Assembly (NCBI GenBank): GCA_964645795.1
Contig: CAZYCL010000008.1
Span: 8,166-72,165 of the forward strand
Length of the DNA stretch: 64,000 bases
Reading direction: 5' to 3'
Source of the DNA: an uncultured Planctomycetales bacterium
GTDB lineage: Bacteria > Omnitrophota > Gorgyraeia > Gygaellales > Profunditerraquicolaceae
Positions 1 through 64,000 of the stretch are shown here, piece after piece. The position numbers were made by a program, and so were the translations under genes. A model generated the notes under the pieces. It had not been told where the DNA came from, made no database searches, and saw nothing but the letters and a program-made list of their open reading frames with translations. Within the stretch, counting starts at the first letter, position 1. Every line of letters starts with the position of its first letter.

Positions 1-3000
1 GTCAAACGGAGGCTTGGGCATATTCTTAAGTATGCCGCTGGTAAAAGGCGTAGCAGTATAGCTGGCAGCGACCTTAAGCAGCAGGTCGTTGCCATTGAGG
101 CCGTATTTGTTCTGGCCTAACTTCATAAGGTAAGCTATATACTTGGCTCCGGCATCGATATTCTTGGCATCGTTGTTGACCATGATGTAGGCAAGGCGCA
201 CGCGGCTGCCGTCATATTTCGGATATATGGTCAGATACGCGTCGTAGCCGATCTGCATGCGGCCGGCAGTGGTGGGCTTGACAACCGAACCGAATACGTC
301 AAGTACGCGCTCAAAAGGAGTTAGATCCAGGACTTCATAGAACATCACCGCGGCGACAAACTCGGGGTCAACTCCGTACTTGTTGCTGTATTTGATGATG
401 TTTTCCCTATTCTCTTCTACTCTATTCAAAGCGGTTAAGATGCCCTTGGTATTTCTTACTGTGCCATTGCTGTACTCTGAAGCCTCGAAGAACTTGGCAG
501 CTTCATCTTTACCCAGGTAAAGAGCCAGTGTTCTCTCAATATACGAACGCATAGCCTGATCATTGAGCGCCGCGTAAGCAGCTTCTTTGGATGCATGCGG
601 CTTGAACCCGTCGGCTAACTGGAAGGTCTTTAAGGCGCCCAGCGTCAATATGGACCAGAGCACGACCTTAGCGGCTATCTTTGCGCGGCTGGCAGGCTTA
701 GAGGCCTTGCTTAATTTAGCGGCCTTGTTTAAGCGGGCGGCTTCTCTTTCGGCATCTCTTTCCGCTGCCCACTCATTGGCAAACTTCCAGGCCTCTTGCT
801 TACCAAGGAACAGGGAAGAAGTTAAGAAGACGATCTTCTTGGCCAGGTCATACTTGACCGGCGAAGAGATGTTGCTGTTATTCCTGATCTGGCTCAAGCT
901 CTTGGCAACTATCGCGCTTAAGGCCTGCTTATTGATGTCGCCGTTGACGTTCAGTAAATTGGTATTTAAGGTGGCGCTTAATCCGGCCTTTAATGCGGCA
1001 GGAACCTTGTTTTCTTTGCTGGCGCTAGTGATAAGGGTAAGCTCGGTTACTCTTCTGGCTTCTGAGGCGTTGATGGGCGAGGCGGCCTTGTCAATGCTGG
1101 TAAACATAGGAGGCGCCAAGCTATAATGATAAGTTGCCTTGGGGTCGGTTGCCTTGATCGTGTATACCAAGTTAATCTTTAATCCTATATTATCCAGACC
1201 AGGGAAGTTATTACCGGCGTTAACCGCGAAGCTTTGATTGGCGTTGGCAGCGAGATTTACGGGGAGGTTAATAACGTCAGAAGCCTCGACCGGAGGAGCA
1301 TGGGAGTAAGGAGCGGCATGCGGCATGCTCTTAAATCCGAATTCCGCGCTGCTAGAGTTTCTTGCCAGGCTGTGATTGAAGATAGAATGCACGATGTTTA
1401 AGACAGCGGCGTTCTTAACGGAGTTGCGGCTAATTTCATCGGTGGCGTTATTGATTGCTGTTTCTTTCTTCTCAGTGTTCTTGCTTTCTTTATCCTTAGT
1501 CTCATTATCTACAGAAGCTAACTCAGTACTTAAGGTGGAGTTAACGGAGAAGCGATAGTTAGTTAAGACTTTATTAAAGTCTTTAATTAAGTTGCGGTTT
1601 CCGTTTAATGTTAAGTTGCCTTCGAACCTGTAAGGCTTATAATTATTGCTGTAGTTAAGCGCGCGGTTATATAAAACAGCTTTTCCGGATCTTAACATAT
1701 CTTTTTCCAGCTCAACTGCGCCGTCGATATTAGCGAGAGAAATGCCGTCCTGCTTGTTGGCCACGCTGGTAGAGTAAGTATTGAAAGCAACGGCTGCTCC
1801 GGTTGTAGAGGTGCTGCTTAAAACATAAGCTGCGCTGATACTAGCAGTATTTGCGGCGCCTTCAATATAGGAATAATGTATTACGGGAGAAGCGCCAAAA
1901 GCGTAATCGTCTTCTTTCTCTGTATCGCTATCGCCTGCGGCAGACCCGCCTACGCCAGCACCGGAGCCTGAGCCTGCATCGGCGCCAGCGCCGATGCCTG
2001 CGCCTGAACCGCCGCCGTTGCCGTCACCTTGGAGATCATTTACTTCTTCATCAGAAATTTCTTCAATCTCTTCTTTACCGACCTTCCTTGCACCTGCATT
2101 TTCAAATGATCTTGCCTCGGTGTTCAAGCCTATTGCAATAATCTCACCGTTTTTCTTAAACAATTCGCTTATAAGAACTTCTTTTCCTATAATTGTAAGG
2201 GCGGACGCGTTATCTTCGGAAATAATAAGCTTATCCCCGTTTCTTCCTATAACGTTGAAAGCGTGGTATAAGCGGTCATCGGCTTTCTTCATCAAGATTA
2301 GTCTATCCAACAATCTTTGCGGCATATTCCTTAAAGCATCTTCGGACAAGGCAAATACGCCTAATAAGTCTTGCGCTATGCCTATTGCATCTTTAAGGGA
2401 AACCTTCTTGCCTTCCGCTCTTCTCATGCGGATCGCAGACTCTATTTTCTCTCCCGACTTTTCGCCTACTAATGCGTAAATCGCAAATATCAAACAGTCA
2501 ACCGGATTATCGGTATTCAAATATTTAACAACGCCCTTAACGGCGACATTAGCTTTTTCATTTGCTACTGTAGCTTTTTCATTTGCTACTGTAGCTTTTT
2601 CATTTGCTACTGTAGCTTCTTCTTTTACTTCTTTTAACTCGGCTTCCATCTTCTGCTGGCTTTCCAGTATCTTTACGATTAAATATTTGGTATTGGCATC
2701 AAGGGCCTCCAGGGAAAGAACCTTCTTCAGGTCTTCGTTGGTAGCCACCAATTTACCGAGAGTAGACTTGCCTTCGGCAACCAAGAGCTTTAAAGCATCG
2801 TCATTCTTGTTCAACCTGATCTTGGCACCGACCCTCTTATTATTATCGGCGTTATCTTCGCCAATTGCGTCTATCTCAAGCTGCTTAAGGTCCTCGGCAT
2901 CCAAACCTAATTCATTAACGGCGCGGTCAAACCAGGCCTCTAAGCCGTTGATGGCCTCGACCCTTGTCTTTTCGACCTCATTTTTATCCTCAAATACTCT

Positions 3001-6000
3001 TCTTCTTAACATTAATTTCTTAGCGTCACCGGCTTCGTTAACTATGGAGTTACTGACAGATTCGGCAGAATCAAAGAACATCTGCCTGGTTTCTTCTTCG
3101 GGAAGGATCTCGCCGTTAGGGGCCTCTAATCGGTAATTAAGCTGGGCCTTGGTCAGTATAACCAGAAGCCTGGCCATGCGGGATTTAAGTATTAAGCCGT
3201 TTTCGCTGATAGGACTGGATATGCACTCTCCACGGGTCGGATCCGATGCGCTTGTGGAGGAAACCGGCACCAGATTCTTTGAAATGGCTTCATTTGTAGA
3301 GAAGTTTTCTCTTAAAGGTGAAGCTGCCTCTAAGAGCTTTACATCTGCTGCTAATCTTACTTCTTTACTTACTGCTGGCTGCGGATCATTCGCGCCTGCT
3401 CTTTCTTCGGTTGCACTCTCCGCACCCCGGGTTCTCTCTGAAAGTTTCAGAGAACCTTCTGAAACCTTGTCAAAACCTGCTTGTTTTGCTGCAATGGCCG
3501 CGCTTATTCCCATCAGCTTGGCTAAATTCTGCGCGACAAAATCAATAAAATTAGCCAAGAGGGGACCGGCGGGCGGGGCAAGGCCTGCTGTGTGGTCTGC
3601 AATTGGATCGGAGAATTTAAGGTTATTGACGTTAAGGACCAGCACGCCGCCTATATCCATAGGCATTATGGGGCTGGCTGCCGCAGATAAGGCCATAGCA
3701 GGGCTGAAACTTGAGCTAAATACGCTTCCTACAATGGAGCCGACTCCGCCAAGGCCTGAATTGCCTACAGGAGCATTGCTAACAGGCGCGGTTGGAGCGG
3801 AAACCGGCACTGCAGGCAGGCCTAAAGGCTGCCTGGTATCGCCTAAAGGAACCTCGGAAGGCTCCGGCAGGCGATTTAAAGGTAACTCTTTTGTATTATA
3901 TTTAAATACCTTAGCCTTATCCAGGGTGATCTTGGGCTGCTTAAATGTTGGCACACGGCCAAATCCGGAGCCGCCTGCGCCAATGCCCTTACCCCTGCCT
4001 GAGCCGCCTGCGCCAATACCAAAACCGCTGCCAGCGCCGCCACCAAGGTCCGTAGCGCTCAAAGATTTCACTTCAGGAGCACTGATATCCTGCTGCTTGA
4101 CAGATGAAACCTTGATCTTCTGGCCGGTAACCGCGGCAAGAGTAGTGACAAAAGCCTGGGTAAAGATATCCTGGCGCTTAGCCAAGGAATAATCCGCGTC
4201 TTTAGAAGCCTTTAGCGGAGAGGAGATGGTCTTAGCCTTGGCTGTTAAAAACTCTTTTGTGCCGCTGATCAGGCTGCTGTCTTTGGTAGCCAGCGTATAA
4301 GAGGAGCGCTCATTATCAACGGCCTTGAGCATATCTTCCAATACCTGCGGACTCACCACCGCGCCGGCAGGGTTATCGGTAAAAGGCGTGCCTACGGAGT
4401 TGGTGGCAAGGGCAACATAGCCCTTATCGGTCTTAACCAGATAAGGTGAGCCTGAATCTCCGGGCCGGCCCTTTCCTAACGGATTGATCAATATTATCCT
4501 ATTGCCGATATAGACAGGCTGGCCAGTCACAAGATTCAAATCGTTTCTTGCGCTCACGAGAGTAGCGGGATTGGACTGGATAGACTCAATGGTCTTGGGC
4601 CCGGCTAATTCTACCGGCACCAGGGTCTGGCCTTTAAGATCGCTCTTCTTGACGGCTAATAAAGCCAGGTCGCCTTTGGCTGCGTTCATCTTTTCTCTCA
4701 TGAACCCGGGTCCGAAGGGGATGCCGGAGAATTTGTCTCTTACAAGAGTCATGACAACCGTTGCATCAGTGATTTTTTCGCCCTTCATTGTCTCTAAGGC
4801 AAAGACCTTATCCTTAGCCACATGCGTATTAGTCATGACAAAGTACAGGTCTTGGGTTTGGCCGACAACATAGCCGGTAGCGCCTGCATTCGGAGAATGA
4901 TCTTTGCCTACGGGAGATACCTTTACTATGGTGCGGGAAAGCTCATCCCTGCCGGATTCCATGGCCTGCTTTATTGATTGCAGCTTATCCTGCTGGGCCT
5001 GTCCCGGAAGCACCAATGCCAGCTGCTCTTCCAGCTTCCTGGCTGAAGATTCGATGTCTTTGTCGGCAAGCACGGCATCCATAAGGAACAGCTGGACGTC
5101 GGAAGCGGATACATCCAGGTCTGATAACTTATTTATCAGCGAGCCTACTGCAACGGCAGCGTTATTAGCGGATACGCCCGGCTGCTGCAGGATCCTATCA
5201 AAGATGTCCCGGTTGATATCTTCGTAATTCTCGGCAAGCTTGAGTCTGCTTAAACCGTCCAATAAAGAGTTTACCGCAGGCGTAACATCCTCCATGTCGC
5301 CGCGGTCGATGATCTGGGACAATATGCTTCCGGCAGCATAATCCGATATATGGGCCTTGATGACCAGGTTGTCGGCTAAAGACTTCATATCCGACAAAGT
5401 GGCGCTGTCCAGCATCTTTATAGTTTCGCCGATATCCTTGCGGCCATAAGAAGTGTGGGTGATTATCGGCCGCCTCATTTCAGGACCCATCCCGGCCTTA
5501 TTCAATAGCAGGGAGAGCTCTTTTAAGGGCTCGGTAATATATTCTTCTTCCATCTTTAAGGTCTTGGAGAGGTAATCTTTTTCCGCAGCTAAGGCGCGGT
5601 TCTTCTTAAGCTTGGCAAAGAGAGGCGAGGAAGAAGCCTCGGCGGCTTTAACGGGCGAGGAGACCTTATCCGGCATGCCGATCTCTTCGTTAAGCTTACT
5701 CAGGAACTTCCGGACCTTGCCATCCGTATCATATTGCTTGAGCGCGGCGGCAAAGTTCAAAACTTCCATCTGTCTGTTTTTGAGGGTAAAGAGCGCGGCG
5801 GATTTTTCTGATTCTGTAAATAAGAACGGGTTGAGGTGGCCGAAGAGTTCAATAGCCACGCCGTGGTCGGATTTGGCTAAAATATCTTTGAAGGCTGCGA
5901 AGGCCTTGATGTCTGCGACGGTAACAGTGCCGGACTCGGCCTTGGCAATAAGCAGGTCGAGAGCGGAAAGCACCAGCTGGTTAGGATTGACCTTGCCTTC

Positions 6001-9000
6001 AACAGGAGGCACCTGGCTGTCAAAATGGCGGCTGGTAGCGATGCGCTCCCTCTTATCCTTTAGCTCCTGGGCCGACACCTTTACGGCGTCATTATCATTG
6101 AGGCCCTTGATGTCTATGCCGGCAACCACATCGGTAACGATATTATCGTAGGTATGCCTGAAATAATCGATCATACCGTTTAAGGCGTGCTTAAGGTTTT
6201 CGTTATCCTTGGCCAAGCTGATAAGCTCGTCCAGCTTATTCTTGCTAAAGCCGGACTGCTTATTCTCTTTTAACTCAAATAAAACGTGGTGGCCGTCATG
6301 CAGGTAGACCATCAGGCGCGTGTCTTCGGGGATGCCGCGCAATGCCCTTTCATTGACCAGCATTGTGCCGATGTTCTTTTCGCTGGTAAATGCCAGCGAG
6401 TCTTTGGTGCCGCCATTACGCACTACCTTGATATCGTAATCATCGGGGTCGATATTCCCGCCGGCAGCGACTATGGCCTGATAGACCTTGGCTACCCGCT
6501 TATCATATTCATCATCGGGGCCCTGGACCATGGGCCTCATGCGCTTGACGCGGTTGCCGTTGGTCCACTGCACGAAGTCGACGACGTCAAAGAGGAAATT
6601 GCCGGTACTGTGCAATACCTGCTTCTTTTCTCTTGCGTTCTCGGTGACCGTATCGCGCCAGCCGCTCTTGGCATTAAGCGCGCCGACGGCATCGCTGAAG
6701 GAATCAAAATCCTGATTGGTAGTGCGCTCGATGAGGTCCTTCATGTTCTCGGTGCCGAAGTCGTTACCATAACTATGTCCGGGATGCGTCTTGACATACT
6801 CGGCAAGGTCCAGAAGACTGAAATACTGCACTACCATTTCATTGGGGTCCCACTCGCTTATTTCAAGGTTTAACTCCGGAACGCTGATACCAAGGACTCC
6901 GGAGATGACTTTTAGCATATTATCATACTGCGCGCGCTCCTGAGGATTCTTGATGAGGCCTAAATTATCCTGCTGCACGCGCTTGATGATGTCGTGTTCT
7001 TTTTCGTGGATGGCGTTATATACGGCCACGACGCTGGGAGTGAAGGTGAGGTTGCCGGACTTGTCAAAATCAAAGATAAAATTCTTACCCACATCCATCT
7101 TAAGGGTGCCCTCGGAATACTGGGCAGTAACTAAAGTATTGGTTTCCTTATTTACCAGCTTATTCAGGCCCACCAACTCTATGTTTATCTTTTCATCTAT
7201 GCCGAAACGCTTGTTGATGGCCTGACGCGCATAACCTGCCAGGTCAAAGGTGGAGCCAGTTGATGGATTGTTTACCTGATGGCTCAACACCGGCAGTACC
7301 GCTCCTATAACATCTTCGGCAGTATTGGTCTTAAGGTTCTCCAGGTCTTCTTTGGCTTTGTTGAGCAGAGGCAGCATCTTGGCGTCTGCAGGCGTATACT
7401 TGGAAGATAAAGCGCTGTTGACCATCCTAAGTGCCTCTCTCCTGGTAGGCATGTAATTGCGCGCTCCGGCGCCAAAAGGAGAGAGTGTTTCCTGAAGCAC
7501 TTCGCTGATCAGGGCGGCGAGCTGCGGATTACCGACCACGGTCCAGGGCAAGACGCTTAAGCCCATCTGGATGACCTGTTCGGATAAGGTTTCTTCGATG
7601 GTGCCGGTTATTGCCATGTCCATGACCCTGCCGGCAGAAAGCGCGCCTTGCGTGCTGGCTAACCTGGGCGCGGTGCCTAGAATCGCCTTGGCCGAGAAGG
7701 TTTCTTCCATGCCTTTTCCGATAGCCTGGAAGTGCTTACCGAAGTTAGCGCGCTTTATGTTAGAAAGGATAGGCTCGGCCATCGGCTGCAGTACGGCCAG
7801 AATTGCGGAGAAACGCAGGTTAGAGTTATCAAAGTTATCGAACCAAACCCTGGCGTTACCTACTACGTCTTTGCTCCTATCCCAGGCAAGGCCATCCTTG
7901 AGCGACTTTATCCTTGCCTCTCCGGTGGAGTTGCCCTCTTCATCGGTCTTATAACCGAACAAGCCCACGGAATAAGCACGGTTGATCACTTTTAAGGCGA
8001 GGTTAAACTTCTGGTCAAGGCCATTGGCATTCTTCCAGGCCTGCCCGTTTACGCCTACGATATCAATATAATTCTGGATGTTGCCGTCCTCTCCGGGAAC
8101 CCAGAAAGCGCCAAACGTAGAACGCCAGAGCGATTTCTCAAAATCAGTGGAAGCCGAAGGAACGATGAACTTGTGAGTCAGGAGCGACGTGGCCTCGATG
8201 ACTCCGTATAAAGGAGCGATGACGGTAAAGAGGTTGCCGATAGTGCCGCGCAGGGCAAAATCATAAGTCAGATACTTGCCCGCGCCTAATATATGGCTGC
8301 CGGCCTTGCCCAGACCCATCTTAGTGCCGAGCTTCTGCCATTCCGCGGGGCTTAAGTTGCCGCCTAAGACACCCAGAGTCTGCAAAGCGCCGTATCCGGC
8401 AAGCGCGATACCGCCGTAACGCAATACTTTACCGAAAGTAGTATCTTTTAATTTATCGGATTTACCTAAATAATATGCGCCGATACCGCCGGCAAGCGGC
8501 AGGACTGCGGAGGTGTAAGTCTGCGGCTGCTTTAATGCCTGCTTGAACTCCCCTAACTGCTGTCCGCCGCGGATGATGTTGGAGTTAATACCCTCTTTTC
8601 TTAATCCATACCAGAATCCTTTGGGTGATTTAAGGTCATGGCCACGGTAGGATTTTCTGGCTACTTTGCCGACGTTAGCAAGCCCTCTGGCCAAAGCGCC
8701 CATGAATAAAGCATAGGACCAATCATTGGCCTGGCCGACTACCTTATAATTGTATTTGCCATCTGCTCCGATCGGGTTATACTGGTCGATTTCAAGGACA
8801 TCGTGCTTGGTAAATAAATAAGTGCGCGCGCGCTGCCAGTAATTCAGGCCGCCTTTGCCTTTTTTAGCCGGATCAAGGCTTTCTTCAAAGATACCGGCAA
8901 GCGGGTCAAAGGTAAGTTTTTTGCCGCTGTAGATGAGAGCGCCGGTTCCGGCAATACCTAAACCCTGCACTCCCCAATGAGCGGCTGTGCGGCTAAGCTT

Positions 9001-12000
9001 AGGAAGGTTCTTAAGGCCGAATGCGCCGATGCCCGCGCCCATAAGAAGATACGGCAGTGCGCCATTCTCGGCGAATTCCTTGCCAGCTTTTTTATCCTGC
9101 GTGTAACGCAGGTATCCTGCCAAAGCACCGGCTGTTCCCCAGGCCGTAGTATACTTTATCTGATGCGCCAGCCCCTGCCAGCGACCGGACATGGCTTCTT
9201 CTCCGGTGCCGAATAACCAATCGCGGCTAAAAGGAACGGCTTTAGTCTTTATCTCGCCGTTGGCTAATTTTATCTGGACTCTCTCTTTGTTCTTAATTAA
9301 TATATCGGCGCCATTGGGTCCTTTGTTTTTAATAAGCACGCCTTCTTTAGTAACTTTCATCTGCTCGCCGGTAGTGCCGGTGAAAAACTCGCTTTCCTTA
9401 AATTTGCCGGCATCTTTAGCTATCTTGACTTCAGTGCCGATCCTGCCGCGGTTAAGGAACCTCTGATAAGCAGGAAGCTTGGTGATGCTTCTGGCTAAAA
9501 GTACGGCGCCGGTGCCGGCAGCAAGTAAGCCGATATGGGAAAGGATTACGCCCGCGGCCTTATCCTGAATGCCGATCTTTTCCGAAGTTCCCAGCCAATG
9601 CAACGTCGAGCCTCCGGCAAGCGAGCCTCCGGCAATTGCCGCTTGCTTGCCAAAAGAAGCATTGTCAAATTTATTCAGCTGGGCATTTGCCCAATTGCCC
9701 AACCTGCTATGGGAAACCGCCTTGGTAATACCGGTTGCGCCGCGCCAAATGAACGCCGCGCCTACCGCACCCGAAGCGATCTCGTCCTTCTGATAAGCGG
9801 CGTTGTAGACCTGGTCTAAGAACTCACTAAATCCATAGCCGTTGGGGCCGTAGTTCATGATCAAGGGCATGCCGATAGTAAAGGCGGTGTTGATATAGAC
9901 CAGGTTCTTGGCGTCCCTGTGGACCCTGGAAAGGAACTGAGGTACGGATACTGAAAGCGGTACATTGGGAGCTACTGCTTTGGCTTCGGCAGCTGCTGAT
10001 CTTAAATTAAGGTAAGTCCGGGATTCGGCAATGGCTGCCTGGCGTAATTGGCCGGCCAACTGCTTCAGGCCTCTTGCCCCGCCGACCATGCTTCCGAAGA
10101 TCATGCCGAACTCTACCCATTTGTCTTCGGGGATCTCGTTATAATTAAGCTCCTTCAGGGTTTCTTTGGCCTTGTTCACCGAATCAAAGAAGCTTAAGGC
10201 GGTCTCTTTCAGGTTTCCTATCGCTCTTATGGAGTAGCTTCCGGAGGCGGCCTGAATAAGGCTATCCGCTCTGTAGAAAGCATAGGCAATGACGCTTGAA
10301 CCTATGCCGCCGATGTTTTCGCGCAGCATGTCGTTAAAGAGCAGCCGCTCCTGATATTTAACCATATCTACGCGCTTAGCAACGTCATTTCTAATGCCTA
10401 AGAAATTACCTATATTACCTGCTGTGGCAAGGATGCCTCTGCCGGGATTAAGCAACAAGCCGGGGATGACTGCCGCGGCTCCCAGCTCGTTTACCATGGG
10501 ATGACGCAGGTCAGCCTGGGCTGCGGCAGTTGAGCCGCCCAGGAATACCGCGGGGTTTCTCCAGCCTACGAGGTCGCCTACGGGAATAAGGGCTTTATTG
10601 GTATAAAGACGAGTAGCAACAAATCCTTTCTTTACGGCTGAACCGGCGCTATTCAATCCTTTGGCCAGCTTAGCGCCGTCTATGAGCTTGCCCCAACGTA
10701 TAAAATCAATAGCCGAGAATGCCGCGGCGCCTCCTGTCATGGCAACAATCTTAGCAACATCCCAGCCTTTCTCGTCTTTAAACTTCCAATTTCCGGTTAT
10801 CGCGGATTCAGTGAGATAGCCGGCGCCTGCGCCTAAAAGCGGGGAGCGGATGGCCGCGCCTACAGGCTTGATGTTTTTACCTACGGCATAGGAGATATCG
10901 AATAATTTCTGCTGGCTTTCGATCTGCCTTCTTAACGCGCCTGTAGCAAACTCTTTTGCGATGACTTCTTTTTCTAAGCCCTTGGCTCCGCCTCTAAACC
11001 CTTCTTTAATGACCGGATTCCTATTGACGGCGTAAACTGTGGTCGCGCCGATAACCGCTCCTGAACCCATGGCGACTATCTTGGACCAATTAGGAGTATC
11101 AAAGATCATGCCCTCTTCCTTAAATCCCCAATTACCGGTGGCCAGTGAATCCGCCAGGTATCCTGCGCCTGCGCCACCCATAGCTCCCAGTGTCGCAGGG
11201 TGTTTAATAAAATTCAAAAGCGCCTTATTGTATTTAATCGCGCCGGCCCCTAACAAGACTGCAGCTGCGGGTATCGCCATAGCTAAAACCTTATGCTCAT
11301 TGAGCCAGGAGTCTTCGGGCAGCCGGTTCTTGAGCCCTGCGGATAATCCGGGAGCCATTAGCGCTGCTCCGGCAAACTTGACATAAGAAGAGGTCTTTGC
11401 AGCCTTGTTGAGCGGGTTAGCTGCGGCAGCAATATCTTTGCCGAAACCGACTCCCAAAAGACCGCCGCCAAGGGTCATGCCTAATTTATCCCAATCAAAG
11501 TTCCCTTCCTGATTATTTAAACCCCATTTGCCGCTGATAAAGCTGGAGGCGGTATAACCTGAAGCAGCGCCCCGTAGCGGCATGCCGCCTTTTTCTGCTG
11601 TCAAACGCGCGGCCTTACCTATTTTATAGAACCGCGTTTCAAGAACGGTGAAATCCTTGGGGGTAATACCTTTAGCCCAGCCGGTATATAAGCCTGCGCC
11701 CATGCCTTTTCCGTATTTAGCTGCGACCCTGCTGCCTGTAAAGCCTACAGCGGCGCCGCCTGCCATAGCAGCTATCTTGGACCAATTAGGAGTATCAAAG
11801 ATCATGCCCTCTTCCTTAAATCCCCAATTACCGGTAATCACTGAATCCGCTAAATAACCTATGCCGGCACCACCTGCTGCTGCTGAAGTATATCTTAGCG
11901 CTGCCGGAGCTTCTGCTGCTATCCATTTGGTTGCGCCATCCACGGCTCCCTTTACAGCTTTTGCTGCCCGGCCTCCTTTAGCAGCAGTTAATACCGCTCC

Positions 12001-15000
12001 GTTGAATAGAAGCGCGCCGCCTCCCATATGCAAAAGCTTAGAGGAATCGAACTTAGTCCAGTTGCCTGTTTTATATGAGTCGACCAGATAGCCGGCGCTT
12101 GCTCCGGCTAGAGTAGTGCCGCCGTATTTTGCCCAGGGATTCATTGTAGAACTGGCCACGCGCGAAAGGATATTTTTGGATGCTCCGAAAAGGACAGAAG
12201 GAGCGAGGAGCCAGGCGTAACTGGTCCCCAGGCTCTTGAAGCCTTCGCCTAAATTCATAGCCCGGCCACTGGAAGAGATGCTGCCGAACTGGTCAATAGC
12301 TAAGCTTGAGTTGACCCAGAACAGGCTTCCGGTGGTAGAAAGATTGCGGGTCGCCATACCCATAGTGCCAACTTTAGCGATATCAGTTCCTTTTTTCAAA
12401 GTTTCTACGGTCTTAAAGATATTGGCGCCTGCTCCTTCAAGCTTACCCAGGTTTGAGGTGTTCCTGATTATGCCGGACATTCTTACCCAGGAAAGACTCT
12501 GCCTTGAGCGGTCAATTGCCGTAGCTAAGTTACCCGCGGAAGCGCCGGCTTTTCCAGCTGCCTGCAAGGCTTTTAAGTCCGTGGATAGTCTGGCTAAGGT
12601 CGCGCTCTTGGCCCATGCCGCGGCGCCCGAGGCGACAAAACCAGTAACACCGGCAACTGCCATTTCTCCGCCGGTAATATGGTCGCCGGTCATTCCGTAT
12701 TTAAGAACGGCTGTAGAAGCAATGCTTCCGGCAGCTCCTACGCTTCCGGCAGCAAGAACAGCAGCCCATTCCGGTCCGGCTAATCCGCCGCTAAGTATAG
12801 TAGTCCCAACTACGATCACCCCCGCAGTAGCATATGTATTGAGTGCTCCTACCGTAAAAGACTTATCTAACGGCAAAACCGGCGTTAACCCGTTTAGTTT
12901 GGCCCTATCATACAGGTCGCCTATTGTCTTGGCGTGATTGCTGATCAGAACCGACATATAAACAGGATGAGCGATATTAACTATGCCAAGATCTTTGAAC
13001 TGCCCTGTAGCCAATGCTTCATTTAGCTTATAATTGGCATAAATCGCATTTCTCTGCGCCAGGCGCTCTTTCCGAGGCTTAAAACCCTGGGCCCTAAGAT
13101 CGCTTCTGTTCAAAGACATCAGCTCATTAAGGCTTTTGTTCACAACATTGCCTTCGTTATCCTGAAGATCTATGGTAATTTTCTTGAAAATCCTATCCGT
13201 ATTATGAAATTCGGAGCGATATCCCGCGGGGCGGCTTTCTCCCAAATCTCCGATGGAGATATCCGACATGATAAGGGCCTTGAAGAACTGCTTGTTTCTT
13301 CTGCTGAATAAAGCTTGCTTAACCAACCCGATTGCTCGCATTTCCAACTCGGGATTAATGACTGCGTTTTGCTCTTCCAGGCTTACTCTTTGGTCGCCGT
13401 TTACGCCCTTGCAATAAAAAGAGTTTGTTTTGTCCCCATGGCGATAATTCATACGCTCATAGCGGACATAATCTCCGCTGGGCAGGCTTAATGAATTCGT
13501 TATATAATAACTGTGGCCCGCAGCTTCCCCGCTGTTCTTATAAACCAATTTCTTTCTGACGACTTCCTGAACCGCGCCGGTTGAAGGATCGAGGATAACG
13601 CCTGCTTCTCCTTCATTGTTCAGGCCGGTTTTAATAAAATGATTATCCGCCTGGAAAAGGACTGCGTAAATTCTGTCTCTATGACTCTCATAAGCTTTAT
13701 CTAATTTAAGCTTTGAATACTGAGGCAGGTTACCTATGCGCCCTTCATTGCCAATAATCGACTTACGCTGCAGGTCTTCATACAGTTTTTTCCCTTCATC
13801 CGCTCCTAATATCTCGTTGAATGCATCCGGCCCAATGACCCCGATTTCCCTTCCGTCCTTGACGAGGATAGCTTCGGTATACCCGATAGGCCGCACCGAC
13901 ATAACCCCTGACAGAACGTTATTAGGGTCTTTGATGCCTAAATCCGGTAGTTTATGTAAAACCTCGCAATCCAGCAATAATGCCTCTCTGTGGTTAATTG
14001 ACGGACTGTGCTTAATCGTAACCATCTCTCTAACGCCTTTGCTGGCTGTTCCTATACCATGAATGTCGGTTCCTATAGCAGCGTAAATGGCACCCTGGCT
14101 GATGTCTTTAGGATTTATGGCTGTGCCATCGGCGTTGAAGTATAATAGAGAAGAAGAGTTCTTGTCATTAATATTCCAATCGGAGTTTGGAACAGCGAAA
14201 TAAGATATACCCTTTGCTTTACAATAGGCCCTGCCTAACTCCTTGGCATTATCACTGCTGTAAGCTATGCCGTCCTTTATGTATATCATGTTCTCTACTA
14301 ACAATTTCTCTGTGGAATGCATCGAATATTCGCTTCCATAGCCGGGATTTTTCTTCATAAGCTCGATCACGGTGAACTGATTAACTTCATTGGCGGGGGT
14401 GATTTTGTAATAACCCTGCTTATAGACCGCATTGTTCGTATGCAGCTCTGTGACAGCCTCTTTTCGCTTAGCCACCAGATATTCAGTATAAGTGCTTACG
14501 GATGAGCTGTTATTGTTTACCGACCCGGTAAAGCTTCTAGTGGAAACCTTGCTGCCCAGATCTTTGCCGGTATGATCCATCAAGTGTTTACGTTTAAGAA
14601 GGGCCACCTTTTTGGCTTCCTCATTACCAAGGGAGTCGGTTGATGTATAAGTAACCCACTCCCTGACAGTGCGCCTGGTTCCCCCGGTCTCCACAGTCAC
14701 TCTTTTTGTTTTGCCATTAACATTAAAAAGCCGATTCAACGGACCATTGCCCTTTATTTTCCCAATCTTGAGATCAGTATTCTTATCTAATCCTAGATTC
14801 TCCGCCGCCTTCGCCGCCAGTATACCCTTATTGCCTTTGGTCAACGGGATAAAAGTAGGCTTTTCAATAAACGGGAAAAAGGCAGCTTTAATCGTCTTTT
14901 TCCCGACTTTAATCTCCAATGTGATAAATTCGGCTGCATCGTTGGCACTATTAGGCACCACGCCAATCAGCTTTCCGCCTTTTAAGGCTTTATTTTTATC

Positions 15001-18000
15001 AAGAACATCTCTATAGCGATCATCAAATGCTTTAAATTCAGCTTTTATTGCCTCCTGCTTCTTCTTCTCTTTATCTTTCGAATTATGATCGTTGTCTATG
15101 GCGAGTAACTTCTTGGTCAAATCTTCGCTGAACAGCCTTTCCAGGCCGAAAGACCAGTAATCTTGGAGGCGAGCCTTTGACATGTCAACTACGACCGGGT
15201 GCGGATTGAAGCCCCAGCCCGAGGCTATAACGTTGTCTACGCCGGTAAAGGTGGCGTTGCGCGTGTCAAGGCTTAGGCTGCCGGTGGGGCTAAACAGGGA
15301 GTTATTGTTGAAAAGAAGGCGCTGGTTATTGGCCAGTCCGTATCCGGCCTTATCAAACTTAAAGTTTGAAGTGACCGGATCGCGACCTGATGCGGGCGGC
15401 TCTGCTGCCTGATTCTGGCTTGCAGCAGAGAAAGCTCCAAAGGCTCTTTCATAGCCGTCTTTATCGCCTTTTAGATCAATATAGGGCTGGGCATCGCTGC
15501 CTATACCGGCCTTAAGCCCAGAACTGCTGATGGAATATTTATCTTTAAAAGTGAGCTTGTCGAGGCTGAAATGAGCGTAAGAGTATTCTGCCGCAGCGTC
15601 TTTGACCCCGGTAATCATGCGGCTGAAGCTGACCCCATCGGCATTGACGCCTTCTTTAAAGGCAGTAGTTACTATTTTGTTAAAATCCTTAGCCTGGATT
15701 ACTTTGGCGATGTCGCTGCGCAGGTTGGCCTTGTCGCCGACAGTTACCTTCAAATCCGCGGCCAGAGGCTCAAGCAGCTCATCCGGGACATCGTTAATAT
15801 TATTGATCCTATGAAGCATCTTGGCGTCCAAAAGCGCGTTGATATTGCTCCAGGTGGAAGATATAAGAAAGTTCTCGTCGATACCGGCCAGCTGCTGCTG
15901 CTTGTTAAAGAATGCCGAATTTTTCCCATGCGTCATGATACCAGCGTAACCGGTCATCCCATTATCGTTAGCCTGGCGGGCAAGCCCGAGCCAGACGAAG
16001 TTCTTCATCCCGGTAAGTTCGGTATTGCTCAAATCCAACTCCGCGTTTGCACGGGCAGAGAATAACGCTCCGGGCGCGAAGCTTATGCGCTGATTTTCTC
16101 CGAAGACCTTATTGTTTTCGACGCCGAAGTTGGTTTGGCGATAGCTGACATTGGCAGGCTCAACGCTGTTTGCCGGCTGCTGCTCAACACCCGAGACCAT
16201 CGGCCCCATCTGCTTGCCAAAGGCCGGAGCCTTTCCGGTAATGTCGATGTAGAGTGAATTTATTCCCCTCTCATCCGCGGGACTTATGCCGGGCGTAATA
16301 TCGGTGCGCTTTGTGCCATCTTTAAAATCTATGCGGCTTAAACTGAAACCTCCGTCTTTATAGAAATACTCCCCGGGTTTATCGGCTCCAGGGGCCTTAA
16401 TAAGGGTGCGCTCAAAATTAACGCCGCGAGCAATGATGACTTCGGGAGTAGATACGGCAAGCTTACCGCCGCCCTCCTTGATCTTGGCCTCTATTTTGCT
16501 GGTCAGCTGGTTAATGTTCATTTTGTTGACTTCGGCTTCGATCAAGGCTATAGCCTGATCGGTGGGTTTCTCTCCGTTCACGAACTTCTGATTTTGCAGG
16601 ATGCCGGCGTAGATGACCCTGGCCAGCTTGACATCATTATTCTGTTTGATCTTTTCAACGTCCGTAAGCACCATGGCGAAGCTGTCGGTGGCGGTATCTA
16701 TACCTTTGTAGAATTCACCTACATTTTCAGTCACCATGCGCTGCTGGCTGTCAAATTTAACCTTATCGATACCGCTTGGCCTGATTCCTATGACGCGCGC
16801 GCCCCTGGACAAAGGATCCTGGACGCCCAGGGTGAGCTTGTCGATATTCTTTGTGGCATTGAAGGTTACGTTAGTAAGGTTACCGGAAAGGCCGACATTG
16901 GTTGAGCCGAGATTATTTAAAATGAAGTCAACACGCTGCTTGTTAGCTAAGGTGCGTCCGGCCTTTACCGTAGGAGTAATATCCATTGCCGGCAGGGTCG
17001 ATTCCGGAGCTTCTTTCTGCGCTGACGGCTGATCGAAACTAGCCTTGGGAAGCTGTTTCAACAGGAGTTCATGTTTACTCAGGATATCGATGACCGGCTT
17101 ATGATTATCGAGCCTGGTTTTTATTGCCAGCTCCCTGCCCTCCTGGCCGTTCCTGAACTCGCTGGCTTTGCCTATGGAGAAGTTATCAAAACGCATGTCG
17201 CCAGCCACATCGCGCACCCAGAAGTTTACTTTATTCAAGGCGATGTTAGCGGCCTGTATGGTGTTCTTTGCCCCTGAGACTTCAATGAAGCCGGTGCCCA
17301 AAGAGTTGATATTGACCCATCCGGATTTGGCAGAAGTGCCCCTGACTATACCCGCATTGTTAAGCTCCAATTTACGGCCGGAGAGGTTTGAGCCGATTCC
17401 GGTTACGGGGTTATAATCATTTGCGGCAAAAGCGATTATCTCGCCGTTGACTAGGCCCTTGTTGTCCAGCTGCACTGCCCGGACAAATTTATTCATATCG
17501 CCGGCAACGTTGAATTTGGCAGATTCAAACATCGGGGTGGTATCGATGTTAGAGCGCAGGCTCTTGGTATCAACGTGCAGCCAGGCCGCTCTCTGCTCTT
17601 TACCGGTGGCGGAGTTGGCTTCATAGATGTAAGGTGCGACTTCCTTAAGCGACCAGCTGGTAACTTTCTGTTTTGCGATATTGGCGCCGGCGTTATCCGA
17701 GTCGTTGTTAGCGGCAGCGACGCTGGCTACCTGAGACGGAAAGATGAACTGTTTGGCCTGGATCCCAAGATTCACCGCAGCAGCGCCTCTGGTAATATCC
17801 GCGGGGTTAAGAGTAAGCTTTAAGCTCCTTCTGGCAGCGTCTAATAGCTGGCGAGGTTCACCCTGGTAATTGTAATCCTTATCCAGCGCGCTTAAATTGG
17901 CTTCATGGATGGTAAAATCAAACTCCTGGCGCTTATTCTTGCTTAAATCCCACTGCTGGCGGTCGGCTATGGATTTGGGAAGCAGCAAATTATTCTGCGA

Positions 18001-20646
18001 GCCGATTACTCCGTTAGTTGCGCCAATAAGAGGAGCGATAGCGTTCTTTCCGATATCAATACCCAATATAGGAGCTTTATCTTTCCAGCTGGAGATCAGG
18101 CCGTCTTTGAGAGCAGCGCTTCCGTAGAAGTTAACTTCGTAATTCTGGCCCTTATCATTGAAGCGGGCGTTAAGCGCCATGCCCTCGATATCCTTGCGGG
18201 TATAGTGCATGATCTTCTGGTTGTCTTCGAGCGCAATGGTCGCTCCGTTAATTCTAAGCGGATCTCTTATCCAGTCGTTTGCCTGCCCTATGGGCCTCAA
18301 AGCCTGGGTGTTGGTAAGCAAGGGGATGTGCGAACCTTCGTTATTAAACCAGAGTTTTTGTTCTTTGGTGGCGATAACCTCCAGAAGGTCGTTCCTGTTG
18401 CCAATAGTAATGTTGCCGTAGGTACCGATGCTCTTAGGATATACGGGGTCAGCAGCCGAGCCGGAACCGAGTATCTGATTGGTAACCACTGCCTTGCCGT
18501 TTGAACCGGCAAAGGCGTTCAGGCGGCCGGTATTGGTGTAATCAAACCCCGCCAGATCCAGTTTGCCGGTCTGTTTGCCGTCAAGCCAGGTAGTAATATC
18601 GCCTCTAGAAACGCTCTTCTCCATTGAACCCGCCCCGATAATGTTGCCTTGATGGTCGAACTCCTGGCGGGAGCCCTCTTTGATCCTCATATCAATAAGA
18701 TTGGTAGTTATGGATTTGCCTATGGGCAGAGCGTAAGAAACGGAATAATTGGTTTCAGGATTCTTGGTGACCACGCTCATCCCAAAAGGATGAAGGTTTA
18801 GGGACCTTCCGCTTGCCGGAGAAGACTCGATGCGGAAACCGCTAGCTCCGCTATTCTCAAACATCTTATTCCTGAACTCCATTCCGGAGACCAACGGTAT
18901 TGCCTGGCTGCCGTATCCAGAAGTAAATAGCGTGTCTCCGGGACGGGCGTGCAGGCCGGCGCGGGTGAAGTTTAAAGTAAAGTCACCCTGGGCATTGGCG
19001 GGATGTATTTCCATCACGCTTAAGCCTTGCGGCGCGGATTGAACGGGCTTTACGGAAAAGATATTGTTGTACGGCGTGGGGGCCGAGGAAGGCCGGTCAT
19101 CGAAGTTCGAGGCCACTTCAGGGGAACGCAAGGTGTTCATGTAGGTAGACATGTCCCACCTTAAGCTTCCCGGCTGCAGGTTCTGGAAAGATCTTTGGCT
19201 AAGGTTAGTGCTAAAGTTAAGATCGCCTATCTTGCTGCCGATCCAAACGGTGGTGCCGTCTTTGACTTTGCCTTTCCTGGCATCGAGGCCCGTATCAAAT
19301 AAGGCCTGCGCATAATTCTTATACCCGGTGGAGTTGATCCTGCTCCAGACATCTCCCTTGACATCAAAGTTAACGTAATTGTTGGAGGTAAGCCTGGTGT
19401 TGCCGTGCCAGGCGCCGCTCAACACTCCGTTATTATATGTGGTGCTGATATAGCCGTTCTTAAACCACTGGTTAATGCCGCCACTTACCATTGCCGGTGC
19501 GCCGTTATTGGCATATTGGGTATTGCGATAGGATGTCTTAAAACCGTAGACATCGGTGGTGACCGTATTCCTGCTTAAGCGGCCGGGTTCGGTGAAATTC
19601 ATGGTGAAGGTCACCGGTTTAAAGCTATTGTTATTAGAACGAGTAATGTTCTGGGTAAGATTAAGCTGGGCATTGGGATTTGAGGCCGAGTTATAACCCT
19701 GGCTGCTCTGGCCTACCGCGTTATTGTTGTACTTATAGCTGGAATCCTTGTTCTGCCTCTGGGTCCTGAATCTGTCCTGGCCAAACTGCCCCCAGTCAGC
19801 CGCGCCCATGACCTTCTGCGCTTCTGCCTGCGAAAGAAGCCGGGTATTTTCGTTGGCGGTCAAGATCAAGGCGTTTCCGGAGAACCTTTCGGAGAACTTT
19901 TCCAAAGGCAGGTATGATTCCGTATGCTCATCAACGAAATAAACTTTATCAACGGTAATTCTGGTAACTAAAATATAGTGGTCCCCGTTTAAGTGGGCGA
20001 TGAAAGGGGCCAATTCAGTTGTGCCGGTTGGCCAGTTGGCCAGTTGGCCAGTTAAATCTATATTTACGGGATAAAGCTTGGTGCCGAAGAATTCAGAGGC
20101 ACGGGAAAGGGCATAAAGGGAGTTCTTGACTACTGCGGGATCGCCTTCGGGCCTGATCACTCCGTTTAAGATGTCGGTAGTGAGGGCCAGGACCGCGATA
20201 TCCTGCTCAACTACTTCAATGCCCTGATAACGCAGGAAGTCATAAAGCGCCTTGGCGCCGCAGGGCCTGTTTTTCAACCAATTGTATATCTCTTCGATCC
20301 TGGACTTGGATAGGTTAAGCGGCTTTTCCAGTTCAATGGCGATCTCCGGTGAAAGACGGATGGAGGTAATCGGCTTGCCGGCAACTTCATTTAAAATATT
20401 ACGGACTGCAAAAGGAATATCAAACTGCGGATTGGTGTTTAATGGGGAGGCGGTATAAAGCTCTGCACCGGGCCTGTTCCAGAGCACTCGCCAATCATAC
20501 TCAACTGCCTGGGCAACCTGCTCAGGAACGAATACGCATACCACTAAAAAAGCCACCACTCTTATCCAGCGCTTAAAACCGGACTTGAACGGCGGCTGAA
20601 CTTCTGTCGCCTGCGCATCGCTTACGGTAATGGGGGCTACTTTCAT
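1..20646 (-). CDS. Giant secreted multidomain protein, over 6,882 aa, C-terminus truncated by the window edge. N-terminal signal anchor, internal ~240-aa Gly/Ala-rich repeat modules, trypsin-like S1 peptidase domain, C-terminal SLT/lysozyme-like region.
   Basis: Hand translation of the minus strand from ATG at 20646..20644 (MKVAPITVSDAQ..., followed by a hydrophobic segment WIRVVAFLVVCVFV) shows no stop through position 1. The frame is confirmed at three distant points: the start codon, GRPGDSGSPYLV at about 4445-4470 with TNTHV at about 4840, and G(R)MQ/EV motifs at about 250-450. Plus-strand ORFs in this span are all short shadow ORFs. The ORF track omits it, probably because it has no stop inside the window. 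Confidence 0.8.
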   Translation of the reverse strand, partial: MKVAPITVSDAQATEVQPPFKSGFKRWIRVVAFLVVCVFVPEQVAQAVEYDWRVLWNRPGAELYTASPLNTNPQFDIPFAVRNILNEVAGKPITSIRLSPEIAIELEKPLNLSKSRIEEIYNWLKNRPCGAKALYDFLRYQGIEVVEQDIAVLALTTDILNGVIRPEGDPAVVKNSLYALSRASEFFGTKLYPVNIDLTGQLANWPTGTTELAPFIAHLNGDHYILVTRITVDKVYFVDEHTESYLPLEKFSERFSGNALILTANENTRLLSQAEAQKVMGAADWGQFGQDRFRTQRQNKDSSYKYNNNAVGQSSQGYNSASNPNAQLNLTQNITRSNNNSFKPVTFTMNFTEPGRLSRNTVTTDVYGFKTSYRNTQYANNGAPAMVSGGINQWFKNGYISTTYNNGVLSGAWHGNTRLTSNNYVNFDVKGDVWSRINSTGYKNYAQALFDTGLDARKGKVKDGTTVWIGSKIGDLNFSTNLSQRSFQNLQPGSLRWDMSTYMNTLRSPEVASNFDDRPSSAPTPYNNIFSVKPVQSAPQGLSVMEIHPANAQGDFTLNFTRAGLHARPGDTLFTSGYGSQAIPLVSGMEFRNKMFENSGASGFRIESSPASGRSLNLHPFGMSVVTKNPETNYSVSYALPIGKSITTNLIDMRIKEGSRQEFDHQGNIIGAGSMEKSVSRGDITTWLDGKQTGKLDLAGFDYTNTGRLNAFAGSNGKAVVTNQILGSGSAADPVYPKSIGTYGNITIGNRNDLLEVIATKEQKLWFNNEGSHIPLLTNTQALRPIGQANDWIRDPLRINGATIALEDNQKIMHYTRKDIEGMALNARFNDKGQNYEVNFYGSAALKDGLISSWKDKAPILGIDIGKNAIAPLIGATNGVIGSQNNLLLPKSIADRQQWDLSKNKRQEFDFTIHEANLSALDKDYNYQGEPRQLLDAARRSLKLTLNPADITRGAAAVNLGIQAKQFIFPSQVASVAAANNDSDNAGANIAKQKVTSWSLKEVAPYIYEANSATGKEQRAAWLHVDTKSLRSNIDTTPMFESAKFNVAGDMNKFVRAVQLDNKGLVNGEIIAFAANDYNPVTGIGSNLSGRKLELNNAGIVRGTSAKSGWVNINSLGTGFIEVSGAKNTIQAANIALNKVNFWVRDVAGDMRFDNFSIGKASEFRNGQEGRELAIKTRLDNHKPVIDILSKHELLLKQLPKASFDQPSAQKEAPESTLPAMDITPTVKAGRTLANKQRVDFILNNLGSTNVGLSGNLTNVTFNATKNIDKLTLGVQDPLSRGARVIGIRPSGIDKVKFDSQQRMVTENVGEFYKGIDTATDSFAMVLTDVEKIKQNNDVKLARVIYAGILQNQKFVNGEKPTDQAIALIEAEVNKMNINQLTSKIEAKIKEGGGKLAVSTPEVIIARGVNFERTLIKAPGADKPGEYFYKDGGFSLSRIDFKDGTKRTDITPGISPADERGINSLYIDITGKAPAFGKQMGPMVSGVEQQPANSVEPANVSYRQTNFGVENNKVFGENQRISFAPGALFSARANAELDLSNTELTGMKNFVWLGLARQANDNGMTGYAGIMTHGKNSAFFNKQQQLAGIDENFLISSTWSNINALLDAKMLHRINNINDVPDELLEPLAADLKVTVGDKANLRSDIAKVIQAKDFNKIVTTAFKEGVNADGVSFSRMITGVKDAAAEYSYAHFSLDKLTFKDKYSISSSGLKAGIGSDAQPYIDLKGDKDGYERAFGAFSAASQNQAAEPPASGRDPVTSNFKFDKAGYGLANNQRLLFNNNSLFSPTGSLSLDTRNATFTGVDNVIASGWGFNPHPVVVDMSKARLQDYWSFGLERLFSEDLTKKLLAIDNDHNSKDKEKKKQEAIKAEFKAFDDRYRDVLDKNKALKGGKLIGVVPNSANDAAEFITLEIKVGKKTIKAAFFPFIEKPTFIPLTKGNKGILAAKAAENLGLDKNTDLKIGKIKGNGPLNRLFNVNGKTKRVTVETGGTRRTVREWVTYTSTDSLGNEEAKKVALLKRKHLMDHTGKDLGSKVSTRSFTGSVNNNSSSVSTYTEYLVAKRKEAVTELHTNNAVYKQGYYKITPANEVNQFTVIELMKKNPGYGSEYSMHSTEKLLVENMIYIKDGIAYSSDNAKELGRAYCKAKGISYFAVPNSDWNINDKNSSSLLYFNADGTAINPKDISQGAIYAAIGTDIHGIGTASKGVREMVTIKHSPSINHREALLLDCEVLHKLPDLGIKDPNNVLSGVMSVRPIGYTEAILVKDGREIGVIGPDAFNEILGADEGKKLYEDLQRKSIIGNEGRIGNLPQYSKLKLDKAYESHRDRIYAVLFQADNHFIKTGLNNEGEAGVILDPSTGAVQEVVRKKLVYKNSGEAAGHSYYITNSLSLPSGDYVRYERMNYRHGDKTNSFYCKGVNGDQRVSLEEQNAVINPELEMRAIGLVKQALFSRRNKQFFKALIMSDISIGDLGESRPAGYRSEFHNTDRIFKKITIDLQDNEGNVVNKSLNELMSLNRSDLRAQGFKPRKERLAQRNAIYANYKLNEALATGQFKDLGIVNIAHPVYMSVLISNHAKTIGDLYDRAKLNGLTPVLPLDKSFTVGALNTYATAGVIVVGTTILSGGLAGPEWAAVLAAGSVGAAGSIASTAVLKYGMTGDHITGGEMAVAGVTGFVASGAAAWAKSATLARLSTDLKALQAAGKAGASAGNLATAIDRSRQSLSWVRMSGIIRNTSNLGKLEGAGANIFKTVETLKKGTDIAKVGTMGMATRNLSTTGSLFWVNSSLAIDQFGSISSSGRAMNLGEGFKSLGTSYAWLLAPSVLFGASKNILSRVASSTMNPWAKYGGTTLAGASAGYLVDSYKTGNWTKFDSSKLLHMGGGALLFNGAVLTAAKGGRAAKAVKGAVDGATKWIAAEAPAALRYTSAAAGGAGIGYLADSVITGNWGFKEEGMIFDTPNWSKIAAMAGGAAVGFTGSRVAAKYGKGMGAGLYTGWAKGITPKDFTVLETRFYKIGKAARLTAEKGGMPLRGAASGYTASSFISGKWGLNNQEGNFDWDKLGMTLGGGLLGVGFGKDIAAAANPLNKAAKTSSYVKFAGAALMAPGLSAGLKNRLPEDSWLNEHKVLAMAIPAAAVLLGAGAIKYNKALLNFIKHPATLGAMGGAGAGYLADSLATGNWGFKEEGMIFDTPNWSKIVAMGSGAVIGATTVYAVNRNPVIKEGFRGGAKGLEKEVIAKEFATGALRRQIESQQKLFDISYAVGKNIKPVGAAIRSPLLGAGAGYLTESAITGNWKFKDEKGWDVAKIVAMTGGAAAFSAIDFIRWGKLIDGAKLAKGLNSAGSAVKKGFVATRLYTNKALIPVGDLVGWRNPAVFLGGSTAAAQADLRHPMVNELGAAAVIPGLLLNPGRGILATAGNIGNFLGIRNDVAKRVDMVKYQERLLFNDMLRENIGGIGSSVIAYAFYRADSLIQAASGSYSIRAIGNLKETALSFFDSVNKAKETLKELNYNEIPEDKWVEFGMIFGSMVGGARGLKQLAGQLRQAAIAESRTYLNLRSAAAEAKAVAPNVPLSVSVPQFLSRVHRDAKNLVYINTAFTIGMPLIMNYGPNGYGFSEFLDQVYNAAYQKDEIASGAVGAAFIWRGATGITKAVSHSRLGNWANAQLNKFDNASFGKQAAIAGGSLAGGSTLHWLGTSEKIGIQDKAAGVILSHIGLLAAGTGAVLLARSITKLPAYQRFLNRGRIGTEVKIAKDAGKFKESEFFTGTTGEQMKVTKEGVLIKNKGPNGADILIKNKERVQIKLANGEIKTKAVPFSRDWLFGTGEEAMSGRWQGLAHQIKYTTAWGTAGALAGYLRYTQDKKAGKEFAENGALPYLLMGAGIGAFGLKNLPKLSRTAAHWGVQGLGIAGTGALIYSGKKLTFDPLAGIFEESLDPAKKGKGGLNYWQRARTYLFTKHDVLEIDQYNPIGADGKYNYKVVGQANDWSYALFMGALARGLANVGKVARKSYRGHDLKSPKGFWYGLRKEGINSNIIRGGQQLGEFKQALKQPQTYTSAVLPLAGGIGAYYLGKSDKLKDTTFGKVLRYGGIALAGYGALQTLGVLGGNLSPAEWQKLGTKMGLGKAGSHILGAGKYLTYDFALRGTIGNLFTVIAPLYGVIEATSLLTHKFIVPSASTDFEKSLWRSTFGAFWVPGEDGNIQNYIDIVGVNGQAWKNANGLDQKFNLALKVINRAYSVGLFGYKTDEEGNSTGEARIKSLKDGLAWDRSKDVVGNARVWFDNFDNSNLRFSAILAVLQPMAEPILSNIKRANFGKHFQAIGKGMEETFSAKAILGTAPRLASTQGALSAGRVMDMAITGTIEETLSEQVIQMGLSVLPWTVVGNPQLAALISEVLQETLSPFGAGARNYMPTRREALRMVNSALSSKYTPADAKMLPLLNKAKEDLENLKTNTAEDVIGAVLPVLSHQVNNPSTGSTFDLAGYARQAINKRFGIDEKINIELVGLNKLVNKETNTLVTAQYSEGTLKMDVGKNFIFDFDKSGNLTFTPSVVAVYNAIHEKEHDIIKRVQQDNLGLIKNPQERAQYDNMLKVISGVLGISVPELNLEISEWDPNEMVVQYFSLLDLAEYVKTHPGHSYGNDFGTENMKDLIERTTNQDFDSFSDAVGALNAKSGWRDTVTENAREKKQVLHSTGNFLFDVVDFVQWTNGNRVKRMRPMVQGPDDEYDKRVAKVYQAIVAAGGNIDPDDYDIKVVRNGGTKDSLAFTSEKNIGTMLVNERALRGIPEDTRLMVYLHDGHHVLFELKENKQSGFSKNKLDELISLAKDNENLKHALNGMIDYFRHTYDNIVTDVVAGIDIKGLNDNDAVKVSAQELKDKRERIATSRHFDSQVPPVEGKVNPNQLVLSALDLLIAKAESGTVTVADIKAFAAFKDILAKSDHGVAIELFGHLNPFLFTESEKSAALFTLKNRQMEVLNFAAALKQYDTDGKVRKFLSKLNEEIGMPDKVSSPVKAAEASSSPLFAKLKKNRALAAEKDYLSKTLKMEEEYITEPLKELSLLLNKAGMGPEMRRPIITHTSYGRKDIGETIKMLDSATLSDMKSLADNLVIKAHISDYAAGSILSQIIDRGDMEDVTPAVNSLLDGLSRLKLAENYEDINRDIFDRILQQPGVSANNAAVAVGSLINKLSDLDVSASDVQLFLMDAVLADKDIESSARKLEEQLALVLPGQAQQDKLQSIKQAMESGRDELSRTIVKVSPVGKDHSPNAGATGYVVGQTQDLYFVMTNTHVAKDKVFALETMKGEKITDATVVMTLVRDKFSGIPFGPGFMREKMNAAKGDLALLAVKKSDLKGQTLVPVELAGPKTIESIQSNPATLVSARNDLNLVTGQPVYIGNRIILINPLGKGRPGDSGSPYLVKTDKGYVALATNSVGTPFTDNPAGAVVSPQVLEDMLKAVDNERSSYTLATKDSSLISGTKEFLTAKAKTISSPLKASKDADYSLAKRQDIFTQAFVTTLAAVTGQKIKVSSVKQQDISAPEVKSLSATDLGGGAGSGFGIGAGGSGRGKGIGAGGSGFGRVPTFKQPKITLDKAKVFKYNTKELPLNRLPEPSEVPLGDTRQPLGLPAVPVSAPTAPVSNAPVGNSGLGGVGSIVGSVFSSSFSPAMALSAAASPIMPMDIGGVLVLNVNNLKFSDPIADHTAGLAPPAGPLLANFIDFVAQNLAKLMGISAAIAAKQAGFDKVSEGSLKLSERTRGAESATEERAGANDPQPAVSKEVRLAADVKLLEAASPLRENFSTNEAISKNLVPVSSTSASDPTRGECISSPISENGLILKSRMARLLVILTKAQLNYRLEAPNGEILPEEETRQMFFDSAESVSNSIVNEAGDAKKLMLRRRVFEDKNEVEKTRVEAINGLEAWFDRAVNELGLDAEDLKQLEIDAIGEDNADNNKRVGAKIRLNKNDDALKLLVAEGKSTLGKLVATNEDLKKVLSLEALDANTKYLIVKILESQQKMEAELKEVKEEATVANEKATVANEKATVANEKANVAVKGVVKYLNTDNPVDCLIFAIYALVGEKSGEKIESAIRMRRAEGKKVSLKDAIGIAQDLLGVFALSEDALRNMPQRLLDRLILMKKADDRLYHAFNVIGRNGDKLIISEDNASALTIIGKEVLISELFKKNGEIIAIGLNTEARSFENAGARKVGKEEIEEISDEEVNDLQGDGNGGGSGAGIGAGADAGSGSGAGVGGSAAGDSDTEKEDDYAFGASPVIHYSYIEGAANTASISAAYVLSSTSTTGAAVAFNTYSTSVANKQDGISLANIDGAVELEKDMLRSGKAVLYNRALNYSNNYKPYRFEGNLTLNGNRNLIKDFNKVLTNYRFSVNSTLSTELASVDNETKDKESKNTEKKETAINNATDEISRNSVKNAAVLNIVHSIFNHSLARNSSSAEFGFKSMPHAAPYSHAPPVEASDVINLPVNLAANANQSFAVNAGNNFPGLDNIGLKINLVYTIKATDPKATYHYSLAPPMFTSIDKAASPINASEARRVTELTLITSASKENKVPAALKAGLSATLNTNLLNVNGDINKQALSAIVAKSLSQIRNNSNISSPVKYDLAKKIVFLTSSLFLGKQEAWKFANEWAAERDAEREAARLNKAAKLSKASKPASRAKIAAKVVLWSILTLGALKTFQLADGFKPHASKEAAYAALNDQAMRSYIERTLALYLGKDEAAKFFEASEYSNGTVRNTKGILTALNRVEENRENIIKYSNKYGVDPEFVAAVMFYEVLDLTPFERVLDVFGSVVKPTTAGRMQIGYDAYLTIYPKYDGSRVRLAYIMVNNDAKNIDAGAKYIAYLMKLGQNKYGLNGNDLLLKVAASYTATPFTSGILKNMPKPPFD
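2551..2631 (-). repeat. 21-bp perfect tandem repeat (3 full copies plus 1 partial) inside the giant CDS, encoding (ATVANEK)n
   Basis: agctttttcatttgctactgt is repeated head-to-tail. It is in frame (a multiple of 3) and translates to EKATVANEKATVANEKATVANEKANVA. Confidence 0.85.
20017..20042 (-). repeat. 8-bp tandem repeat (ttggccag x3) about 200 codons into the giant CDS
   Basis: ggttggccagttggccagttggccagtt is read directly. The unit length is not a multiple of 3, so gain or loss of one unit would frameshift the giant gene. Confidence 0.8.
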
Positions 20647-21187
20647 TTTATTATTAATAATAAATAATATAAAATGAAGCTTCTCCTTTATCACTAACGC
20701 CAGATTTTTCACTGCGTCTGCGATTTTTCTCATCACCGATTTTTAAAGCTTTAAAAAACTGCTTTTTAATGCCCTAAAAATAACGCCTGGAACTCTTTCC
20801 CAGTGCATCAAAATTATAACATAATATATATATGAGTCAAGAAAAAAAACCCGAAAAATTTAAGCGCTTACTTTTTCAAATAGAGGTATAAAATTAACTA
20901 AATCATAAGTGTTACAACAACTAGCTAGAATGAGTAAAAAGCCAAACTTTCTTATAAATTCCCATAAAGGGGACAAAGGAGAGGTTAAAAGAGTGCCTCA
21001 ATAAACACTTATGCTGGCTTCTTTCTTGGAATTGATTTAAGCAATATTCTGAATGAATAATCAATCCTTTCAAAATAATCATCCAGATGTTTAGATTGGA
21101 CATTGACTACTAACATAGTGCAGTTTGGACATAAATTTTTATTTAATAGTAAATTGGACATTGTTTTGGATCATGCAAGCAACCAAT
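20647..21187 (-). promoter_or_regulatory. 540-bp AT-rich upstream/leader region of the giant gene with three phased TTGGACAT octamers (ATGTCCAA on the gene strand)
   Basis: TTGGACAT at 21096-21103, 21125-21132 and 21154-21161, with 29-bp spacing. There is no long ORF, and no canonical SD near the ATG at 20646. Confidence 0.5.
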
Positions 21188-22219
21188 TTAATTATCGTTA
21201 CGGATAGACACACTTGTCTGAATAAGCGAATCTAGGGTTATAGGTTGAGGGTCAGGTCGATTATCTAAGTATTGGCGTTCATATACCGGAAAGCTGGCCT
21301 TTTTTTCGATTAGGCGGTTTATAGGCTGAAAAGCGGCCTTATGGAGTTTGCTATTATAAGAAGCGTCTAGTAAACCACCTTGATAATCTCCTGGAGCGTA
21401 ATCATTAACATCTATCACCTCAAGATAGCTATCTTTGCTCGGCGCATCGTAATTCCAGGCACTCCAATAGCCATTCGGACCTGATTCCGACCCCTCAAAA
21501 TGCTCAAGCTTGCCGCGCAAAACGACCGTGCTCGTTCCATAGCCATTCCTGGCCCTGTCTCCAGTCAGTTTCGGTTGGTCGATATTCAAATTCGAAATCG
21601 ATTCTGCCCTATCTCCTTCTATATATTCTATTACTCTCTCAGCATCCTTGGCCTGATAGGTAGTCTTACCTTTTTTAAAGTAGCGCTTAAACTGGCTCAA
21701 GGACTTATCAGACACCTCATAAGAAGAGGCTTGCCATTTTCCGTACTTTTGGGGCAAGCCTAAGCTCATGCGGAAGGCATCGTACTGGGATTGACGCTGC
21801 GAATCTTCCTTATCCATATCCCAACCGTATTTGGCGTATTCATTATCTTCCTTGGTGTTAGTTAGAACCGCCTTGAGTATACTGCTCCAGGGCCGGTGTT
21901 TAGTGCCCAGGCTAATGCCCTGAGGATAGATATTCTCGGTGATCCTCTCGCTTAATCCAAAGGGAAGCTGGTTCTCGATCAATTCATCATTAATGCCGTA
22001 TTCGTCAAATTGCCCGTCGTTGGGCATATACGGCATCTTGGTAGAGTATTTCTTTCCCTCGAATTTAAAGCTCTTTTTGCCTTCCCTCTTAGCCTTGTCA
22101 CGCGCCTCTATCCATTTGGGCTCTTTTAATCGAAGGTTCAAGCCAGAATTGTTGAGCTCATACATCTTCGGGCTATCTTTGATCATCTCCTGCGAAGGAG
22201 GCTCGTAAGAGACGAACAT
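21188..22219 (-). CDS. Hypothetical 343-aa protein, probably the C-terminal extension of the upstream 2,294-aa protein via the A10 frameshift site
   Basis: ORF track. Its reading frame is open upstream all the way into the A10 tract at 22419-22428. GGAG abuts the ATG with zero spacing, so there is no credible RBS. No recognizable domain. Confidence 0.6.
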   Translation of the reverse strand: MFVSYEPPSQEMIKDSPKMYELNNSGLNLRLKEPKWIEARDKAKREGKKSFKFEGKKYSTKMPYMPNDGQFDEYGINDELIENQLPFGLSERITENIYPQGISLGTKHRPWSSILKAVLTNTKEDNEYAKYGWDMDKEDSQRQSQYDAFRMSLGLPQKYGKWQASSYEVSDKSLSQFKRYFKKGKTTYQAKDAERVIEYIEGDRAESISNLNIDQPKLTGDRARNGYGTSTVVLRGKLEHFEGSESGPNGYWSAWNYDAPSKDSYLEVIDVNDYAPGDYQGGLLDASYNSKLHKAAFQPINRLIEKKASFPVYERQYLDNRPDPQPITLDSLIQTSVSIRNDN

Positions 22220-22410
22220 CTCCGCCGCATCCGATCTGTCGCTTATCGAACCGCCGGACCCGCCGCGGCCTCCGCCATCATCAAAGGCAAGCAGGCTGTA
22301 ATCGTCTACGGCATGCAGCTTTTGCAGCGATTGAACGACTATATCGCTTTTTTCATTGACGGGCTGGCTATTTTTCTTTCCTACGGACGGGGCATTGGTA
22401 GTTTCGTTGT

Positions 22411-25400
22411 TTACTTTATTTTTTTTTTACCGGTGGGCACAGCTGTTACAGGGGCGATGATTTTGTTCAAATCGGGCGTAGGATTCGGCAATTGATTGAT
22501 CGTTCTAAGCGGTATAGGCCTTGTAATAGCGAGGTCATCCTCCAGAGTCGACAGCCAATTGGGATTATTGAGAATCTTGGCGGGGTTCCTCTCAATGAAG
22601 GTAAAAACTCCGCCTGATTCATTCGATTCATCGCTTGTTAAAAGCTTATCCAGCTTAACCAGGTTGCTAATTACTTGTTCGTAATTATCTTCGGTGATGC
22701 TGCCGTTCCTGCAGGCTCCTACCAGGATATTTTGCGCACCTTCGGTCAAAATGTAGGTTTTACTCATTACCTTTCGCTCCAGGTCGGGGTTATTAATCGG
22801 TGTAAAGCCGGATATCTGATTTTGACTGGCCGAGACTTGCGGGGTATTTGCGGGCTTGCCAAGCTGGCGCAGGTCATTTAACAGAGAGGCTTGCGTATAT
22901 GTAACTACCGGCACGATATCGATATCCTCGTCATCGTCGACATCCTGAGGCATGCTTAATAGGTCGTCTTTGAAAGTAGACAGCCAGTTCGGATTACCCG
23001 CTATTTTTGCGGAATTAGTAACAAGGAAGTAATCAACTCCTCCCATCTCCTTGTTTACCTCTCTAAGCGTCTTAATAACATCTTGATAGTTAGACTCAGT
23101 TATACTCCCGTTCCTACAGGCAGAGATCAAGGTTTCCTGAGCCTCTTCCCTAAAAGTTTGCGTAGAGTACCTGACCTTTTTCTCTAGTTCGGTATTATTT
23201 ATCGGAGTAAACGCCGATTTATCCGCAACGACTTGCTCTAATTTAGCCAATTGCGTATTTTGAGATCTGTTTTCTTCGATTGCCGCGAGGTTATCAATCG
23301 AAGTGGTTGGTGAGGGAATATTCAAATTGGCATCTTGGGGATCGTTTTTAACCGGCTTAGCCAGGGGTAAAGCAGCGGTTGGCAGATTTTCATCCGGGAA
23401 TTCCTTAACCGGATTGATAATTAAAACCGGATTACTATTGATATCCGCGTCGGTTGTCTTAGGGTTATTGACCGGCACTGTATTGTCTGGCTCATTCATC
23501 CAGTTTAATCGGTTTCCAGGGTCTCTAAGCGGGCCGTGCATAACAGGATCGAAGTTCTCGGGCGCCTCCTCCTGCTTAATATCATTGTTTTTCACGATAT
23601 CTTGAGCCTGCTTCTGCAGGATTAACTCCATAGTAGCTTCCCTTGCGGATTGCGGACTCGAACTTAATGAATTGTTTATTGAATATATAGTATTGTTTAC
23701 TTCAATCAACTTCTTATTGTCTACCGGTTCTACATTGTTGGCAATCAAATCATTCTTTATAGGCTGCTTAACGGGATCAATCAACTGCCCTATATGTCCC
23801 CTAGCATAAGTATTGAGGTCAGACGGATTGATCCCGGAGGTAACAACCTTTTTGGAGTTGAACTCCGTCTTTTTAAAGATCGGATCGGCTCCGATGAATG
23901 TCCTGTCCACGCTTGAGCCATCTTCGCCGAGCTCCTCTGTGAAGGTAGTCCTGAAGGCACCGTAATGATCGGAGCTTTCCGGGCCGCCTGAAACAAAGGT
24001 CTTGCCGGATATATAATGCAGCTGCATGGATTGTAAGGCATTGCCGATAACAAAAGCATCCTGGTCATCGGGATTGCCTGAAGGAGACAGCGCGTCCGCT
24101 GCTTTTTGATCCTGGTCTTTTACAAACTCCCTTATACCCTGCCTGATCTCATCCTCGACATAATTATAGGAAGATAATCTCTTAAAACCCTGCATCTTAC
24201 CGTCGTTGACTTGCTCCTGGATATCTATGCTCCATTTAGGAAGAGGGATCCAGTCGGAGAAGGCCTGCGTGCCCGGGGCAGTAACACCCTTAAATCTCTG
24301 ATACTCAGATACCCTTACCCCGCTATAGGAAGAGCCGGGTGAAACAACATTCTGCGCATCCACGCGGTGCGACGGCCCGATATAAGGACTGTAGCCCTTT
24401 GAGCCTTCATAAAGGGTAAGGCTGTATGAGGTAGAAGGAGCGCCCCCTGCCAGCGTACCGGCAGCCCGATTAGACGGCCCCCTAAGAGAAAGGTCGGGTT
24501 CGGGCAGCTTGAACCCGGTTACGGATATCGGCTCAAGGCGCGGCAGAGGAACGTATTCTCCGTCGAAAACACGCAGGTGTTCTCCGGATTGTAACGGGAT
24601 ATGGTCCACATTGGGCTTGACATTGCCTCTGATATAAGGCTTAAGTTGCGATGCGTCGCCCTCAAACCGCTCTCCTGTTCCTTCATTCTTATATACAGCT
24701 TGGCCTTCTTCGGTATTAGAGCGCACATAAGACCGGCCTTTTGCGTCCTTATAATAAAGACGGTCGCCGTAGCGGCTAAGCAGCTGCGGGTTCAGGTCTA
24801 CCAGTGAGGCGCCCGTAGATTCATCGGTAATAAGCCATTGACGGCCACCATCTCTGGTCTCGGAAGGAAGCCAGGTCTTGGAAAAAAACCAGGCGGTCTG
24901 CTTCAATTCGCCGTCTTTGGATATGCCTTCTTCTACCTGGGCATATAAATCTCCGTTCGGACCCTCCACCAACAATCCGCGTTGCGCTTCAGGAAGTTTA
25001 TTCTTAAACTCATCGAGTTTCTTATCAGCCGCCTCTGCGGATTCTGTATATGATCGAAGTCCGGAAGTATTTATCGCAGATACTATGTCTTTATTGGTTT
25101 GTACCTCTATCCCGGCATTATCCGGCTTAGAAGCAGGCGGAGTATAACTGGGGCGGGCATCGGAATAATCCCTGGTTACCGATAAGGCATGGCCAAAAGG
25201 ACCGTAATAATGCGTTGAGACCCTGTCCAGCTGCACGCCCTGCCAGTCATTGGAATCCAGGCTCAACCTCTCGCCAGAGTAGTAATAGGTGTTGAGCATC
25301 CTGCCGAAGCGGTCAACCGTGGTATACTCAGCAAGCATGGGAGTCGAGCTGTGGTAGAAATCCACGCCCTTCTTAAGGCTGTCAACGACCCCCAGCAGAC

Positions 25401-28400
25401 GGTCAACGGAAGGAGCTTCTCCGTCCGGGCCTTTAGCGCCCTCATAAATCCACTTGAAGTTCTCTTTTATCTCTTCGACAAGCCTTAGCTTATCTTCTTG
25501 CGGCAAATCAGTCAGCTTCGTATTGGCTGTGATTGAGTTCTTGATGGTGGAGTTACTCAAAATATTGGTATCAGCTAAATCGAAATCATTCGGTCCGCCG
25601 ACAGAACCCCTGTAGAGGTTTCTAAAAACCACCTGGCCTTGTGAGACTCCTGCGCGCGAGAGATAATAACTATTATCGATATAATCCGTGACCGCGAACT
25701 TAAGCCGATCTCTTATGTTCCTGGCCGTCTCAAGATCACCGTTTGTTTCCGCCTCTATGGCGCGCTGCTCCAGCGCGTTCATCACATCCGGCATATTGCT
25801 TATTTCCGGGCTTATTACCTGGCTGTTTGTAGTGTAATCATAAATGGAATTATTCATAAAGACGGCGTAATTATCGAAGTTATCCGGCATAAACGCCCAA
25901 TTATTTACTGAAGCGGATAAGGATTCAGCAAGGTTCATGTCGGCACGGTAACTTAAATTAGAGGCTATGCGCATATTGTCGGCGTCAATGACAGTCCCGC
26001 CCTGGGAGATGACGCTTATATGTTGAGTGAACTTATCGCGCACTCCCCACTGGTTCATAAAGGCATTGGGCCCGGTGCCGCTGGCGCGGTAATTGACCGG
26101 CAGCAGGACGCTGTCAACAATAGCTTCGTAGAACTGCTGGCTGGCATCTCCCACCACGCCTCCAACGAAGGTCGTATCTGAACCGTATGCGCTTTTAAGA
26201 TCCTGGTTGCCCTGCTTATTCTGCCTAAAGATAGCATCGACTGTGCCGGCGATAAGGCTTGAGGCTCCCAAGTGCACCAGCTCATTTACGGCGGTAGGGG
26301 TAATCTCTTTTTCTTTGCAGTAATAACCCCAGCCTATTTCGCTAGCGGCAAAGAAGACGTTTTCCACGCTCTTGGCCCCGAGGTTACGCCAGTAACCAAG
26401 CGAACCCCTGGTCTGGAAAGGATTGTTGTATACTTTCTTGGTCTTATAGACTTTTTCTTCGCTTATTTCGCCCGTTACAGGATCTATTACGAATACAGTT
26501 AATTCCTTTCCATGTTTTTTCACAGGCACAAATTCGGTCTTTCCGGTATCTTTATTGAATCTCGTCTTATAAACCTCTGTGCCCTTATCACCCATAATCA
26601 CCCTGCCCTGGAACCAATCCCAGTTGGTAAAGGCTTCGGAGGTAATATTTGCACCGACGTTGGCAACGGCCATCTTGGCCTTATTCATGAACATCTTCTT
26701 ATAGTCAGTATTGCCGTAATAAGTTTCATAATTCATCACTTCCAACAACGCTACTCTTGTGGCGGTAGCAATAATCGGAGTAAGCCCCATGGTACGCATT
26801 GCTTCAAATCCTGAACGTAAACCAAGGCGGTTCTTCAGGGTGTTAATATCCCTGCCGTCCAGGGTGTACATCAGGCCGCCGGTATGCGCGAAGACGTTTT
26901 GGTATACCTGGTTGCTAATCGCTCCTTCATAGACTTTTAGGCCGTTAATAACCTGATCATTAACATCGTTAGGCGCAAGCTGGTATATTGTTCCGTCAGC
27001 CGCTTTTATGCTGTATGGTTTATCCGGATTGCTGGATATCTGTCCAAGTAAGCTAGAATTGACCAGTTCGTCGATTGTTAAAGTGACCAGCTCTGCCTTA
27101 TCTTGGCCAGCCCGGGTCAATTTAAGCGTTATAGTCTGATTGGGATCGCCTAAGGCGAGCACTCCGTACTGACCGATGGACTTAACCCCTTCCTGCAACT
27201 GCCCAGCAGCAACAGCCATGCCTGTTTTGTAAGCCTTGGCTGACTCTAGCATTTCTGCGGTTATGTCGCTTCCCTTAAGCAAGACCTTCTGACCAGTAGT
27301 CGTAAGGGTTATCTCTACAACATCATTAGGCTTTAAGTTTTGGAGCTTGTCCAGGTTAGCGGCAACGGTAGCTATGGTGACCTTTTCCCGGTAAGCGGCA
27401 TCGGGGTTGACAACTTGCAAGGCGTCCAACTTGCCCTGCACATCCAAATACATATATTGTTTTACCTGTTCAACGACTCCGGAAGCGATAAGCTCCTGAA
27501 CTGAGACTTTAACTTTGCTTCCATCTGAGCCTATTAATTCGTAGGCCCCATTGGGATCTATCTTGCCTAAACGAATGTCTTCTTCGACTTTCGAGTACAC
27601 TTCCCCGATGGTAGTCTTTACCCCGCCCAGGGTAACTTCAGTATCAGCGCTTAAATCGTTGGAGATATTTGCCACGTTCACTATCTGGGCCAGTTGCGCG
27701 GCCTGTTCGACATATGACTGATATTGCTTTACCACGCTTGATTTAAGCAGCTCTTCGCCGGTTATCTCGCTAATTGTCCCGTTAGAGGTCGAAATCTTAT
27801 ACACTTCTTCTTTTTTTATCTGGCCTTTTAAAATGGCTTCCTTGAGGCTTGCGTCATTTAATACTTCGTTAAGAGTAATGCTTCCTTTTACCACGCCGTT
27901 GCCTATTTGCTGGGCAGCCGCAACAGCGATTATCCCATTTAGATAGGTTTTGATACCTATTATTGCCTCGTTGTTAACATCGATATCGTTTGCCGACACA
28001 TAGATTATCTTACCGTTACGATTGACTTCATACACCGCATCCTTGGTTAGAGCGCCGTCATCCAACAGGTCAGCTACAAAGGCTTCGCAGGCTGCCAGCT
28101 CTCCGCCGCTGACACCCTTCTTCTTGCCTTTCTTATCTATGCCGTAGGCGACGTCGCTCTGCCCATCCGAAAGATACGCGCCCTGGTTGTCGAGCTTACC
28201 GCCTTCAGCGCGAGCTATCATCGGGGCAAGGGTATTCTGGACAAAGGCTGCGGCGTAATTGCCAACCATGTCGCCGACTATCTGGGCGACAGTCTCGTCA
28301 ACCGGGCCGATGATCTTCTTGCCCTTTTTAGTATATATGCCTTCCTCGAGGTTCTGCTTTACGTACTCGGAGACAAACAGACGCACAGTCCCGGATATGA

Positions 28401-29295
28401 CGTCCAGGGCAAAATACGACAGGGCGTGGATCAGGCCATTGACCGGGCTAGTAAGCATCTCCTGGCCGAACCTGATATAGGGGTTGGCACCTACGGCAGA
28501 AAGCCTGAAAATCCCCCCTACTGTTTCGTCCGAGTACTGGCTGAAGTTCCTGATAATCTGCTTTACCTTCTGGATAGGGGTATCCCATATGGGCTTGAGG
28601 ATGTTCTTGTACACCCAAACAGCGGCCTTCTTAATCGCGTTACATACGGGCTTAATCACATTATTAAAGAACCACACGAGCGCATTCCATACCGCCTTAA
28701 GCGCATCCATAACCGCCTTTTTAATGGCCTGAATAATCTGGCCTATAATGGTATTGGCAACAACGCTGGTGGTGGTCTGGACAACTACCTGCGTACCGAC
28801 ACTAGTCGCAGTTTGAGTTCCGGCTTGAGTTAAAACTTGAGTCCCTGTATCTGCAGCTGTCCCTGCAAGGGCTTCGGTCCCTGCCTGCGTTCCTACTTCA
28901 GTGCCGACATCAGCGCCTCCCTCAATAAGGCCGCTGACTATACCGCCTACGAGGCTTGCAGCGCAACCTGCTACCATTGACCAAAACTGGCCTTTCGTGA
29001 TCTTGACCTTGCCGACTTCGATCATTGTTTCGCCATAGGTGTCGTACATGGCGAAATAAAGTATGGTGCCGACACCATCACTAACTATGGAGCTAACGCA
29101 GCCCCATACAGGGTTTATGAGACAGCCCACAGCAATACCTACTCCGCTGATCGCCCCTGCTCCCATAGACTCAAGCGTAGTGGTAGTGCCATAATTACCC
29201 GACCTGGCAAATGCAGGGGGCGTAAGGGAAGAAAAAAAGAAGGCAAACGCGGTGATAAGGCTGATTACTTTTATAAATTTACTTTTTCTTTTCAT
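22411..29295 (-). CDS. Giant secreted protein, 2,294 aa. Signal peptide, Gly/Thr/Gln-rich and amphipathic-helix N-terminal region, tandem-duplicated ~105-aa C-terminal module.
   Basis: ORF track. N-terminus is MKRKSKFIKVISLITAFAFFFSSLTPPAFA. The C-terminus contains two homologous modules (FTPINNxxLExKV...ACRNGSITExNYxxVIxxL...NPNWLSTxxDDL). No catalytic motif recognized. Confidence 0.8.
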   Translation of the reverse strand: MKRKSKFIKVISLITAFAFFFSSLTPPAFARSGNYGTTTTLESMGAGAISGVGIAVGCLINPVWGCVSSIVSDGVGTILYFAMYDTYGETMIEVGKVKITKGQFWSMVAGCAASLVGGIVSGLIEGGADVGTEVGTQAGTEALAGTAADTGTQVLTQAGTQTATSVGTQVVVQTTTSVVANTIIGQIIQAIKKAVMDALKAVWNALVWFFNNVIKPVCNAIKKAAVWVYKNILKPIWDTPIQKVKQIIRNFSQYSDETVGGIFRLSAVGANPYIRFGQEMLTSPVNGLIHALSYFALDVISGTVRLFVSEYVKQNLEEGIYTKKGKKIIGPVDETVAQIVGDMVGNYAAAFVQNTLAPMIARAEGGKLDNQGAYLSDGQSDVAYGIDKKGKKKGVSGGELAACEAFVADLLDDGALTKDAVYEVNRNGKIIYVSANDIDVNNEAIIGIKTYLNGIIAVAAAQQIGNGVVKGSITLNEVLNDASLKEAILKGQIKKEEVYKISTSNGTISEITGEELLKSSVVKQYQSYVEQAAQLAQIVNVANISNDLSADTEVTLGGVKTTIGEVYSKVEEDIRLGKIDPNGAYELIGSDGSKVKVSVQELIASGVVEQVKQYMYLDVQGKLDALQVVNPDAAYREKVTIATVAANLDKLQNLKPNDVVEITLTTTGQKVLLKGSDITAEMLESAKAYKTGMAVAAGQLQEGVKSIGQYGVLALGDPNQTITLKLTRAGQDKAELVTLTIDELVNSSLLGQISSNPDKPYSIKAADGTIYQLAPNDVNDQVINGLKVYEGAISNQVYQNVFAHTGGLMYTLDGRDINTLKNRLGLRSGFEAMRTMGLTPIIATATRVALLEVMNYETYYGNTDYKKMFMNKAKMAVANVGANITSEAFTNWDWFQGRVIMGDKGTEVYKTRFNKDTGKTEFVPVKKHGKELTVFVIDPVTGEISEEKVYKTKKVYNNPFQTRGSLGYWRNLGAKSVENVFFAASEIGWGYYCKEKEITPTAVNELVHLGASSLIAGTVDAIFRQNKQGNQDLKSAYGSDTTFVGGVVGDASQQFYEAIVDSVLLPVNYRASGTGPNAFMNQWGVRDKFTQHISVISQGGTVIDADNMRIASNLSYRADMNLAESLSASVNNWAFMPDNFDNYAVFMNNSIYDYTTNSQVISPEISNMPDVMNALEQRAIEAETNGDLETARNIRDRLKFAVTDYIDNSYYLSRAGVSQGQVVFRNLYRGSVGGPNDFDLADTNILSNSTIKNSITANTKLTDLPQEDKLRLVEEIKENFKWIYEGAKGPDGEAPSVDRLLGVVDSLKKGVDFYHSSTPMLAEYTTVDRFGRMLNTYYYSGERLSLDSNDWQGVQLDRVSTHYYGPFGHALSVTRDYSDARPSYTPPASKPDNAGIEVQTNKDIVSAINTSGLRSYTESAEAADKKLDEFKNKLPEAQRGLLVEGPNGDLYAQVEEGISKDGELKQTAWFFSKTWLPSETRDGGRQWLITDESTGASLVDLNPQLLSRYGDRLYYKDAKGRSYVRSNTEEGQAVYKNEGTGERFEGDASQLKPYIRGNVKPNVDHIPLQSGEHLRVFDGEYVPLPRLEPISVTGFKLPEPDLSLRGPSNRAAGTLAGGAPSTSYSLTLYEGSKGYSPYIGPSHRVDAQNVVSPGSSYSGVRVSEYQRFKGVTAPGTQAFSDWIPLPKWSIDIQEQVNDGKMQGFKRLSSYNYVEDEIRQGIREFVKDQDQKAADALSPSGNPDDQDAFVIGNALQSMQLHYISGKTFVSGGPESSDHYGAFRTTFTEELGEDGSSVDRTFIGADPIFKKTEFNSKKVVTSGINPSDLNTYARGHIGQLIDPVKQPIKNDLIANNVEPVDNKKLIEVNNTIYSINNSLSSSPQSAREATMELILQKQAQDIVKNNDIKQEEAPENFDPVMHGPLRDPGNRLNWMNEPDNTVPVNNPKTTDADINSNPVLIINPVKEFPDENLPTAALPLAKPVKNDPQDANLNIPSPTTSIDNLAAIEENRSQNTQLAKLEQVVADKSAFTPINNTELEKKVRYSTQTFREEAQETLISACRNGSITESNYQDVIKTLREVNKEMGGVDYFLVTNSAKIAGNPNWLSTFKDDLLSMPQDVDDDEDIDIVPVVTYTQASLLNDLRQLGKPANTPQVSASQNQISGFTPINNPDLERKVMSKTYILTEGAQNILVGACRNGSITEDNYEQVISNLVKLDKLLTSDESNESGGVFTFIERNPAKILNNPNWLSTLEDDLAITRPIPLRTINQLPNPTPDLNKIIAPVTAVPTGKKKIK
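22419..22428 (-). other. A10 homopolymer (slippery tract) at the 3' end of the 2,294-aa CDS. Candidate -1 frameshift, transcriptional slippage or phase-variation site.
   Basis: Minus strand reads CCG GTA AAA AAA AAA ATA AAG TAA. The -1 frame from inside the A run continues with no stop for 68 codons into the ATG of the 343-aa ORF. Confidence 0.6.
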
Positions 29296-29695
29296 TTGAC
29301 TGATTTAAACTTTTTTAAAATCATTAAGAAGCGCTAAATAAAAATCACGACTCAATCTGGTCGCAGCTTCTCTAAACTTTTCAACCTAACCTTCAGATCT
29401 TCTTTGCATGGTAAGTATATCATAAAGCTATATTTTATATCAAGCGTAATTTATAAGAATATGAAACCGTTTTCTTTAGTTAAAGAAGAGCCAGGATGTG
29501 GACTCTTTAAAAGCATTTGGTATGCGAAAAAACTGCCTAAAATAGGCTTAGGGAGTGCTTTAAAGCTTTGACTTTGCCTCAAATCAAGACTGTGTGGTCT
29601 AGCATAAATAAGAATGGACAATAAAACGTTTGAATGGACATTAACATATATAGAAGTAATGTCCAAAATGACTTTAATTTCGGTGTCGGCTTCGG
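29296..29695 (-). promoter_or_regulatory. AT-rich upstream region of the 2,294-aa gene containing an ATGGACA(A/T) direct pair and an inverted ATGTCCAA
   Basis: ATGGACAA at 29612-29619, ATGGACAT at 29632-29639, ATGTCCAA at 29657-29664. The last two form the palindrome TGGACAT-N17-ATGTCCA. The 71-aa ORF at 29451..29666 is judged spurious. Confidence 0.45.
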
Positions 29696-29730
29696 TTAGG
29701 TATCGGTTGCGACTGTCGGTTTCGTATATT
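29676..29730. repeat. Left inverted-repeat flank of the four-helix-bundle gene (CGGTNNCGG repeat family)
   Basis: cggtgtcggcttcggttaggtatcggttgcgactgtcggtttcg. Its reverse-complement-like partner lies at 30121-30180. Confidence 0.6.
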
Positions 29731-30118
29731 GTCTCTCTTTGAAATTGCTCCAGGCTAAAGAAAGCCGATAGAGCTGTCTGCTTATTTTATCAAACTTGTC
29801 TATTAATTCTTCGCAAAGAGCGACTTCTATACCATAAGCATCTTTTACGTGACAAAGAGAAACAATTGTTTCATTACTCTCCTGCATAGCGTCATCTATC
29901 AATGCTCTGAATCCTTTCTTTTGGTGCCTTTTGGAATATGCTTCAGCAATCAATCTAGGGACAGCCTTTGAGCTTCTTCGTAACTGGTCTACTAAATCAT
30001 ATTGCTCCTGTTTGGGTAATTTAGGTAGTATCGTAGTTAAGACCACAATTGAGCTTTTGTATGCATTTTGGTAGACATCGAGGTCTAAGAAACTCGTTAT
30101 TGTTTTTGATCCTTTCAT
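29696..30118 (-). CDS. Four-helix-bundle protein (TIGR02436 / '23S rRNA intervening-sequence protein' family)
   Basis: LDVYQNAYKSSIVVLTTILPKLPKQEQYDLVDQLRRSSKAVPRLIAEAYSKRHQKKGF...LYRLS matches the conserved four-helix-bundle pattern. The true start is probably the internal MKGSK, because the ORF-track N-terminus (MRFRTRIGCRRRF) is encoded by the flanking repeat. Confidence 0.7.
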   Translation of the reverse strand: MKGSKTITSFLDLDVYQNAYKSSIVVLTTILPKLPKQEQYDLVDQLRRSSKAVPRLIAEAYSKRHQKKGFRALIDDAMQESNETIVSLCHVKDAYGIEVALCEELIDKFDKISRQLYRLSLAWSNFKERQYTKPTVATDT

Positions 30119-30120
30119 GC

Positions 30121-30180
30121 GAAACCTCCTCCGACAACCGATACGTGTCCGAAACCGCAACCGAACCTATTTCTCTGCGT
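30121..30180. repeat. Right inverted-repeat flank of the four-helix-bundle gene
   Basis: cgacaaccgatacgtgtccgaaaccgcaaccgaacc is approximately the reverse complement of the left flank. Confidence 0.6.
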
Positions 30181-30550
30181 GGAAACCGATAGCTTTTGTC
30201 TGCTTGAATAAAAGGCATAGCCACGCCTTCCTGAGTGAAAACTTCCGGTAGATATCTTCGGCCGCCCCAACTTGAGGTGCCAAATTGGCACCTCAAATCT
30301 GCTTCTTCCTCCTTAGTAAGTTAAAACAAAAATCGTGCGGGAACCTGTCGCTATGCCTTTTAACCTGCCTCAATAACTGCCTGGTTGGCACGCTATTTCA
30401 CTGTGCCAGATCTTTATCCAGCATTAGCTTTTTGTTTCTTATTCCCATTATCTTAGTTGTGATGACCTCTATAGAAATATAATTAGCCATTTTTACCTCC
30501 TTTGCTGCAATAGACGGATAAGGAGAGGGAATCTAACGGTTATTGGCGGA

Positions 30551-31005
30551 GGATTGCAGGATGATTGCAGTTAAATATCGGTAGCGGTTGCGGTTAAGTA
30601 TCGGTAGCGGCATCGGTATCGGTTACGTAACCCAAACCGAAACCGATACGTAACCGTTACCGACAGACGCGGCCCATGCGTGGCCGTTACCCTAACCTTG
30701 GCCCATACGTGACCGTGGCCGGCGGACGCAGCCAAGCTTGAGTTAGGTGGACAGGTGACGATGGAAGTTGAAGCAGGCACCCAACGCTAATAGGTATCTG
30801 GCGCTAATAGGATGATTGCAGTTAAATATCGGTTTCGGTGGCGGTGGCGGTTAAGTATCGGTAGCGGCATCGGTATCGGTTACGTAACCGATACGTAACC
30901 AATACCGACAGACGCGGCCCATACGTGGCCGTGGCCGGCGGACGCAGCCAAGCTTGGGTTAGACGGACAGGTGACGGCTTGAGGCTAAAGAGAGGTTAAG
31001 GAAAG
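30551..31005. repeat. Imperfect tandem duplication (2 copies of about 200-250 bp) of a palindrome-rich element built from short TATCGGTAGCGG-like units
   Basis: Both copies begin ggatgattgcagttaaatatcgg (30560 and 30811). They share ...atcggtagcggcatcggtatcggttacgtaacc...gacagacgcggcccat(a/g)cgtggccg...ggcggacgcagccaagcttg(a/g)gttag. Copy A has an extra ~35-bp insertion. The 69-aa ORF inside it is judged spurious. Confidence 0.8.
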
Positions 31006-31009
31006 AGGG

Positions 31010-31543
31010 CTAGTGCAGGCGCATGCTGTGCAAGATGCGCTTGAACATCCTTTTGTAGATACGGTAGTCATCCTCCGAGGCGACACAGGTGACGATATAC
31101 ACCCTGCCGCGGGAGAACCAGGCAGCGGTATTGAAGATGAGGGTTATGGCGGTGAGCTTACTTTCGAAGTAAAGGCTCCTGCCGGGGTTAAACCCGGAGA
31201 AGATCCTGCTTTCTTCCATGTTCTTGACGTTGGGGATGGTATTCTCGATCTCCTGCTTGTTGGCCTCGAAGAACTGCTCCATGGAGATCTCGGCGGGCAT
31301 ATCTTTGACGATAACGTTGATATTGGCCTGGAACTTGTTTGGGATCCTGGCGTATTTGGGGTCCTTCACCAATATCGCCATGCCCTTGAGATTGGCCTTC
31401 TCCTGCTTCCAGTTCCTGGGCAGAAGTATGGAGAACTGGTTCTTCTTGTCCTCATAGAGCCTTACGGGCTGGAAAAAGCTGCAGCCTGAAACCAAGAGTG
31501 CCAGCGAAAGGAAAAAAGCTAAAAATCTGATATTTCTAATCAT
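31010..31543 (-). CDS. Lipoprotein of unknown function (signal peptide plus lipobox LVSGC)
   Basis: ORF track. MIRNIRFLAFFLSLALLVSGC; no further identification. Confidence 0.6.
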   Translation of the reverse strand: MIRNIRFLAFFLSLALLVSGCSFFQPVRLYEDKKNQFSILLPRNWKQEKANLKGMAILVKDPKYARIPNKFQANINVIVKDMPAEISMEQFFEANKQEIENTIPNVKNMEESRIFSGFNPGRSLYFESKLTAITLIFNTAAWFSRGRVYIVTCVASEDDYRIYKRMFKRILHSMRLH

Positions 31544-31579
31544 ATTAATAAGAAGTTTTTACTGCGAGGTAAGCCGGAC

Positions 31580-32467
31580 CTACATTTTGGGGATGAGGCT
31601 GCCTTCCATGAATTTTAGCATGATAGGGCCGGCCACGACAATCATAATAGCCGGAAGAATGCAAAAAAGCAAGGGAAAAAGTATCTTCAGGGATGCCTTG
31701 ATAGCGTAGCGCTCACCGTTCTGGAAACGCCTATCGCGGGTATCTTCGGATATGTTCCTGAAAGTCTCCTCCAGTGGCGTACCCATACGCTCTGCCTGGA
31801 CAATGGTGCGCACAAAGGTATTTATATCCATGCTTTCAAGGCGGCGCGCCATGTCTTTGAGCGCCTCAGTGCGGGTCTTGCCCATCTTGGTTTCATTCAG
31901 GACCATCTCCAGCTGTTCGATAAAGGGATCAGTGTCGCTTTTTTCAATCAACCACTTTACCGATGTAAGAAAATCGGCTCCCGCGCTTATGCACATATCC
32001 AAGAGATCCACAGTCTCGGGAAAGATCATGATTATAGCTTCTTTTTTGGCCTTGACCCTGTTCAAGAGGATCATATCGGGAACGAAAAACCCCAGCAGCA
32101 GCCCGCCCACGGCGTAAAGCATGTTGTAAAACGAGACGTAAAGCACCAGTGCCGCCACAATGCCCAAGACAAGCTTCTGCAGGAGCAACAAAGACATGTC
32201 CTGGCGTATCTTGAACACCTCACAGCGGCTTCTCAGTTTTTTGAAATACGGCATATTGGCCCAGGGCCGGAAGAGCGCAACGACAGGCTGGAATAATTTT
32301 GATTCGGAGAAAGGGACCTTTTTTTTGGCGGAAAGCGGGCCGATGGTCCCCGGACGGTTAAACAGGCTGGGCCTGGACTCCAGCCTGTTGAAAAGCACTC
32401 CTATCGACAAAAGAAAGGCTGCCGCTCCGACTAGAATCAATACCAATATAAAAGACGGTGTAATCAT
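31580..32467 (-). CDS. tadC: Tad pilus assembly inner-membrane protein, TadC-like (T2SS-F domain)
   Basis: 295 aa. Membrane helices flank a cytoplasmic T2SSF-like domain. Adjacent to a TadB-like paralog and pilin genes. Confidence 0.65.
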   Translation of the reverse strand: MITPSFILVLILVGAAAFLLSIGVLFNRLESRPSLFNRPGTIGPLSAKKKVPFSESKLFQPVVALFRPWANMPYFKKLRSRCEVFKIRQDMSLLLLQKLVLGIVAALVLYVSFYNMLYAVGGLLLGFFVPDMILLNRVKAKKEAIIMIFPETVDLLDMCISAGADFLTSVKWLIEKSDTDPFIEQLEMVLNETKMGKTRTEALKDMARRLESMDINTFVRTIVQAERMGTPLEETFRNISEDTRDRRFQNGERYAIKASLKILFPLLFCILPAIMIVVAGPIMLKFMEGSLIPKM

Positions 32468-32473
32468 GCGCTT

Positions 32474-33334
32474 TTAAAACTTAGAAGAGCTTATCCTACG
32501 GATAAGGATCATGCCTGCCACCTGCAGGGCAACGGCTACCAGCATCAGAAGACGGCCTTTTTCGGTATTAAGGAATATCTCAAAGTGCTCGGGGTTATTG
32601 GAGTAAACAAAATAGACAAAGACAAAAGGGAGTATGGACATGACTACGCCCTGCAGCTTTCCCTGCATGGTAAGGATGGCAATTTTGGCTTTAAGTTTTA
32701 TGTTATTGCGGATGGTGTCGGTGAGCCGGCTTAAAACCTTAGGCAGGTCTCCTCCGGACTCACGGGCAATAAGCAGCGCAGTCACCAAGAGGTTTACTTC
32801 CTCCAAGGGCAGGCGCTTCCTCATCCTCTTAAGCGACTCATCGAGACTGACCCCCCACTTGTTCTCCTTAAGCACCATCCCGAACTCAAGGGAAGCGGGA
32901 GGAGGCATCTCAGAGCATAACACCTCGATAGCCTGGATAAAGCTTAACCCCGCTTTTACCGAAGAGGAGAGGATCATGAGGCTGTCAACCATCTGGCCGC
33001 GGAACTTCTTGATGTGCCTGGCCCGGGCAAATTTAATGAGCATCCCGGGCAGGAAGAGGCCGAAGGCAAAGCCCACGATGATACCGATTATATGCTTTGA
33101 AATGAGGAACCCGGCTAAAGCAACGACAAGCGGCGAGAAGATAAGCATGAGCCGGTGGCGCTTGTCCTCGATGAAGATAAAAGACTCTTCCAGCCCCACG
33201 GAAAGGCGCTGTGCCCTTCTATTTTGAGACTCGGCGATCTTATTGAGTATGACCGGCAGGTAGGTATTAAGCAGATAAAAGCTAATGAGGGTTGCAGCGG
33301 CGAAAACAGCGAAAATTATTGCTACTATAAGCAT
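32474..33334 (-). CDS. tadB: Tad pilus assembly inner-membrane protein, TadB-like (T2SS-F domain)
   Basis: 286 aa with N- and C-terminal TM segments and a central T2SSF-type domain (…IARESGGDLPKVLSRL…). Confidence 0.65.
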   Translation of the reverse strand: MLIVAIIFAVFAAATLISFYLLNTYLPVILNKIAESQNRRAQRLSVGLEESFIFIEDKRHRLMLIFSPLVVALAGFLISKHIIGIIVGFAFGLFLPGMLIKFARARHIKKFRGQMVDSLMILSSSVKAGLSFIQAIEVLCSEMPPPASLEFGMVLKENKWGVSLDESLKRMRKRLPLEEVNLLVTALLIARESGGDLPKVLSRLTDTIRNNIKLKAKIAILTMQGKLQGVVMSILPFVFVYFVYSNNPEHFEIFLNTEKGRLLMLVAVALQVAGMILIRRISSSKF

Positions 33335-33336
33335 CT

Positions 33337-33510
33337 TTAGGGATTATATAATTCACCCTGCCCGAAGGCGTCTCCAGCGTCCCTTATTTTGCCGGACAGG
33401 CTGTTTCTTATATAATACCCCATAATCAGCAAAGCTGCAAGCACTAAAGCAAGCAGGACAGCGTAGTCGAGTATCTCTTGACCTTTCCTTGATCTGGCTG
33501 ATCTCATCAT
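33337..33510 (-). CDS. Small Flp/TadE-like prepilin (57 aa). Not in the ORF track because it is under 60 aa.
   Basis: Hand translation: MMRSARSRKGQEILDYAVLLALVLAALLIMGYYIRNSLSGKIRDAGDAFGQGELYNP*. It has a G-Q-x-x-x-(E/D)-Y class-III-type prepilin signal followed by a hydrophobic helix. It sits between the secreted-protein gene and tadB. Confidence 0.6.
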   Translation of the reverse strand: MMRSARSRKGQEILDYAVLLALVLAALLIMGYYIRNSLSGKIRDAGDAFGQGELYNP

Positions 33511-33513
33511 AAG

Positions 33514-34419
33514 TTAATATCCAGAAGAATCGCTTTTAGTAAACAATACGGTTACCATCGAGCCAAGATCAGGACCGGCATAATGCTGCACGACGTTGAT
33601 ATCGGCCTTGCCTCTTGACGATTCAAACGACATAAACGCGCTTTGGCTGATCATCTTTTCGATATTCAACCCGCCCTCAACCGGGGCCATGCCTTTTAGG
33701 GAAGGGCTTAATTTCAGCTCCTTACCCTTCTTCATTTTTCTTGCCTCTCTGTTGTACTCTTCGACCACATCCGAACCCTGCCGGTCCGAGACCATCTTCC
33801 AGCCGTAAGCCGGCATACTGGAACGGTAAAAATCCGCTGCCTGCGCAGGGGTCAGTTTTGTCTGGTAGGCATAGGCGGTGTAAAAAAGGTTCGGCTGAGG
33901 GCTGGCCAGACGTATGCTGTCCGGAGGCCGCGGGATAAAAGAAATGTCCTGGCCCGGCAGGTCCTCTTTGGGCAGCTCCGAAAAAGCCGTATCTCTAGAC
34001 GTTGGCCTTAACTGCTCCAAAGGAAGGCTGCCCGGCGACTCAATATGCTTTCCGGCGACGATGCGGGTCGAGCCGTCTTTGCTTTTTACGGAAATGGTCG
34101 CTACCTTATCGCCCTTCTTAAACCTCAAGAATACCTCTCCGGTCTTAGGGTTCCTCTGGTCCATGATATTTTGAAAACCTGATGCTGCAAGGCTGCGGCG
34201 GAAGAACTCCGCTGTATCCAAATCGCTTTGCTGCGTGTAATAAAGAAAGGATTTGACTGGCCTGCCGCCGTGGATAATATCCTTTTGGTCCTGCAAGACG
34301 GCATCTGCCGGGACAGCCAGCTCAAAATCGATATCGCTTTCTGCCCAAGAGAGGCCCCCCGGAAAAAGTAAAACCGCGAACGCGGCTAAGAACAGAAAAA
34401 ACCTGGCTCCTGTACGCAT
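33514..34419 (-). CDS. Secreted hypothetical protein (signal peptide), pilus-locus associated
   Basis: ORF track. MRTGARFFLFLAAFAVLLFPGGLSWA; no recognizable domain. Confidence 0.55.
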   Translation of the reverse strand: MRTGARFFLFLAAFAVLLFPGGLSWAESDIDFELAVPADAVLQDQKDIIHGGRPVKSFLYYTQQSDLDTAEFFRRSLAASGFQNIMDQRNPKTGEVFLRFKKGDKVATISVKSKDGSTRIVAGKHIESPGSLPLEQLRPTSRDTAFSELPKEDLPGQDISFIPRPPDSIRLASPQPNLFYTAYAYQTKLTPAQAADFYRSSMPAYGWKMVSDRQGSDVVEEYNREARKMKKGKELKLSPSLKGMAPVEGGLNIEKMISQSAFMSFESSRGKADINVVQHYAGPDLGSMVTVLFTKSDSSGY

Positions 34420-34420
34420 A

Positions 34421-35752
34421 TTATTGTGTTCTCATCAGCTCTGTTTCAAAAAGGTGATGCTGGGTATTGACCAAGCCGTCGGTGCAGGCGGAAAAATCCC
34501 AGGAGGATAGGCCATCGACCAAACATTGGATAAGCGTATGAAAAATCGTCGGCTCGATGGTCTCGTGTCCGGTCTTCATATAGGCGTGAGCGCTGGCTTT
34601 AGCGCCTACTGCCCCGTACTTAAATATCCACAAACCCAGGGTGCGGTTGTTGGCCTTATACCTTTTAACGTGCACACTAATGGGGTTATTGTCGGTTGCA
34701 TTGCGCACGCCTGTCTCTCCCAGTTCCGCAAAGCTAAGCCCGAAAGGCAATAAACCAAACAACGGGCAGATCATGGCTACGAATATAGCGATTATGCCGG
34801 CGATGAGCACAAACCACCAGGGGGCATTGTCTGTAGCCCTTTCCATTATAGCGTCAAACACGATCCCGGCAAGGTCCATGGCGGTCATGTATAAAAACAG
34901 GTTGTACTGAGAAGCACCCTGCACCGTCACCTCAACGTAGTTGGCGTGCTGCCTGTAGCTGTTACTCTCAAAACGGTCAGGAGTGCTTGCCCCAGGCGCG
35001 TTATGGCTGCCGCCCGAGTCGATATATCCGAAGCTGTTGGTAATGGTGGCGTCGGGGTTAGAGGTCCAGCCGTAACCTGAGGTGACAATGTAACGGGAGG
35101 CGTTGCTCGGCCGGATCCTGCCGATAGGCCTGGCAAACCCGATCTTATCCCAATCCATAAAGTGCGCCAGGCCGCTCTGGCTTAAGTATCGCGCGCGGTC
35201 CGTTTCAAGCCTGGTGTATTCGTTGTTATAGGAAATGAGGCTTGCGGCATCCAGAGAACGGGGGTCCTGGACCCCGCAGGCCCTTAAGAATTGTTCAAAG
35301 GTAGGCCGTGGCTCATCTATGCCGGCGTTGTTAAAGGCGTACTGCATAGCGGTCTTCTTGGCATTAGACCAGGCGACCCTGGTCTCTCCCCAACACTTTA
35401 TCACGGCTAATATCTGGGAGATATAATAGGCTATGGCTATGGCTATGGCTACTGCCGTGCCATAAGGGGGGAAGCAGGCGGCGATGATTATGGCAATGGT
35501 GCAGACCAAGCCCTGGCCGCACATCTGCTCGCTCTTTAGCCCCAAAGCCAGTAGCTCTCCGCTTAAGACGCTGGCAGCAGCCAGCGCTCCGGCATCCGCG
35601 GCGTTGGAAGCATCAGTGCGAAAGAGCGTAAGCTGGCCGGCGTTCAGAGTAATCATGAAAGCGATGATCAATAAGGCGGTTATAGCGATAAGAAAAGGGA
35701 ATATCTGGCCCTTTTCGTAATGCGTCTTGTTGTTGGCAAAACAAATGAACAT
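34421..35752 (-). CDS. TadG-like pilus assembly protein (TadG N-terminal-like domain)
   Basis: N-terminal TM followed by ...LTLFRTDASNAADAGALAAASVL..., resembling the Tad/TadG N-terminal motif. 443 aa. Confidence 0.5.
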   Translation of the reverse strand: MFICFANNKTHYEKGQIFPFLIAITALLIIAFMITLNAGQLTLFRTDASNAADAGALAAASVLSGELLALGLKSEQMCGQGLVCTIAIIIAACFPPYGTAVAIAIAIAYYISQILAVIKCWGETRVAWSNAKKTAMQYAFNNAGIDEPRPTFEQFLRACGVQDPRSLDAASLISYNNEYTRLETDRARYLSQSGLAHFMDWDKIGFARPIGRIRPSNASRYIVTSGYGWTSNPDATITNSFGYIDSGGSHNAPGASTPDRFESNSYRQHANYVEVTVQGASQYNLFLYMTAMDLAGIVFDAIMERATDNAPWWFVLIAGIIAIFVAMICPLFGLLPFGLSFAELGETGVRNATDNNPISVHVKRYKANNRTLGLWIFKYGAVGAKASAHAYMKTGHETIEPTIFHTLIQCLVDGLSSWDFSACTDGLVNTQHHLFETELMRTQ

Positions 35753-35777
35753 CTACCTGCTCCTTCTACGCTTGATA

Positions 35778-37292
35778 CTATTCAATAGTTTGCCATCTAC
35801 CGGTTTTGGAACGGCTATCGTAATTATCAACAAGATCATCATCGCTGACGCTATTAAGGGTCGTTGTTTGCCTGGGGTTTAGGCTGCCTTCAGCTTGCAT
35901 CGGCTCTAACTCAGGCCGATGAGGGCCTTCGGGATCTTCGCCGTCGCCGTCATCTTCTTCAGGCGGCTCTGGATCTCCTCCGGGATTCCAGTCGCCCTCC
36001 TCGTCATCTTCATTATCATAGCCTTCGGTATCCGGCTCATCCAGCATGTAATCATCCGCGTCAGTAGTAAGTTCAAAGATCAGGGGCGAGCAGCGCAGCT
36101 GGGACATGGCAGCCCCAAGGTAGAAGCCTCCCACTTCAGAGCACTGCACGCAGCATTTGGCCATGCGCTTAAGCTGCTTCCTTTCGCTTTTACCCTCCAG
36201 TTTGTCGCACTTGGTATCATCCTCAATATCCTTAGCGGTGCCGTAGGCAGAGTTGCAGAGCGCGGTGCATCTATTGTAGCGATCCTGATTCTCGACATTA
36301 TTCGGATCATCTTCATCCAAAAAGTCTCCGCAGGATTCCAGGCAGTCATCGCGGGCAGCCCGGCAATCCACGTTTTTGGGGTCATCTGAATCGTCGCCTA
36401 CGTCGCACAATAAGAAACACATATCCGCGGCGTAAAAGGCGATCTTCAGGGCGCCGCTCCTGCAGAGCGTATTCTTTTCGTTATCGTCGGCGCAGGCTTC
36501 CTGGGCAAAAGCAAAGGTCTCATTGGGATCAATAAAATCGCTGGGATCCTCGCAGCAGTTCTTTGAAACTACGCCTGTAGTATACAACGCAGAAGCCTGC
36601 CACAAAAGCCTCATCCCCATATCCCCAAGCCGATAAGCGGCTGCGATGAGGGTAAAGGCGGCTTTACCGCTTCGTTGCATGGCTTGACCAAAAAGATCTG
36701 CGCCTTGGTGCAAAAGATCCAGGCCTTCCCGGCCTAAAGTAGGAGGCTCGCCCGGAAGCGGCTCGCCTACATATATCTGTGATACGTTATACTCATACGC
36801 CTCCTCCCCCTTCTCTGTGCACATGCATATGGCAAAGGGGGCGCAGTTTGTATCAAAGTCGTCTGCGCTTCCGCAGGTCCCGTCATCGTTTGCCAGGGCC
36901 CATTCCATGCACTCTCTCCTCATATCCTCTTCAGTAGGACCGGGAGGCGCGCCGGTAACGGTTTCAGAGCTCTCTCCTCTGAACACCCAATTGTCGGTGA
37001 GGTCCAGAGGTTCGTAAGGACGCTGGGCAAAAGTAAGGTTAGCTTCATCAGTCCAGTTGGCCCTGATGCCTAACGGCGTTTTTTCCGTATTATACATCTG
37101 GTCAAGCTGTCCGGATTGGTCCTCGTAGCCGACCTTTCCGGCAATAAGGCGGCTTTCCTGATAGACGTGCTGCCTGCGGGCGTAGTTGGCGTCAAACCAG
37201 ATCCAAACCCTGACTATTCCCAGGGTCAAGGCAGAGACGGCAATAAAGGCGATGATGAAGTCCAGCGCTGACTGCGCTTTTCTATTTTCCAT
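35778..37292 (-). CDS. TadE-like pseudopilin-type protein with a large Cys-rich, highly acidic extracellular domain
   Basis: N-terminus RKAQSALDFIIAFIAVSALTL fits the TadE signal. There are about 30 cysteines, and the C-terminal tail is acidic (DEPDTEGYDNEDDEEGDWNPGGDPEPPEEDDGDGEDPEG). Confidence 0.5.
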   Translation of the reverse strand: MENRKAQSALDFIIAFIAVSALTLGIVRVWIWFDANYARRQHVYQESRLIAGKVGYEDQSGQLDQMYNTEKTPLGIRANWTDEANLTFAQRPYEPLDLTDNWVFRGESSETVTGAPPGPTEEDMRRECMEWALANDDGTCGSADDFDTNCAPFAICMCTEKGEEAYEYNVSQIYVGEPLPGEPPTLGREGLDLLHQGADLFGQAMQRSGKAAFTLIAAAYRLGDMGMRLLWQASALYTTGVVSKNCCEDPSDFIDPNETFAFAQEACADDNEKNTLCRSGALKIAFYAADMCFLLCDVGDDSDDPKNVDCRAARDDCLESCGDFLDEDDPNNVENQDRYNRCTALCNSAYGTAKDIEDDTKCDKLEGKSERKQLKRMAKCCVQCSEVGGFYLGAAMSQLRCSPLIFELTTDADDYMLDEPDTEGYDNEDDEEGDWNPGGDPEPPEEDDGDGEDPEGPHRPELEPMQAEGSLNPRQTTTLNSVSDDDLVDNYDSRSKTGRWQTIE

Positions 37293-37304
37293 AGTATTGC
37301 CCCC

Positions 37305-38069
37305 TTACTGGACAGGAGTGCTCCAGCTCCTGCTTCTTGAGATAACGTTGCCGACGCTTTCGGTATTATATTCGTAACGGTTCTCTTCGTTCAAAAGCAA
37401 GCCCTGACCACCTGTTTCGTAATTCGCGCGCTCTTCATATTGAGGGGCCGGGGTATAGTCATCCTCAGGATGCCTGCCCTCGGAGGTATCAAAACGGGTA
37501 TAAATAGTTGTGGCTAAAGTATCCTGCAGCTGCGAGGAGCGGGCGTTAGCAACTATACCGCCTGCCTCTCTTTTAGAAAACGAGGTGGAGTATGACTCAT
37601 CTCGCACGCTGGTTTCGCGATAGACGTTAACCGGCATCTTGGCTTCCTGCTTGCCGCCCATGGCATCGTAAATAACCTTGTCCTCGCGCGGAAGACCATC
37701 GTCCGGATCTCCTATCATCATCCCGTTTATCTCATAAAAGGCGAACGACTGTTCATCTTTGGCACCCTGCGCTCCGGGCTGACCCATCTGCCACATGACG
37801 CTGGCAGTAGAGCTAAGGCTGGTTGCCTGGCCCTGGCCCCAGCCGCCGGATAAGCTTGCCAGGCGGGTATCTTTTTTTAGGGAGTAGGAGACGCTGCTGT
37901 TTTTTTCGTAGGCCTTTTGCAGGGCCTTGCGGAAAGCTTCCATCTTGAGCTGATTCTGCATCTCAAGCCGCTGGCCGTAAGTGACGAGGGTGGAGAGCAC
38001 CAGGATCATGATCGTGCCGAATACGGCAAGCTCTATCGCTGCCTGGCCTCTATTCCTGCAAATTCTCAT
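37305..38069 (-). CDS. TadE/TadF-like pseudopilin
   Basis: MRICRNRGQAAIELAVFGTIMILVLSTLV carries the canonical TadE-family motif GQAAIE(L/F)A. Confidence 0.6.
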   Translation of the reverse strand: MRICRNRGQAAIELAVFGTIMILVLSTLVTYGQRLEMQNQLKMEAFRKALQKAYEKNSSVSYSLKKDTRLASLSGGWGQGQATSLSSTASVMWQMGQPGAQGAKDEQSFAFYEINGMMIGDPDDGLPREDKVIYDAMGGKQEAKMPVNVYRETSVRDESYSTSFSKREAGGIVANARSSQLQDTLATTIYTRFDTSEGRHPEDDYTPAPQYEERANYETGGQGLLLNEENRYEYNTESVGNVISRSRSWSTPVQ

Positions 38070-38111
38070 ACCACTCTCCTGCTTAATGTATATTTATAAA
38101 GACAAAACGCC

Positions 38112-38609
38112 TTACCAAAAACCCATACCCGACGGGGTTGGTATGTCCAGGCTCCAATCGAAGTCAAATAGCCACCCCAGATCTTCCAGTCCGGATAAGT
38201 CCAGGTCTAGCCCTAAACCGCTTCCTGTGTTGTTCTCGGTAACACCGATCGCGTTCAGCAATGCCTCTGCCCCTTCATCTACGCCGCCTGAAGTGCTGGT
38301 TTGGCTCTCTGAGCTGGAAGCTACGGTGCTTATGACTACCGAGGATTCTGTCCCGGAGTGATTTTCCTGAAGCCGGTAATTGGAGGCCTGCGTGCCGGTA
38401 GCATATACCCTTGAGGTCTCATCGCCCTTATAATCGTGCGGCTCCTGGCCCCAGCCTTCCCATAGAAGATAATTGGCGGTAGCGCCGATCTTCTTCATGT
38501 ATGCGCGCTTAAGCGGGTTGCCAAAAAGAGTAAAGAGGCTGAGTGCCACTCCGAGCGTCACTACCCAGCTTATCAGGCTGTTGGCCTTGTTTGAACTAGC
38601 GATCTTCAT
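38112..38609 (-). CDS. Membrane-anchored Ser/Thr-rich hypothetical protein in the pilin array
   Basis: ORF track. It has one N-terminal TM helix (SLISWVVTLGVALSLFTLF) and no prepilin motif. Confidence 0.5.
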   Translation of the reverse strand: MKIASSNKANSLISWVVTLGVALSLFTLFGNPLKRAYMKKIGATANYLLWEGWGQEPHDYKGDETSRVYATGTQASNYRLQENHSGTESSVVISTVASSSESQTSTSGGVDEGAEALLNAIGVTENNTGSGLGLDLDLSGLEDLGWLFDFDWSLDIPTPSGMGFW

Positions 38610-38914
38610 TGATAGGCCTCCACTCTCTCGCTCCTGGTCGTAGTCATAGAGCTGGAGCCGGTTGTTTGTGTCGCGCCGTCCGGCACGCCGGAGCCGCCTA
38701 CGCGGGTTGTGGAGCTGGAGGAGGTAGTGGTGATGATATTGGAGGTAGTGTGGCCGGGAGAGTACTGCGGGCCGACGTTATCAGCCTGCTCTTTAAGCCC
38801 TCCCTGATAGGCCCTTTTGATATAAAACTGCATCACCAGCAAAGCGCTGATGACCACCGCCACCAGTAGCGCATACTCGGGTATGCTTTGAGCTTTTCGC
38901 GACCAAAACCTCAC
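38606..38914 (-). CDS. Flp/TadE-like prepilin paralog (102 aa) with a Ser/Thr-rich tail
   Basis: MRFWSRKAQSIPEYALLVAVVISALLVMQ followed by ...TTTSSSSTTRVGGSG... Confidence 0.65.
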   Translation of the reverse strand: MRFWSRKAQSIPEYALLVAVVISALLVMQFYIKRAYQGGLKEQADNVGPQYSPGHTTSNIITTTSSSSTTRVGGSGVPDGATQTTGSSSMTTTRSERVEAYQ

Positions 38915-38949
38915 TACCTCCTCCTTGTTAGAGCAGCAAGCTAATATGC

Positions 38950-39366
38950 TTAAAAATCAGCCACGACATCAGTAGGCAAATCACCGGCTTCATAGCCTTC
39001 GGCTGCTGCGCCGTCCATCCTGGCATTGCTGGTCGTAGTGCGGGTGCCTCCTGAGCGCTCCGAATAAGTCAGAGCACCCTCAGGAGCTCCGATGGAAATG
39101 GAGCCGCTAAGCGAGCTGATATTTCCTGAACCTGAAGTAATGGTTTCCTGACCGGACAAAATCCTGCTTACCCTGGTTGTCGTGCCTGTCGCAGAGAAGC
39201 CTTCGCCCATCTGATCAGAAGACTCCTTCAGGTGTCCGGAGTAGCCTCTTTTGATAAAAGTCTGCATAAGTATAAGGGCAGCAATAACCACAGCCATGAG
39301 TATCACATACTCGATTATTGACTGGCCTTTTCTTTTACGAGAAAAAACCATATTCCACCTCCTCAT
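38950..39366 (-). CDS. Flp/TadE-like prepilin paralog (138 aa)
   Basis: MRRWNMVFSRKRKGQSIIEYVILMAVVIAALILMQ. Confidence 0.65.
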   Translation of the reverse strand: MRRWNMVFSRKRKGQSIIEYVILMAVVIAALILMQTFIKRGYSGHLKESSDQMGEGFSATGTTTRVSRILSGQETITSGSGNISSLSGSISIGAPEGALTYSERSGGTRTTTSNARMDGAAAEGYEAGDLPTDVVADF

Positions 39367-39374
39367 TCTGATTT

Positions 39375-39722
39375 CTATTCGACTTCCATGCCGCCGGTTG
39401 CGGTCTCCAAAGAAACGGAGTTGGTTATGGAAGTAGTCACCCCGCCTGCTGTTTCTCCACCGCCCTTCCTCATGGTCTTGGTATAGCTATCCGCGGTCAC
39501 GTTGGTAGCGGAACCCTCTGAACTGAAAAGAGTTACGCTTGCATCGTTAGTCAACGTATCGTTTCCCGCGTCCAACAAATAATTCACCGCCTGCTTGCTT
39601 TTTGTACGCATACCACCCTTAAGCATCATCTGCATGACTCCCGCAGCAACCGCAGCCACCAGGGCGATGACAATCGCGTACTCGGCAACTGATTGCGCTT
39701 TCCTGGATAACCTCATAAACAC
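39375..39722 (-). CDS. Flp/TadE-like prepilin paralog (115 aa)
   Basis: MFMRLSRKAQSVAEYAIVIALVAAVAAGVMQ. Confidence 0.65.
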   Translation of the reverse strand: MFMRLSRKAQSVAEYAIVIALVAAVAAGVMQMMLKGGMRTKSKQAVNYLLDAGNDTLTNDASVTLFSSEGSATNVTADSYTKTMRKGGGETAGGVTTSITNSVSLETATGGMEVE

Positions 39723-39805
39723 CTCCTTAAAAAATAATTCGTATGACGACAGCGCTTCACAAAACCCTATATCTGTGATTGGCTGTTAACCTCCTCACCC
39801 CGATC

Positions 39806-40006
39806 TTATTGAAATACGCCGGTGTTCAGATTGCCCGCAACGTTGGTTACGGCATCGGTCACTGAATCATAGGACGTCTCAAGCTTGTTCTTCATGCCGC
39901 CCTGACCGCCTGCTCCCAATAAAACAACGATTATAGCCATGATGACCACCGCTAAAAGCAGGGTGTACTCCAGGATGCTCTGGCCCTTTCTCTGTTTTTT
40001 CCTCAT
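39806..40006 (-). CDS. Flp/TadE-like prepilin paralog (66 aa)
   Basis: MRKKQRKGQSILEYTLLLAVVIMAIIVVLLG. Confidence 0.65.
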   Translation of the reverse strand: MRKKQRKGQSILEYTLLLAVVIMAIIVVLLGAGGQGGMKNKLETSYDSVTDAVTNVAGNLNTGVFQ

Positions 40007-40060
40007 TCTCTCACCTCCCTTTTTTTAAAAATTTTATACCCTCAACAACTGCTCCATATC

Positions 40061-40465
40061 TTATTGGTAGTGCATTTCTTGCGCGTGCCCGCCACCGCCA
40101 CCACCTCCGCCGCCCGTGCTGCCGCCGGGGTTATGTATGGGGTCGGGATCGTCATATTCGACATAATCCGGCTCGCCCTGGTGCGGATTAGTCTGCACCA
40201 AAGGATTATTGCCTACCCCGGGAGAGAAAGACGTGGCGCTATTACCTCCGGGAGGAGCGGCAAGCGTGTGAGCGTTAGTCTGCCCCACTGCGTCGCTGCG
40301 CCTGTAACTTAACTCCTCTTGTATCAACTTTAACTTGGCGTTTACCGAACGGTAGAGATACCTGTGGGTAAGGGCAATGGCGCCGGCGACAACCATGAAA
40401 AGTATGACGTATTCGATTATGCTCTGCGCTTTACCGCTGGCTCTGGGCATTTTGCCCTCCTGCAA
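40061..40465 (-). CDS. Flp/TadE-like prepilin paralog (134 aa) with a poly-Gly C-terminus
   Basis: MPRASGKAQSIIEYVILFMVVAGAIAL followed by ...GGSTGGGGGGGGGHAQEMHYQ. Confidence 0.65.
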   Translation of the reverse strand: MQEGKMPRASGKAQSIIEYVILFMVVAGAIALTHRYLYRSVNAKLKLIQEELSYRRSDAVGQTNAHTLAAPPGGNSATSFSPGVGNNPLVQTNPHQGEPDYVEYDDPDPIHNPGGSTGGGGGGGGGHAQEMHYQ

Positions 40466-40488
40466 TCTTTTGGCCCTGAAAGGCCGCT

Positions 40489-40734
40489 CTAATCCTCGCT
40501 AAATGACTCGTCGTCCGGCGGATCGGATATGACGATGCTCCCCGCGACCATCTCCCTGTAGGTGTTAAAATGATCCGTAAAGGCGTTGTTCGACGGGCGC
40601 TTGAGCATGACATTAATAATAACCACCACGGAAGTCACGCTTATCGCCGCCAGGATGATCAGCTCCACGGTACTCTGACCTCTTCCTCTCTTCATTGGCT
40701 TTAGCCTCATTTCGAAAAAAAATCCGAAAACCAA
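40489..40734 (-). CDS. Flp/TadE-like prepilin paralog (about 70-81 aa; start ambiguous)
   Basis: ...MKRGRGQSTVELIILAAISVTSVVVIINVML. There are three candidate in-frame Met starts. Confidence 0.6.
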   Translation of the reverse strand: MVFGFFFEMRLKPMKRGRGQSTVELIILAAISVTSVVVIINVMLKRPSNNAFTDHFNTYREMVAGSIVISDPPDDESFSED

Positions 40735-41089
40735 ACGGCTTCCGGAGCGATGAATAACGGATTTTTTAAAAGCTTTAGTAACTGCCTAAAAAATAAAAAA
40801 GAAATAGAGAAACTTGAAAATCCGGCATCGCTCCGTGGCCATCGTTGCCGTTTTTTTCAATTTAACTATAGCATCTATATATATTGGTGTCAATCATATT
40901 TAGCCAATGGTTGAAAGCGTTTTCATAATAAAAAACAGGGTTTACTGTTGAGATAAACTGAAACCTTTTCACGGACAACTTGCACCTTTTAGGTAAAATA
41001 TCAATGAATATAAAGAAAAGGATTGTTTATTGACAAAATGGACGTTTGATGATATATTGACTTTTAAGAAATGTCCAATCTGAGGGAAA
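40735..41089. promoter_or_regulatory. Divergent intergenic region with a canonical sigma70-type promoter (TTGACA-17-TATATT) for the 771-aa gene, followed by ATGTCCAA in the leader
   Basis: TTGACA at 41030-41035, a 17-bp spacer (containing ATGGACGT), TATATT at 41053-41058, ATGTCCAA at 41071-41078, GAGGG RBS, ATG at 41090. The pilin operon promoter on the other strand lies in the same interval. Confidence 0.55.
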
Positions 41090-43405
41090 ATGGGCGTAAT
41101 TCATAAATTAAAGCCGGAAATCCTGGATTTTATCCTGGAAACAAAGAAATCCCAGCCGCTAATAAGCTGCCGAAGCATGGCTGCGGAGATCGAAAAAAAG
41201 TTCTCTTTAAAGGTATCCAAATCCAGCATCAACGCTGTATTTAAGAGCGCGAGCCTCAGCCTTCCCGTAGGCAGAAGATCTATAAAGCAGAAGCCGCAAG
41301 CAGATAAACCCCCCTTGCTCCTGGAAAAGCTTACAGAAACACCTCAGCCTGTTGAATGCCGTCCGGATATCTTGCCATCTCTGGCTAAGGCCCCTTTTGC
41401 CCGGGAAATAATCGCTTCCGCGCAAAAAGAAGTAGACTCAAGCCTTTTGCCGGGTTACGCGAGCCTGCAGGAAGAAGCTGCTCCTGAGGCAGCGGCGCAG
41501 CCCGAGCCTGTTATTGAGCCTTCGATTCAGCCGGTTGAGTCGCCAGTTCAACCACCGCCAGAGACAACAGCTGTTACGCAGCCTCAAGCGGAAGCGGAAA
41601 AGGCAGAACCTGAAGCTGCAAAGGAGGCCATTGAAGAAACGCCTGAGAATCTTAAAGAGGCCACTCGGTCTCCAGAAAAGACAGAACCGCCTGTTGTAAA
41701 ACAAACCCCTGAAGAACAAACTGCTCAAGAGGCGCTGAAACCGGCCGCAGAAGATCAAACCGCTGAGAAGGCTAAACCAGCTGAGCAGATGCCTGAGGCT
41801 CTAGAGCCTGCGAAAGAGGCAACAACGCCTCCCGCGCCGCAGGCGCAGAAGCCAGCAGCGGCGCAACCCGTATTTGAGCCGGAAAAAGAAGCTACTGAAA
41901 TACAGGCTGCGCAAGAACCTGCTCAGCATGTCAAAAAGCCTTTACCAAAAGAGCCGGTCCCGACCGAAGAAAAACAACCCGCAGAAGTAAGCCTGCAGAA
42001 GCCTGCGCCGCTTCCTGAGCATCCGGTTGCAGAACCGCGAGAGATAAAAATAAAAGAGCCTTTGGAAACCCCTGCGGCCAAGACCGCAGGGACCACTCGC
42101 ACTGGCGCGCAAAAAACCAGAGGGCTGGTCATATTAAAAGCCGCAGACAACCTCCTTGGGGGCTCGCGCAGCCTGGCTGAGCTTTTCCGCAATCGAGTCG
42201 ATATCCAGGATAAGAGATTGAATGCCAAGATCGAGGCTTTGGTCTATGGCTCTCTTTTTCAAGAACTGGCCAGCGACGCCCTGCCTACTGATGAGATAAT
42301 AACCGCGGATGAAGCGGTGGAGGTATTGGACAAGCTACGTTCCTCTCCTAATCTGATACAGGAAAGCCTGAGGCTTCTCTTCAACGGCATCGAGGATGTG
42401 CGCTGTATAAAATTCATCCTCTCCGAAGGAAACCAGTTCTTTATCGACGGGCAGTTTCGCAGCGTCTGGTCTTCGCAGCACACCCCGCACAGCTTCTCAA
42501 ACGCCCTGGCAAACACCAAGCTTACTCTCAATAAGTACCTGTATGAGAACAACCCGCTCATTATCTTCTGCGCCCCAGGCAGGGACGTGCCTGCGCAAGA
42601 GCTCTTTGACATGATCGCAAGCCTTAACTACTCTGCCAAACCCATAAAGAAGATCGGGCTATGCGGACACAGGGATAACGACTTGGAGGTCCTGGCATTC
42701 GACCAGAGCTGCAGGCATTACTTTATCTTCGGGATGTTCCCCTGGCAGTATGTAAAGTTCCGCCGGGTAAAGAAGCTCGGAGAGTTTAAAACGGTAACTC
42801 TGGGGTATCCTAAGGGAGAGTGCCTGCTTGCCAAGGCCCAGGTGGAGTTGATCGAACCCTCCCTGCAGCAGTCGGTAGTCCTTAACGGCTGCGCGTTCAA
42901 GACGGACCCCTCAGCCAAGATAAAAGTGGTGATGTTAAGCAATATGCCGGAGGAGATGTTCACTCTGGAGGAGATGGCGGACGCTTACTTTAACCGCTGG
43001 ATAAACACCGAAGAAGGATTCCAGGATTTCAGCAGGAAGCTTGAGCTATTTACTTATACCGCGGGCTGCGAATATCACTTTAGCGCAGACAATCTGAATT
43101 TAAACCCCGGCTCGCCTTACACCGAATTTAAATCCCTGTTTACCAATTATGCCAGGGCAGCCGACCTTTACGCGCGCTGGAGCTTTTTCCCGCAAGGGTA
43201 TGAAAAACTGGATTTCCTGGAAGTTAAAAGGCGCATCTACAGTTTGGACGTGGAAGTAAAAAGGGAGCAAAGATACGCGGAGTATATGTTTGAAAGGCCT
43301 GCCGAGGCAAGCTACGCCAAAGACCTCGAGTATATCTGCCGCAGGTTAAATGAAAGAGAGATCGTTTCCGCCGACGGAAGGCGCCTGTGGTTCTCTATTA
43401 AATAA
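41090..43405 (+). CDS. Hypothetical 771-aa protein with three parts: N-terminal HTH-like domain, about 250-aa Pro/Glu/Ala/Lys-rich low-complexity linker, and a C-terminal ~400-aa domain of unknown function. Possible regulator.
   Basis: ORF track. N-terminus is KLKPEILDFILETKKSQPLISCRSMAAEIEKKFSLKVSKSSINAVFK. The linker is full of PEPxxE/KPAAE repeats. Divergently transcribed from the pilin array. Confidence 0.6.
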   Translation: MGVIHKLKPEILDFILETKKSQPLISCRSMAAEIEKKFSLKVSKSSINAVFKSASLSLPVGRRSIKQKPQADKPPLLLEKLTETPQPVECRPDILPSLAKAPFAREIIASAQKEVDSSLLPGYASLQEEAAPEAAAQPEPVIEPSIQPVESPVQPPPETTAVTQPQAEAEKAEPEAAKEAIEETPENLKEATRSPEKTEPPVVKQTPEEQTAQEALKPAAEDQTAEKAKPAEQMPEALEPAKEATTPPAPQAQKPAAAQPVFEPEKEATEIQAAQEPAQHVKKPLPKEPVPTEEKQPAEVSLQKPAPLPEHPVAEPREIKIKEPLETPAAKTAGTTRTGAQKTRGLVILKAADNLLGGSRSLAELFRNRVDIQDKRLNAKIEALVYGSLFQELASDALPTDEIITADEAVEVLDKLRSSPNLIQESLRLLFNGIEDVRCIKFILSEGNQFFIDGQFRSVWSSQHTPHSFSNALANTKLTLNKYLYENNPLIIFCAPGRDVPAQELFDMIASLNYSAKPIKKIGLCGHRDNDLEVLAFDQSCRHYFIFGMFPWQYVKFRRVKKLGEFKTVTLGYPKGECLLAKAQVELIEPSLQQSVVLNGCAFKTDPSAKIKVVMLSNMPEEMFTLEEMADAYFNRWINTEEGFQDFSRKLELFTYTAGCEYHFSADNLNLNPGSPYTEFKSLFTNYARAADLYARWSFFPQGYEKLDFLEVKRRIYSLDVEVKREQRYAEYMFERPAEASYAKDLEYICRRLNEREIVSADGRRLWFSIK

Positions 43406-43414
43406 CATCCCCGG

Positions 43415-43756
43415 TCATTGCAGCGCAAGCACATCCCCCAAAACTATCCCGTTTCTTGCGATGCTGCCAACAGGCAGCTCAACCGCGAAATAGGCCCTGT
43501 AAAAAATAGCGCTAAGCTGCCATGGCTTAAGCTGCGGGCACAACCCCACTACCCTGCCTTTCCTGTCGGAAAAAACCACATCTATGGGGAAACGCATGAA
43601 AAAGGTGTGCACCGAGTTGCATGGCCTGATAACCAAACATTGCCCGTCTGCAAGACCATCCCTGCCCAATAAACCCTTGAGCCTTTTCAAAAGGCTTCCG
43701 GCAACCTCGGCTTCTTCAGAGATAATATTGTTTTTGCTCAGATTTATTAATTTCAT
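43415..43756 (-). CDS. DUF192 (COG1430) family protein
   Basis: ...LKGLLGRDGLADGQCLVIRPCNSVHTFFMRFPIDVVFSDRKGRVVGL...AVELPVGS fits the DUF192 conserved pattern. Confidence 0.6.
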   Translation of the reverse strand: MKLINLSKNNIISEEAEVAGSLLKRLKGLLGRDGLADGQCLVIRPCNSVHTFFMRFPIDVVFSDRKGRVVGLCPQLKPWQLSAIFYRAYFAVELPVGSIARNGIVLGDVLALQ

Positions 43757-43789
43757 AATTTAATATGTAGCGAACAAGGGCCGCGGTTA

Positions 43790-43890
43790 AACATGGGTTG
43801 CGGTTTCGTTTTCGGTAACGATATAAGAGATGTAACCGATACCGATGGGCGCAACCAATACGTAACCGCAACCGCTAGACGCAGCCGTGA
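43790..43890. repeat. Intergenic copy of the CGGTNNCGG / GTAACCGATACG repeat family
   Basis: gggttgcggtttcgttttcggtaacgatataagagatgtaaccgataccgatgggcgcaaccaatacgtaaccgcaaccgctagacgcagcc shares units with the 30.5-31.0 kb repeats. The overlapping 94-aa ORF is judged spurious. Confidence 0.65.
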
Positions 43891-43901
43891 ATTCCGGGGT
43901 A

Positions 43902-46046
43902 TTACTTCTTCTTAAACAACTCATCCGGGAGCGGTATGCCACGCAACCTGATATCTTCGGCAAAGGTGGGGATATAACCGGTAGGCAGGTAGTTACCGAG
44001 GACTTTTTTGTTCTCGTCAAGTCCCGTCTGCTTGAAAGCGAATACGTCATGCAGCCCGATATGGGTCTCATCGAGCATCCCGGCTATCTCGGTTATCTGC
44101 ATTACCCGGCGGCTGCCGTCGGAAAGGCGGGCGGTATGCACGATGATATCGACCGCGGCGGCGATCATCTCGCGGATAGAGCGCAAAGGCAGCTCTATTC
44201 CCGACATCAGTATCATGGAATCAAGGCGCGCCAGCACATCGTGGGTGGAGTTGGCATGAATTGTGGTCATGGAGCCGTCATGGCCGGTGTTCATGGCCTG
44301 GAGCATATCAAGGCTTTCTACGCCGCGGCACTCGCCGATGATTATCCTGTCCGGACGCATCCTTAAGGTGTTCCTGAAAAGATCCTTGATGGTAATGGAA
44401 CCCTTTCCTTCGATGTTCGGAGGACGCGACTCAAGCCTTATCCAGTGCACCTGATTAAGCTTTAACTCCGCGGCATCTTCGATAGTGATAATACGGTCGT
44501 CTTCCGGTATGAAGTTAGAGAGGACGTTAAGCACGGTGGTCTTGCCTGAACCGGTGCCGCCGGAGACGATGATGTTCTTGCGCGAGACCACGCAGGCGCG
44601 CAGGAAATCGACCATCGCCTGGCTCAATGACTTAAGCTCCACCAGCTCCTCTGCCTTGAAACTTTCCTTGCGGAATTTTCGTATCGTTACCGCCGGCCCT
44701 GTAAGGGACAGCGGCGGTATTATGGCGTTGACGCGGCTGCCGTCGTTAAGACGGGCGTCCACCATCGGCATGGACTCATCAATCCTTCTGCCGATAGGGG
44801 CGATGATCCTTTCGATAATGCGTTTTACCTGTTCATTAGAGACGAACTTTTTATTGGTCAATATAATCTTTCCATCGCGCTCGATGTAGACTTCGTCCTT
44901 ATTGTTGACCATGATATCGCTTATGCCCTGATCGGCGAGAAGGTCTTCCAGGGGCCCGAGCCCCAGGGCCTCATCCAGTATCTCCTTGATGATGGTCTTT
45001 CTTTCGTCGGCGCTGGAGAACAGGCCTCCTGCCTCCTCGGCCAGGATGTTGGTGACCACGATCTGCGCCCTTTCGCGCAATTCCCTGGCCTTCTCGACAT
45101 CGCTAAAGGCGTTGGAGTCCAGCCTTTTAATGTTTAGTTCATCGATCAGGCGGTTATGGACTTTACGTTTGAGTGAGGTAAGGGCATCTACTTCCTCAAC
45201 CGCCGCTCCCTTTGCCATCCGGCCCAGGCCCTGCTTTCGCCAGAAATCCCCTGCCTTGCCGGCTCCGGCAGAAGAACCCCTCTCTATCTGCTGGTGGTCG
45301 GCAAAAATGGTCTTGTCGTCGATAAGCAAGGCGGCGAGCTTGCTGATGGTCTGGGTTATCTTGGAGCGCGGGGCATCTGCCAGCACCGGGATACCGCGGT
45401 TTACCGCCTGGCCTACGATGCGGCCCTCGGAAGGTATCTGGACGAGTATGTCTATGGGCAGGGTCGCCTTGATCTCCTGCCAGCTTATGCTGGATACCGA
45501 TTCGGCGCGGTTTAAGATTATGCGCATCATCTTCAAGGGAAAATTCAGGGACTGCAGGGTATCCAGGACCCAGCGGGTCTGATAGACCGAAAGGACGTCG
45601 GGGGTGATCACCAGCAAAATAAGGTGCGCTTGATCGAGGATGCTGATGAGGGTGTCGCTGAAGCTCTGTCCTGCGTCTATGACGATATAATCATACTTCT
45701 CATCGAGGCTGGTGAAAAGATTGGTAACGGCAAGCTGGTCTATCTGGCAGGACTGCTGCGGGACCATGGTTGCACTTATGAAATCTAACCCAAGCTTGGT
45801 CTTGGTCAGGATCACTTCGTTTCTTAAGGTATCGACGTTGGCCGTAGCCAGGGTCTGCAGGTCTGCCAGGGACTTCTGAACGTTGATGTTAAGCATGCGC
45901 GACAAATCCCGGGGGGCCTGGAGGTCAAAATCGATAAGGCAGACGCGCTGCTGGTGGTGCGCGGCGAGGGCGGTGGCGAGGTTAGCGGCTATAAGGGTCT
46001 TACCCGCTCCTCCTTTTGCGCCAAAGAGAACGACAATCTTTGCCAT
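43902..46046 (-). CDS. Fused TadZ/CpaE-like (MinD/ParA-family) N-terminal domain plus TadA/CpaF secretion ATPase C-terminal domain
   Basis: N-terminus VVLFGAKGGAGKTLIAANLATAL carries the ParA/MinD deviant Walker A. C-terminal half has GGTGSGKTT (Walker A), IIIGECRG, and His/Asp boxes typical of CpaF/VirB11-type ATPases. 714 aa. Confidence 0.75.
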   Translation of the reverse strand: MAKIVVLFGAKGGAGKTLIAANLATALAAHHQQRVCLIDFDLQAPRDLSRMLNINVQKSLADLQTLATANVDTLRNEVILTKTKLGLDFISATMVPQQSCQIDQLAVTNLFTSLDEKYDYIVIDAGQSFSDTLISILDQAHLILLVITPDVLSVYQTRWVLDTLQSLNFPLKMMRIILNRAESVSSISWQEIKATLPIDILVQIPSEGRIVGQAVNRGIPVLADAPRSKITQTISKLAALLIDDKTIFADHQQIERGSSAGAGKAGDFWRKQGLGRMAKGAAVEEVDALTSLKRKVHNRLIDELNIKRLDSNAFSDVEKARELRERAQIVVTNILAEEAGGLFSSADERKTIIKEILDEALGLGPLEDLLADQGISDIMVNNKDEVYIERDGKIILTNKKFVSNEQVKRIIERIIAPIGRRIDESMPMVDARLNDGSRVNAIIPPLSLTGPAVTIRKFRKESFKAEELVELKSLSQAMVDFLRACVVSRKNIIVSGGTGSGKTTVLNVLSNFIPEDDRIITIEDAAELKLNQVHWIRLESRPPNIEGKGSITIKDLFRNTLRMRPDRIIIGECRGVESLDMLQAMNTGHDGSMTTIHANSTHDVLARLDSMILMSGIELPLRSIREMIAAAVDIIVHTARLSDGSRRVMQITEIAGMLDETHIGLHDVFAFKQTGLDENKKVLGNYLPTGYIPTFAEDIRLRGIPLPDELFKKK

Positions 46047-46047
46047 A

Positions 46048-47649
46048 TTAATCGAGTTGGTATGATACGGGCACTATTACCCAGAGCTCATCCTTCTGGA
46101 TAGAGGGCGGCAGCGGCGGGTAAGAGGATATTTCTTTGGCTGCCCGGAGAGCGTTGTCATCGAGCATCCTGTAGCCGGAAGTCTGGTCAACCTTGGCATC
46201 CAGCAACTCGCCTCTAAAAGAAAGGTGCAGGTTAAGCTTTACCGTGCCCTGGAAACCAGCTTTCTTGGCAGAGGCCGGATAGGCTATTCTCTCGATGATG
46301 CGCTTCTGGATAAGGGAGGCGTACTTCTCTTCCGGGGTCAGCGGCTCTTTGGGCTCGACGACGGAAACGACTTTTTCAGAAAGGATCTTGGTTGCGGATT
46401 TTGCCTGTTTTATGATCTTTGGCGTAAGCAGTATGAAAAGCTCGGTATCGCCCCTTTCTCCGGTGCCGCCGCCTTCCTTGGTTTCTTTTTTACGGAAGAG
46501 CGCTCCGATAACAGGCACATCGCCCAAAAACGGCACCTTGCGCAAGTCTTCCCCGGTCTTTTCCTTCATCAGCCCGCCGATGGCCATGGCCTGGCCGTCT
46601 TCAAGATAAAGCTCGGTAGAGGCGTTTCTTTTGCTTAAAGGATAGGCCTTGGCAGTAGGGGCGTTAGCCGCGCCTATTGTTTCAGCCTCGCCGACCTCGC
46701 TTACTTCTATGTTAAGAGCAAGCTTTATACGCTCTTCCTCGGTGACCGTAGGTTTGATCTTGAGTTTTATGCCGAACTCCTTATACTCGACCTCGGTACC
46801 CTCGCCTCCGGTTACCGCGACCGCAGTAGTAAATATAGGCTTCTCCCCTCCGACGATAAGTTCGGCTTCCTTGCCGCTCTGGCAGGCCAGCCTTGGACGC
46901 GAAAGAACCTTTGCTTTGCCTTCCTGAATAAGAGCGTCTATCTTAAAAGCAAAAGGCACAACAGTGCCGCCTGTGCCGCGGTATAAGTCCACGACCCTGA
47001 AAAGACTGCTCCAATTAGTGCCTCTTGCCGCCATGAGCGCCGGGTTAAGCGTAGCCCCTGTCTCGGTAATATCAACCGAACCGGGGAAGGTAAATCCGAG
47101 GGTTTTGGTAGCATCTTTATTAAGCTCGAGTATCTGGACATCGATCTCAACCGCCGCCTCTTCTTCCTTGACCTTGATAAGGTCGACGATCTTGCTCCTT
47201 AGTTCACCCAAAACGACATTTATCCGCTCCCTGTCCTGGGCGGTCTTTACCGAACCCATGAGAAAGACCTTTTCTTCGTCCTCTTCCGGCTGGGTATAGA
47301 CGTCGGGAAGGCTCAATTTGGATAAAAGCTTATCTACGCGCTTCTTGATGATATCCACGTCCTCGGAAAATACTTTTATCAGGTAAGACTGCTCTCCATA
47401 GTCATCCCAGATGACCATAGTGGTCGAGCCTCTTGTCTTGGGGGTGAGGGTCAGTTCTTTCTTGGTGGCCTTGCTTATATCGACTACGGAAGGATTTCCC
47501 AGGACCACGCGGGTGGGGTTGCTCATCGACAGCCGGCGCGTTTCACCCAGATACAGCTTAAGCACCTCTTCGGCCAGCGCGATGTTGTTAAGGCACAAAA
47601 AGCCGAGGAGCGTAAAAAACGGGACAAAAAACCTCATTAGTTTAATCAT
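46048..47649 (-). CDS. CpaC/RcpA-type secretin with a C-terminal TonB_C-like domain
   Basis: Signal peptide. The secretin core is ...VPFLGDVPVIGALFRKKE...ELFILLTPKII. The C-terminal ~90 aa are ...IAYPASAKKAGFQGTVKLNLHLSFRGELLDAKVDQTSGYRMLDDNALRAAKEISSYPPLP, a TonB C-terminal-type fold signature. Confidence 0.7.
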   Translation of the reverse strand: MIKLMRFFVPFFTLLGFLCLNNIALAEEVLKLYLGETRRLSMSNPTRVVLGNPSVVDISKATKKELTLTPKTRGSTTMVIWDDYGEQSYLIKVFSEDVDIIKKRVDKLLSKLSLPDVYTQPEEDEEKVFLMGSVKTAQDRERINVVLGELRSKIVDLIKVKEEEAAVEIDVQILELNKDATKTLGFTFPGSVDITETGATLNPALMAARGTNWSSLFRVVDLYRGTGGTVVPFAFKIDALIQEGKAKVLSRPRLACQSGKEAELIVGGEKPIFTTAVAVTGGEGTEVEYKEFGIKLKIKPTVTEEERIKLALNIEVSEVGEAETIGAANAPTAKAYPLSKRNASTELYLEDGQAMAIGGLMKEKTGEDLRKVPFLGDVPVIGALFRKKETKEGGGTGERGDTELFILLTPKIIKQAKSATKILSEKVVSVVEPKEPLTPEEKYASLIQKRIIERIAYPASAKKAGFQGTVKLNLHLSFRGELLDAKVDQTSGYRMLDDNALRAAKEISSYPPLPPSIQKDELWVIVPVSYQLD

Positions 47650-47653
47650 TCTC

Positions 47654-48565
47654 TTAATAATCCCTTAATGGGACCTTTTCCCGGCCGCTTGAGCCGCGGT
47701 AAATCTCCAGATAACCGCTAGGGGTCTCTTCGTCGTCTTCTTCTTCTTTCTTCTCTTCGAATGCCTGAGGCATAAGCGCTCTCAATATCGTCTCCCAGCT
47801 GACCGGCTGCAGAGGCTGAAGCTGGGAGTCGGCAGGGGAGCGCATAATGAACTTGATCTTAGCCTGCTCCTGGACAAAGGAAATAAGGTTTGCCTCCGGA
47901 GGGGTAAGGGCTACGGTTATGATCGATGAGGCAGCAGCGTCTTTCTTCTCCTGCTGCTTGGGATCCTGCGCTGAAGGCGGCGCGGGAGGAGCGGTGTCCC
48001 TGCCCACTGCCACCACCAAAACATTCTGAAGCAGGGGAACAGAGGTCAACTGGGATGTCGGTTTGCCGTCCGGAGCGGTCGCAGGCAGAGGGATCATCGC
48101 TATCACGTCAACGTAATTACCGGGGATGATCAGCCCCGCCAAAGAAGAGATATCGTCGACTTTTATGGTGACCGCTCTTTTTCCTACGGGAGTAGCCATG
48201 GCCAAAGACATGCCCTGGGCCTCGCGCTTGCTGGAAAGCCTGTCCAGGGTTATCTGCTGGCCCTTGGGTATCAGGGCGACTGCCGTCATGTCGATTATTC
48301 TTTCGGGAGAGGTCACTGCCTGCGGCTGGACAAACTGGCTAGGCACTGGCATGGCCTCGATCATCGAGGCGTCAACGACTGAGCCGGGCGAGATGTCTTT
48401 CTTTGCCACCATCACCGCCACTTGGCTGGTCTGCATCTTCTTGATCTGCTTATTGGCCTGTTCTACGATGAACTGCCTCTGCTGCTGGATATAGGCATAG
48501 ACGGCGAATACCGCCAGGAATGCTATGGCCACACCCAGGATAAGCACCAGCTGCTGTCTTTGCAT
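47654..48565 (-). CDS. cpaB: CpaB-type Flp pilus assembly protein (SAF domain)
   Basis: N-terminal TM followed by ...VAVMVAKKDISPGSVVDASMIEAMPVP. The C-terminus is rich in Ala/Pro/Glu. Confidence 0.6.
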   Translation of the reverse strand: MQRQQLVLILGVAIAFLAVFAVYAYIQQQRQFIVEQANKQIKKMQTSQVAVMVAKKDISPGSVVDASMIEAMPVPSQFVQPQAVTSPERIIDMTAVALIPKGQQITLDRLSSKREAQGMSLAMATPVGKRAVTIKVDDISSLAGLIIPGNYVDVIAMIPLPATAPDGKPTSQLTSVPLLQNVLVVAVGRDTAPPAPPSAQDPKQQEKKDAAASSIITVALTPPEANLISFVQEQAKIKFIMRSPADSQLQPLQPVSWETILRALMPQAFEEKKEEEDDEETPSGYLEIYRGSSGREKVPLRDY

Positions 48566-49515
48566 TATTTGACTTCGCTTTCGTAAACTTCGATCTTGGC
48601 GTCGCGGGAGAGGTTGCCGATTATCTCCTCGACCTTCTGCTGCTGCTTTAGGAAAGTAAGCCCCTTCTTTATGTCGTCCCAGAGCTCTTTAAGGGTCTTG
48701 GCTTCTCCGCCGCGCTTGGCTTCCAATTTCAGGACATAGTAGCCGTCGGGGCCTTTGAATATATTGCTGATCTTACCTACATCGAGCGTCCCGGAAAAGG
48801 CAACGCTGTCAAACTTCGCAAACTTGGCTCCCGGGCTGATAAAACCGAGGTCTCCGCCGTCCTTGGCGCTGGGGGCAATGGACCTGTCTCTGGCTACCGC
48901 AGAAAAATCAGCGCCCTGCATCAGCTGGATGACGATATCCTTGGCGTCCGATTCATTGCGGACCACGATCTCGCGGACCTGCCTTTCTTCCGGCTCCCTC
49001 AACTCTTCTTTATAGGTATTGTAATACTCCTCGATGTCCTTGGAGCTGACATCCACCTGGGCGGTCTCCTGGCGCACCAGGTCAACCACCATAAGGTCCT
49101 GTTTGGTCTTCTCCAGGGCCCTCAGGATATCTTCCTGCCGGTCAAGGCCGCGGTCAAGCGCCGCCTGATATAGAAGGAGCTGGCGCACCTTCTGGTTCTT
49201 TAAATAATCGAGCTTCTGCTCGCGTGTCGTTATCTTGGCTTCGGGCCTGTCCGCGGGGACCATGGAGTTGAAAGTCTCTATCTCCTGGTTCAGGTCTTCC
49301 AGGCTTATCGGCATATTGTTGACCCTGGCGACTATCGGGCCCTTTACCGGCAGCGACGGGTACTCGCCCTTCGAGGAGACCTGGAGGGCGCCCTTGGAAG
49401 ACGTTTTCTTGCCGCCTAAATTTATGAGATTATCACAACCTGATATTAAAAACGCTGCGACTAAAATAAGTGCCGCGCCTAAAGTCGTGCTTTTCATCTG
49501 GTGCTCTCCTTTCAA
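48565..49515 (-). CDS. SurA/PrsA-like parvulin-type peptidyl-prolyl isomerase lipoprotein
   Basis: Lipobox LISGC. The PpiC domain is ...GADFSAVARDRSIAPSAKDGGDLGFISPGAKFAKFDSVAFSGTLDVGKISNIFKGPDGYYVLKLE. Confidence 0.65.
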   Translation of the reverse strand: MKGEHQMKSTTLGAALILVAAFLISGCDNLINLGGKKTSSKGALQVSSKGEYPSLPVKGPIVARVNNMPISLEDLNQEIETFNSMVPADRPEAKITTREQKLDYLKNQKVRQLLLYQAALDRGLDRQEDILRALEKTKQDLMVVDLVRQETAQVDVSSKDIEEYYNTYKEELREPEERQVREIVVRNESDAKDIVIQLMQGADFSAVARDRSIAPSAKDGGDLGFISPGAKFAKFDSVAFSGTLDVGKISNIFKGPDGYYVLKLEAKRGGEAKTLKELWDDIKKGLTFLKQQQKVEEIIGNLSRDAKIEVYESEVK

Positions 49516-49526
49516 AAATCTCTGTA

Positions 49527-49778
49527 TTATTTCTCCTGCCCCGGAGTTTTTTCCGTCAGTACCTTAGCCAATATACCGGCCATGCTCCCCACCAGCCAAA
49601 AGAAGAAAAACATAAACCCGTAGAAGAGTATCATTACGACTCCGACCCACGGGTTAGCGATGGGGGTGCGTCCGAAAATTACCGGGATGCCCGCAAAAAG
49701 CCCGAGCAATAAAAAAATGCAGCCCACGATTTTCACTATCAAGCTGGATGCCTTGAGAAACCGTAACTGCTGCATCAA
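49527..49778 (-). CDS. Small integral membrane protein (83 aa), function unknown
   Basis: ORF track. Two hydrophobic helices. First gene after the AT-rich intergenic region at 49779-49842. Confidence 0.45.
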   Translation of the reverse strand: MMQQLRFLKASSLIVKIVGCIFLLLGLFAGIPVIFGRTPIANPWVGVVMILFYGFMFFFFWLVGSMAGILAKVLTEKTPGQEK

Positions 49779-49842
49779 CCCTCCTAAAATTTTATTATAA
49801 TATTTTTAACATAAAGCCATGAGTAATGCAAGAGAAATTTAT

Positions 49843-51663
49843 TTATTTTAATTTTTTATAAAGTATCTCTATCCCGAAACCCTCGCGCTTAAAAGGCTCT
49901 TTACCGAAACGCTGCAAAAGAAGATAGTTATCCTTTATCCACCGGTAGAGCTTTCCGCCGTAGGCTTGGCAAAAATAATTATACCCGTGCGCCTCTATGG
50001 GGTAATCGATGACCACGATGTAATCCGGCCCGGAGCTGATAAATGCCGCCAGGATCGCAGCTTCACCGTAGATATTCAACTCCGCGGGCAAAAACGTGAG
50101 GTGGCCGGTGGGGTTAGAGCGGCGGCTAAGATAATTGAACATTGCGCCCTCCGGGAAAACTACCAAGCCCTGGCCTTCCCTGATCAGCTTGGCCGCAGTA
50201 TTCAGCGCGGAATTGACCAGCGCCCCTCTGGATATATCCCCATAATCAAGTATGAGGTCTGGGCCCTTGCCAACCGCGTAAGTCTTGGACAGGTAAAACC
50301 GGCAACTTCTAATGACAAAGCCGGAGGAGACAACTACCAGGAGGGCCAGACAAAGGATGCGCGCAAGGCGATAATTGCCGCGCGCCTTCTGTATGCCCAA
50401 AGGAAGGTAATGCGTAAAGGCGGCAGCGGCAACAAGGGCGGCAGGCATAGCCAGGGCAAACCCTATATGGAAGATATTGGCGTAAAAGATTATTTTAGCC
50501 AAAAGGAGCAGGGCAAATAATGCCATAACCGGCAGGGGCAGGAGCGCCTTTTGCCCTGCAGCGTCCATTCTTAAGCGCCAAAGCTTCAGGCTGTAACCGG
50601 CCAGCAGCGCTGCCATGATCAGCGGCAGCGGCATGCCGGCATAGATCAAGATATCTTTAGCCAGATAAAACCAGCCCACAAGGAGAAGAAGCAAAAACAA
50701 AGAACGGGCCAGATAAGCCTGCTTGTCCGCTGCGGTCAAGGGCCGCGCCCCGGGATTTACCCAAAAACAGCTAAGGCGGATAATCAAGGCTGTGCCGATA
50801 TACCAGCAACTCAAAAACAGGATCCGTATGATATTATCTTGAAAATGAGTAAGCCCCATTACATCCCTGTAGAACGGGCCGGAAGAGACGGAGCGCAGAA
50901 AAAGGTAGCTATAGGGCTGGGTCAGGAATTTTACGCTATCCATAAAGCTTGCGCGCAAACAAAATAACCCGACGCAGATAAATAGCGGCGTCAGGAGGCC
51001 GCAAAAGAATACCGCAGAGGCAGGCGCTATGCGTTTTACGCTCATCCTCTCAAAATAAAAAAGCAGGCAGAGCCCTGCGACAACGGCCGCAATGAGCGCC
51101 AGGAATATTTCCGGCTTGGTAAGGAATGCCAGGCCGCAAAGAATCCCGAGTAAGGCAATACGGTATACTGTCATTTTTCTGCATAAAAGAAGAAAAACGT
51201 ATATGGCGGCAAACGAGATAAGGATGCCGTGAGTGAGGGTATAGGTATAGGGGCAGACGTAATTGTAGTTGGCTATCCCGACATACTGCGAGAAGGCAAA
51301 AAGCGTCAAAAACAAAAGCAGGCAGGCGTGAGCGCTAACCCTGTCCAGAGATCGCGAGAAAAACTTAAATATGAGTACGGACAAGGCCACGATCAAAAAG
51401 ACGTTAAACCAGGCAAGGGTCAGGATGCCGGTGCCAAAAATTTTGAACACCAGGGCATGCATATACGCGGAGAGCGGGCCGAAGAGATAGGCGATATCCC
51501 TGTAGAGGAGCTTTCCGCAGTTGATCTGCCAGGGGATATAGGCCTCCCTGCCGAAATCCGTTATGATATCCGGCCACCTCTGCCAGCTTAAGGCCAGCAT
51601 AAAGATGCCGACAGCCAGGGGCATGAGTAATGCCGCGTATCTCTGCAGCTTGCTCTTATTCAT
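49843..51663 (-). CDS. Polytopic membrane protein (at least 12 TM helices) with a C-terminal soluble domain; possible GT-C-like glycosyltransferase or polymerase
   Basis: ORF track, 606 aa. Topology only; no motif I can name with confidence. Confidence 0.5.
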   Translation of the reverse strand: MNKSKLQRYAALLMPLAVGIFMLALSWQRWPDIITDFGREAYIPWQINCGKLLYRDIAYLFGPLSAYMHALVFKIFGTGILTLAWFNVFLIVALSVLIFKFFSRSLDRVSAHACLLLFLTLFAFSQYVGIANYNYVCPYTYTLTHGILISFAAIYVFLLLCRKMTVYRIALLGILCGLAFLTKPEIFLALIAAVVAGLCLLFYFERMSVKRIAPASAVFFCGLLTPLFICVGLFCLRASFMDSVKFLTQPYSYLFLRSVSSGPFYRDVMGLTHFQDNIIRILFLSCWYIGTALIIRLSCFWVNPGARPLTAADKQAYLARSLFLLLLLVGWFYLAKDILIYAGMPLPLIMAALLAGYSLKLWRLRMDAAGQKALLPLPVMALFALLLLAKIIFYANIFHIGFALAMPAALVAAAAFTHYLPLGIQKARGNYRLARILCLALLVVVSSGFVIRSCRFYLSKTYAVGKGPDLILDYGDISRGALVNSALNTAAKLIREGQGLVVFPEGAMFNYLSRRSNPTGHLTFLPAELNIYGEAAILAAFISSGPDYIVVIDYPIEAHGYNYFCQAYGGKLYRWIKDNYLLLQRFGKEPFKREGFGIEILYKKLK

Positions 51664-52496
51664 CGGTCATGAGAATCGGGGTTTTCCAGCACAAATACCG
51701 GCTCGGCAGCAGCCAGCGGCAGATCAAGCATGCTTTCTTCAAAACCGAACCTGTCCAATATTTTCCAGCCTTCCAAAAGCAGGGGCAGGCGCAGCTTTCC
51801 GTAAATCCGCCTGCTGTTCCATATGAGGGTATCTTTGCCGACGGGCACGGATAAAAAAAGCAGGCCGCCGGGCTTTATCATCAGCCTGGTCTTCTCCATC
51901 GCCTTCAGGTCGCCTAAAGGGTCGAGCTTTTCCCCGTACCTGCCCAAGCCGTCGTGCTCAAAAGAAGAGATGGAAAATGCCGCTTCGAACATCAGCGGAT
52001 CCCTGGCATACTCTTCTGTTGTCAAAAACCTTATGCGCGGGTCGCTGTTGATGATCCTGTTGTAATCTACGGTCGTGGGTATGCCTTTATAAAAGAGGCA
52101 GATGCTTTCATACCAGGGCGTAACCGAACCGATCACAACGACGGATTTGCCCCGGATGCCGTACTTATCCAGGGCCTGATAAAGGTAGCTGTCGGTTGCT
52201 CCGTAATAGAAGCGCTCTTTGTTTTCGATCTTACTCAGGTAATAATCGGTCCTCTGGGGGGTAAATACTATAGGGTCGTCCGGCCGGCGCGTGCCGTCCT
52301 CATACCAATACCGCAGCCTCACTTTGCCGCCCATAAGATACTGGCTAAACAGCCCCGGAGGGCAAAACAGGGGCGCAGGCTTCCTAATCCTGAGTATCGA
52401 TTTTATCAGGCTCCTTAAAACGACGCGCAGCATCTTGAACAATCGGGGCATATTAGAAAGGAATCTTATATCTCCGGCGGGATTATCGTTTTTCAT
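51660..52496 (-). CDS. DUF268-like putative SAM-dependent methyltransferase
   Basis: ...GKSVVVIGSVTPWYESICLFYKGIPTTVDYN...SISSFEHDGLGRYGEKLDPLGDLKAM... resembles the DUF268 / class I MTase fold. Overlaps the upstream gene by 4 nt (ATGA). Confidence 0.45.
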   Translation of the reverse strand: MKNDNPAGDIRFLSNMPRLFKMLRVVLRSLIKSILRIRKPAPLFCPPGLFSQYLMGGKVRLRYWYEDGTRRPDDPIVFTPQRTDYYLSKIENKERFYYGATDSYLYQALDKYGIRGKSVVVIGSVTPWYESICLFYKGIPTTVDYNRIINSDPRIRFLTTEEYARDPLMFEAAFSISSFEHDGLGRYGEKLDPLGDLKAMEKTRLMIKPGGLLFLSVPVGKDTLIWNSRRIYGKLRLPLLLEGWKILDRFGFEESMLDLPLAAAEPVFVLENPDSHDR

Positions 52497-52534
52497 AAAG
52501 ATAGTATATTATATCAAAGATTGGAAAGAATAAC

Positions 52535-52564
52535 AAAAAAAGGACGGTTTTTTGAGAACCGTCC
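52535..52564 (-). terminator. Rho-independent terminator (minus strand): 8-bp GC stem GGACGGTT/AACCGTCC followed by a U7 run
   Basis: Plus strand reads aaaaaaa-ggacggtt-ttttgag-aaccgtcc. On the minus strand the hairpin is followed by TTTTTTT. Confidence 0.7.
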
Positions 52565-52599
52565 TCGATATGCTGCCAGATCATCTAAAAGGTCGTCGC

Positions 52600-52710
52600 G
52601 AATTGTTGAGCGCCAAAATCTTTTATCCGGCGAAATCCCGCGCAAGCGGGAATCCCTTGCCTGCGAAGTCAACTGCAAAGCAGTTGACGAGCGTTTAGGC
52701 AAGGGAGAAC
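52600..52710. repeat. Structured palindromic repeat element, copy 1, downstream of tRNA-Glu
   Basis: cccttgcctgcgaagtcaactgcaaagcagttgacgagcgtttaggcaaggg plus ggctggtagccccaacc. Reverse-complement match to 56905-57005 over about 80 bp. Internal palindrome AACTGCAAAGCAGTT. Confidence 0.7.
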
Positions 52711-52847
52711 CGCTTAGGCTGGTAGCCCCAACCGGATGTTCCCGACCGAGCCTCTAGGCGAGGTCGGGATGCCGACCGAATAAAAGTGAGTGTCGGCAGA
52801 ACCGGTATGATTTTTGCCAAATGGTTTAATCTCGCGGCAAAAATCAT

Positions 52848-52922
52848 TAGCCCCAAGGGGATTTGAACCCCTGTTTAATGGCTGAGAACCATTCGTCCTA
52901 GACCAGGCTAGACGATGGGGCC
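52848..52922 (-). tRNA. tRNA-Glu (anticodon CUC)
   Basis: Minus strand: GGCCCCATCGTCTAGCCTGGTCTAGGACGAATGGTTCTCAGCCATTAAACAGGGGTTCAAATCCCCTTGGGGCTA. Cloverleaf has a 5-bp anticodon stem AATGG/CCATT, loop TTCTCAG and T-arm GGGGTTCAAATCCCC. Confidence 0.8.
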
Positions 52923-53029
52923 AGAGATTGATTTAGATAATAGCATATATTCCCGGGCGGTCAATAAATTTATTGCCCAATTATCCGCCCTGATATATAC
53001 TATAACTTCGAGAAAAGAACTATAAAAAT

Positions 53030-54247
53030 ATGATAGATATTGGCATAGGTATCAGCGAAGACGCTGACGCTGTGGCGGCGGCAAAAGAGGCGGCTAAAAC
53101 CGCCCTGCGCGCCTTTGCCCCTGCGGCAAAGATCGGCCTGGGCCTGGTCTTCTCGACCAAAAACCTTCCCGGGACACTCCTCTTAAAAACTATCCACAAT
53201 TATATCGAGGGCGTGCCGATACTAGGCTGCAGCGGCTCAGCGCTCATCTCTAACCACGGCATATTGAGGCAGGCGGTAGGGGTGCTGCTTCTGGGCTTTC
53301 CCAAGGGGGTGTACTTCAATACCGCGGCGGTCAAGGGGATAAAAGAGCTGGTCCCCGTCAAAGCCGGCGAACTCCTGGGAGACAAGCTCCTTTACGGCTG
53401 CCGCAACGTGCGCAGGGATTTCGGCATCATGTTCTCGGATGTCTCGGGCAACGAGCAGGCGGGGTTATTGAGCGGGCTTCAGGATAAGCTGGGCAGAAGC
53501 TTCCCTTTTGTCGGTGGATTTGTCGGTACCCCCGCTGACCCGCTGAAATCCCATATTTATTACAACCAGGAGCTACTGGCCGACTCCGCATCAGGCATCC
53601 TTGTCGGTGGAGGAAAGCTTTACTTTGGCTCGCGCATCCGCCACGGCTGGAAGCCCCTGGGTAAACCGCGGACCGTGACCTTCTCGCAAGGCAACGTCGT
53701 CTATGAGATAGACGGCGCGCCTGCGGCCAAGCTTTACGAGAACTATCTTGCCAAGGACATCGCCGAGCTTAAAAAGATCATCAACCGGATATCCGCGCTT
53801 TATCCGGTGGGCATCCATCTTGAAAACGAAAACAGCTATCTCTTGAGAAAAGTCGTCTCGATAGTAGAGAGCGGCGCCCTATTGTTCCAGGGGGAAGTGC
53901 CCCAGGGCAGCCAGATCAGGCTCATGATCGGCACCAGGGATTCGTGTCTTGAGGCGGTGCGCGAAGCGGCAGAGGAGGCAAAAAAAGAACTGTCAAATCA
54001 GGCCGCCGGCACAAAGAAAACTGACACAAGCAGATTTATACTCGTACTTGACTCCATATTCCGGCATATGCTCTTAAGCCGGCAGGCCCGCCAAGAGATC
54101 GAGATCATCCAGGCGGTATTCGGCAAGGATACTCCCATCATCGGCATATCCACCTCCAGCGAAGTAGCTTCTTTACAAACTCAAGGCTATCATGGTAAAG
54201 TATACTTCCATAACCAGTGCATTAACATAATGGCGGTTGAGGGCTAG
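53030..54247 (+). CDS. FIST-domain sensor protein (FIST_N + FIST_C)
   Basis: 405 aa. ...ILGCSGSALISNHGI...GFVGTPADPL...IYYNQELLADSASGILVGG..., typical of FIST signal-transduction sensor domains. Immediately upstream of a histidine kinase. Confidence 0.55.
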   Translation: MIDIGIGISEDADAVAAAKEAAKTALRAFAPAAKIGLGLVFSTKNLPGTLLLKTIHNYIEGVPILGCSGSALISNHGILRQAVGVLLLGFPKGVYFNTAAVKGIKELVPVKAGELLGDKLLYGCRNVRRDFGIMFSDVSGNEQAGLLSGLQDKLGRSFPFVGGFVGTPADPLKSHIYYNQELLADSASGILVGGGKLYFGSRIRHGWKPLGKPRTVTFSQGNVVYEIDGAPAAKLYENYLAKDIAELKKIINRISALYPVGIHLENENSYLLRKVVSIVESGALLFQGEVPQGSQIRLMIGTRDSCLEAVREAAEEAKKELSNQAAGTKKTDTSRFILVLDSIFRHMLLSRQARQEIEIIQAVFGKDTPIIGISTSSEVASLQTQGYHGKVYFHNQCINIMAVEG

Positions 54248-54255
54248 AAACGCAT

Positions 54256-55764
54256 ATGTGGGAGACATTCATAGCTTACGCCGGGGCGGCTGCGATAGCG
54301 GTGATCACGATACTGGTGATAGTCCTGGGCTTGAACATGTCCAAGAGCCAGGAGCTGCAAAAAACGCTAAAGGATATGAAAAGATCTCTGGATGAGATGG
54401 ATGAACAGGCCAAGCTCATCGTGCGCACGGATATGGAGCTCAACAAAACCCAGGAAGAGTTGGACAGGAAGATGTTCGGCCTTTACGGCCTGCAGGGACT
54501 TACCAAGGCCATAAGCAGCACGCTCGAAGAAAGCCAGATATTCAAGATGATAAAGCCCTCGTATCTGGAGGACCTGGGCTTTGAGAAAAGCTGCGCGTTC
54601 CTTTGGGATGAAGAAACTAAAGAATTCAATTGCGCCGTCGGGATAGGTTACGCCCCGGAGGAAACGGAAGGCATTAAGACCTATATCAGAGACCGCCGGG
54701 AGTTCTTCCTGGGCATGATGAAAGAAGAACGCACCTTCTCCTCGCTGTCCCTTCTCTCCGATACGAAAACACGCGATGAATTAAACCAGGTCTTCCGGGT
54801 AAAGTTCTTCGTGCTCTCTTCCATATTGCCCAAGGAGGGCAGCAGGGGTTTTATCTTCGTCGGGACCACTAATCCCGACACGGTCATCACCGAAGGAGAC
54901 GAAGAGCTGGTGACGATCCTGGCCAACAACCTCGGCCAGACTCTGGAGAATGCGCGGCTCTTTGAGAAGACCTGGAGGGCGCATCAGGACCTGGAAAGAA
55001 AGGTCGATGAGCGCACCCGCCAGCTAAGCCACGCGTTGGAAGAAGTCAAAAAGATCAGCCAGCGCAAGACCGACTTCATCTCCGCGGTATCGCACGAACT
55101 GCGCACGCCGCTTACCTCGGTAAAAGGGTATGCGGCAATCTTGCTGGCGGAGAAGCTCGGGCCGCTTCCCGAGCCGGCCAAAGAGAGGCTGGCTAAGATA
55201 AACCTGCACAGCGATGAGCTTGTGCATATGGTCAACGACCTTCTGGATATCGCCAGGATCGAGGCCGGCAAGACCGTAATGAAGCTGGAGGCCGAGAACA
55301 TCCGCAAGGTCATCGAAAGCGCATCCGACCTTATATCAATACAGTGCAAGAACAAGAATATCGACCTTGTGCTGGAGGTGCCGCATGAGCTGCCCTTGAT
55401 CATGCTCGACCACAGCCAACTGGAGCGCGTTTTCATAAATCTGCTTGGCAATGCCGTGAAGTTCACGCCCCAGAACGGGAAGATCTCCATCCGCGCCGCG
55501 GTAAACGGGCCGTCGATCCAGGTGGACATCGCGGATACGGGCATAGGCATGCCGAAAGAAGCGCAGGCCAAACTGTTCCAGGAGTTCTACCGAGTGGATA
55601 ACGAGATCAACGCCCAGGTCAAAGGCACGGGGTTGGGATTAGCCATGGTAAAACATATTATCGAGGCGCACCAGGGAAAGATCTGGGTAGACAGCGAGCC
55701 CGGAAAAGGGAGCACTTTCAGCTTCACCCTGCCGCTTAAATTCAATCAAGATATAAAGACATAA
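54256..55764 (+). CDS. Sensor histidine kinase (TM, coiled coil/GAF-like, HisKA, HATPase_c)
   Basis: H-box ISAVSHELRTPLTSVKGY; N/G boxes LLGNAVKFT...GTGLGLAMVKHIIEAHQGKIWVDSEPGKGSTFSFTLP. Confidence 0.85.
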   Translation: MWETFIAYAGAAAIAVITILVIVLGLNMSKSQELQKTLKDMKRSLDEMDEQAKLIVRTDMELNKTQEELDRKMFGLYGLQGLTKAISSTLEESQIFKMIKPSYLEDLGFEKSCAFLWDEETKEFNCAVGIGYAPEETEGIKTYIRDRREFFLGMMKEERTFSSLSLLSDTKTRDELNQVFRVKFFVLSSILPKEGSRGFIFVGTTNPDTVITEGDEELVTILANNLGQTLENARLFEKTWRAHQDLERKVDERTRQLSHALEEVKKISQRKTDFISAVSHELRTPLTSVKGYAAILLAEKLGPLPEPAKERLAKINLHSDELVHMVNDLLDIARIEAGKTVMKLEAENIRKVIESASDLISIQCKNKNIDLVLEVPHELPLIMLDHSQLERVFINLLGNAVKFTPQNGKISIRAAVNGPSIQVDIADTGIGMPKEAQAKLFQEFYRVDNEINAQVKGTGLGLAMVKHIIEAHQGKIWVDSEPGKGSTFSFTLPLKFNQDIKT

Positions 55765-55776
55765 GGGGCGCGGACA

Positions 55777-56712
55777 ATGCCTAAACCACGCATACTGATA
55801 GCCGACGACGACCCGGATATCCTCGATGTCCTGGAGATAACCTTAACGGAAGAGGATTACGAGATCGTCAAGGCCCACGACGGAGAAGAAGCGCTTAACA
55901 TCATACGCTCAAAGCCCCTTAACCTGGTGTTGGTCGATTATAATATGCCGAAGATGAACGGTAGGCAGGTCTGCAGCGAGGTAAAAAAAGACCTGCTGCT
56001 TTCTCATCTGCCGGTGATCATGGTCACCGGAAAAGGCGAGCTGGACGATAAGCTCAGCGGCATCAACGCCGGAGCGGACGATTATATAGTCAAGCCTTTC
56101 GAGCCCAAGGAGCTCTTGGCAAGGGTAAAGATGTGCCTGCGCCGCACGCAGCGCGACCTTGAAGCCAACCCCCTGACGAGGCTGCCCGGGAATGTGGCGA
56201 TACTGGAGGAGCTATCCCGGTGCCTGGAATCAAAAAAGCCTTTCGCGGTCTGCTACGCGGACCTTGATAAGTTCAAGTCTTACAATGATACCTACGGCTT
56301 TGAGCACGGGGACAATGTGATCCGGGAGACGGCGCGAATAATGCTGCGCTCAATCCAGGAAACAAAAAGGGCGGGGGATTTTGTCGGCCACATCGGGGGC
56401 GACGATTTCGTCATCGTCACCGTTCCCGAGGCCGCGGACAAGATCTGCCAGAAGATAATCGAGGAGTTCGAGAAGGTAGCGCCTACCTTTTATAACGAAA
56501 CCGACCGCAAAAACGGCTATATTATCGGCAAGGACCGCCAGGGAAACATCCAGAAGATACCGCTTCTTTCCATATCCATAGGCGTAGTCACCAACGAGAC
56601 AAGAAAGATCGACCACGTCGCCCAAATCGGCGAGATCGGCGCGGAGTTAAAGCACTACGCCAAAAGCCTGGAGAGAAGCAACTACATCAAAGACAAGCGT
56701 AAAGAAGTTTAG
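55777..56712 (+). CDS. Response regulator with REC domain plus GGDEF-type domain carrying a degenerate GGDDF site
   Basis: REC: ILIADDDPDILDVLE...LVLVDYNMPKMNG. GGDEF domain: LTRLPGN...DLDKFKSYNDTYGFEHGDNVI...HIGGDDFVIV. Confidence 0.8.
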   Translation: MPKPRILIADDDPDILDVLEITLTEEDYEIVKAHDGEEALNIIRSKPLNLVLVDYNMPKMNGRQVCSEVKKDLLLSHLPVIMVTGKGELDDKLSGINAGADDYIVKPFEPKELLARVKMCLRRTQRDLEANPLTRLPGNVAILEELSRCLESKKPFAVCYADLDKFKSYNDTYGFEHGDNVIRETARIMLRSIQETKRAGDFVGHIGGDDFVIVTVPEAADKICQKIIEEFEKVAPTFYNETDRKNGYIIGKDRQGNIQKIPLLSISIGVVTNETRKIDHVAQIGEIGAELKHYAKSLERSNYIKDKRKEV

Positions 56713-56838
56713 GGACGGTTCTCAAGACAATCTAAAAGTGTCCCCTTTGAAAGTAGGTACTCGGCCTTATCGGATAGGCCGGTGCCCGCTTTCTGCGGGA
56801 CAGTTCTAAATTAGATTGAGAACCGTCCCTTTTATTTC
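56712..56838 (+). terminator. Large structured terminator-like element: 14-bp outer stem GGGACGGTTCTCAA/TTGAGAACCGTCCC enclosing inner hairpins, followed by a T-run
   Basis: Starts 1 nt after the TAG stop of the regulator gene. The outer arms are at 56712-56725 and 56816-56829, followed by ttttatttc. It shares the 13-mer TTGAGAACCGTCC with the terminator at 52552-52564. Confidence 0.55.
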
Positions 56839-56904
56839 AAGGAAACTTAGGAATTTTTAACACCGCAATCAATAATTTAACGATACGGTGCGGTATGAAT
56901 CCCG

Positions 56905-57005
56905 TTGGGGCTACCAACCTCAGTAATTTTCCCTTGCCTAAACGCTCGTCAACTGCTTTGCAGTTTACTTAACAGGCAAGGGATTAATTCGCGCATTGAC
57001 TTATG
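56905..57005. repeat. Structured palindromic repeat element, copy 2, downstream of tRNA-Leu, in inverted orientation relative to copy 1
   Basis: cgttggggctaccaacc...cccttgcctaaacgctcgtcaactgctttgcagtttacttaacaggcaaggg is the reverse complement of 52600-52745 at high identity. Confidence 0.7.
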
Positions 57006-57043
57006 TCGCTGGCGCTCCATAAGTCAAGCGCTCATTAATTTAA

Positions 57044-57126
57044 TGCGAGGAGAGGGAGTTGAACCCTCACACCCTTGCGGGCAACAGCCCCTCAAACTGT
57101 CGCGTCTGCCATTCCGCCATCCTCGC
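57044..57126 (-). tRNA. tRNA-Leu (anticodon GAG), type II with long variable arm
   Basis: Minus strand: GCGAGGATGGCGGAATGGCAGACGCGACAGTTTGAGGGGCTGTTGCCCGCAAGGGTGTGAGGGTTCAACTCCCTCTCCTCGCA. Anticodon loop TTGAGGG, extra arm TGCCCGCAAGGGTG, T-arm GAGGGTTCAACTCCCTC. Confidence 0.8.
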
Positions 57127-57189
57127 GTTACTCGCTAGAGCTTATTCTATGCTTATTTAGCTGTCTGTAGCTTAAGATGTATCTAAGAC

Positions 57190-57330
57190 GTATTTAGCTG
57201 GTCAAATGACGCTCGCTCCTTAAGAGGGGGCAAGCCCCCTCTTAACGTCCCGACCGAGAGTTAGCGAGCGTCGGGACTGTTCTCCCCCATTCGCGGGGGC
57301 AGCGTCCCCCGCACCCCCTTGATGTTTTTA
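57190..57330. repeat. Cluster of GC-rich hairpins upstream of tRNA-Leu, including a CCCGACCGAG...GTCGGGA hairpin shared with 52738-52780
   Basis: AAGAGGGGGCAAGCCCCCTCTT; tcccgaccgagagttagcgagcgtcggga (compare gttcccgaccgagcctctaggcgaggtcggga at 52.74 kb); GCGGGGGcagcgtCCCCCGC. Confidence 0.55.
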
Positions 57331-57426
57331 GCAGCATTCAATCAGTTAGCTGCTGTCGCTACCGCTGAAAGCGGCAGTTGCAAAAACATTTTTCATAGTT
57401 TAGAACTTAGGGATGATAATTTTAGT

Positions 57427-58455
57427 CTATTCGCGGCCCTTAGTCAAGCTCTTATAGAGCTCGTAATACTGCAGGGCGATCTTGTCCCAGTTGAAGCGCG
57501 CGGCATTGGCAAATCCTTTCTCAACCAAACCCGCCCGCAGGCATTTATCGGATAAAACCTTATTGATGCCCTCCCTTATATCCTCAACGGAGTAGGGGTC
57601 GACTAAAACAGCCGCGTCTGCGGCTACTTCCGGCAGAGAAGATACATTTGAAGTAACGACGGGAATGCCGCATTTCTGGGCCTCGACTACCGGCATGCCG
57701 AAGCCTTCGATTAAAGAGGGGAAAACCAGGCAATCCGCGCAATTATAGATAGAAACCAGAAGCTCCTTGTCGGGGTTAGAAAAATGCTTGTAGTCGATCC
57801 TGTGCTCCTCAAGCAAACCCAGCTCTTCCTTGGTCAGGCCGCCGACTTTTATGAACTTTACCTCCAGGCCTGCCAGCGCCTCGATCAAGCGCTTGAGATT
57901 CTTGTTAGGCATGGGGACGGCAACATGCAGTACGGCCTTCTTTCCTTGCGGGTTTTCCAGGAGCCTCTGTTTTTCCTGAAAAGAAAGATCTAACACCCGG
58001 AATCTGCGGTCAACTCCCGTCGGGATGACTACAACCCTCTCCTGGCTGATCCCGGCATAACGCTGGAGATTTCTGCGGGTCTCAAGGGAAACCGTAGTAA
58101 TGCAGGCGCTTTTGTATTTGGGAAGAGTGAACCAGAAAAATTTGAAGATTGCCTTTTTCAGGGGCCCGAGCTCCGGGCTCATAAGCCTGGCGCAATCCCA
58201 AATGGTAAGGATGGTCCTGCGCTTATCAAGCAGGTAAGTCAAAAAGTGGGTATCTCCGGTAACATGATTAATATCGGACTGGTGGGAGGCCGCCTCAAAA
58301 ACAGAGCTTATCTTGTTCCATAAACCGCGGTTAGTGTGTCTGGGCCTAAAAATCAATGCCTGCGCCTCAGGCGGAAGATTGTCGCGCAAATTAGCGGTCA
58401 TATTCTCTATGCTAAAACCGCCTATAACATTCCTGCAGAAAAGGGTGATGCGCAT
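57427..58455 (-). CDS. Glycosyltransferase family 1 (GT4-like)
   Basis: ...CADCLVFPSLIEGFGMPVVEAQKCGIPVVTSNVSSLPEV... is the E-x7-E/EGFG motif region typical of GT1 enzymes. Confidence 0.75.
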   Translation of the reverse strand: MRITLFCRNVIGGFSIENMTANLRDNLPPEAQALIFRPRHTNRGLWNKISSVFEAASHQSDINHVTGDTHFLTYLLDKRRTILTIWDCARLMSPELGPLKKAIFKFFWFTLPKYKSACITTVSLETRRNLQRYAGISQERVVVIPTGVDRRFRVLDLSFQEKQRLLENPQGKKAVLHVAVPMPNKNLKRLIEALAGLEVKFIKVGGLTKEELGLLEEHRIDYKHFSNPDKELLVSIYNCADCLVFPSLIEGFGMPVVEAQKCGIPVVTSNVSSLPEVAADAAVLVDPYSVEDIREGINKVLSDKCLRAGLVEKGFANAARFNWDKIALQYYELYKSLTKGRE

Positions 58456-58456
58456 A

Positions 58457-61400
58457 TTAAGATTTTTCCCTGAAATTGCGCGCCCACTTCAAGATCTTAT
58501 CCTTTAGCCTGATGCGGTCAATGGGCTTAGCCATATAATCGTTCATCCCGCAGGCAATGGCCTTCTCTTCATCCTCTTTCATCGTGGCTGCGGTGATGGC
58601 GATGATCGGCAGATCATTCAGCCCCGCCTGACGGATTTGCCTGGTGACTTCAAAGCCGTCGATCAGCGGCATCTGGATATCCATCAGGACCAGGTCGTAT
58701 TTATCGGTCTTTGCCTTCTCCAAAGCCTGTTGGCCGTTATCGGCAGTATCCACTTCGCACATAAGCCTTTCCAGGAGCACACATAGCAGCCTCTGGTTTG
58801 TCTTATTATCTTCTGCGACAAGGACTTTAGTCCCTTTTAAAAGCACTTCTTCCGAAAGGTGGCGGGTGATCAATAACGGGGTGCTTGTATTAATACCCAA
58901 AGCTGCCCTGATCGTCCTTATGAATTCGCTGCGGGTGATAGGTTTGGCAAGGTAGGCATCAAAACCGCTGGCCTTTATCTTCCCTGAAATTCCCGGCGTA
59001 GCCTCAACAGTAATAGCCATGAGCCTGGTTTCTTTGAGCATCTGGCGCAAACGGATCCCGCGAGCGAACTCATAGCCATCGATACCGGGAAGGACAATCT
59101 CGGAGATTATAATATCGGGGATCTGGCCGCGAGAATCCAGCCATTCCAGGGCCTCTTCCGCGTATTTGAAGGCGCCTAACACCACCATGCCTTCTCTTGA
59201 AACGTACAATTGCATGATGCTGGAAGATACCCTGCTTCCGTCAACAATCACGACCGTCTTGCCGCGCACGTATGCAGCGCTTACGGGATCGATCCCCTGG
59301 AACAGGGGTTGCGACCCCTTAAGCCTCAAGGTTACCAAAAACTGCGTGCCTTTCCCCGGCTCGGAAACAACCTCCACAGAGCCTGCCATCTTCTCTACAA
59401 TCTTTTTTACTATAGCCAGGCCAAGGCCAGCTCCTCCATGGCCCCTTGTAGAGGAGGCATCCAACTGCACAAAAGGATTGAAGATCTCTTTTTGCTTGTC
59501 TTTCGGGATGCCTATGCCGGTATCCCTTACCGAAATAGATATATTCCAGTGATCGGGCATTTCTTCGCACGGGGATCCGTTGACCGTAAGCAGGATGTGC
59601 CCTTTTTCCGTAAACTTCGCGGAGTTGCCCAACAGGTTGATGATGATCTGGCGGATACGGTTGGCGTCGGCCCTGAACTGCGGCGGCAGGTCAGGATTTA
59701 CCTCGTAGACCAACTCCACTTTCTGGGCGTTGATCTTCGGGGTCACTATTTTTACCGCGCTTTCCACCAGGTATTCAAAATTGAAATCAAAATCACTGAG
59801 CTCGAATTGTCCGGACTCGATCTTGGACATGTCCAGTATATCGTCCATCAGGCTCATAAGCACGTGGCTGCTTTCAACTATGGTCTCCAGGTACTCGCGC
59901 TGCACATCATTGACCTCAGTAGTAAACATAAGGTCCGTAAACCCGATGATGGCGTTCATGGGCGTGCGTATCTCGTGTGACATGTTAGCGATGAACTCGC
60001 TCTTGGCCGTCGAAGAAGACAGGGCCTGGCTGCTTATGCTGCGCAGCTTCTGTTCGTTAAGCTTGTATTCGGTTATATCGCGGGTGCTCTCGATCGCTCC
60101 CGCGATATTCCCCTTTGAGTCGTAGAGGACGCTTGCGATCCCCCATAATACCGTATCGGCATCCCGTCCGGGCAGGCGTATCCGGACTTCTGCGGTCAGG
60201 GTATTGCCTTCCCTTCTTACAAAGCTGTATTTTTTGGCTATCTCTTCGTTGTTTTCGAGAGCCAGGTCTACCAATATCGGCCGGCGCTCTTTGTAAAACG
60301 GAATGGCGTACTCGTAATCACCCTTGCCTATCATGTCCCGGGCCAAGATACCCGTCAGCTTCTCTATGGCTTTGTTCCAGGCAATAATCGTTCTGTTCTT
60401 ATCGATGGCAAACACCGCATCGGGGAAGAAATCGATGATGTCGAGCATGCGCTGCCGCGAGTCCGCAAGTATCTCTTCGGCGTTCTGGCGGGCGGCTATC
60501 TCGTCGTTCAAAAGCTGCGACTGCTCAAAAGATTTTTCTACAAGTCGCGCCAGCTCCGCAAACTCATCGTTATTTGCCTTAAGGGCGCCGAGGGGAGCGG
60601 TCGAATTCGTACGCAGGGCGCTGGAAATCCGCGAAAGCGGCCTGTTCACCCACAGGAAGAACGTCAAGAACAACAACAGCACCAGCAGAATAGAAAAGGC
60701 AACATCTCTGGCGATGTTTTTGCGCGTGAAGTCATCGAGAAATTGCAGGCGCACAGACCGGGATTCTATCCGTGCATAGGCAACGGGTTTTAAATCCCAG
60801 GACCTCAGGGCAACGGTAAACCATGCCAGGTCCTTATCAAAACCGTAACCTTCTTTTCCGTCAGCCGCGGGATCGGCCGTGATGCTTATGGATGATTCCA
60901 AAAGCCTGGAGATAGCCTCGACATATTCTTTATTCCAGATCCTGCCGGAGAAAAGAAAACCGAAAGACTCGCCTTTTCTGTCGAAGTCCTCAGTAGTATG
61001 TATGGAAGCCGCGTATACCTCCATCGGGCCGTATTTAGTACCGGTAAAAAACCTGATTAACTTTTTGCTCCTAAACAGGCCGCCTATATCGGTACCCGGG
61101 GCGACGGCGTCAATATCGGGATGGCCCTGAAACCTGGTGACATAGTAAACGAGGTTGCCCTGGGCATCATAAACCCAGGACGCATCGGCGTTGAAGGTCT
61201 TGAGGGCGGCTTCCAGATTAAGGCGTGCCCACTGAGGATCCCTGTTCTTGACGAACTCCGCCATATCCGTCCAGTAAGTATAATCTTTTACCAGCGACGA
61301 CAGATCATTGCTCTGCATCCTGACCAGCCTGTCGAACCTGTCCTTCCTGACATTCATCTCTATCCCCAACAGGGCCAATAGTCTTTTTTTGGAATAATCC

Positions 61401-61477
61401 GCCTGGTAGGCGACAAGCGAAATTGCGGCCAGGGATATCAATAGGAGTATGAGGGAAAGCCGGGTTTGAAGCTTCAT
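58457..61477 (-). CDS. Hybrid sensor histidine kinase: periplasmic sensor domain between 2 TMs, PAS, HisKA, HATPase_c and two REC domains
   Basis: H-box IANMSHEIRTPMNAIIGFTDLM; G-box GGAGLGLAIVKKIVEKMAGSVEVVSEPGKGTQFLVTL; C-terminal REC KVLVAEDNKTNQRLL...DLVLMDIQMPLIDGFEVTRQIR. 1,006 aa. Confidence 0.85.
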   Translation of the reverse strand: MKLQTRLSLILLLISLAAISLVAYQADYSKKRLLALLGIEMNVRKDRFDRLVRMQSNDLSSLVKDYTYWTDMAEFVKNRDPQWARLNLEAALKTFNADASWVYDAQGNLVYYVTRFQGHPDIDAVAPGTDIGGLFRSKKLIRFFTGTKYGPMEVYAASIHTTEDFDRKGESFGFLFSGRIWNKEYVEAISRLLESSISITADPAADGKEGYGFDKDLAWFTVALRSWDLKPVAYARIESRSVRLQFLDDFTRKNIARDVAFSILLVLLLFLTFFLWVNRPLSRISSALRTNSTAPLGALKANNDEFAELARLVEKSFEQSQLLNDEIAARQNAEEILADSRQRMLDIIDFFPDAVFAIDKNRTIIAWNKAIEKLTGILARDMIGKGDYEYAIPFYKERRPILVDLALENNEEIAKKYSFVRREGNTLTAEVRIRLPGRDADTVLWGIASVLYDSKGNIAGAIESTRDITEYKLNEQKLRSISSQALSSSTAKSEFIANMSHEIRTPMNAIIGFTDLMFTTEVNDVQREYLETIVESSHVLMSLMDDILDMSKIESGQFELSDFDFNFEYLVESAVKIVTPKINAQKVELVYEVNPDLPPQFRADANRIRQIIINLLGNSAKFTEKGHILLTVNGSPCEEMPDHWNISISVRDTGIGIPKDKQKEIFNPFVQLDASSTRGHGGAGLGLAIVKKIVEKMAGSVEVVSEPGKGTQFLVTLRLKGSQPLFQGIDPVSAAYVRGKTVVIVDGSRVSSSIMQLYVSREGMVVLGAFKYAEEALEWLDSRGQIPDIIISEIVLPGIDGYEFARGIRLRQMLKETRLMAITVEATPGISGKIKASGFDAYLAKPITRSEFIRTIRAALGINTSTPLLITRHLSEEVLLKGTKVLVAEDNKTNQRLLCVLLERLMCEVDTADNGQQALEKAKTDKYDLVLMDIQMPLIDGFEVTRQIRQAGLNDLPIIAITAATMKEDEEKAIACGMNDYMAKPIDRIRLKDKILKWARNFREKS

Positions 61478-61488
61478 GCGTTTTTAGT

Positions 61489-62022
61489 CTATCCGGTTTT
61501 ACGGCAGCGTAGCCTGTCTATCTTCTGCTGGACATACCAGGAGAAATACCCTTTGTACTTCTTCTGCAGGCCGGGCTTTTTCCAGTCGCTGGTGGTAACG
61601 AGCTTGCGGCAGTTAACGGCGCCGCAGCCACATTTAAAGGAATAATCATAATCAGCGTCGGTCATGCAGTAATCGTAGGTTATCTCTTCGCCTTTTTTGA
61701 TGTTGCGCATGGCCACCATCAAAAGATGGCCTTTGATGCCGGCGTTGGGCGAACAGCTGTGGTTGAAGAAATCGTCGTCCTCCAACCCGCCTTTTTTACA
61801 GGAGACAAGGTAAAACCCGTCGGCAAGCCTGGTAGCGTAATCATCTATGTTCTTAAACTTTTTTTTAGAAAGCCCCTGGAACTCTTTTTCGGTTATAACG
61901 TGACCTCCCCAGACGCAGATGACCTCGCCTTTTCTGATGGGCTCAGCGGCAAATACCCCCCTTCTGTTGATGCCGGAGGTAAGTACTTTGGCTTTTTTGG
62001 ATATATAGGAGTGCTCAACCAT
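61489..62022 (-). CDS. SET-domain protein (putative protein-lysine methyltransferase)
   Basis: ...FFNHSCSPNAG...KKGEEITYDYCMTDADYDYSFKCGCGAVNCRK has the NHSC-x-PN and ELxxDY SET signatures plus a post-SET Cys cluster. Confidence 0.7.
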   Translation of the reverse strand: MVEHSYISKKAKVLTSGINRRGVFAAEPIRKGEVICVWGGHVITEKEFQGLSKKKFKNIDDYATRLADGFYLVSCKKGGLEDDDFFNHSCSPNAGIKGHLLMVAMRNIKKGEEITYDYCMTDADYDYSFKCGCGAVNCRKLVTTSDWKKPGLQKKYKGYFSWYVQQKIDRLRCRKTG

Positions 62023-62025
62023 GGT

Positions 62026-63033
62026 TTAGCGGTTTTGTTGAAGGCGGTTTATGATAATCCCTTTTGCCCTAATGCCGGACAATAACCTCTCAAATACCTG
62101 CGCATCCAGCGCCAACTCCTCCATAAATACAAGGCCTCTTTTATTAACGGCCCCTTTTAGGAGCATTTCTGCAATTACCGCCGGGACCGAAGCGGTTATT
62201 TTCTGCATAGAGTTAAGCGCTTCGTTTTTTCTGGATGAGGCGCGCATAGACCAGGAGACCTTTGACTTCTTTGACAAAAAATCGATCTCTGCCAGCGTAA
62301 TATTATCTTCTTTTGCCCCTTCCAGTATTTTCTTGGTATTTTGGATGCTTCCTTTGGTCAAGAGCCGGTAACTTTCGAGGAATTTGAAAAACTGCATGAA
62401 TCCTTGCGGCCGGACCACCCGGCAGGTGCAGTTCTTCAATCTTACCTTGTCCAATATATTCTCAAATCCGCTGGCGCAATAATAGCTTTCTGCCGGGATG
62501 CCGAAAAACCGTTCTTTACGCAGGCCTGAAAAAACAGGCAGCTTCTTCTTCCTGCCGCCTAAGAGCTGGTAAGAAGGTATGGTGTGTTCCACGACAATAT
62601 CCTCGAAGCACCACAAGAACGGATAGTAGCAGGCTTTCTTTGACAGCGAACCGGCTTTTATCTCGATAGACTCGATCCCTTTAGTCCGCGCCAGCTCCCT
62701 GCCAAGGATAAAATTGGTCAGCCCCGGAGAGAATCCGCAGCCCGGGATAACCAGGATCCCGGCTCTATCGATCGCGTCTTTCTTCTTAAGATATCCCGGC
62801 GGGTCTACGTCGGAAAGATCCAGGAGGCTCTTGCGGTATTTAAGCGCCAGGCCAAGACACCTGGGGCCGATATCCCCGGCCAGGGCCCCGACCAAAAGGT
62901 CGGCATCCCTGGCATCTTTGTCAGAAACGATGAATCCAACCCTCTTTATCAGGGGGTTTTTCTTAAAATAAAAAGCCGCGGCTTTAGCCATGCGGCCAAG
63001 GCCGATAATGCCGACTTTGAATTTTGCGCTCAT
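62026..63033 (-). CDS. Saccharopine dehydrogenase-like NAD(P)-binding enzyme (carboxy(nor)spermidine dehydrogenase / homospermidine synthase-like)
   Basis: N-terminal Rossmann KVGIIGLGRMAKAAAFYF. The ORF track starts at 63063, but the probable start is MSAKFKV at about 63033. Adjacent to speE. Confidence 0.5.
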   Translation of the reverse strand: MSAKFKVGIIGLGRMAKAAAFYFKKNPLIKRVGFIVSDKDARDADLLVGALAGDIGPRCLGLALKYRKSLLDLSDVDPPGYLKKKDAIDRAGILVIPGCGFSPGLTNFILGRELARTKGIESIEIKAGSLSKKACYYPFLWCFEDIVVEHTIPSYQLLGGRKKKLPVFSGLRKERFFGIPAESYYCASGFENILDKVRLKNCTCRVVRPQGFMQFFKFLESYRLLTKGSIQNTKKILEGAKEDNITLAEIDFLSKKSKVSWSMRASSRKNEALNSMQKITASVPAVIAEMLLKGAVNKRGLVFMEELALDAQVFERLLSGIRAKGIIINRLQQNR

Positions 63034-63034
63034 G

Positions 63035-63922
63035 TCAGATCTGCCAAAGCTTGGGCATTGCAAGGCTTGCTGAATAGATTTGAGGAGTGAAGTATTTGAG
63101 GGTGGATATCTTTTTCCCCAGCCTTTGATTCATCCTTTTTTCTATAAGCCGGGCGTTTAGTTTAAGGGGATCGAGTTTCCTGGAGGCCAGCATAAAGCAA
63201 TACTCGCAGCCGCAACTATAAGAAGGCATGGCCAGGCGCACAGGATTGACATAGGAGAAAAAGTTCTTTAGTTTGCCGGCCGTAGGCTTGATGATCAGGT
63301 CAAAATCAAGAAAAGGCCCAAGCTGGAAGACCGCCAGGCCTTCTTTGGTCAGGGCCCCTGCTACCATCTTGTAAAAAGGCTGCTGGAAAAGGACTTTTCC
63401 CGGCCCAACCGGGTCGGTAGAATCGACCACAATGACATCAAAAAATCCGCGATGGCGCTGAATAAACTTCCTTCCGTCTTCGATAAATATCTTTACTCTT
63501 TTGTCATCGAACGCGCCCCGGGAGATAAACTTGAGGTGCTTCTTGGAAAATTCGACCACGCTTGAATCGATATCGACAAAATAAATCTCTTTTAACGGGT
63601 GCTTGGTAGCTTCGCGCAGCACCCCCCCGTCTCCGCCTCCGATAACCAGCATACGTTTTGGGTTTGGGTGCGATAAAAGCGGGATGTGAGTAATGACTTC
63701 GTGGTAAATAAACTCGTCGCTCTGGGATAGCTGAATAATGCCGTCGAGCGCCAGGACTTTGCCGAACCCGGGGCTCTCAAATATATAAATATCCTGGAAC
63801 TTACTCCTGCCTTTATAGATCTCTTTATCTATGCGGAAGGCGTCTCTTTTGGCGCGCCTGACCCCGGGGAAAGACGTCTCAAGGAACCATTTTTCCCTGC
63901 CAAAATATATGTGATTTTTCAT
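63035..63922 (-). CDS. speE: Spermidine synthase (polyamine aminopropyltransferase)
   Basis: ...KRMLVIGGGDGGVLREATKHP...IYFVDIDSSVVEFSKKHL...VIVVDSTDPVGPG... carries the classic SpeE motifs. Confidence 0.8.
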   Translation of the reverse strand: MKNHIYFGREKWFLETSFPGVRRAKRDAFRIDKEIYKGRSKFQDIYIFESPGFGKVLALDGIIQLSQSDEFIYHEVITHIPLLSHPNPKRMLVIGGGDGGVLREATKHPLKEIYFVDIDSSVVEFSKKHLKFISRGAFDDKRVKIFIEDGRKFIQRHRGFFDVIVVDSTDPVGPGKVLFQQPFYKMVAGALTKEGLAVFQLGPFLDFDLIIKPTAGKLKNFFSYVNPVRLAMPSYSCGCEYCFMLASRKLDPLKLNARLIEKRMNQRLGKKISTLKYFTPQIYSASLAMPKLWQI

Positions 63923-64000
63923 CCTGTTAGATCTTGCCTCGTCTTATGAACATAGTCTTTACCCGGCTGCAGCCAAAGACTTTCTTTAAGTACTCGAGGG
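63923..64000 (-). CDS. 3' end of an upstream gene (partial; product unknown, possibly polyamine-pathway)
   Basis: Open frame ...PRVLKESLWLQPGKDYVHKTRQDLTG* ends with TGA overlapping the speE ATG (ATGA). Confidence 0.3.

Follow-up and report, generated by a model that had tools for sequence, protein, structure and literature searches.

Introduction

Secretins serve as gates in the outer membrane for type II and type III secretion systems, type IV pili and filamentous phage export. Their targeting, assembly and anchoring differ between systems, with TadD, CpaD, TsaP and AMIN domains as examples, and are still being worked out. For RcpA, the secretin of Tad pili, the C-terminus has been described as a short random-coil S-domain, of which the last four residues bind the TPR lipoprotein pilotin TadD (PMC10499894). 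Caulobacter CpaC is described as being surrounded by a belt of the OmpA-like lipoprotein CpaD, which provides a link to peptidoglycan (PMC13170226).

Omnitrophota, which are characterized in the literature as ultra-small and probably predatory or parasitic bacteria, possess a Tad complex that was described in PMC10066038, and a secretion locus upstream of Omnitrophota giant genes was described in bioRxiv 10.1101/2023.11.21.568195. The locus analyzed here is already published; a description of the tail of its secretin was not found. The passages of these two papers that deal with the Omnitrophota Tad locus make no mention of TonB, and a full-text literature search retrieved no paper that brings together secretin, TonB and Omnitrophica.

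Results

The window, i.e. the whole stretch of 64,000 nucleotides that was analyzed, contains an ATG-to-stop ORF at exactly 46048..47649 on the minus strand, which includes the peptide YPASAKKAGFQGTVKLNLHLSFRGELLDAKVDQTSGYRMLDDNALRAAKEISSYPPLP that had been highlighted in the earlier note. The features of this gene are the following:

46048..47649, minus strand: whole gene (533 codons plus stop) for a Tad/Flp-type (RcpA/CpaC) secretin that carries a TonB-type tail (from ORF, Pfam, NCBIfam and homologues)
47572..47649, minus strand: signal peptide, aa 1-26, with putative cleavage between NNIALA and EEV (read from the sequence)
47374..47571, minus strand: pil_N beta-sandwich N-domain, aa 27-92 (PF13629, T2SS-T3SS_pil_N, E=1.4e-11; pLDDT >90)
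47119..47358, minus strand: ring-building alpha/beta domain, aa 98-177 (confident AF2 fold; BON match with E=0.02, below the cutoff)
46408..46935, minus strand: Secretin beta-barrel domain, aa 239-414 (PF00263, E=1.8e-41, 142 bits, full profile coverage)
46336..46407, minus strand: disordered E/K/P/A-rich spacer, aa 415-438, with EPKEPLTPEE at its end (AF2 and composition)
46051..46335, minus strand: TonB/TolA-type C-terminal module, aa 439-533, comprising a leading helix and the TonB_C core (Pfam, NCBIfam, AF2 and Foldseek)
46054..46287, minus strand: TonB_C core as delimited by Pfam, aa 455-532 (PF03544)

The body of the protein is that of an ordinary RcpA/CpaC secretin, consisting of a signal peptide, the pil_N domain, one ring-building domain and the barrel. 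Neither STN nor Secretin_N, which constitute the N0/STN plus Secretin_N pattern of GspD and PilQ, was matched by Pfam within the 533 aa. A sequence search of the PDB with the secretin returned RcpA (8odn) with E=2.3e-27, as well as GspD and PilQ, and the top 40 PDB matches of the full-length model were all secretins. The N-terminus does not contain a lipobox, indicating that the secretin is not a lipoprotein, and a lipobox-like motif was found in only 2 of 86 members of the secretin family. By analogy to the interaction of the RcpA N-domain with RcpC described in PMC12307814, the pil_N domain is expected to be the docking site for the C-terminal hairpin of CpaB. In the full-length AF2 monomer (pTM 0.42), the orientation of the tail was not fixed, and aa 180-244, comprising the gate and lip region, were of low confidence, as is typical of monomer models.

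The tail had been proposed to be a TonB C-terminal domain of about 90 aa fused to the secretin, and both the identity and the size, with a folded module spanning aa 439-533, proved accurate. Pfam gave significant matches to the Secretin model and to PF03544, the latter with E=1.7e-15 and 57.7 bits (gathering cutoff 24.6) over profile positions 3-79 of 79. The NCBIfam model tonB_Cterm (TIGR01352) scored 48.2 bits (cutoff 27.1), and the Pfam model TonB_2 matched the tail more weakly than TonB_C (E=1.7e-5). AlphaFold2 predicted a TonB-type fold with alpha-alpha-beta-beta-alpha-beta topology for aa 425-533 (pLDDT 89.1, pTM 0.78), and all top 25 PDB entries retrieved by Foldseek with this model were C-terminal domains (CTDs) of TonB, HasB, FusB or TolA. 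The closest match was the CTD of Neisseria TonB (rmsd 1.4-1.5 Å, target TM 0.78-0.80, 28-29% identity), and the rmsd values to the TonB CTDs of Neisseria, Helicobacter and E. coli ranged from 1.4 to 2.4 Å. Searching the PDB with the sequence of the tail gave marginal matches only (E about 0.002-0.005), so that evidence from profiles and structure was needed for the assignment. Beta1 and beta3 were the most conserved elements of the tail, and the motifs YP, SSG, D and FP were retained. The matches to Pfam and NCBIfam models together with the fold ruled out that the tail is a standard secretin S-domain.

The spacer between barrel and tail sits where RcpA has its S-domain. Its residues 417-434 had pLDDT values <50 in the full-length AF2 model. 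In close relatives, the linker comprises 22-53 aa with a mean identity of 14%, whereas the tail is conserved at the level of the N-terminal domains (58% mean identity). The spacer, which is 24 aa long here, varies between 16 and 358 aa across the family, and the spacers of 302 members were enriched in E (1.8-fold), P (1.7-fold), K, A and Q and depleted of hydrophobic residues. Spacer and domain together correspond to everything that a TonB/TolA-like protein has in the periplasm, but they are attached to the secretin barrel instead of an inner-membrane anchor.

We identified 1217 homologues of the secretin, and the three domains (pil_N, Secretin and TonB_C) were present in all 120 among the matches listed, which excludes chance or an assembly artefact as origin of the fusion. 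Representatives of 50%-identity clusters contained the tail in 145 of 150 cases, ten of them with two tandem copies. A relative is encoded in 299 species-level genomes, and the best 80 all align up to the C-terminus. Bit scores separated tailed members (at least 509) from ordinary CpaC proteins (279 at most). The tail is thus under selection and present in essentially every member of the family. All close members with a taxonomic name belong to the Omnitrophota, and several MAGs labelled 'uncultured Planctomycetales' contain the same operon. Where a single cluster member bears the label Hydrothermarchaeota, Portnoybacteria or Deltaproteobacteria, mis-binning or wrong labelling is the probable cause. 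In NCBI, tailed secretins carry the names "TonB family protein" or "energy transducer TonB".

A homologous tail was found on 118 of 120 secretins of a second, unrelated class in Omnitrophota, which is of the GspD/PilQ-type. Alignment of the Tad-type and GspD/PilQ-type tails with hhalign yielded a probability of 97.7% at an identity of 21%. The tail characterizes two unrelated classes of secretins throughout the phylum, which suggests some lineage-specific way of holding secretins in the envelope. With an identity this low, the two tail families may still have different partners.

The secretin gene is embedded in a Tad locus with the following genes:

48565..49515, minus strand: first gene of the operon, encoding a PrsA/SurA-like PPIase lipoprotein of the parvulin type (Rotamase_2, Rotamase and Rotamase_3 matches)
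47654..48565, minus strand: CpaB/RcpC alignment-complex protein, directly upstream of the secretin in the same operon (TIGR03177, E=1.5e-41; PF16976)
43902..46046, minus strand: CpaE/TadZ-like ParA/MinD ATPase fused to a CpaF/TadA secretion ATPase, 714 aa (Pfam, NCBIfam)
43415..43756, minus strand: DUF192 protein, last conserved gene of the core operon (PF02643, E=2e-17)
38112..40465, minus strand: five genes for Flp-like pilins or pseudopilins with class III signal peptides and a G/AQS..EY motif (read from the sequences)
37305..38069, minus strand: TadE-like protein
35778..37292, minus strand: Cys-rich acidic pseudopilin-like protein, 504 aa
34421..35752, minus strand: TadG-like protein, within the TadE/G-like group at 34421..38069
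31580..33334, minus strand: TadB and TadC platform proteins, two genes with T2SSF domains (PF00482, E=9e-20 and 1.7e-16)

CpaB/RcpC, TadZ/CpaE, TadA/CpaF, TadB/C and Flp-type pilins are thus all encoded on one strand between 31580 and 48565, and the Tad locus lies upstream of a giant gene. The core operon was syntenic in 63-84 of 86 loci, and it was also conserved in secretin family members with only 28-33% identity. Synteny of the PPIase gene was observed in 73 of 80 and in 78 of 86 loci. A lipobox was present in no fewer than 59 of 81 PPIase proteins, and the +2 residue was D or E in 48 of these 59. A PPIase at this locus is also described in bioRxiv 10.1101/2023.11.21.568195. Synteny extended to the CpaB gene in 78 of 80 and in 84 of 86 loci, and the motif of the C-terminal hairpin of CpaB (yvEiYRG..vpl) is conserved. 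The CpaE-CpaF fusion, which starts 1 nt past the stop codon of the secretin and was syntenic in 78 of 80 loci, contains ParA, CbiA and AAA_31 matches within aa 3-240, followed by a T2SSE match within aa 361-640, and matched the TadA family TIGR03819 with E=8e-99. DUF192 genes were present in 63-66 loci, and the N-terminal hydrophobic segment was missing in 60 of 63 of the encoded proteins. We considered whether the DUF192 protein corresponds to the bridge protein CpaI and rejected this idea, as DUF192 does not appear in the relevant parts of the Caulobacter paper and the DUF192 protein in the window has no signal peptide. The Flp-like pilins form a paralogous family with 187 members in 52 loci, and PF13400 (Tad) was matched with E=1.1e-6 in the TadE/TadG-like gene group at 34421..38069, for which a weak TadE match and pilin-like motifs at the N-termini were also noted. 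The Pfam domains, the PDB match to RcpA and the Tad operon bear out the earlier description of the gene as a CpaC/RcpA-like pilus secretin, and a complete pilus-like machine of the Tad/Flp type (type IVc) in Candidatus Omnitrophota has its product as outer-membrane secretin.

Pfam searches in all ORFs of the window between 31 and 52 kb detected no genes for TPR lipoproteins (TadD-like) or OmpA-like proteins (CpaD-like), and no TPR-lipoprotein or OmpA-like family emerged from an assumption-free clustering of all ORFs of 86 loci with flanks of approximately 10 kb. Helpers of the TadD or CpaD type could be encoded elsewhere in the genome, beyond these flanks. Genes for ExbB, ExbD, TolQ, TolR or TonB-dependent receptors were found neither among the same ORFs of the window nor in annotated related loci, and there were no tol-pal neighbours (tolQRB-pal) around the tailed secretin.

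Discussion

The explanation that we favor, with a confidence somewhat short of even, is that the tail serves as a docking or anchoring module, tethered and held in the outer membrane, which binds a generic partner in the envelope and possibly also aids assembly. A channel of 13-14 subunits would be surrounded by a periplasmic skirt of 13-14 tethered TonB_C domains, which might capture an exposed beta-strand of the partner along the conserved beta3 edge, as TonB and TolA do, or bind to the cell wall. The pore would thereby be fixed to a generic component of the envelope, for instance a peptidoglycan-associated protein or peptidoglycan itself, and the tail would do the job that elsewhere falls to separate proteins or domains, i.e. 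TadD, the OmpA-like CpaD belt, TsaP or AMIN domains, none of which are encoded in the loci of tailed secretins. As the tail is common to two different machines, the partner probably belongs to the general envelope and is not specific for the Tad system. The idea of the earlier note that the domain tethers the channel to peptidoglycan or to an inner-membrane partner fits the disordered spacer, the conserved beta3 and the lack of TadD/CpaD-type genes in the loci; the tether itself is something that we infer. The PPIase lipoprotein, which is specific for this type of locus, could itself be the helper, and a simple anchor does not obviously need linkers of up to 358 aa or tandem domains, both of which count against an anchoring function. 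To our knowledge, peptidoglycan binding is not a well-established general property of TonB-type domains, although a TonB-type domain has reportedly been seen to bind peptidoglycan in vitro in one case.

Instead of a generic partner, the tail might recruit or hold a component or substrate of this particular machine, namely the CpaB ring, the PPIase lipoprotein, a pilin or the downstream giant protein, which we regard as unlikely. PPIase and tail are both clade-specific additions to the Tad system and were found together in 73-78 of about 80 loci, very divergent members among them. As in the published description, giant genes follow downstream of the locus, and PDB entries of TonB with the TonB box and of TolA with TolB illustrate that TonB_C domains bind specific partner strands. 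However, a homologous tail is also present on nearly all GspD/PilQ-type secretins (118 of 120), the single GspD-type locus that was examined contains neither a PPIase nor a CpaB gene, and CpaB retains the hairpin that canonically docks to the N-domain of the secretin and not to its C-terminus. Another conceivable function is self-piloting, with the tail replacing S-domain and pilotin in solubility, targeting and multimerization and having no structural role later on. The tail is found exactly at the position of the TadD-binding S-domain of RcpA, no pilotin-like gene was detected in the 86 clustered loci and the secretin is not lipidated, all of which would agree with a built-in pilotin. Pilotins work via a lipid anchor and the Lol pathway, though, which a TonB_C domain cannot provide, and a long, variable and disordered tether as well as tandem copies seem better suited to reach and capture than to a transient chaperone, so that a role restricted to assembly appears rather unlikely.

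The retention of TonB hallmarks (the YP motif and the conserved beta3) and the resemblance of the sometimes very long spacers to those with which TonB and TolA span the periplasm raise the question whether the tail transmits force or signals. In such an inverted TonB, it would engage a TonB-box transporter or a stator of the ExbBD/TolQR type, whereby the gating of the secretin, the dynamics of the pilus or giant-protein export could be coupled to the proton-motive force, or nutrient importers might be clustered at the site of predation; a lineage described as predatory or parasitic may have unusual export demands. We consider this improbable, since the N-terminal membrane anchor of TonB is missing and replaced by a signal peptide, neither the annotated ORFs of the window nor the annotated related loci yielded genes for ExbB, ExbD, TolQ, TolR or TonB-dependent receptors, and our analysis gave no sign of energy transduction. 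The window is part of a MAG from an ultra-small and poorly known lineage, and NCBI names the protein as though the TonB part were the gene, which might be taken to indicate a mis-assembly or frameshift by which two genes became joined, a decaying relic or, as the earlier note had suggested, a monoderm-like or reduced envelope. All of these are highly improbable. The fusion recurs as the same single ORF in 299 species-level genomes and over 1000 independent sequences, and the tail shows strong conservation and occasional duplication, which effectively refutes artefact and relic. The proposed change in envelope type did not find support either: a full secretin barrel with a signal peptide, the lipoprotein at the head of the operon, a LolC/E-like gene (MacB_PCD+FtsX) that adjoins the locus in one relative and the presence of two secretin classes are diderm features and point to a normal two-membrane envelope.

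Anchoring and force transmission could also be combined in a phylum-wide inverted TonB/TolA system, in which the tails of both secretin classes would extend through the periplasm and capture a TonB-box-like strand of a partner in the inner membrane or at the cell wall, possibly an ExbBD/TolQR stator or a TolB/Pal-like module. This might allow pilotin-free assembly and connect the pore mechanically or energetically with the inner membrane for use in prey attachment and perhaps in export of giant proteins, but we rate this broader scheme as quite doubtful.

Returning to the tethered docking module, Omnitrophota appear to have equipped the pore itself, in secretins of two unrelated classes, with what is otherwise the periplasmic portion of a TonB/TolA-like protein. 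Should the tail function as an anchor or in self-assembly, it would represent a new and simple design principle and offer a handle on the envelope partner in uncultured organisms. The locus adjoins giant genes that are implicated in predation by Omnitrophota, so that the pore probably plays a key part in how these bacteria live. The public annotations as "TonB family protein" or "energy transducer TonB" may mislead metabolic reconstructions, in which TonB-dependent uptake would be falsely predicted and the secretin overlooked.

Comparison with known systems

With RcpA of Pseudomonas aeruginosa (8odn) and CpaC of Caulobacter, the secretins of Tad (type IVc) pili, the protein described here shares the pil_N domain, the ring-building domain and the barrel, and their operons encode the same partners CpaB/RcpC, CpaE/TadZ, CpaF/TadA, TadB/C and Flp-like pilins. 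Secretins of this type assemble into gated outer-membrane channels of 12-15 subunits. In contrast to RcpA, a 24-aa spacer and a folded 95-aa TonB-type module take the place of the TadD-docking S-domain, and in contrast to canonical Tad operons, CpaE and CpaF are fused and the PPIase lipoprotein and the DUF192 protein are added.

The CTDs of TonB, HasB and FusB have the same fold as the tail, which keeps their YP, SSG and FP motifs and is likewise preceded by a low-complexity E/K/P-rich spacer. Unlike in TonB, there is no N-terminal membrane anchor for ExbB/ExbD but a signal peptide followed by secretin domains, and the domain hangs from an outer-membrane barrel in an inverted topology. Considering the missing anchor, the inverted topology and the lack of ExbBD or receptor genes nearby, the protein is not an energy transducer in the sense of TonB, and the name given by NCBI is misleading. 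A related fold is found in domain III of TolA (Foldseek matches 3qdr, 1lr0 and 6s3w; TonB_2 match), and the spacers of some tailed relatives are long, helical and E/K/R/A-rich, in which they resemble domain II of TolA. As compared with TolA, the membrane anchor is missing and only the domain III-like fold is present, with the Tad-type tail being nearer to TonB_C than to TonB_2. In PDB 6s3w, TolB is bound through strand addition of its disordered N-terminus to TolA domain III. By analogy, this is a plausible model for the interaction with a generic envelope partner.

The AMIN domains of PilQ, the ring of TsaP (LysM) and the CpaD belt have the same job that we propose for the tail, namely to fix the secretin ring to the wall or to a periplasmic scaffold, and for TsaP and CpaD also the arrangement as a ring around or below the barrel is alike. 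AMIN domains and TsaP anchor secretins to the cell wall (cf. PDB 6ve2). AMIN domains are located N-terminally, TsaP and CpaD are separate polypeptides, and the folds of all three differ from the TonB-type tail, for which wall binding is hypothetical. A precedent for the reuse of TonB_C-like domains as periplasmic connectors in envelope-spanning machines is provided by GltG and GltJ of the Myxococcus gliding machinery, as described in PMC9946355. GltG and GltJ are anchored in the inner membrane and coupled to a motor, whereas the tail described here is anchored by the outer-membrane pore itself.

The Tad-type secretin and its C-terminal module

The ORF at 46048..47649 (minus strand) runs from ATG to stop, contains the peptide quoted in the earlier note and encodes a protein of 533 aa that matches solved secretins by sequence, among them RcpA of Pseudomonas (PDB 8odn, E=2.3e-27). 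All secretin matches in the PDB sequence search ended at or before residue 448. The best 40 structural matches of the full-length model were likewise secretins, followed by TonB and TolA domains that matched the tail. Several NCBIfam secretin models matched the protein partially, and the following domains were detected.

Domain matches of the 533-aa protein
aa 27-92: T2SS-T3SS_pil_N (Pfam), E=1.4e-11
aa 239-414: Secretin (Pfam), E=1.8e-41
aa 455-532: TonB_C (Pfam), E=1.7e-15, 57.7 bits (cutoff 24.6), profile nearly fully covered
aa 442-524: TonB_2 (Pfam), E=1.7e-5, weaker than TonB_C
aa 456-532: tonB_Cterm (NCBIfam), 48.2 bits (cutoff 27.1)

An AlphaFold2 model of the tail (aa 425-533, 54 homologues) reached a pLDDT of 89.1 and a pTM of 0.78, with the topology helix, short helix, two strands, helix, strand. 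Its best 25 PDB matches in Foldseek were exclusively C-terminal domains of TonB, HasB, FusB and TolA, the closest being the globular domain of Neisseria TonB (rmsd 1.4-1.5 A, target-normalised TM 0.78-0.80). Profile scores, the confident tail model and the exclusively TonB/TolA-type matches confirm the fusion of a secretin to a TonB_C domain that the earlier note had claimed; with 57.7 bits for TonB_C and a TonB/TolA-type fold, the C-terminal region is not an ordinary S-domain. We consider the identity and architecture of the tailed secretin to be established with very high confidence.

Among close relatives, mean identity to the window protein was 58% in the tail, 51% in pil_N and 72% in the barrel, the folded tail being conserved on a par with the N-terminal domains. 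The segment between barrel and tail had only 14% identity and varied from 22 to 53 aa. Family-wide, this spacer measures 16 to 358 aa and is of low complexity: Glu, Lys, Ala, Pro and Gln are over-represented in it, while hydrophobic and aromatic residues are under-represented. In a few members it includes long helical stretches rich in E/K/R. The spacer comprises 355 aa in the related protein P0126, and 187 E/K/R-rich, probably helical residues in P0252. The full-length model of the window protein leaves the spacer disordered (pLDDT below 50). A similar composition is found in the spacers with which TonB and TolA themselves span the periplasm. Spacer and domain together thus look as if a TonB/TolA-type protein had donated its whole periplasmic portion to the C-terminus of the pore.

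The Tad locus

The secretin gene is a member of a tightly packed minus-strand operon with the order PPIase, CpaB/RcpC, secretin, CpaE-CpaF fusion and DUF192. Farther downstream on the same strand follow genes for five Flp-like pilins, for TadE- and TadG-like proteins, and for TadB and TadC (two T2SSF genes). Together these genes make up a complete Tad/Flp (type IVc pilus) locus, with 46048..47649 as its RcpA/CpaC-type secretin.

Features around the secretin gene
1..20742 (minus): stop-free frame, 6914 aa or more, continuing beyond the window start; downstream of the Tad locus
22411..29295 (minus): 2294-aa ORF just upstream of this frame, downstream of the Tad locus
29696..30160 (minus): 154-aa ORF, family match to '23S rRNA-intervening sequence protein' (E=2.3e-17); flanked by the 2294-aa ORF on one side and the Tad locus on the other
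35778..37292 (minus): 504-aa pseudopilin-like protein with very high Cys, Asp and Glu content
38112..40465 (minus): five Flp-like pilin paralogues in tandem, 102-165 aa long, beside the pseudopilin-like protein
41090..43405 (plus): 771-aa protein with a weak N-terminal HTH match, on the opposite strand within the Tad locus
43415..43756 (minus): DUF192 protein (domain profile match)
43902..46046 (minus): 714-aa fusion of a CpaE/TadZ-like ParA/MinD ATPase and a CpaF/TadA ATPase (domain profile matches)
47654..48565 (minus): CpaB/RcpC (domain profile matches)
48565..49515 (minus): PrsA/SurA-like parvulin PPIase lipoprotein (domain profile matches)
53030..56712 (plus): FIST-domain protein, histidine kinase and response regulator with GGDEF domain, divergently adjacent to the Tad locus

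Conservation of neighbours (tblastn and unbiased clustering of all ORFs, 86 loci)
CpaB: 78-84 loci
PPIase: 73-78 loci
CpaE-CpaF: 76-78 loci
DUF192: 63-66 loci
Divergent 771-aa HTH protein: 58-60 loci
Pilins: 52 loci
FIST, histidine kinase, GGDEF module: 33-40 loci

Even members with only 28-33% identity to the window protein retain the core of Rotamase, CpaB, secretin-TonB_C and CpaE-CpaF, and DUF192 came next in two of the four divergent loci examined. CpaE/TadZ and CpaF/TadA are separate proteins in canonical Tad systems; their fusion was kept in 76-78 of about 80 related loci. The PPIase, to our knowledge not part of canonical Tad loci, is the first operon gene in nearly all relatives. In 48 of 59 cases its lipidated Cys is followed by Asp or Glu, a signal that would keep the lipoprotein at the inner membrane in E. 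coli. The DUF192 protein (kept in 63-66 loci) has no signal peptide and closes the core operon. In the 771-aa protein, found in 58-60 related loci, a long Pro/Glu/Ala-rich low-complexity region precedes a conserved C-terminal half without known domain. Classical Flp pilins are much shorter than the five paralogues observed here. The FIST, histidine kinase and GGDEF module was syntenic in about 33-40 loci and suggests control of the Tad machine by cyclic-di-GMP.

Scanned parts of the two long ORFs downstream gave no Pfam matches. A Tad complex of Omnitrophota is noted in one paper (PMC10066038), and the same locus type is described upstream of Omnitrophota giant genes in another, where it comprises gspD/E/F-like genes, rcpC, genes with class III signal peptides and an isomerase of the Rotamase_2 type (bioRxiv 10.1101/2023.11.21.568195); TonB is mentioned in neither. 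The arrangement in the window agrees with this published secretion locus upstream of a giant gene. No paper combining secretin, TonB and Omnitrophica was found in the searchable literature. The secretin-TonB_C architecture is visible in automatic database annotation and, as far as could be determined, had been neither described nor interpreted.

Distribution of tailed secretins

A search of 5.8 billion proteins yielded 1217 homologues of the window secretin. The 120 listed had 51-62% identity and all contained PF13629, PF00263 and PF03544; those with names were 'TonB family protein' or 'pilus assembly protein CpaC' of Candidatus Omnitrophota. When one genome per GTDB species was scanned, 299 loci encoded a relative; the best 80 were all in Omnitrophota MAGs, some crudely labelled 'uncultured Planctomycetales', and every alignment reached residue 531-533. 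Among 1.84 billion cluster representatives searched exhaustively with HMMER, 366 matched at E<=1e-30. Secretin and TonB_C occurred together in 145 of the best 150, the other five being short (302-418 aa), three of them ending within the secretin domain. Ten of these 150 carry a tandem double TonB_C after the secretin (P0157, P0174, P0177, P0186, P0192, P0196, P0202, P0216, P0241 and P0252). P0241 (1091 aa) has an additional 312-aa tail with a weak TPR match.

A profile built from the most divergent family members revealed a sharp break: the tail was present in every match of at least 509 bits, and ordinary CpaC proteins (pil_N with or without BON, plus Secretin) began at 279 bits or less. Only P0307 (620 aa, 402 bits) lay in between; it may represent a variant whose C-terminal module is of another kind. 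Its pil_N and Secretin domains are followed by a tail of ~214 aa without TonB_C or other Pfam match.

The same profile also matched, more weakly, a secretin of the GspD type (N0/STN, two Secretin_N, Secretin) with a terminal TonB_2 domain; its gene lies in a locus resembling those of type II secretion or type IV pili.

GspD-type tailed secretins
P0321, P0393-P0511; 6001-7866 of the related locus L086: N0/STN + Secretin_N + Secretin, terminal TonB_C/TonB_2-like domain

Searching with this GspD-type secretin uncovered a large family of 600-670 aa, whose named members come from Omnitrophota and are called, for example, 'secretin N-terminal domain-containing protein', 'TonB family protein' or, at NCBI, 'energy transducer TonB'. 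A family-specific HMM detected the TonB-type tail in 118 of the 120 members listed, the two exceptions being annotated partial fragments. In all of seven members without stored TonB_C, Pfam found a C-terminal TonB_C and/or TonB_2, every match being under the curated cutoff, some narrowly (best 23.6 vs 24.6 bits). Judged by profile alignment, the Tad-type and GspD-type tails are homologous but divergent (hhalign, 97.7% probability, E=2e-12, 21% identity over 90 columns), and one contig can hold both secretin types. Since the GspD-type class bears the tail as well, the TonB-type tail is a general trait of Omnitrophota secretins, of ancient or repeated acquisition. The finding is one of domain architecture, phylum-wide, solidly supported and unexpectedly general.

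Possible functions of the tail

The TPR lipoprotein TadD of Pseudomonas docks on the terminal four residues of RcpA's disordered S-domain and is needed for assembly (PMC10499894), the essential OmpA-like lipoprotein CpaD of Caulobacter belts CpaC and ties it to peptidoglycan (PMC13170226), and the secretin N-domain receives the C-terminal hairpin of CpaB/RcpC (PMC12307814). The CpaB hairpin motif is conserved in the Omnitrophota loci, and the CpaB-secretin link is therefore probably canonical. Neither the window locus nor the 86 related loci yielded a TPR-lipoprotein or OmpA-like gene family, and the tailed secretin is not lipidated. On these grounds we tentatively favor, at slightly less than an even chance, that the tail serves the pore as its own docking and anchoring module on a flexible tether. 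The channel would bear 13-14 tail copies able to bind the cell wall or a strand of a partner; this would position and stabilize the pore and might assist assembly. Because the tail occurs in two unrelated machines, and PPIase and CpaB are both missing from the single GspD-type locus examined, a generic envelope component is the more likely partner than a Tad-specific protein, and docking to a Tad-specific component or substrate appears unlikely. A purely biogenetic role, with the tail as a self-pilotin, we regard as rather unlikely.

Strands beta1 and beta3 and the YP, SSG, Asp and FP motifs are the most conserved tail elements among 146 diverse representatives. In solved TonB-receptor complexes such as 2gsk and 2grx, both of which were among the Foldseek matches of the tail model, it is beta3 to which the TonB box pairs. 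Coupling to a TonB-box protein or to an ExbBD/TolQR stator is nevertheless improbable in our judgment; the ExbBD gene context of TonB was not found around the tailed secretin in the window and the annotated related loci. The monoderm-like or reduced envelope considered in the earlier note is not supported: the full secretin barrel, the lipoproteins, a LolC/E-like neighbour in one relative and the presence of two secretin classes indicate a two-membrane envelope. We regard such an envelope, and equally an artefact or a relic, as a very improbable explanation of the tail.

Comparison with known systems

Every test for the secretin superfamily and the Tad type that was applied came out positive for the window protein, except for the S-domain/pilotin feature, which is replaced. 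With TonB it shares fold and spacer, whereas the inner-membrane anchor is missing. Lacking this anchor and a detected ExbBD context, it should not be filed under TonB or TolA, although its tail may work like their C-terminal domains. The nearest functional precedents are TadD, CpaD, TsaP and AMIN domains, which are separate anchors of other secretins, and the gliding machinery of Myxococcus, in which TonB_C domains are reused as periplasmic connectors.
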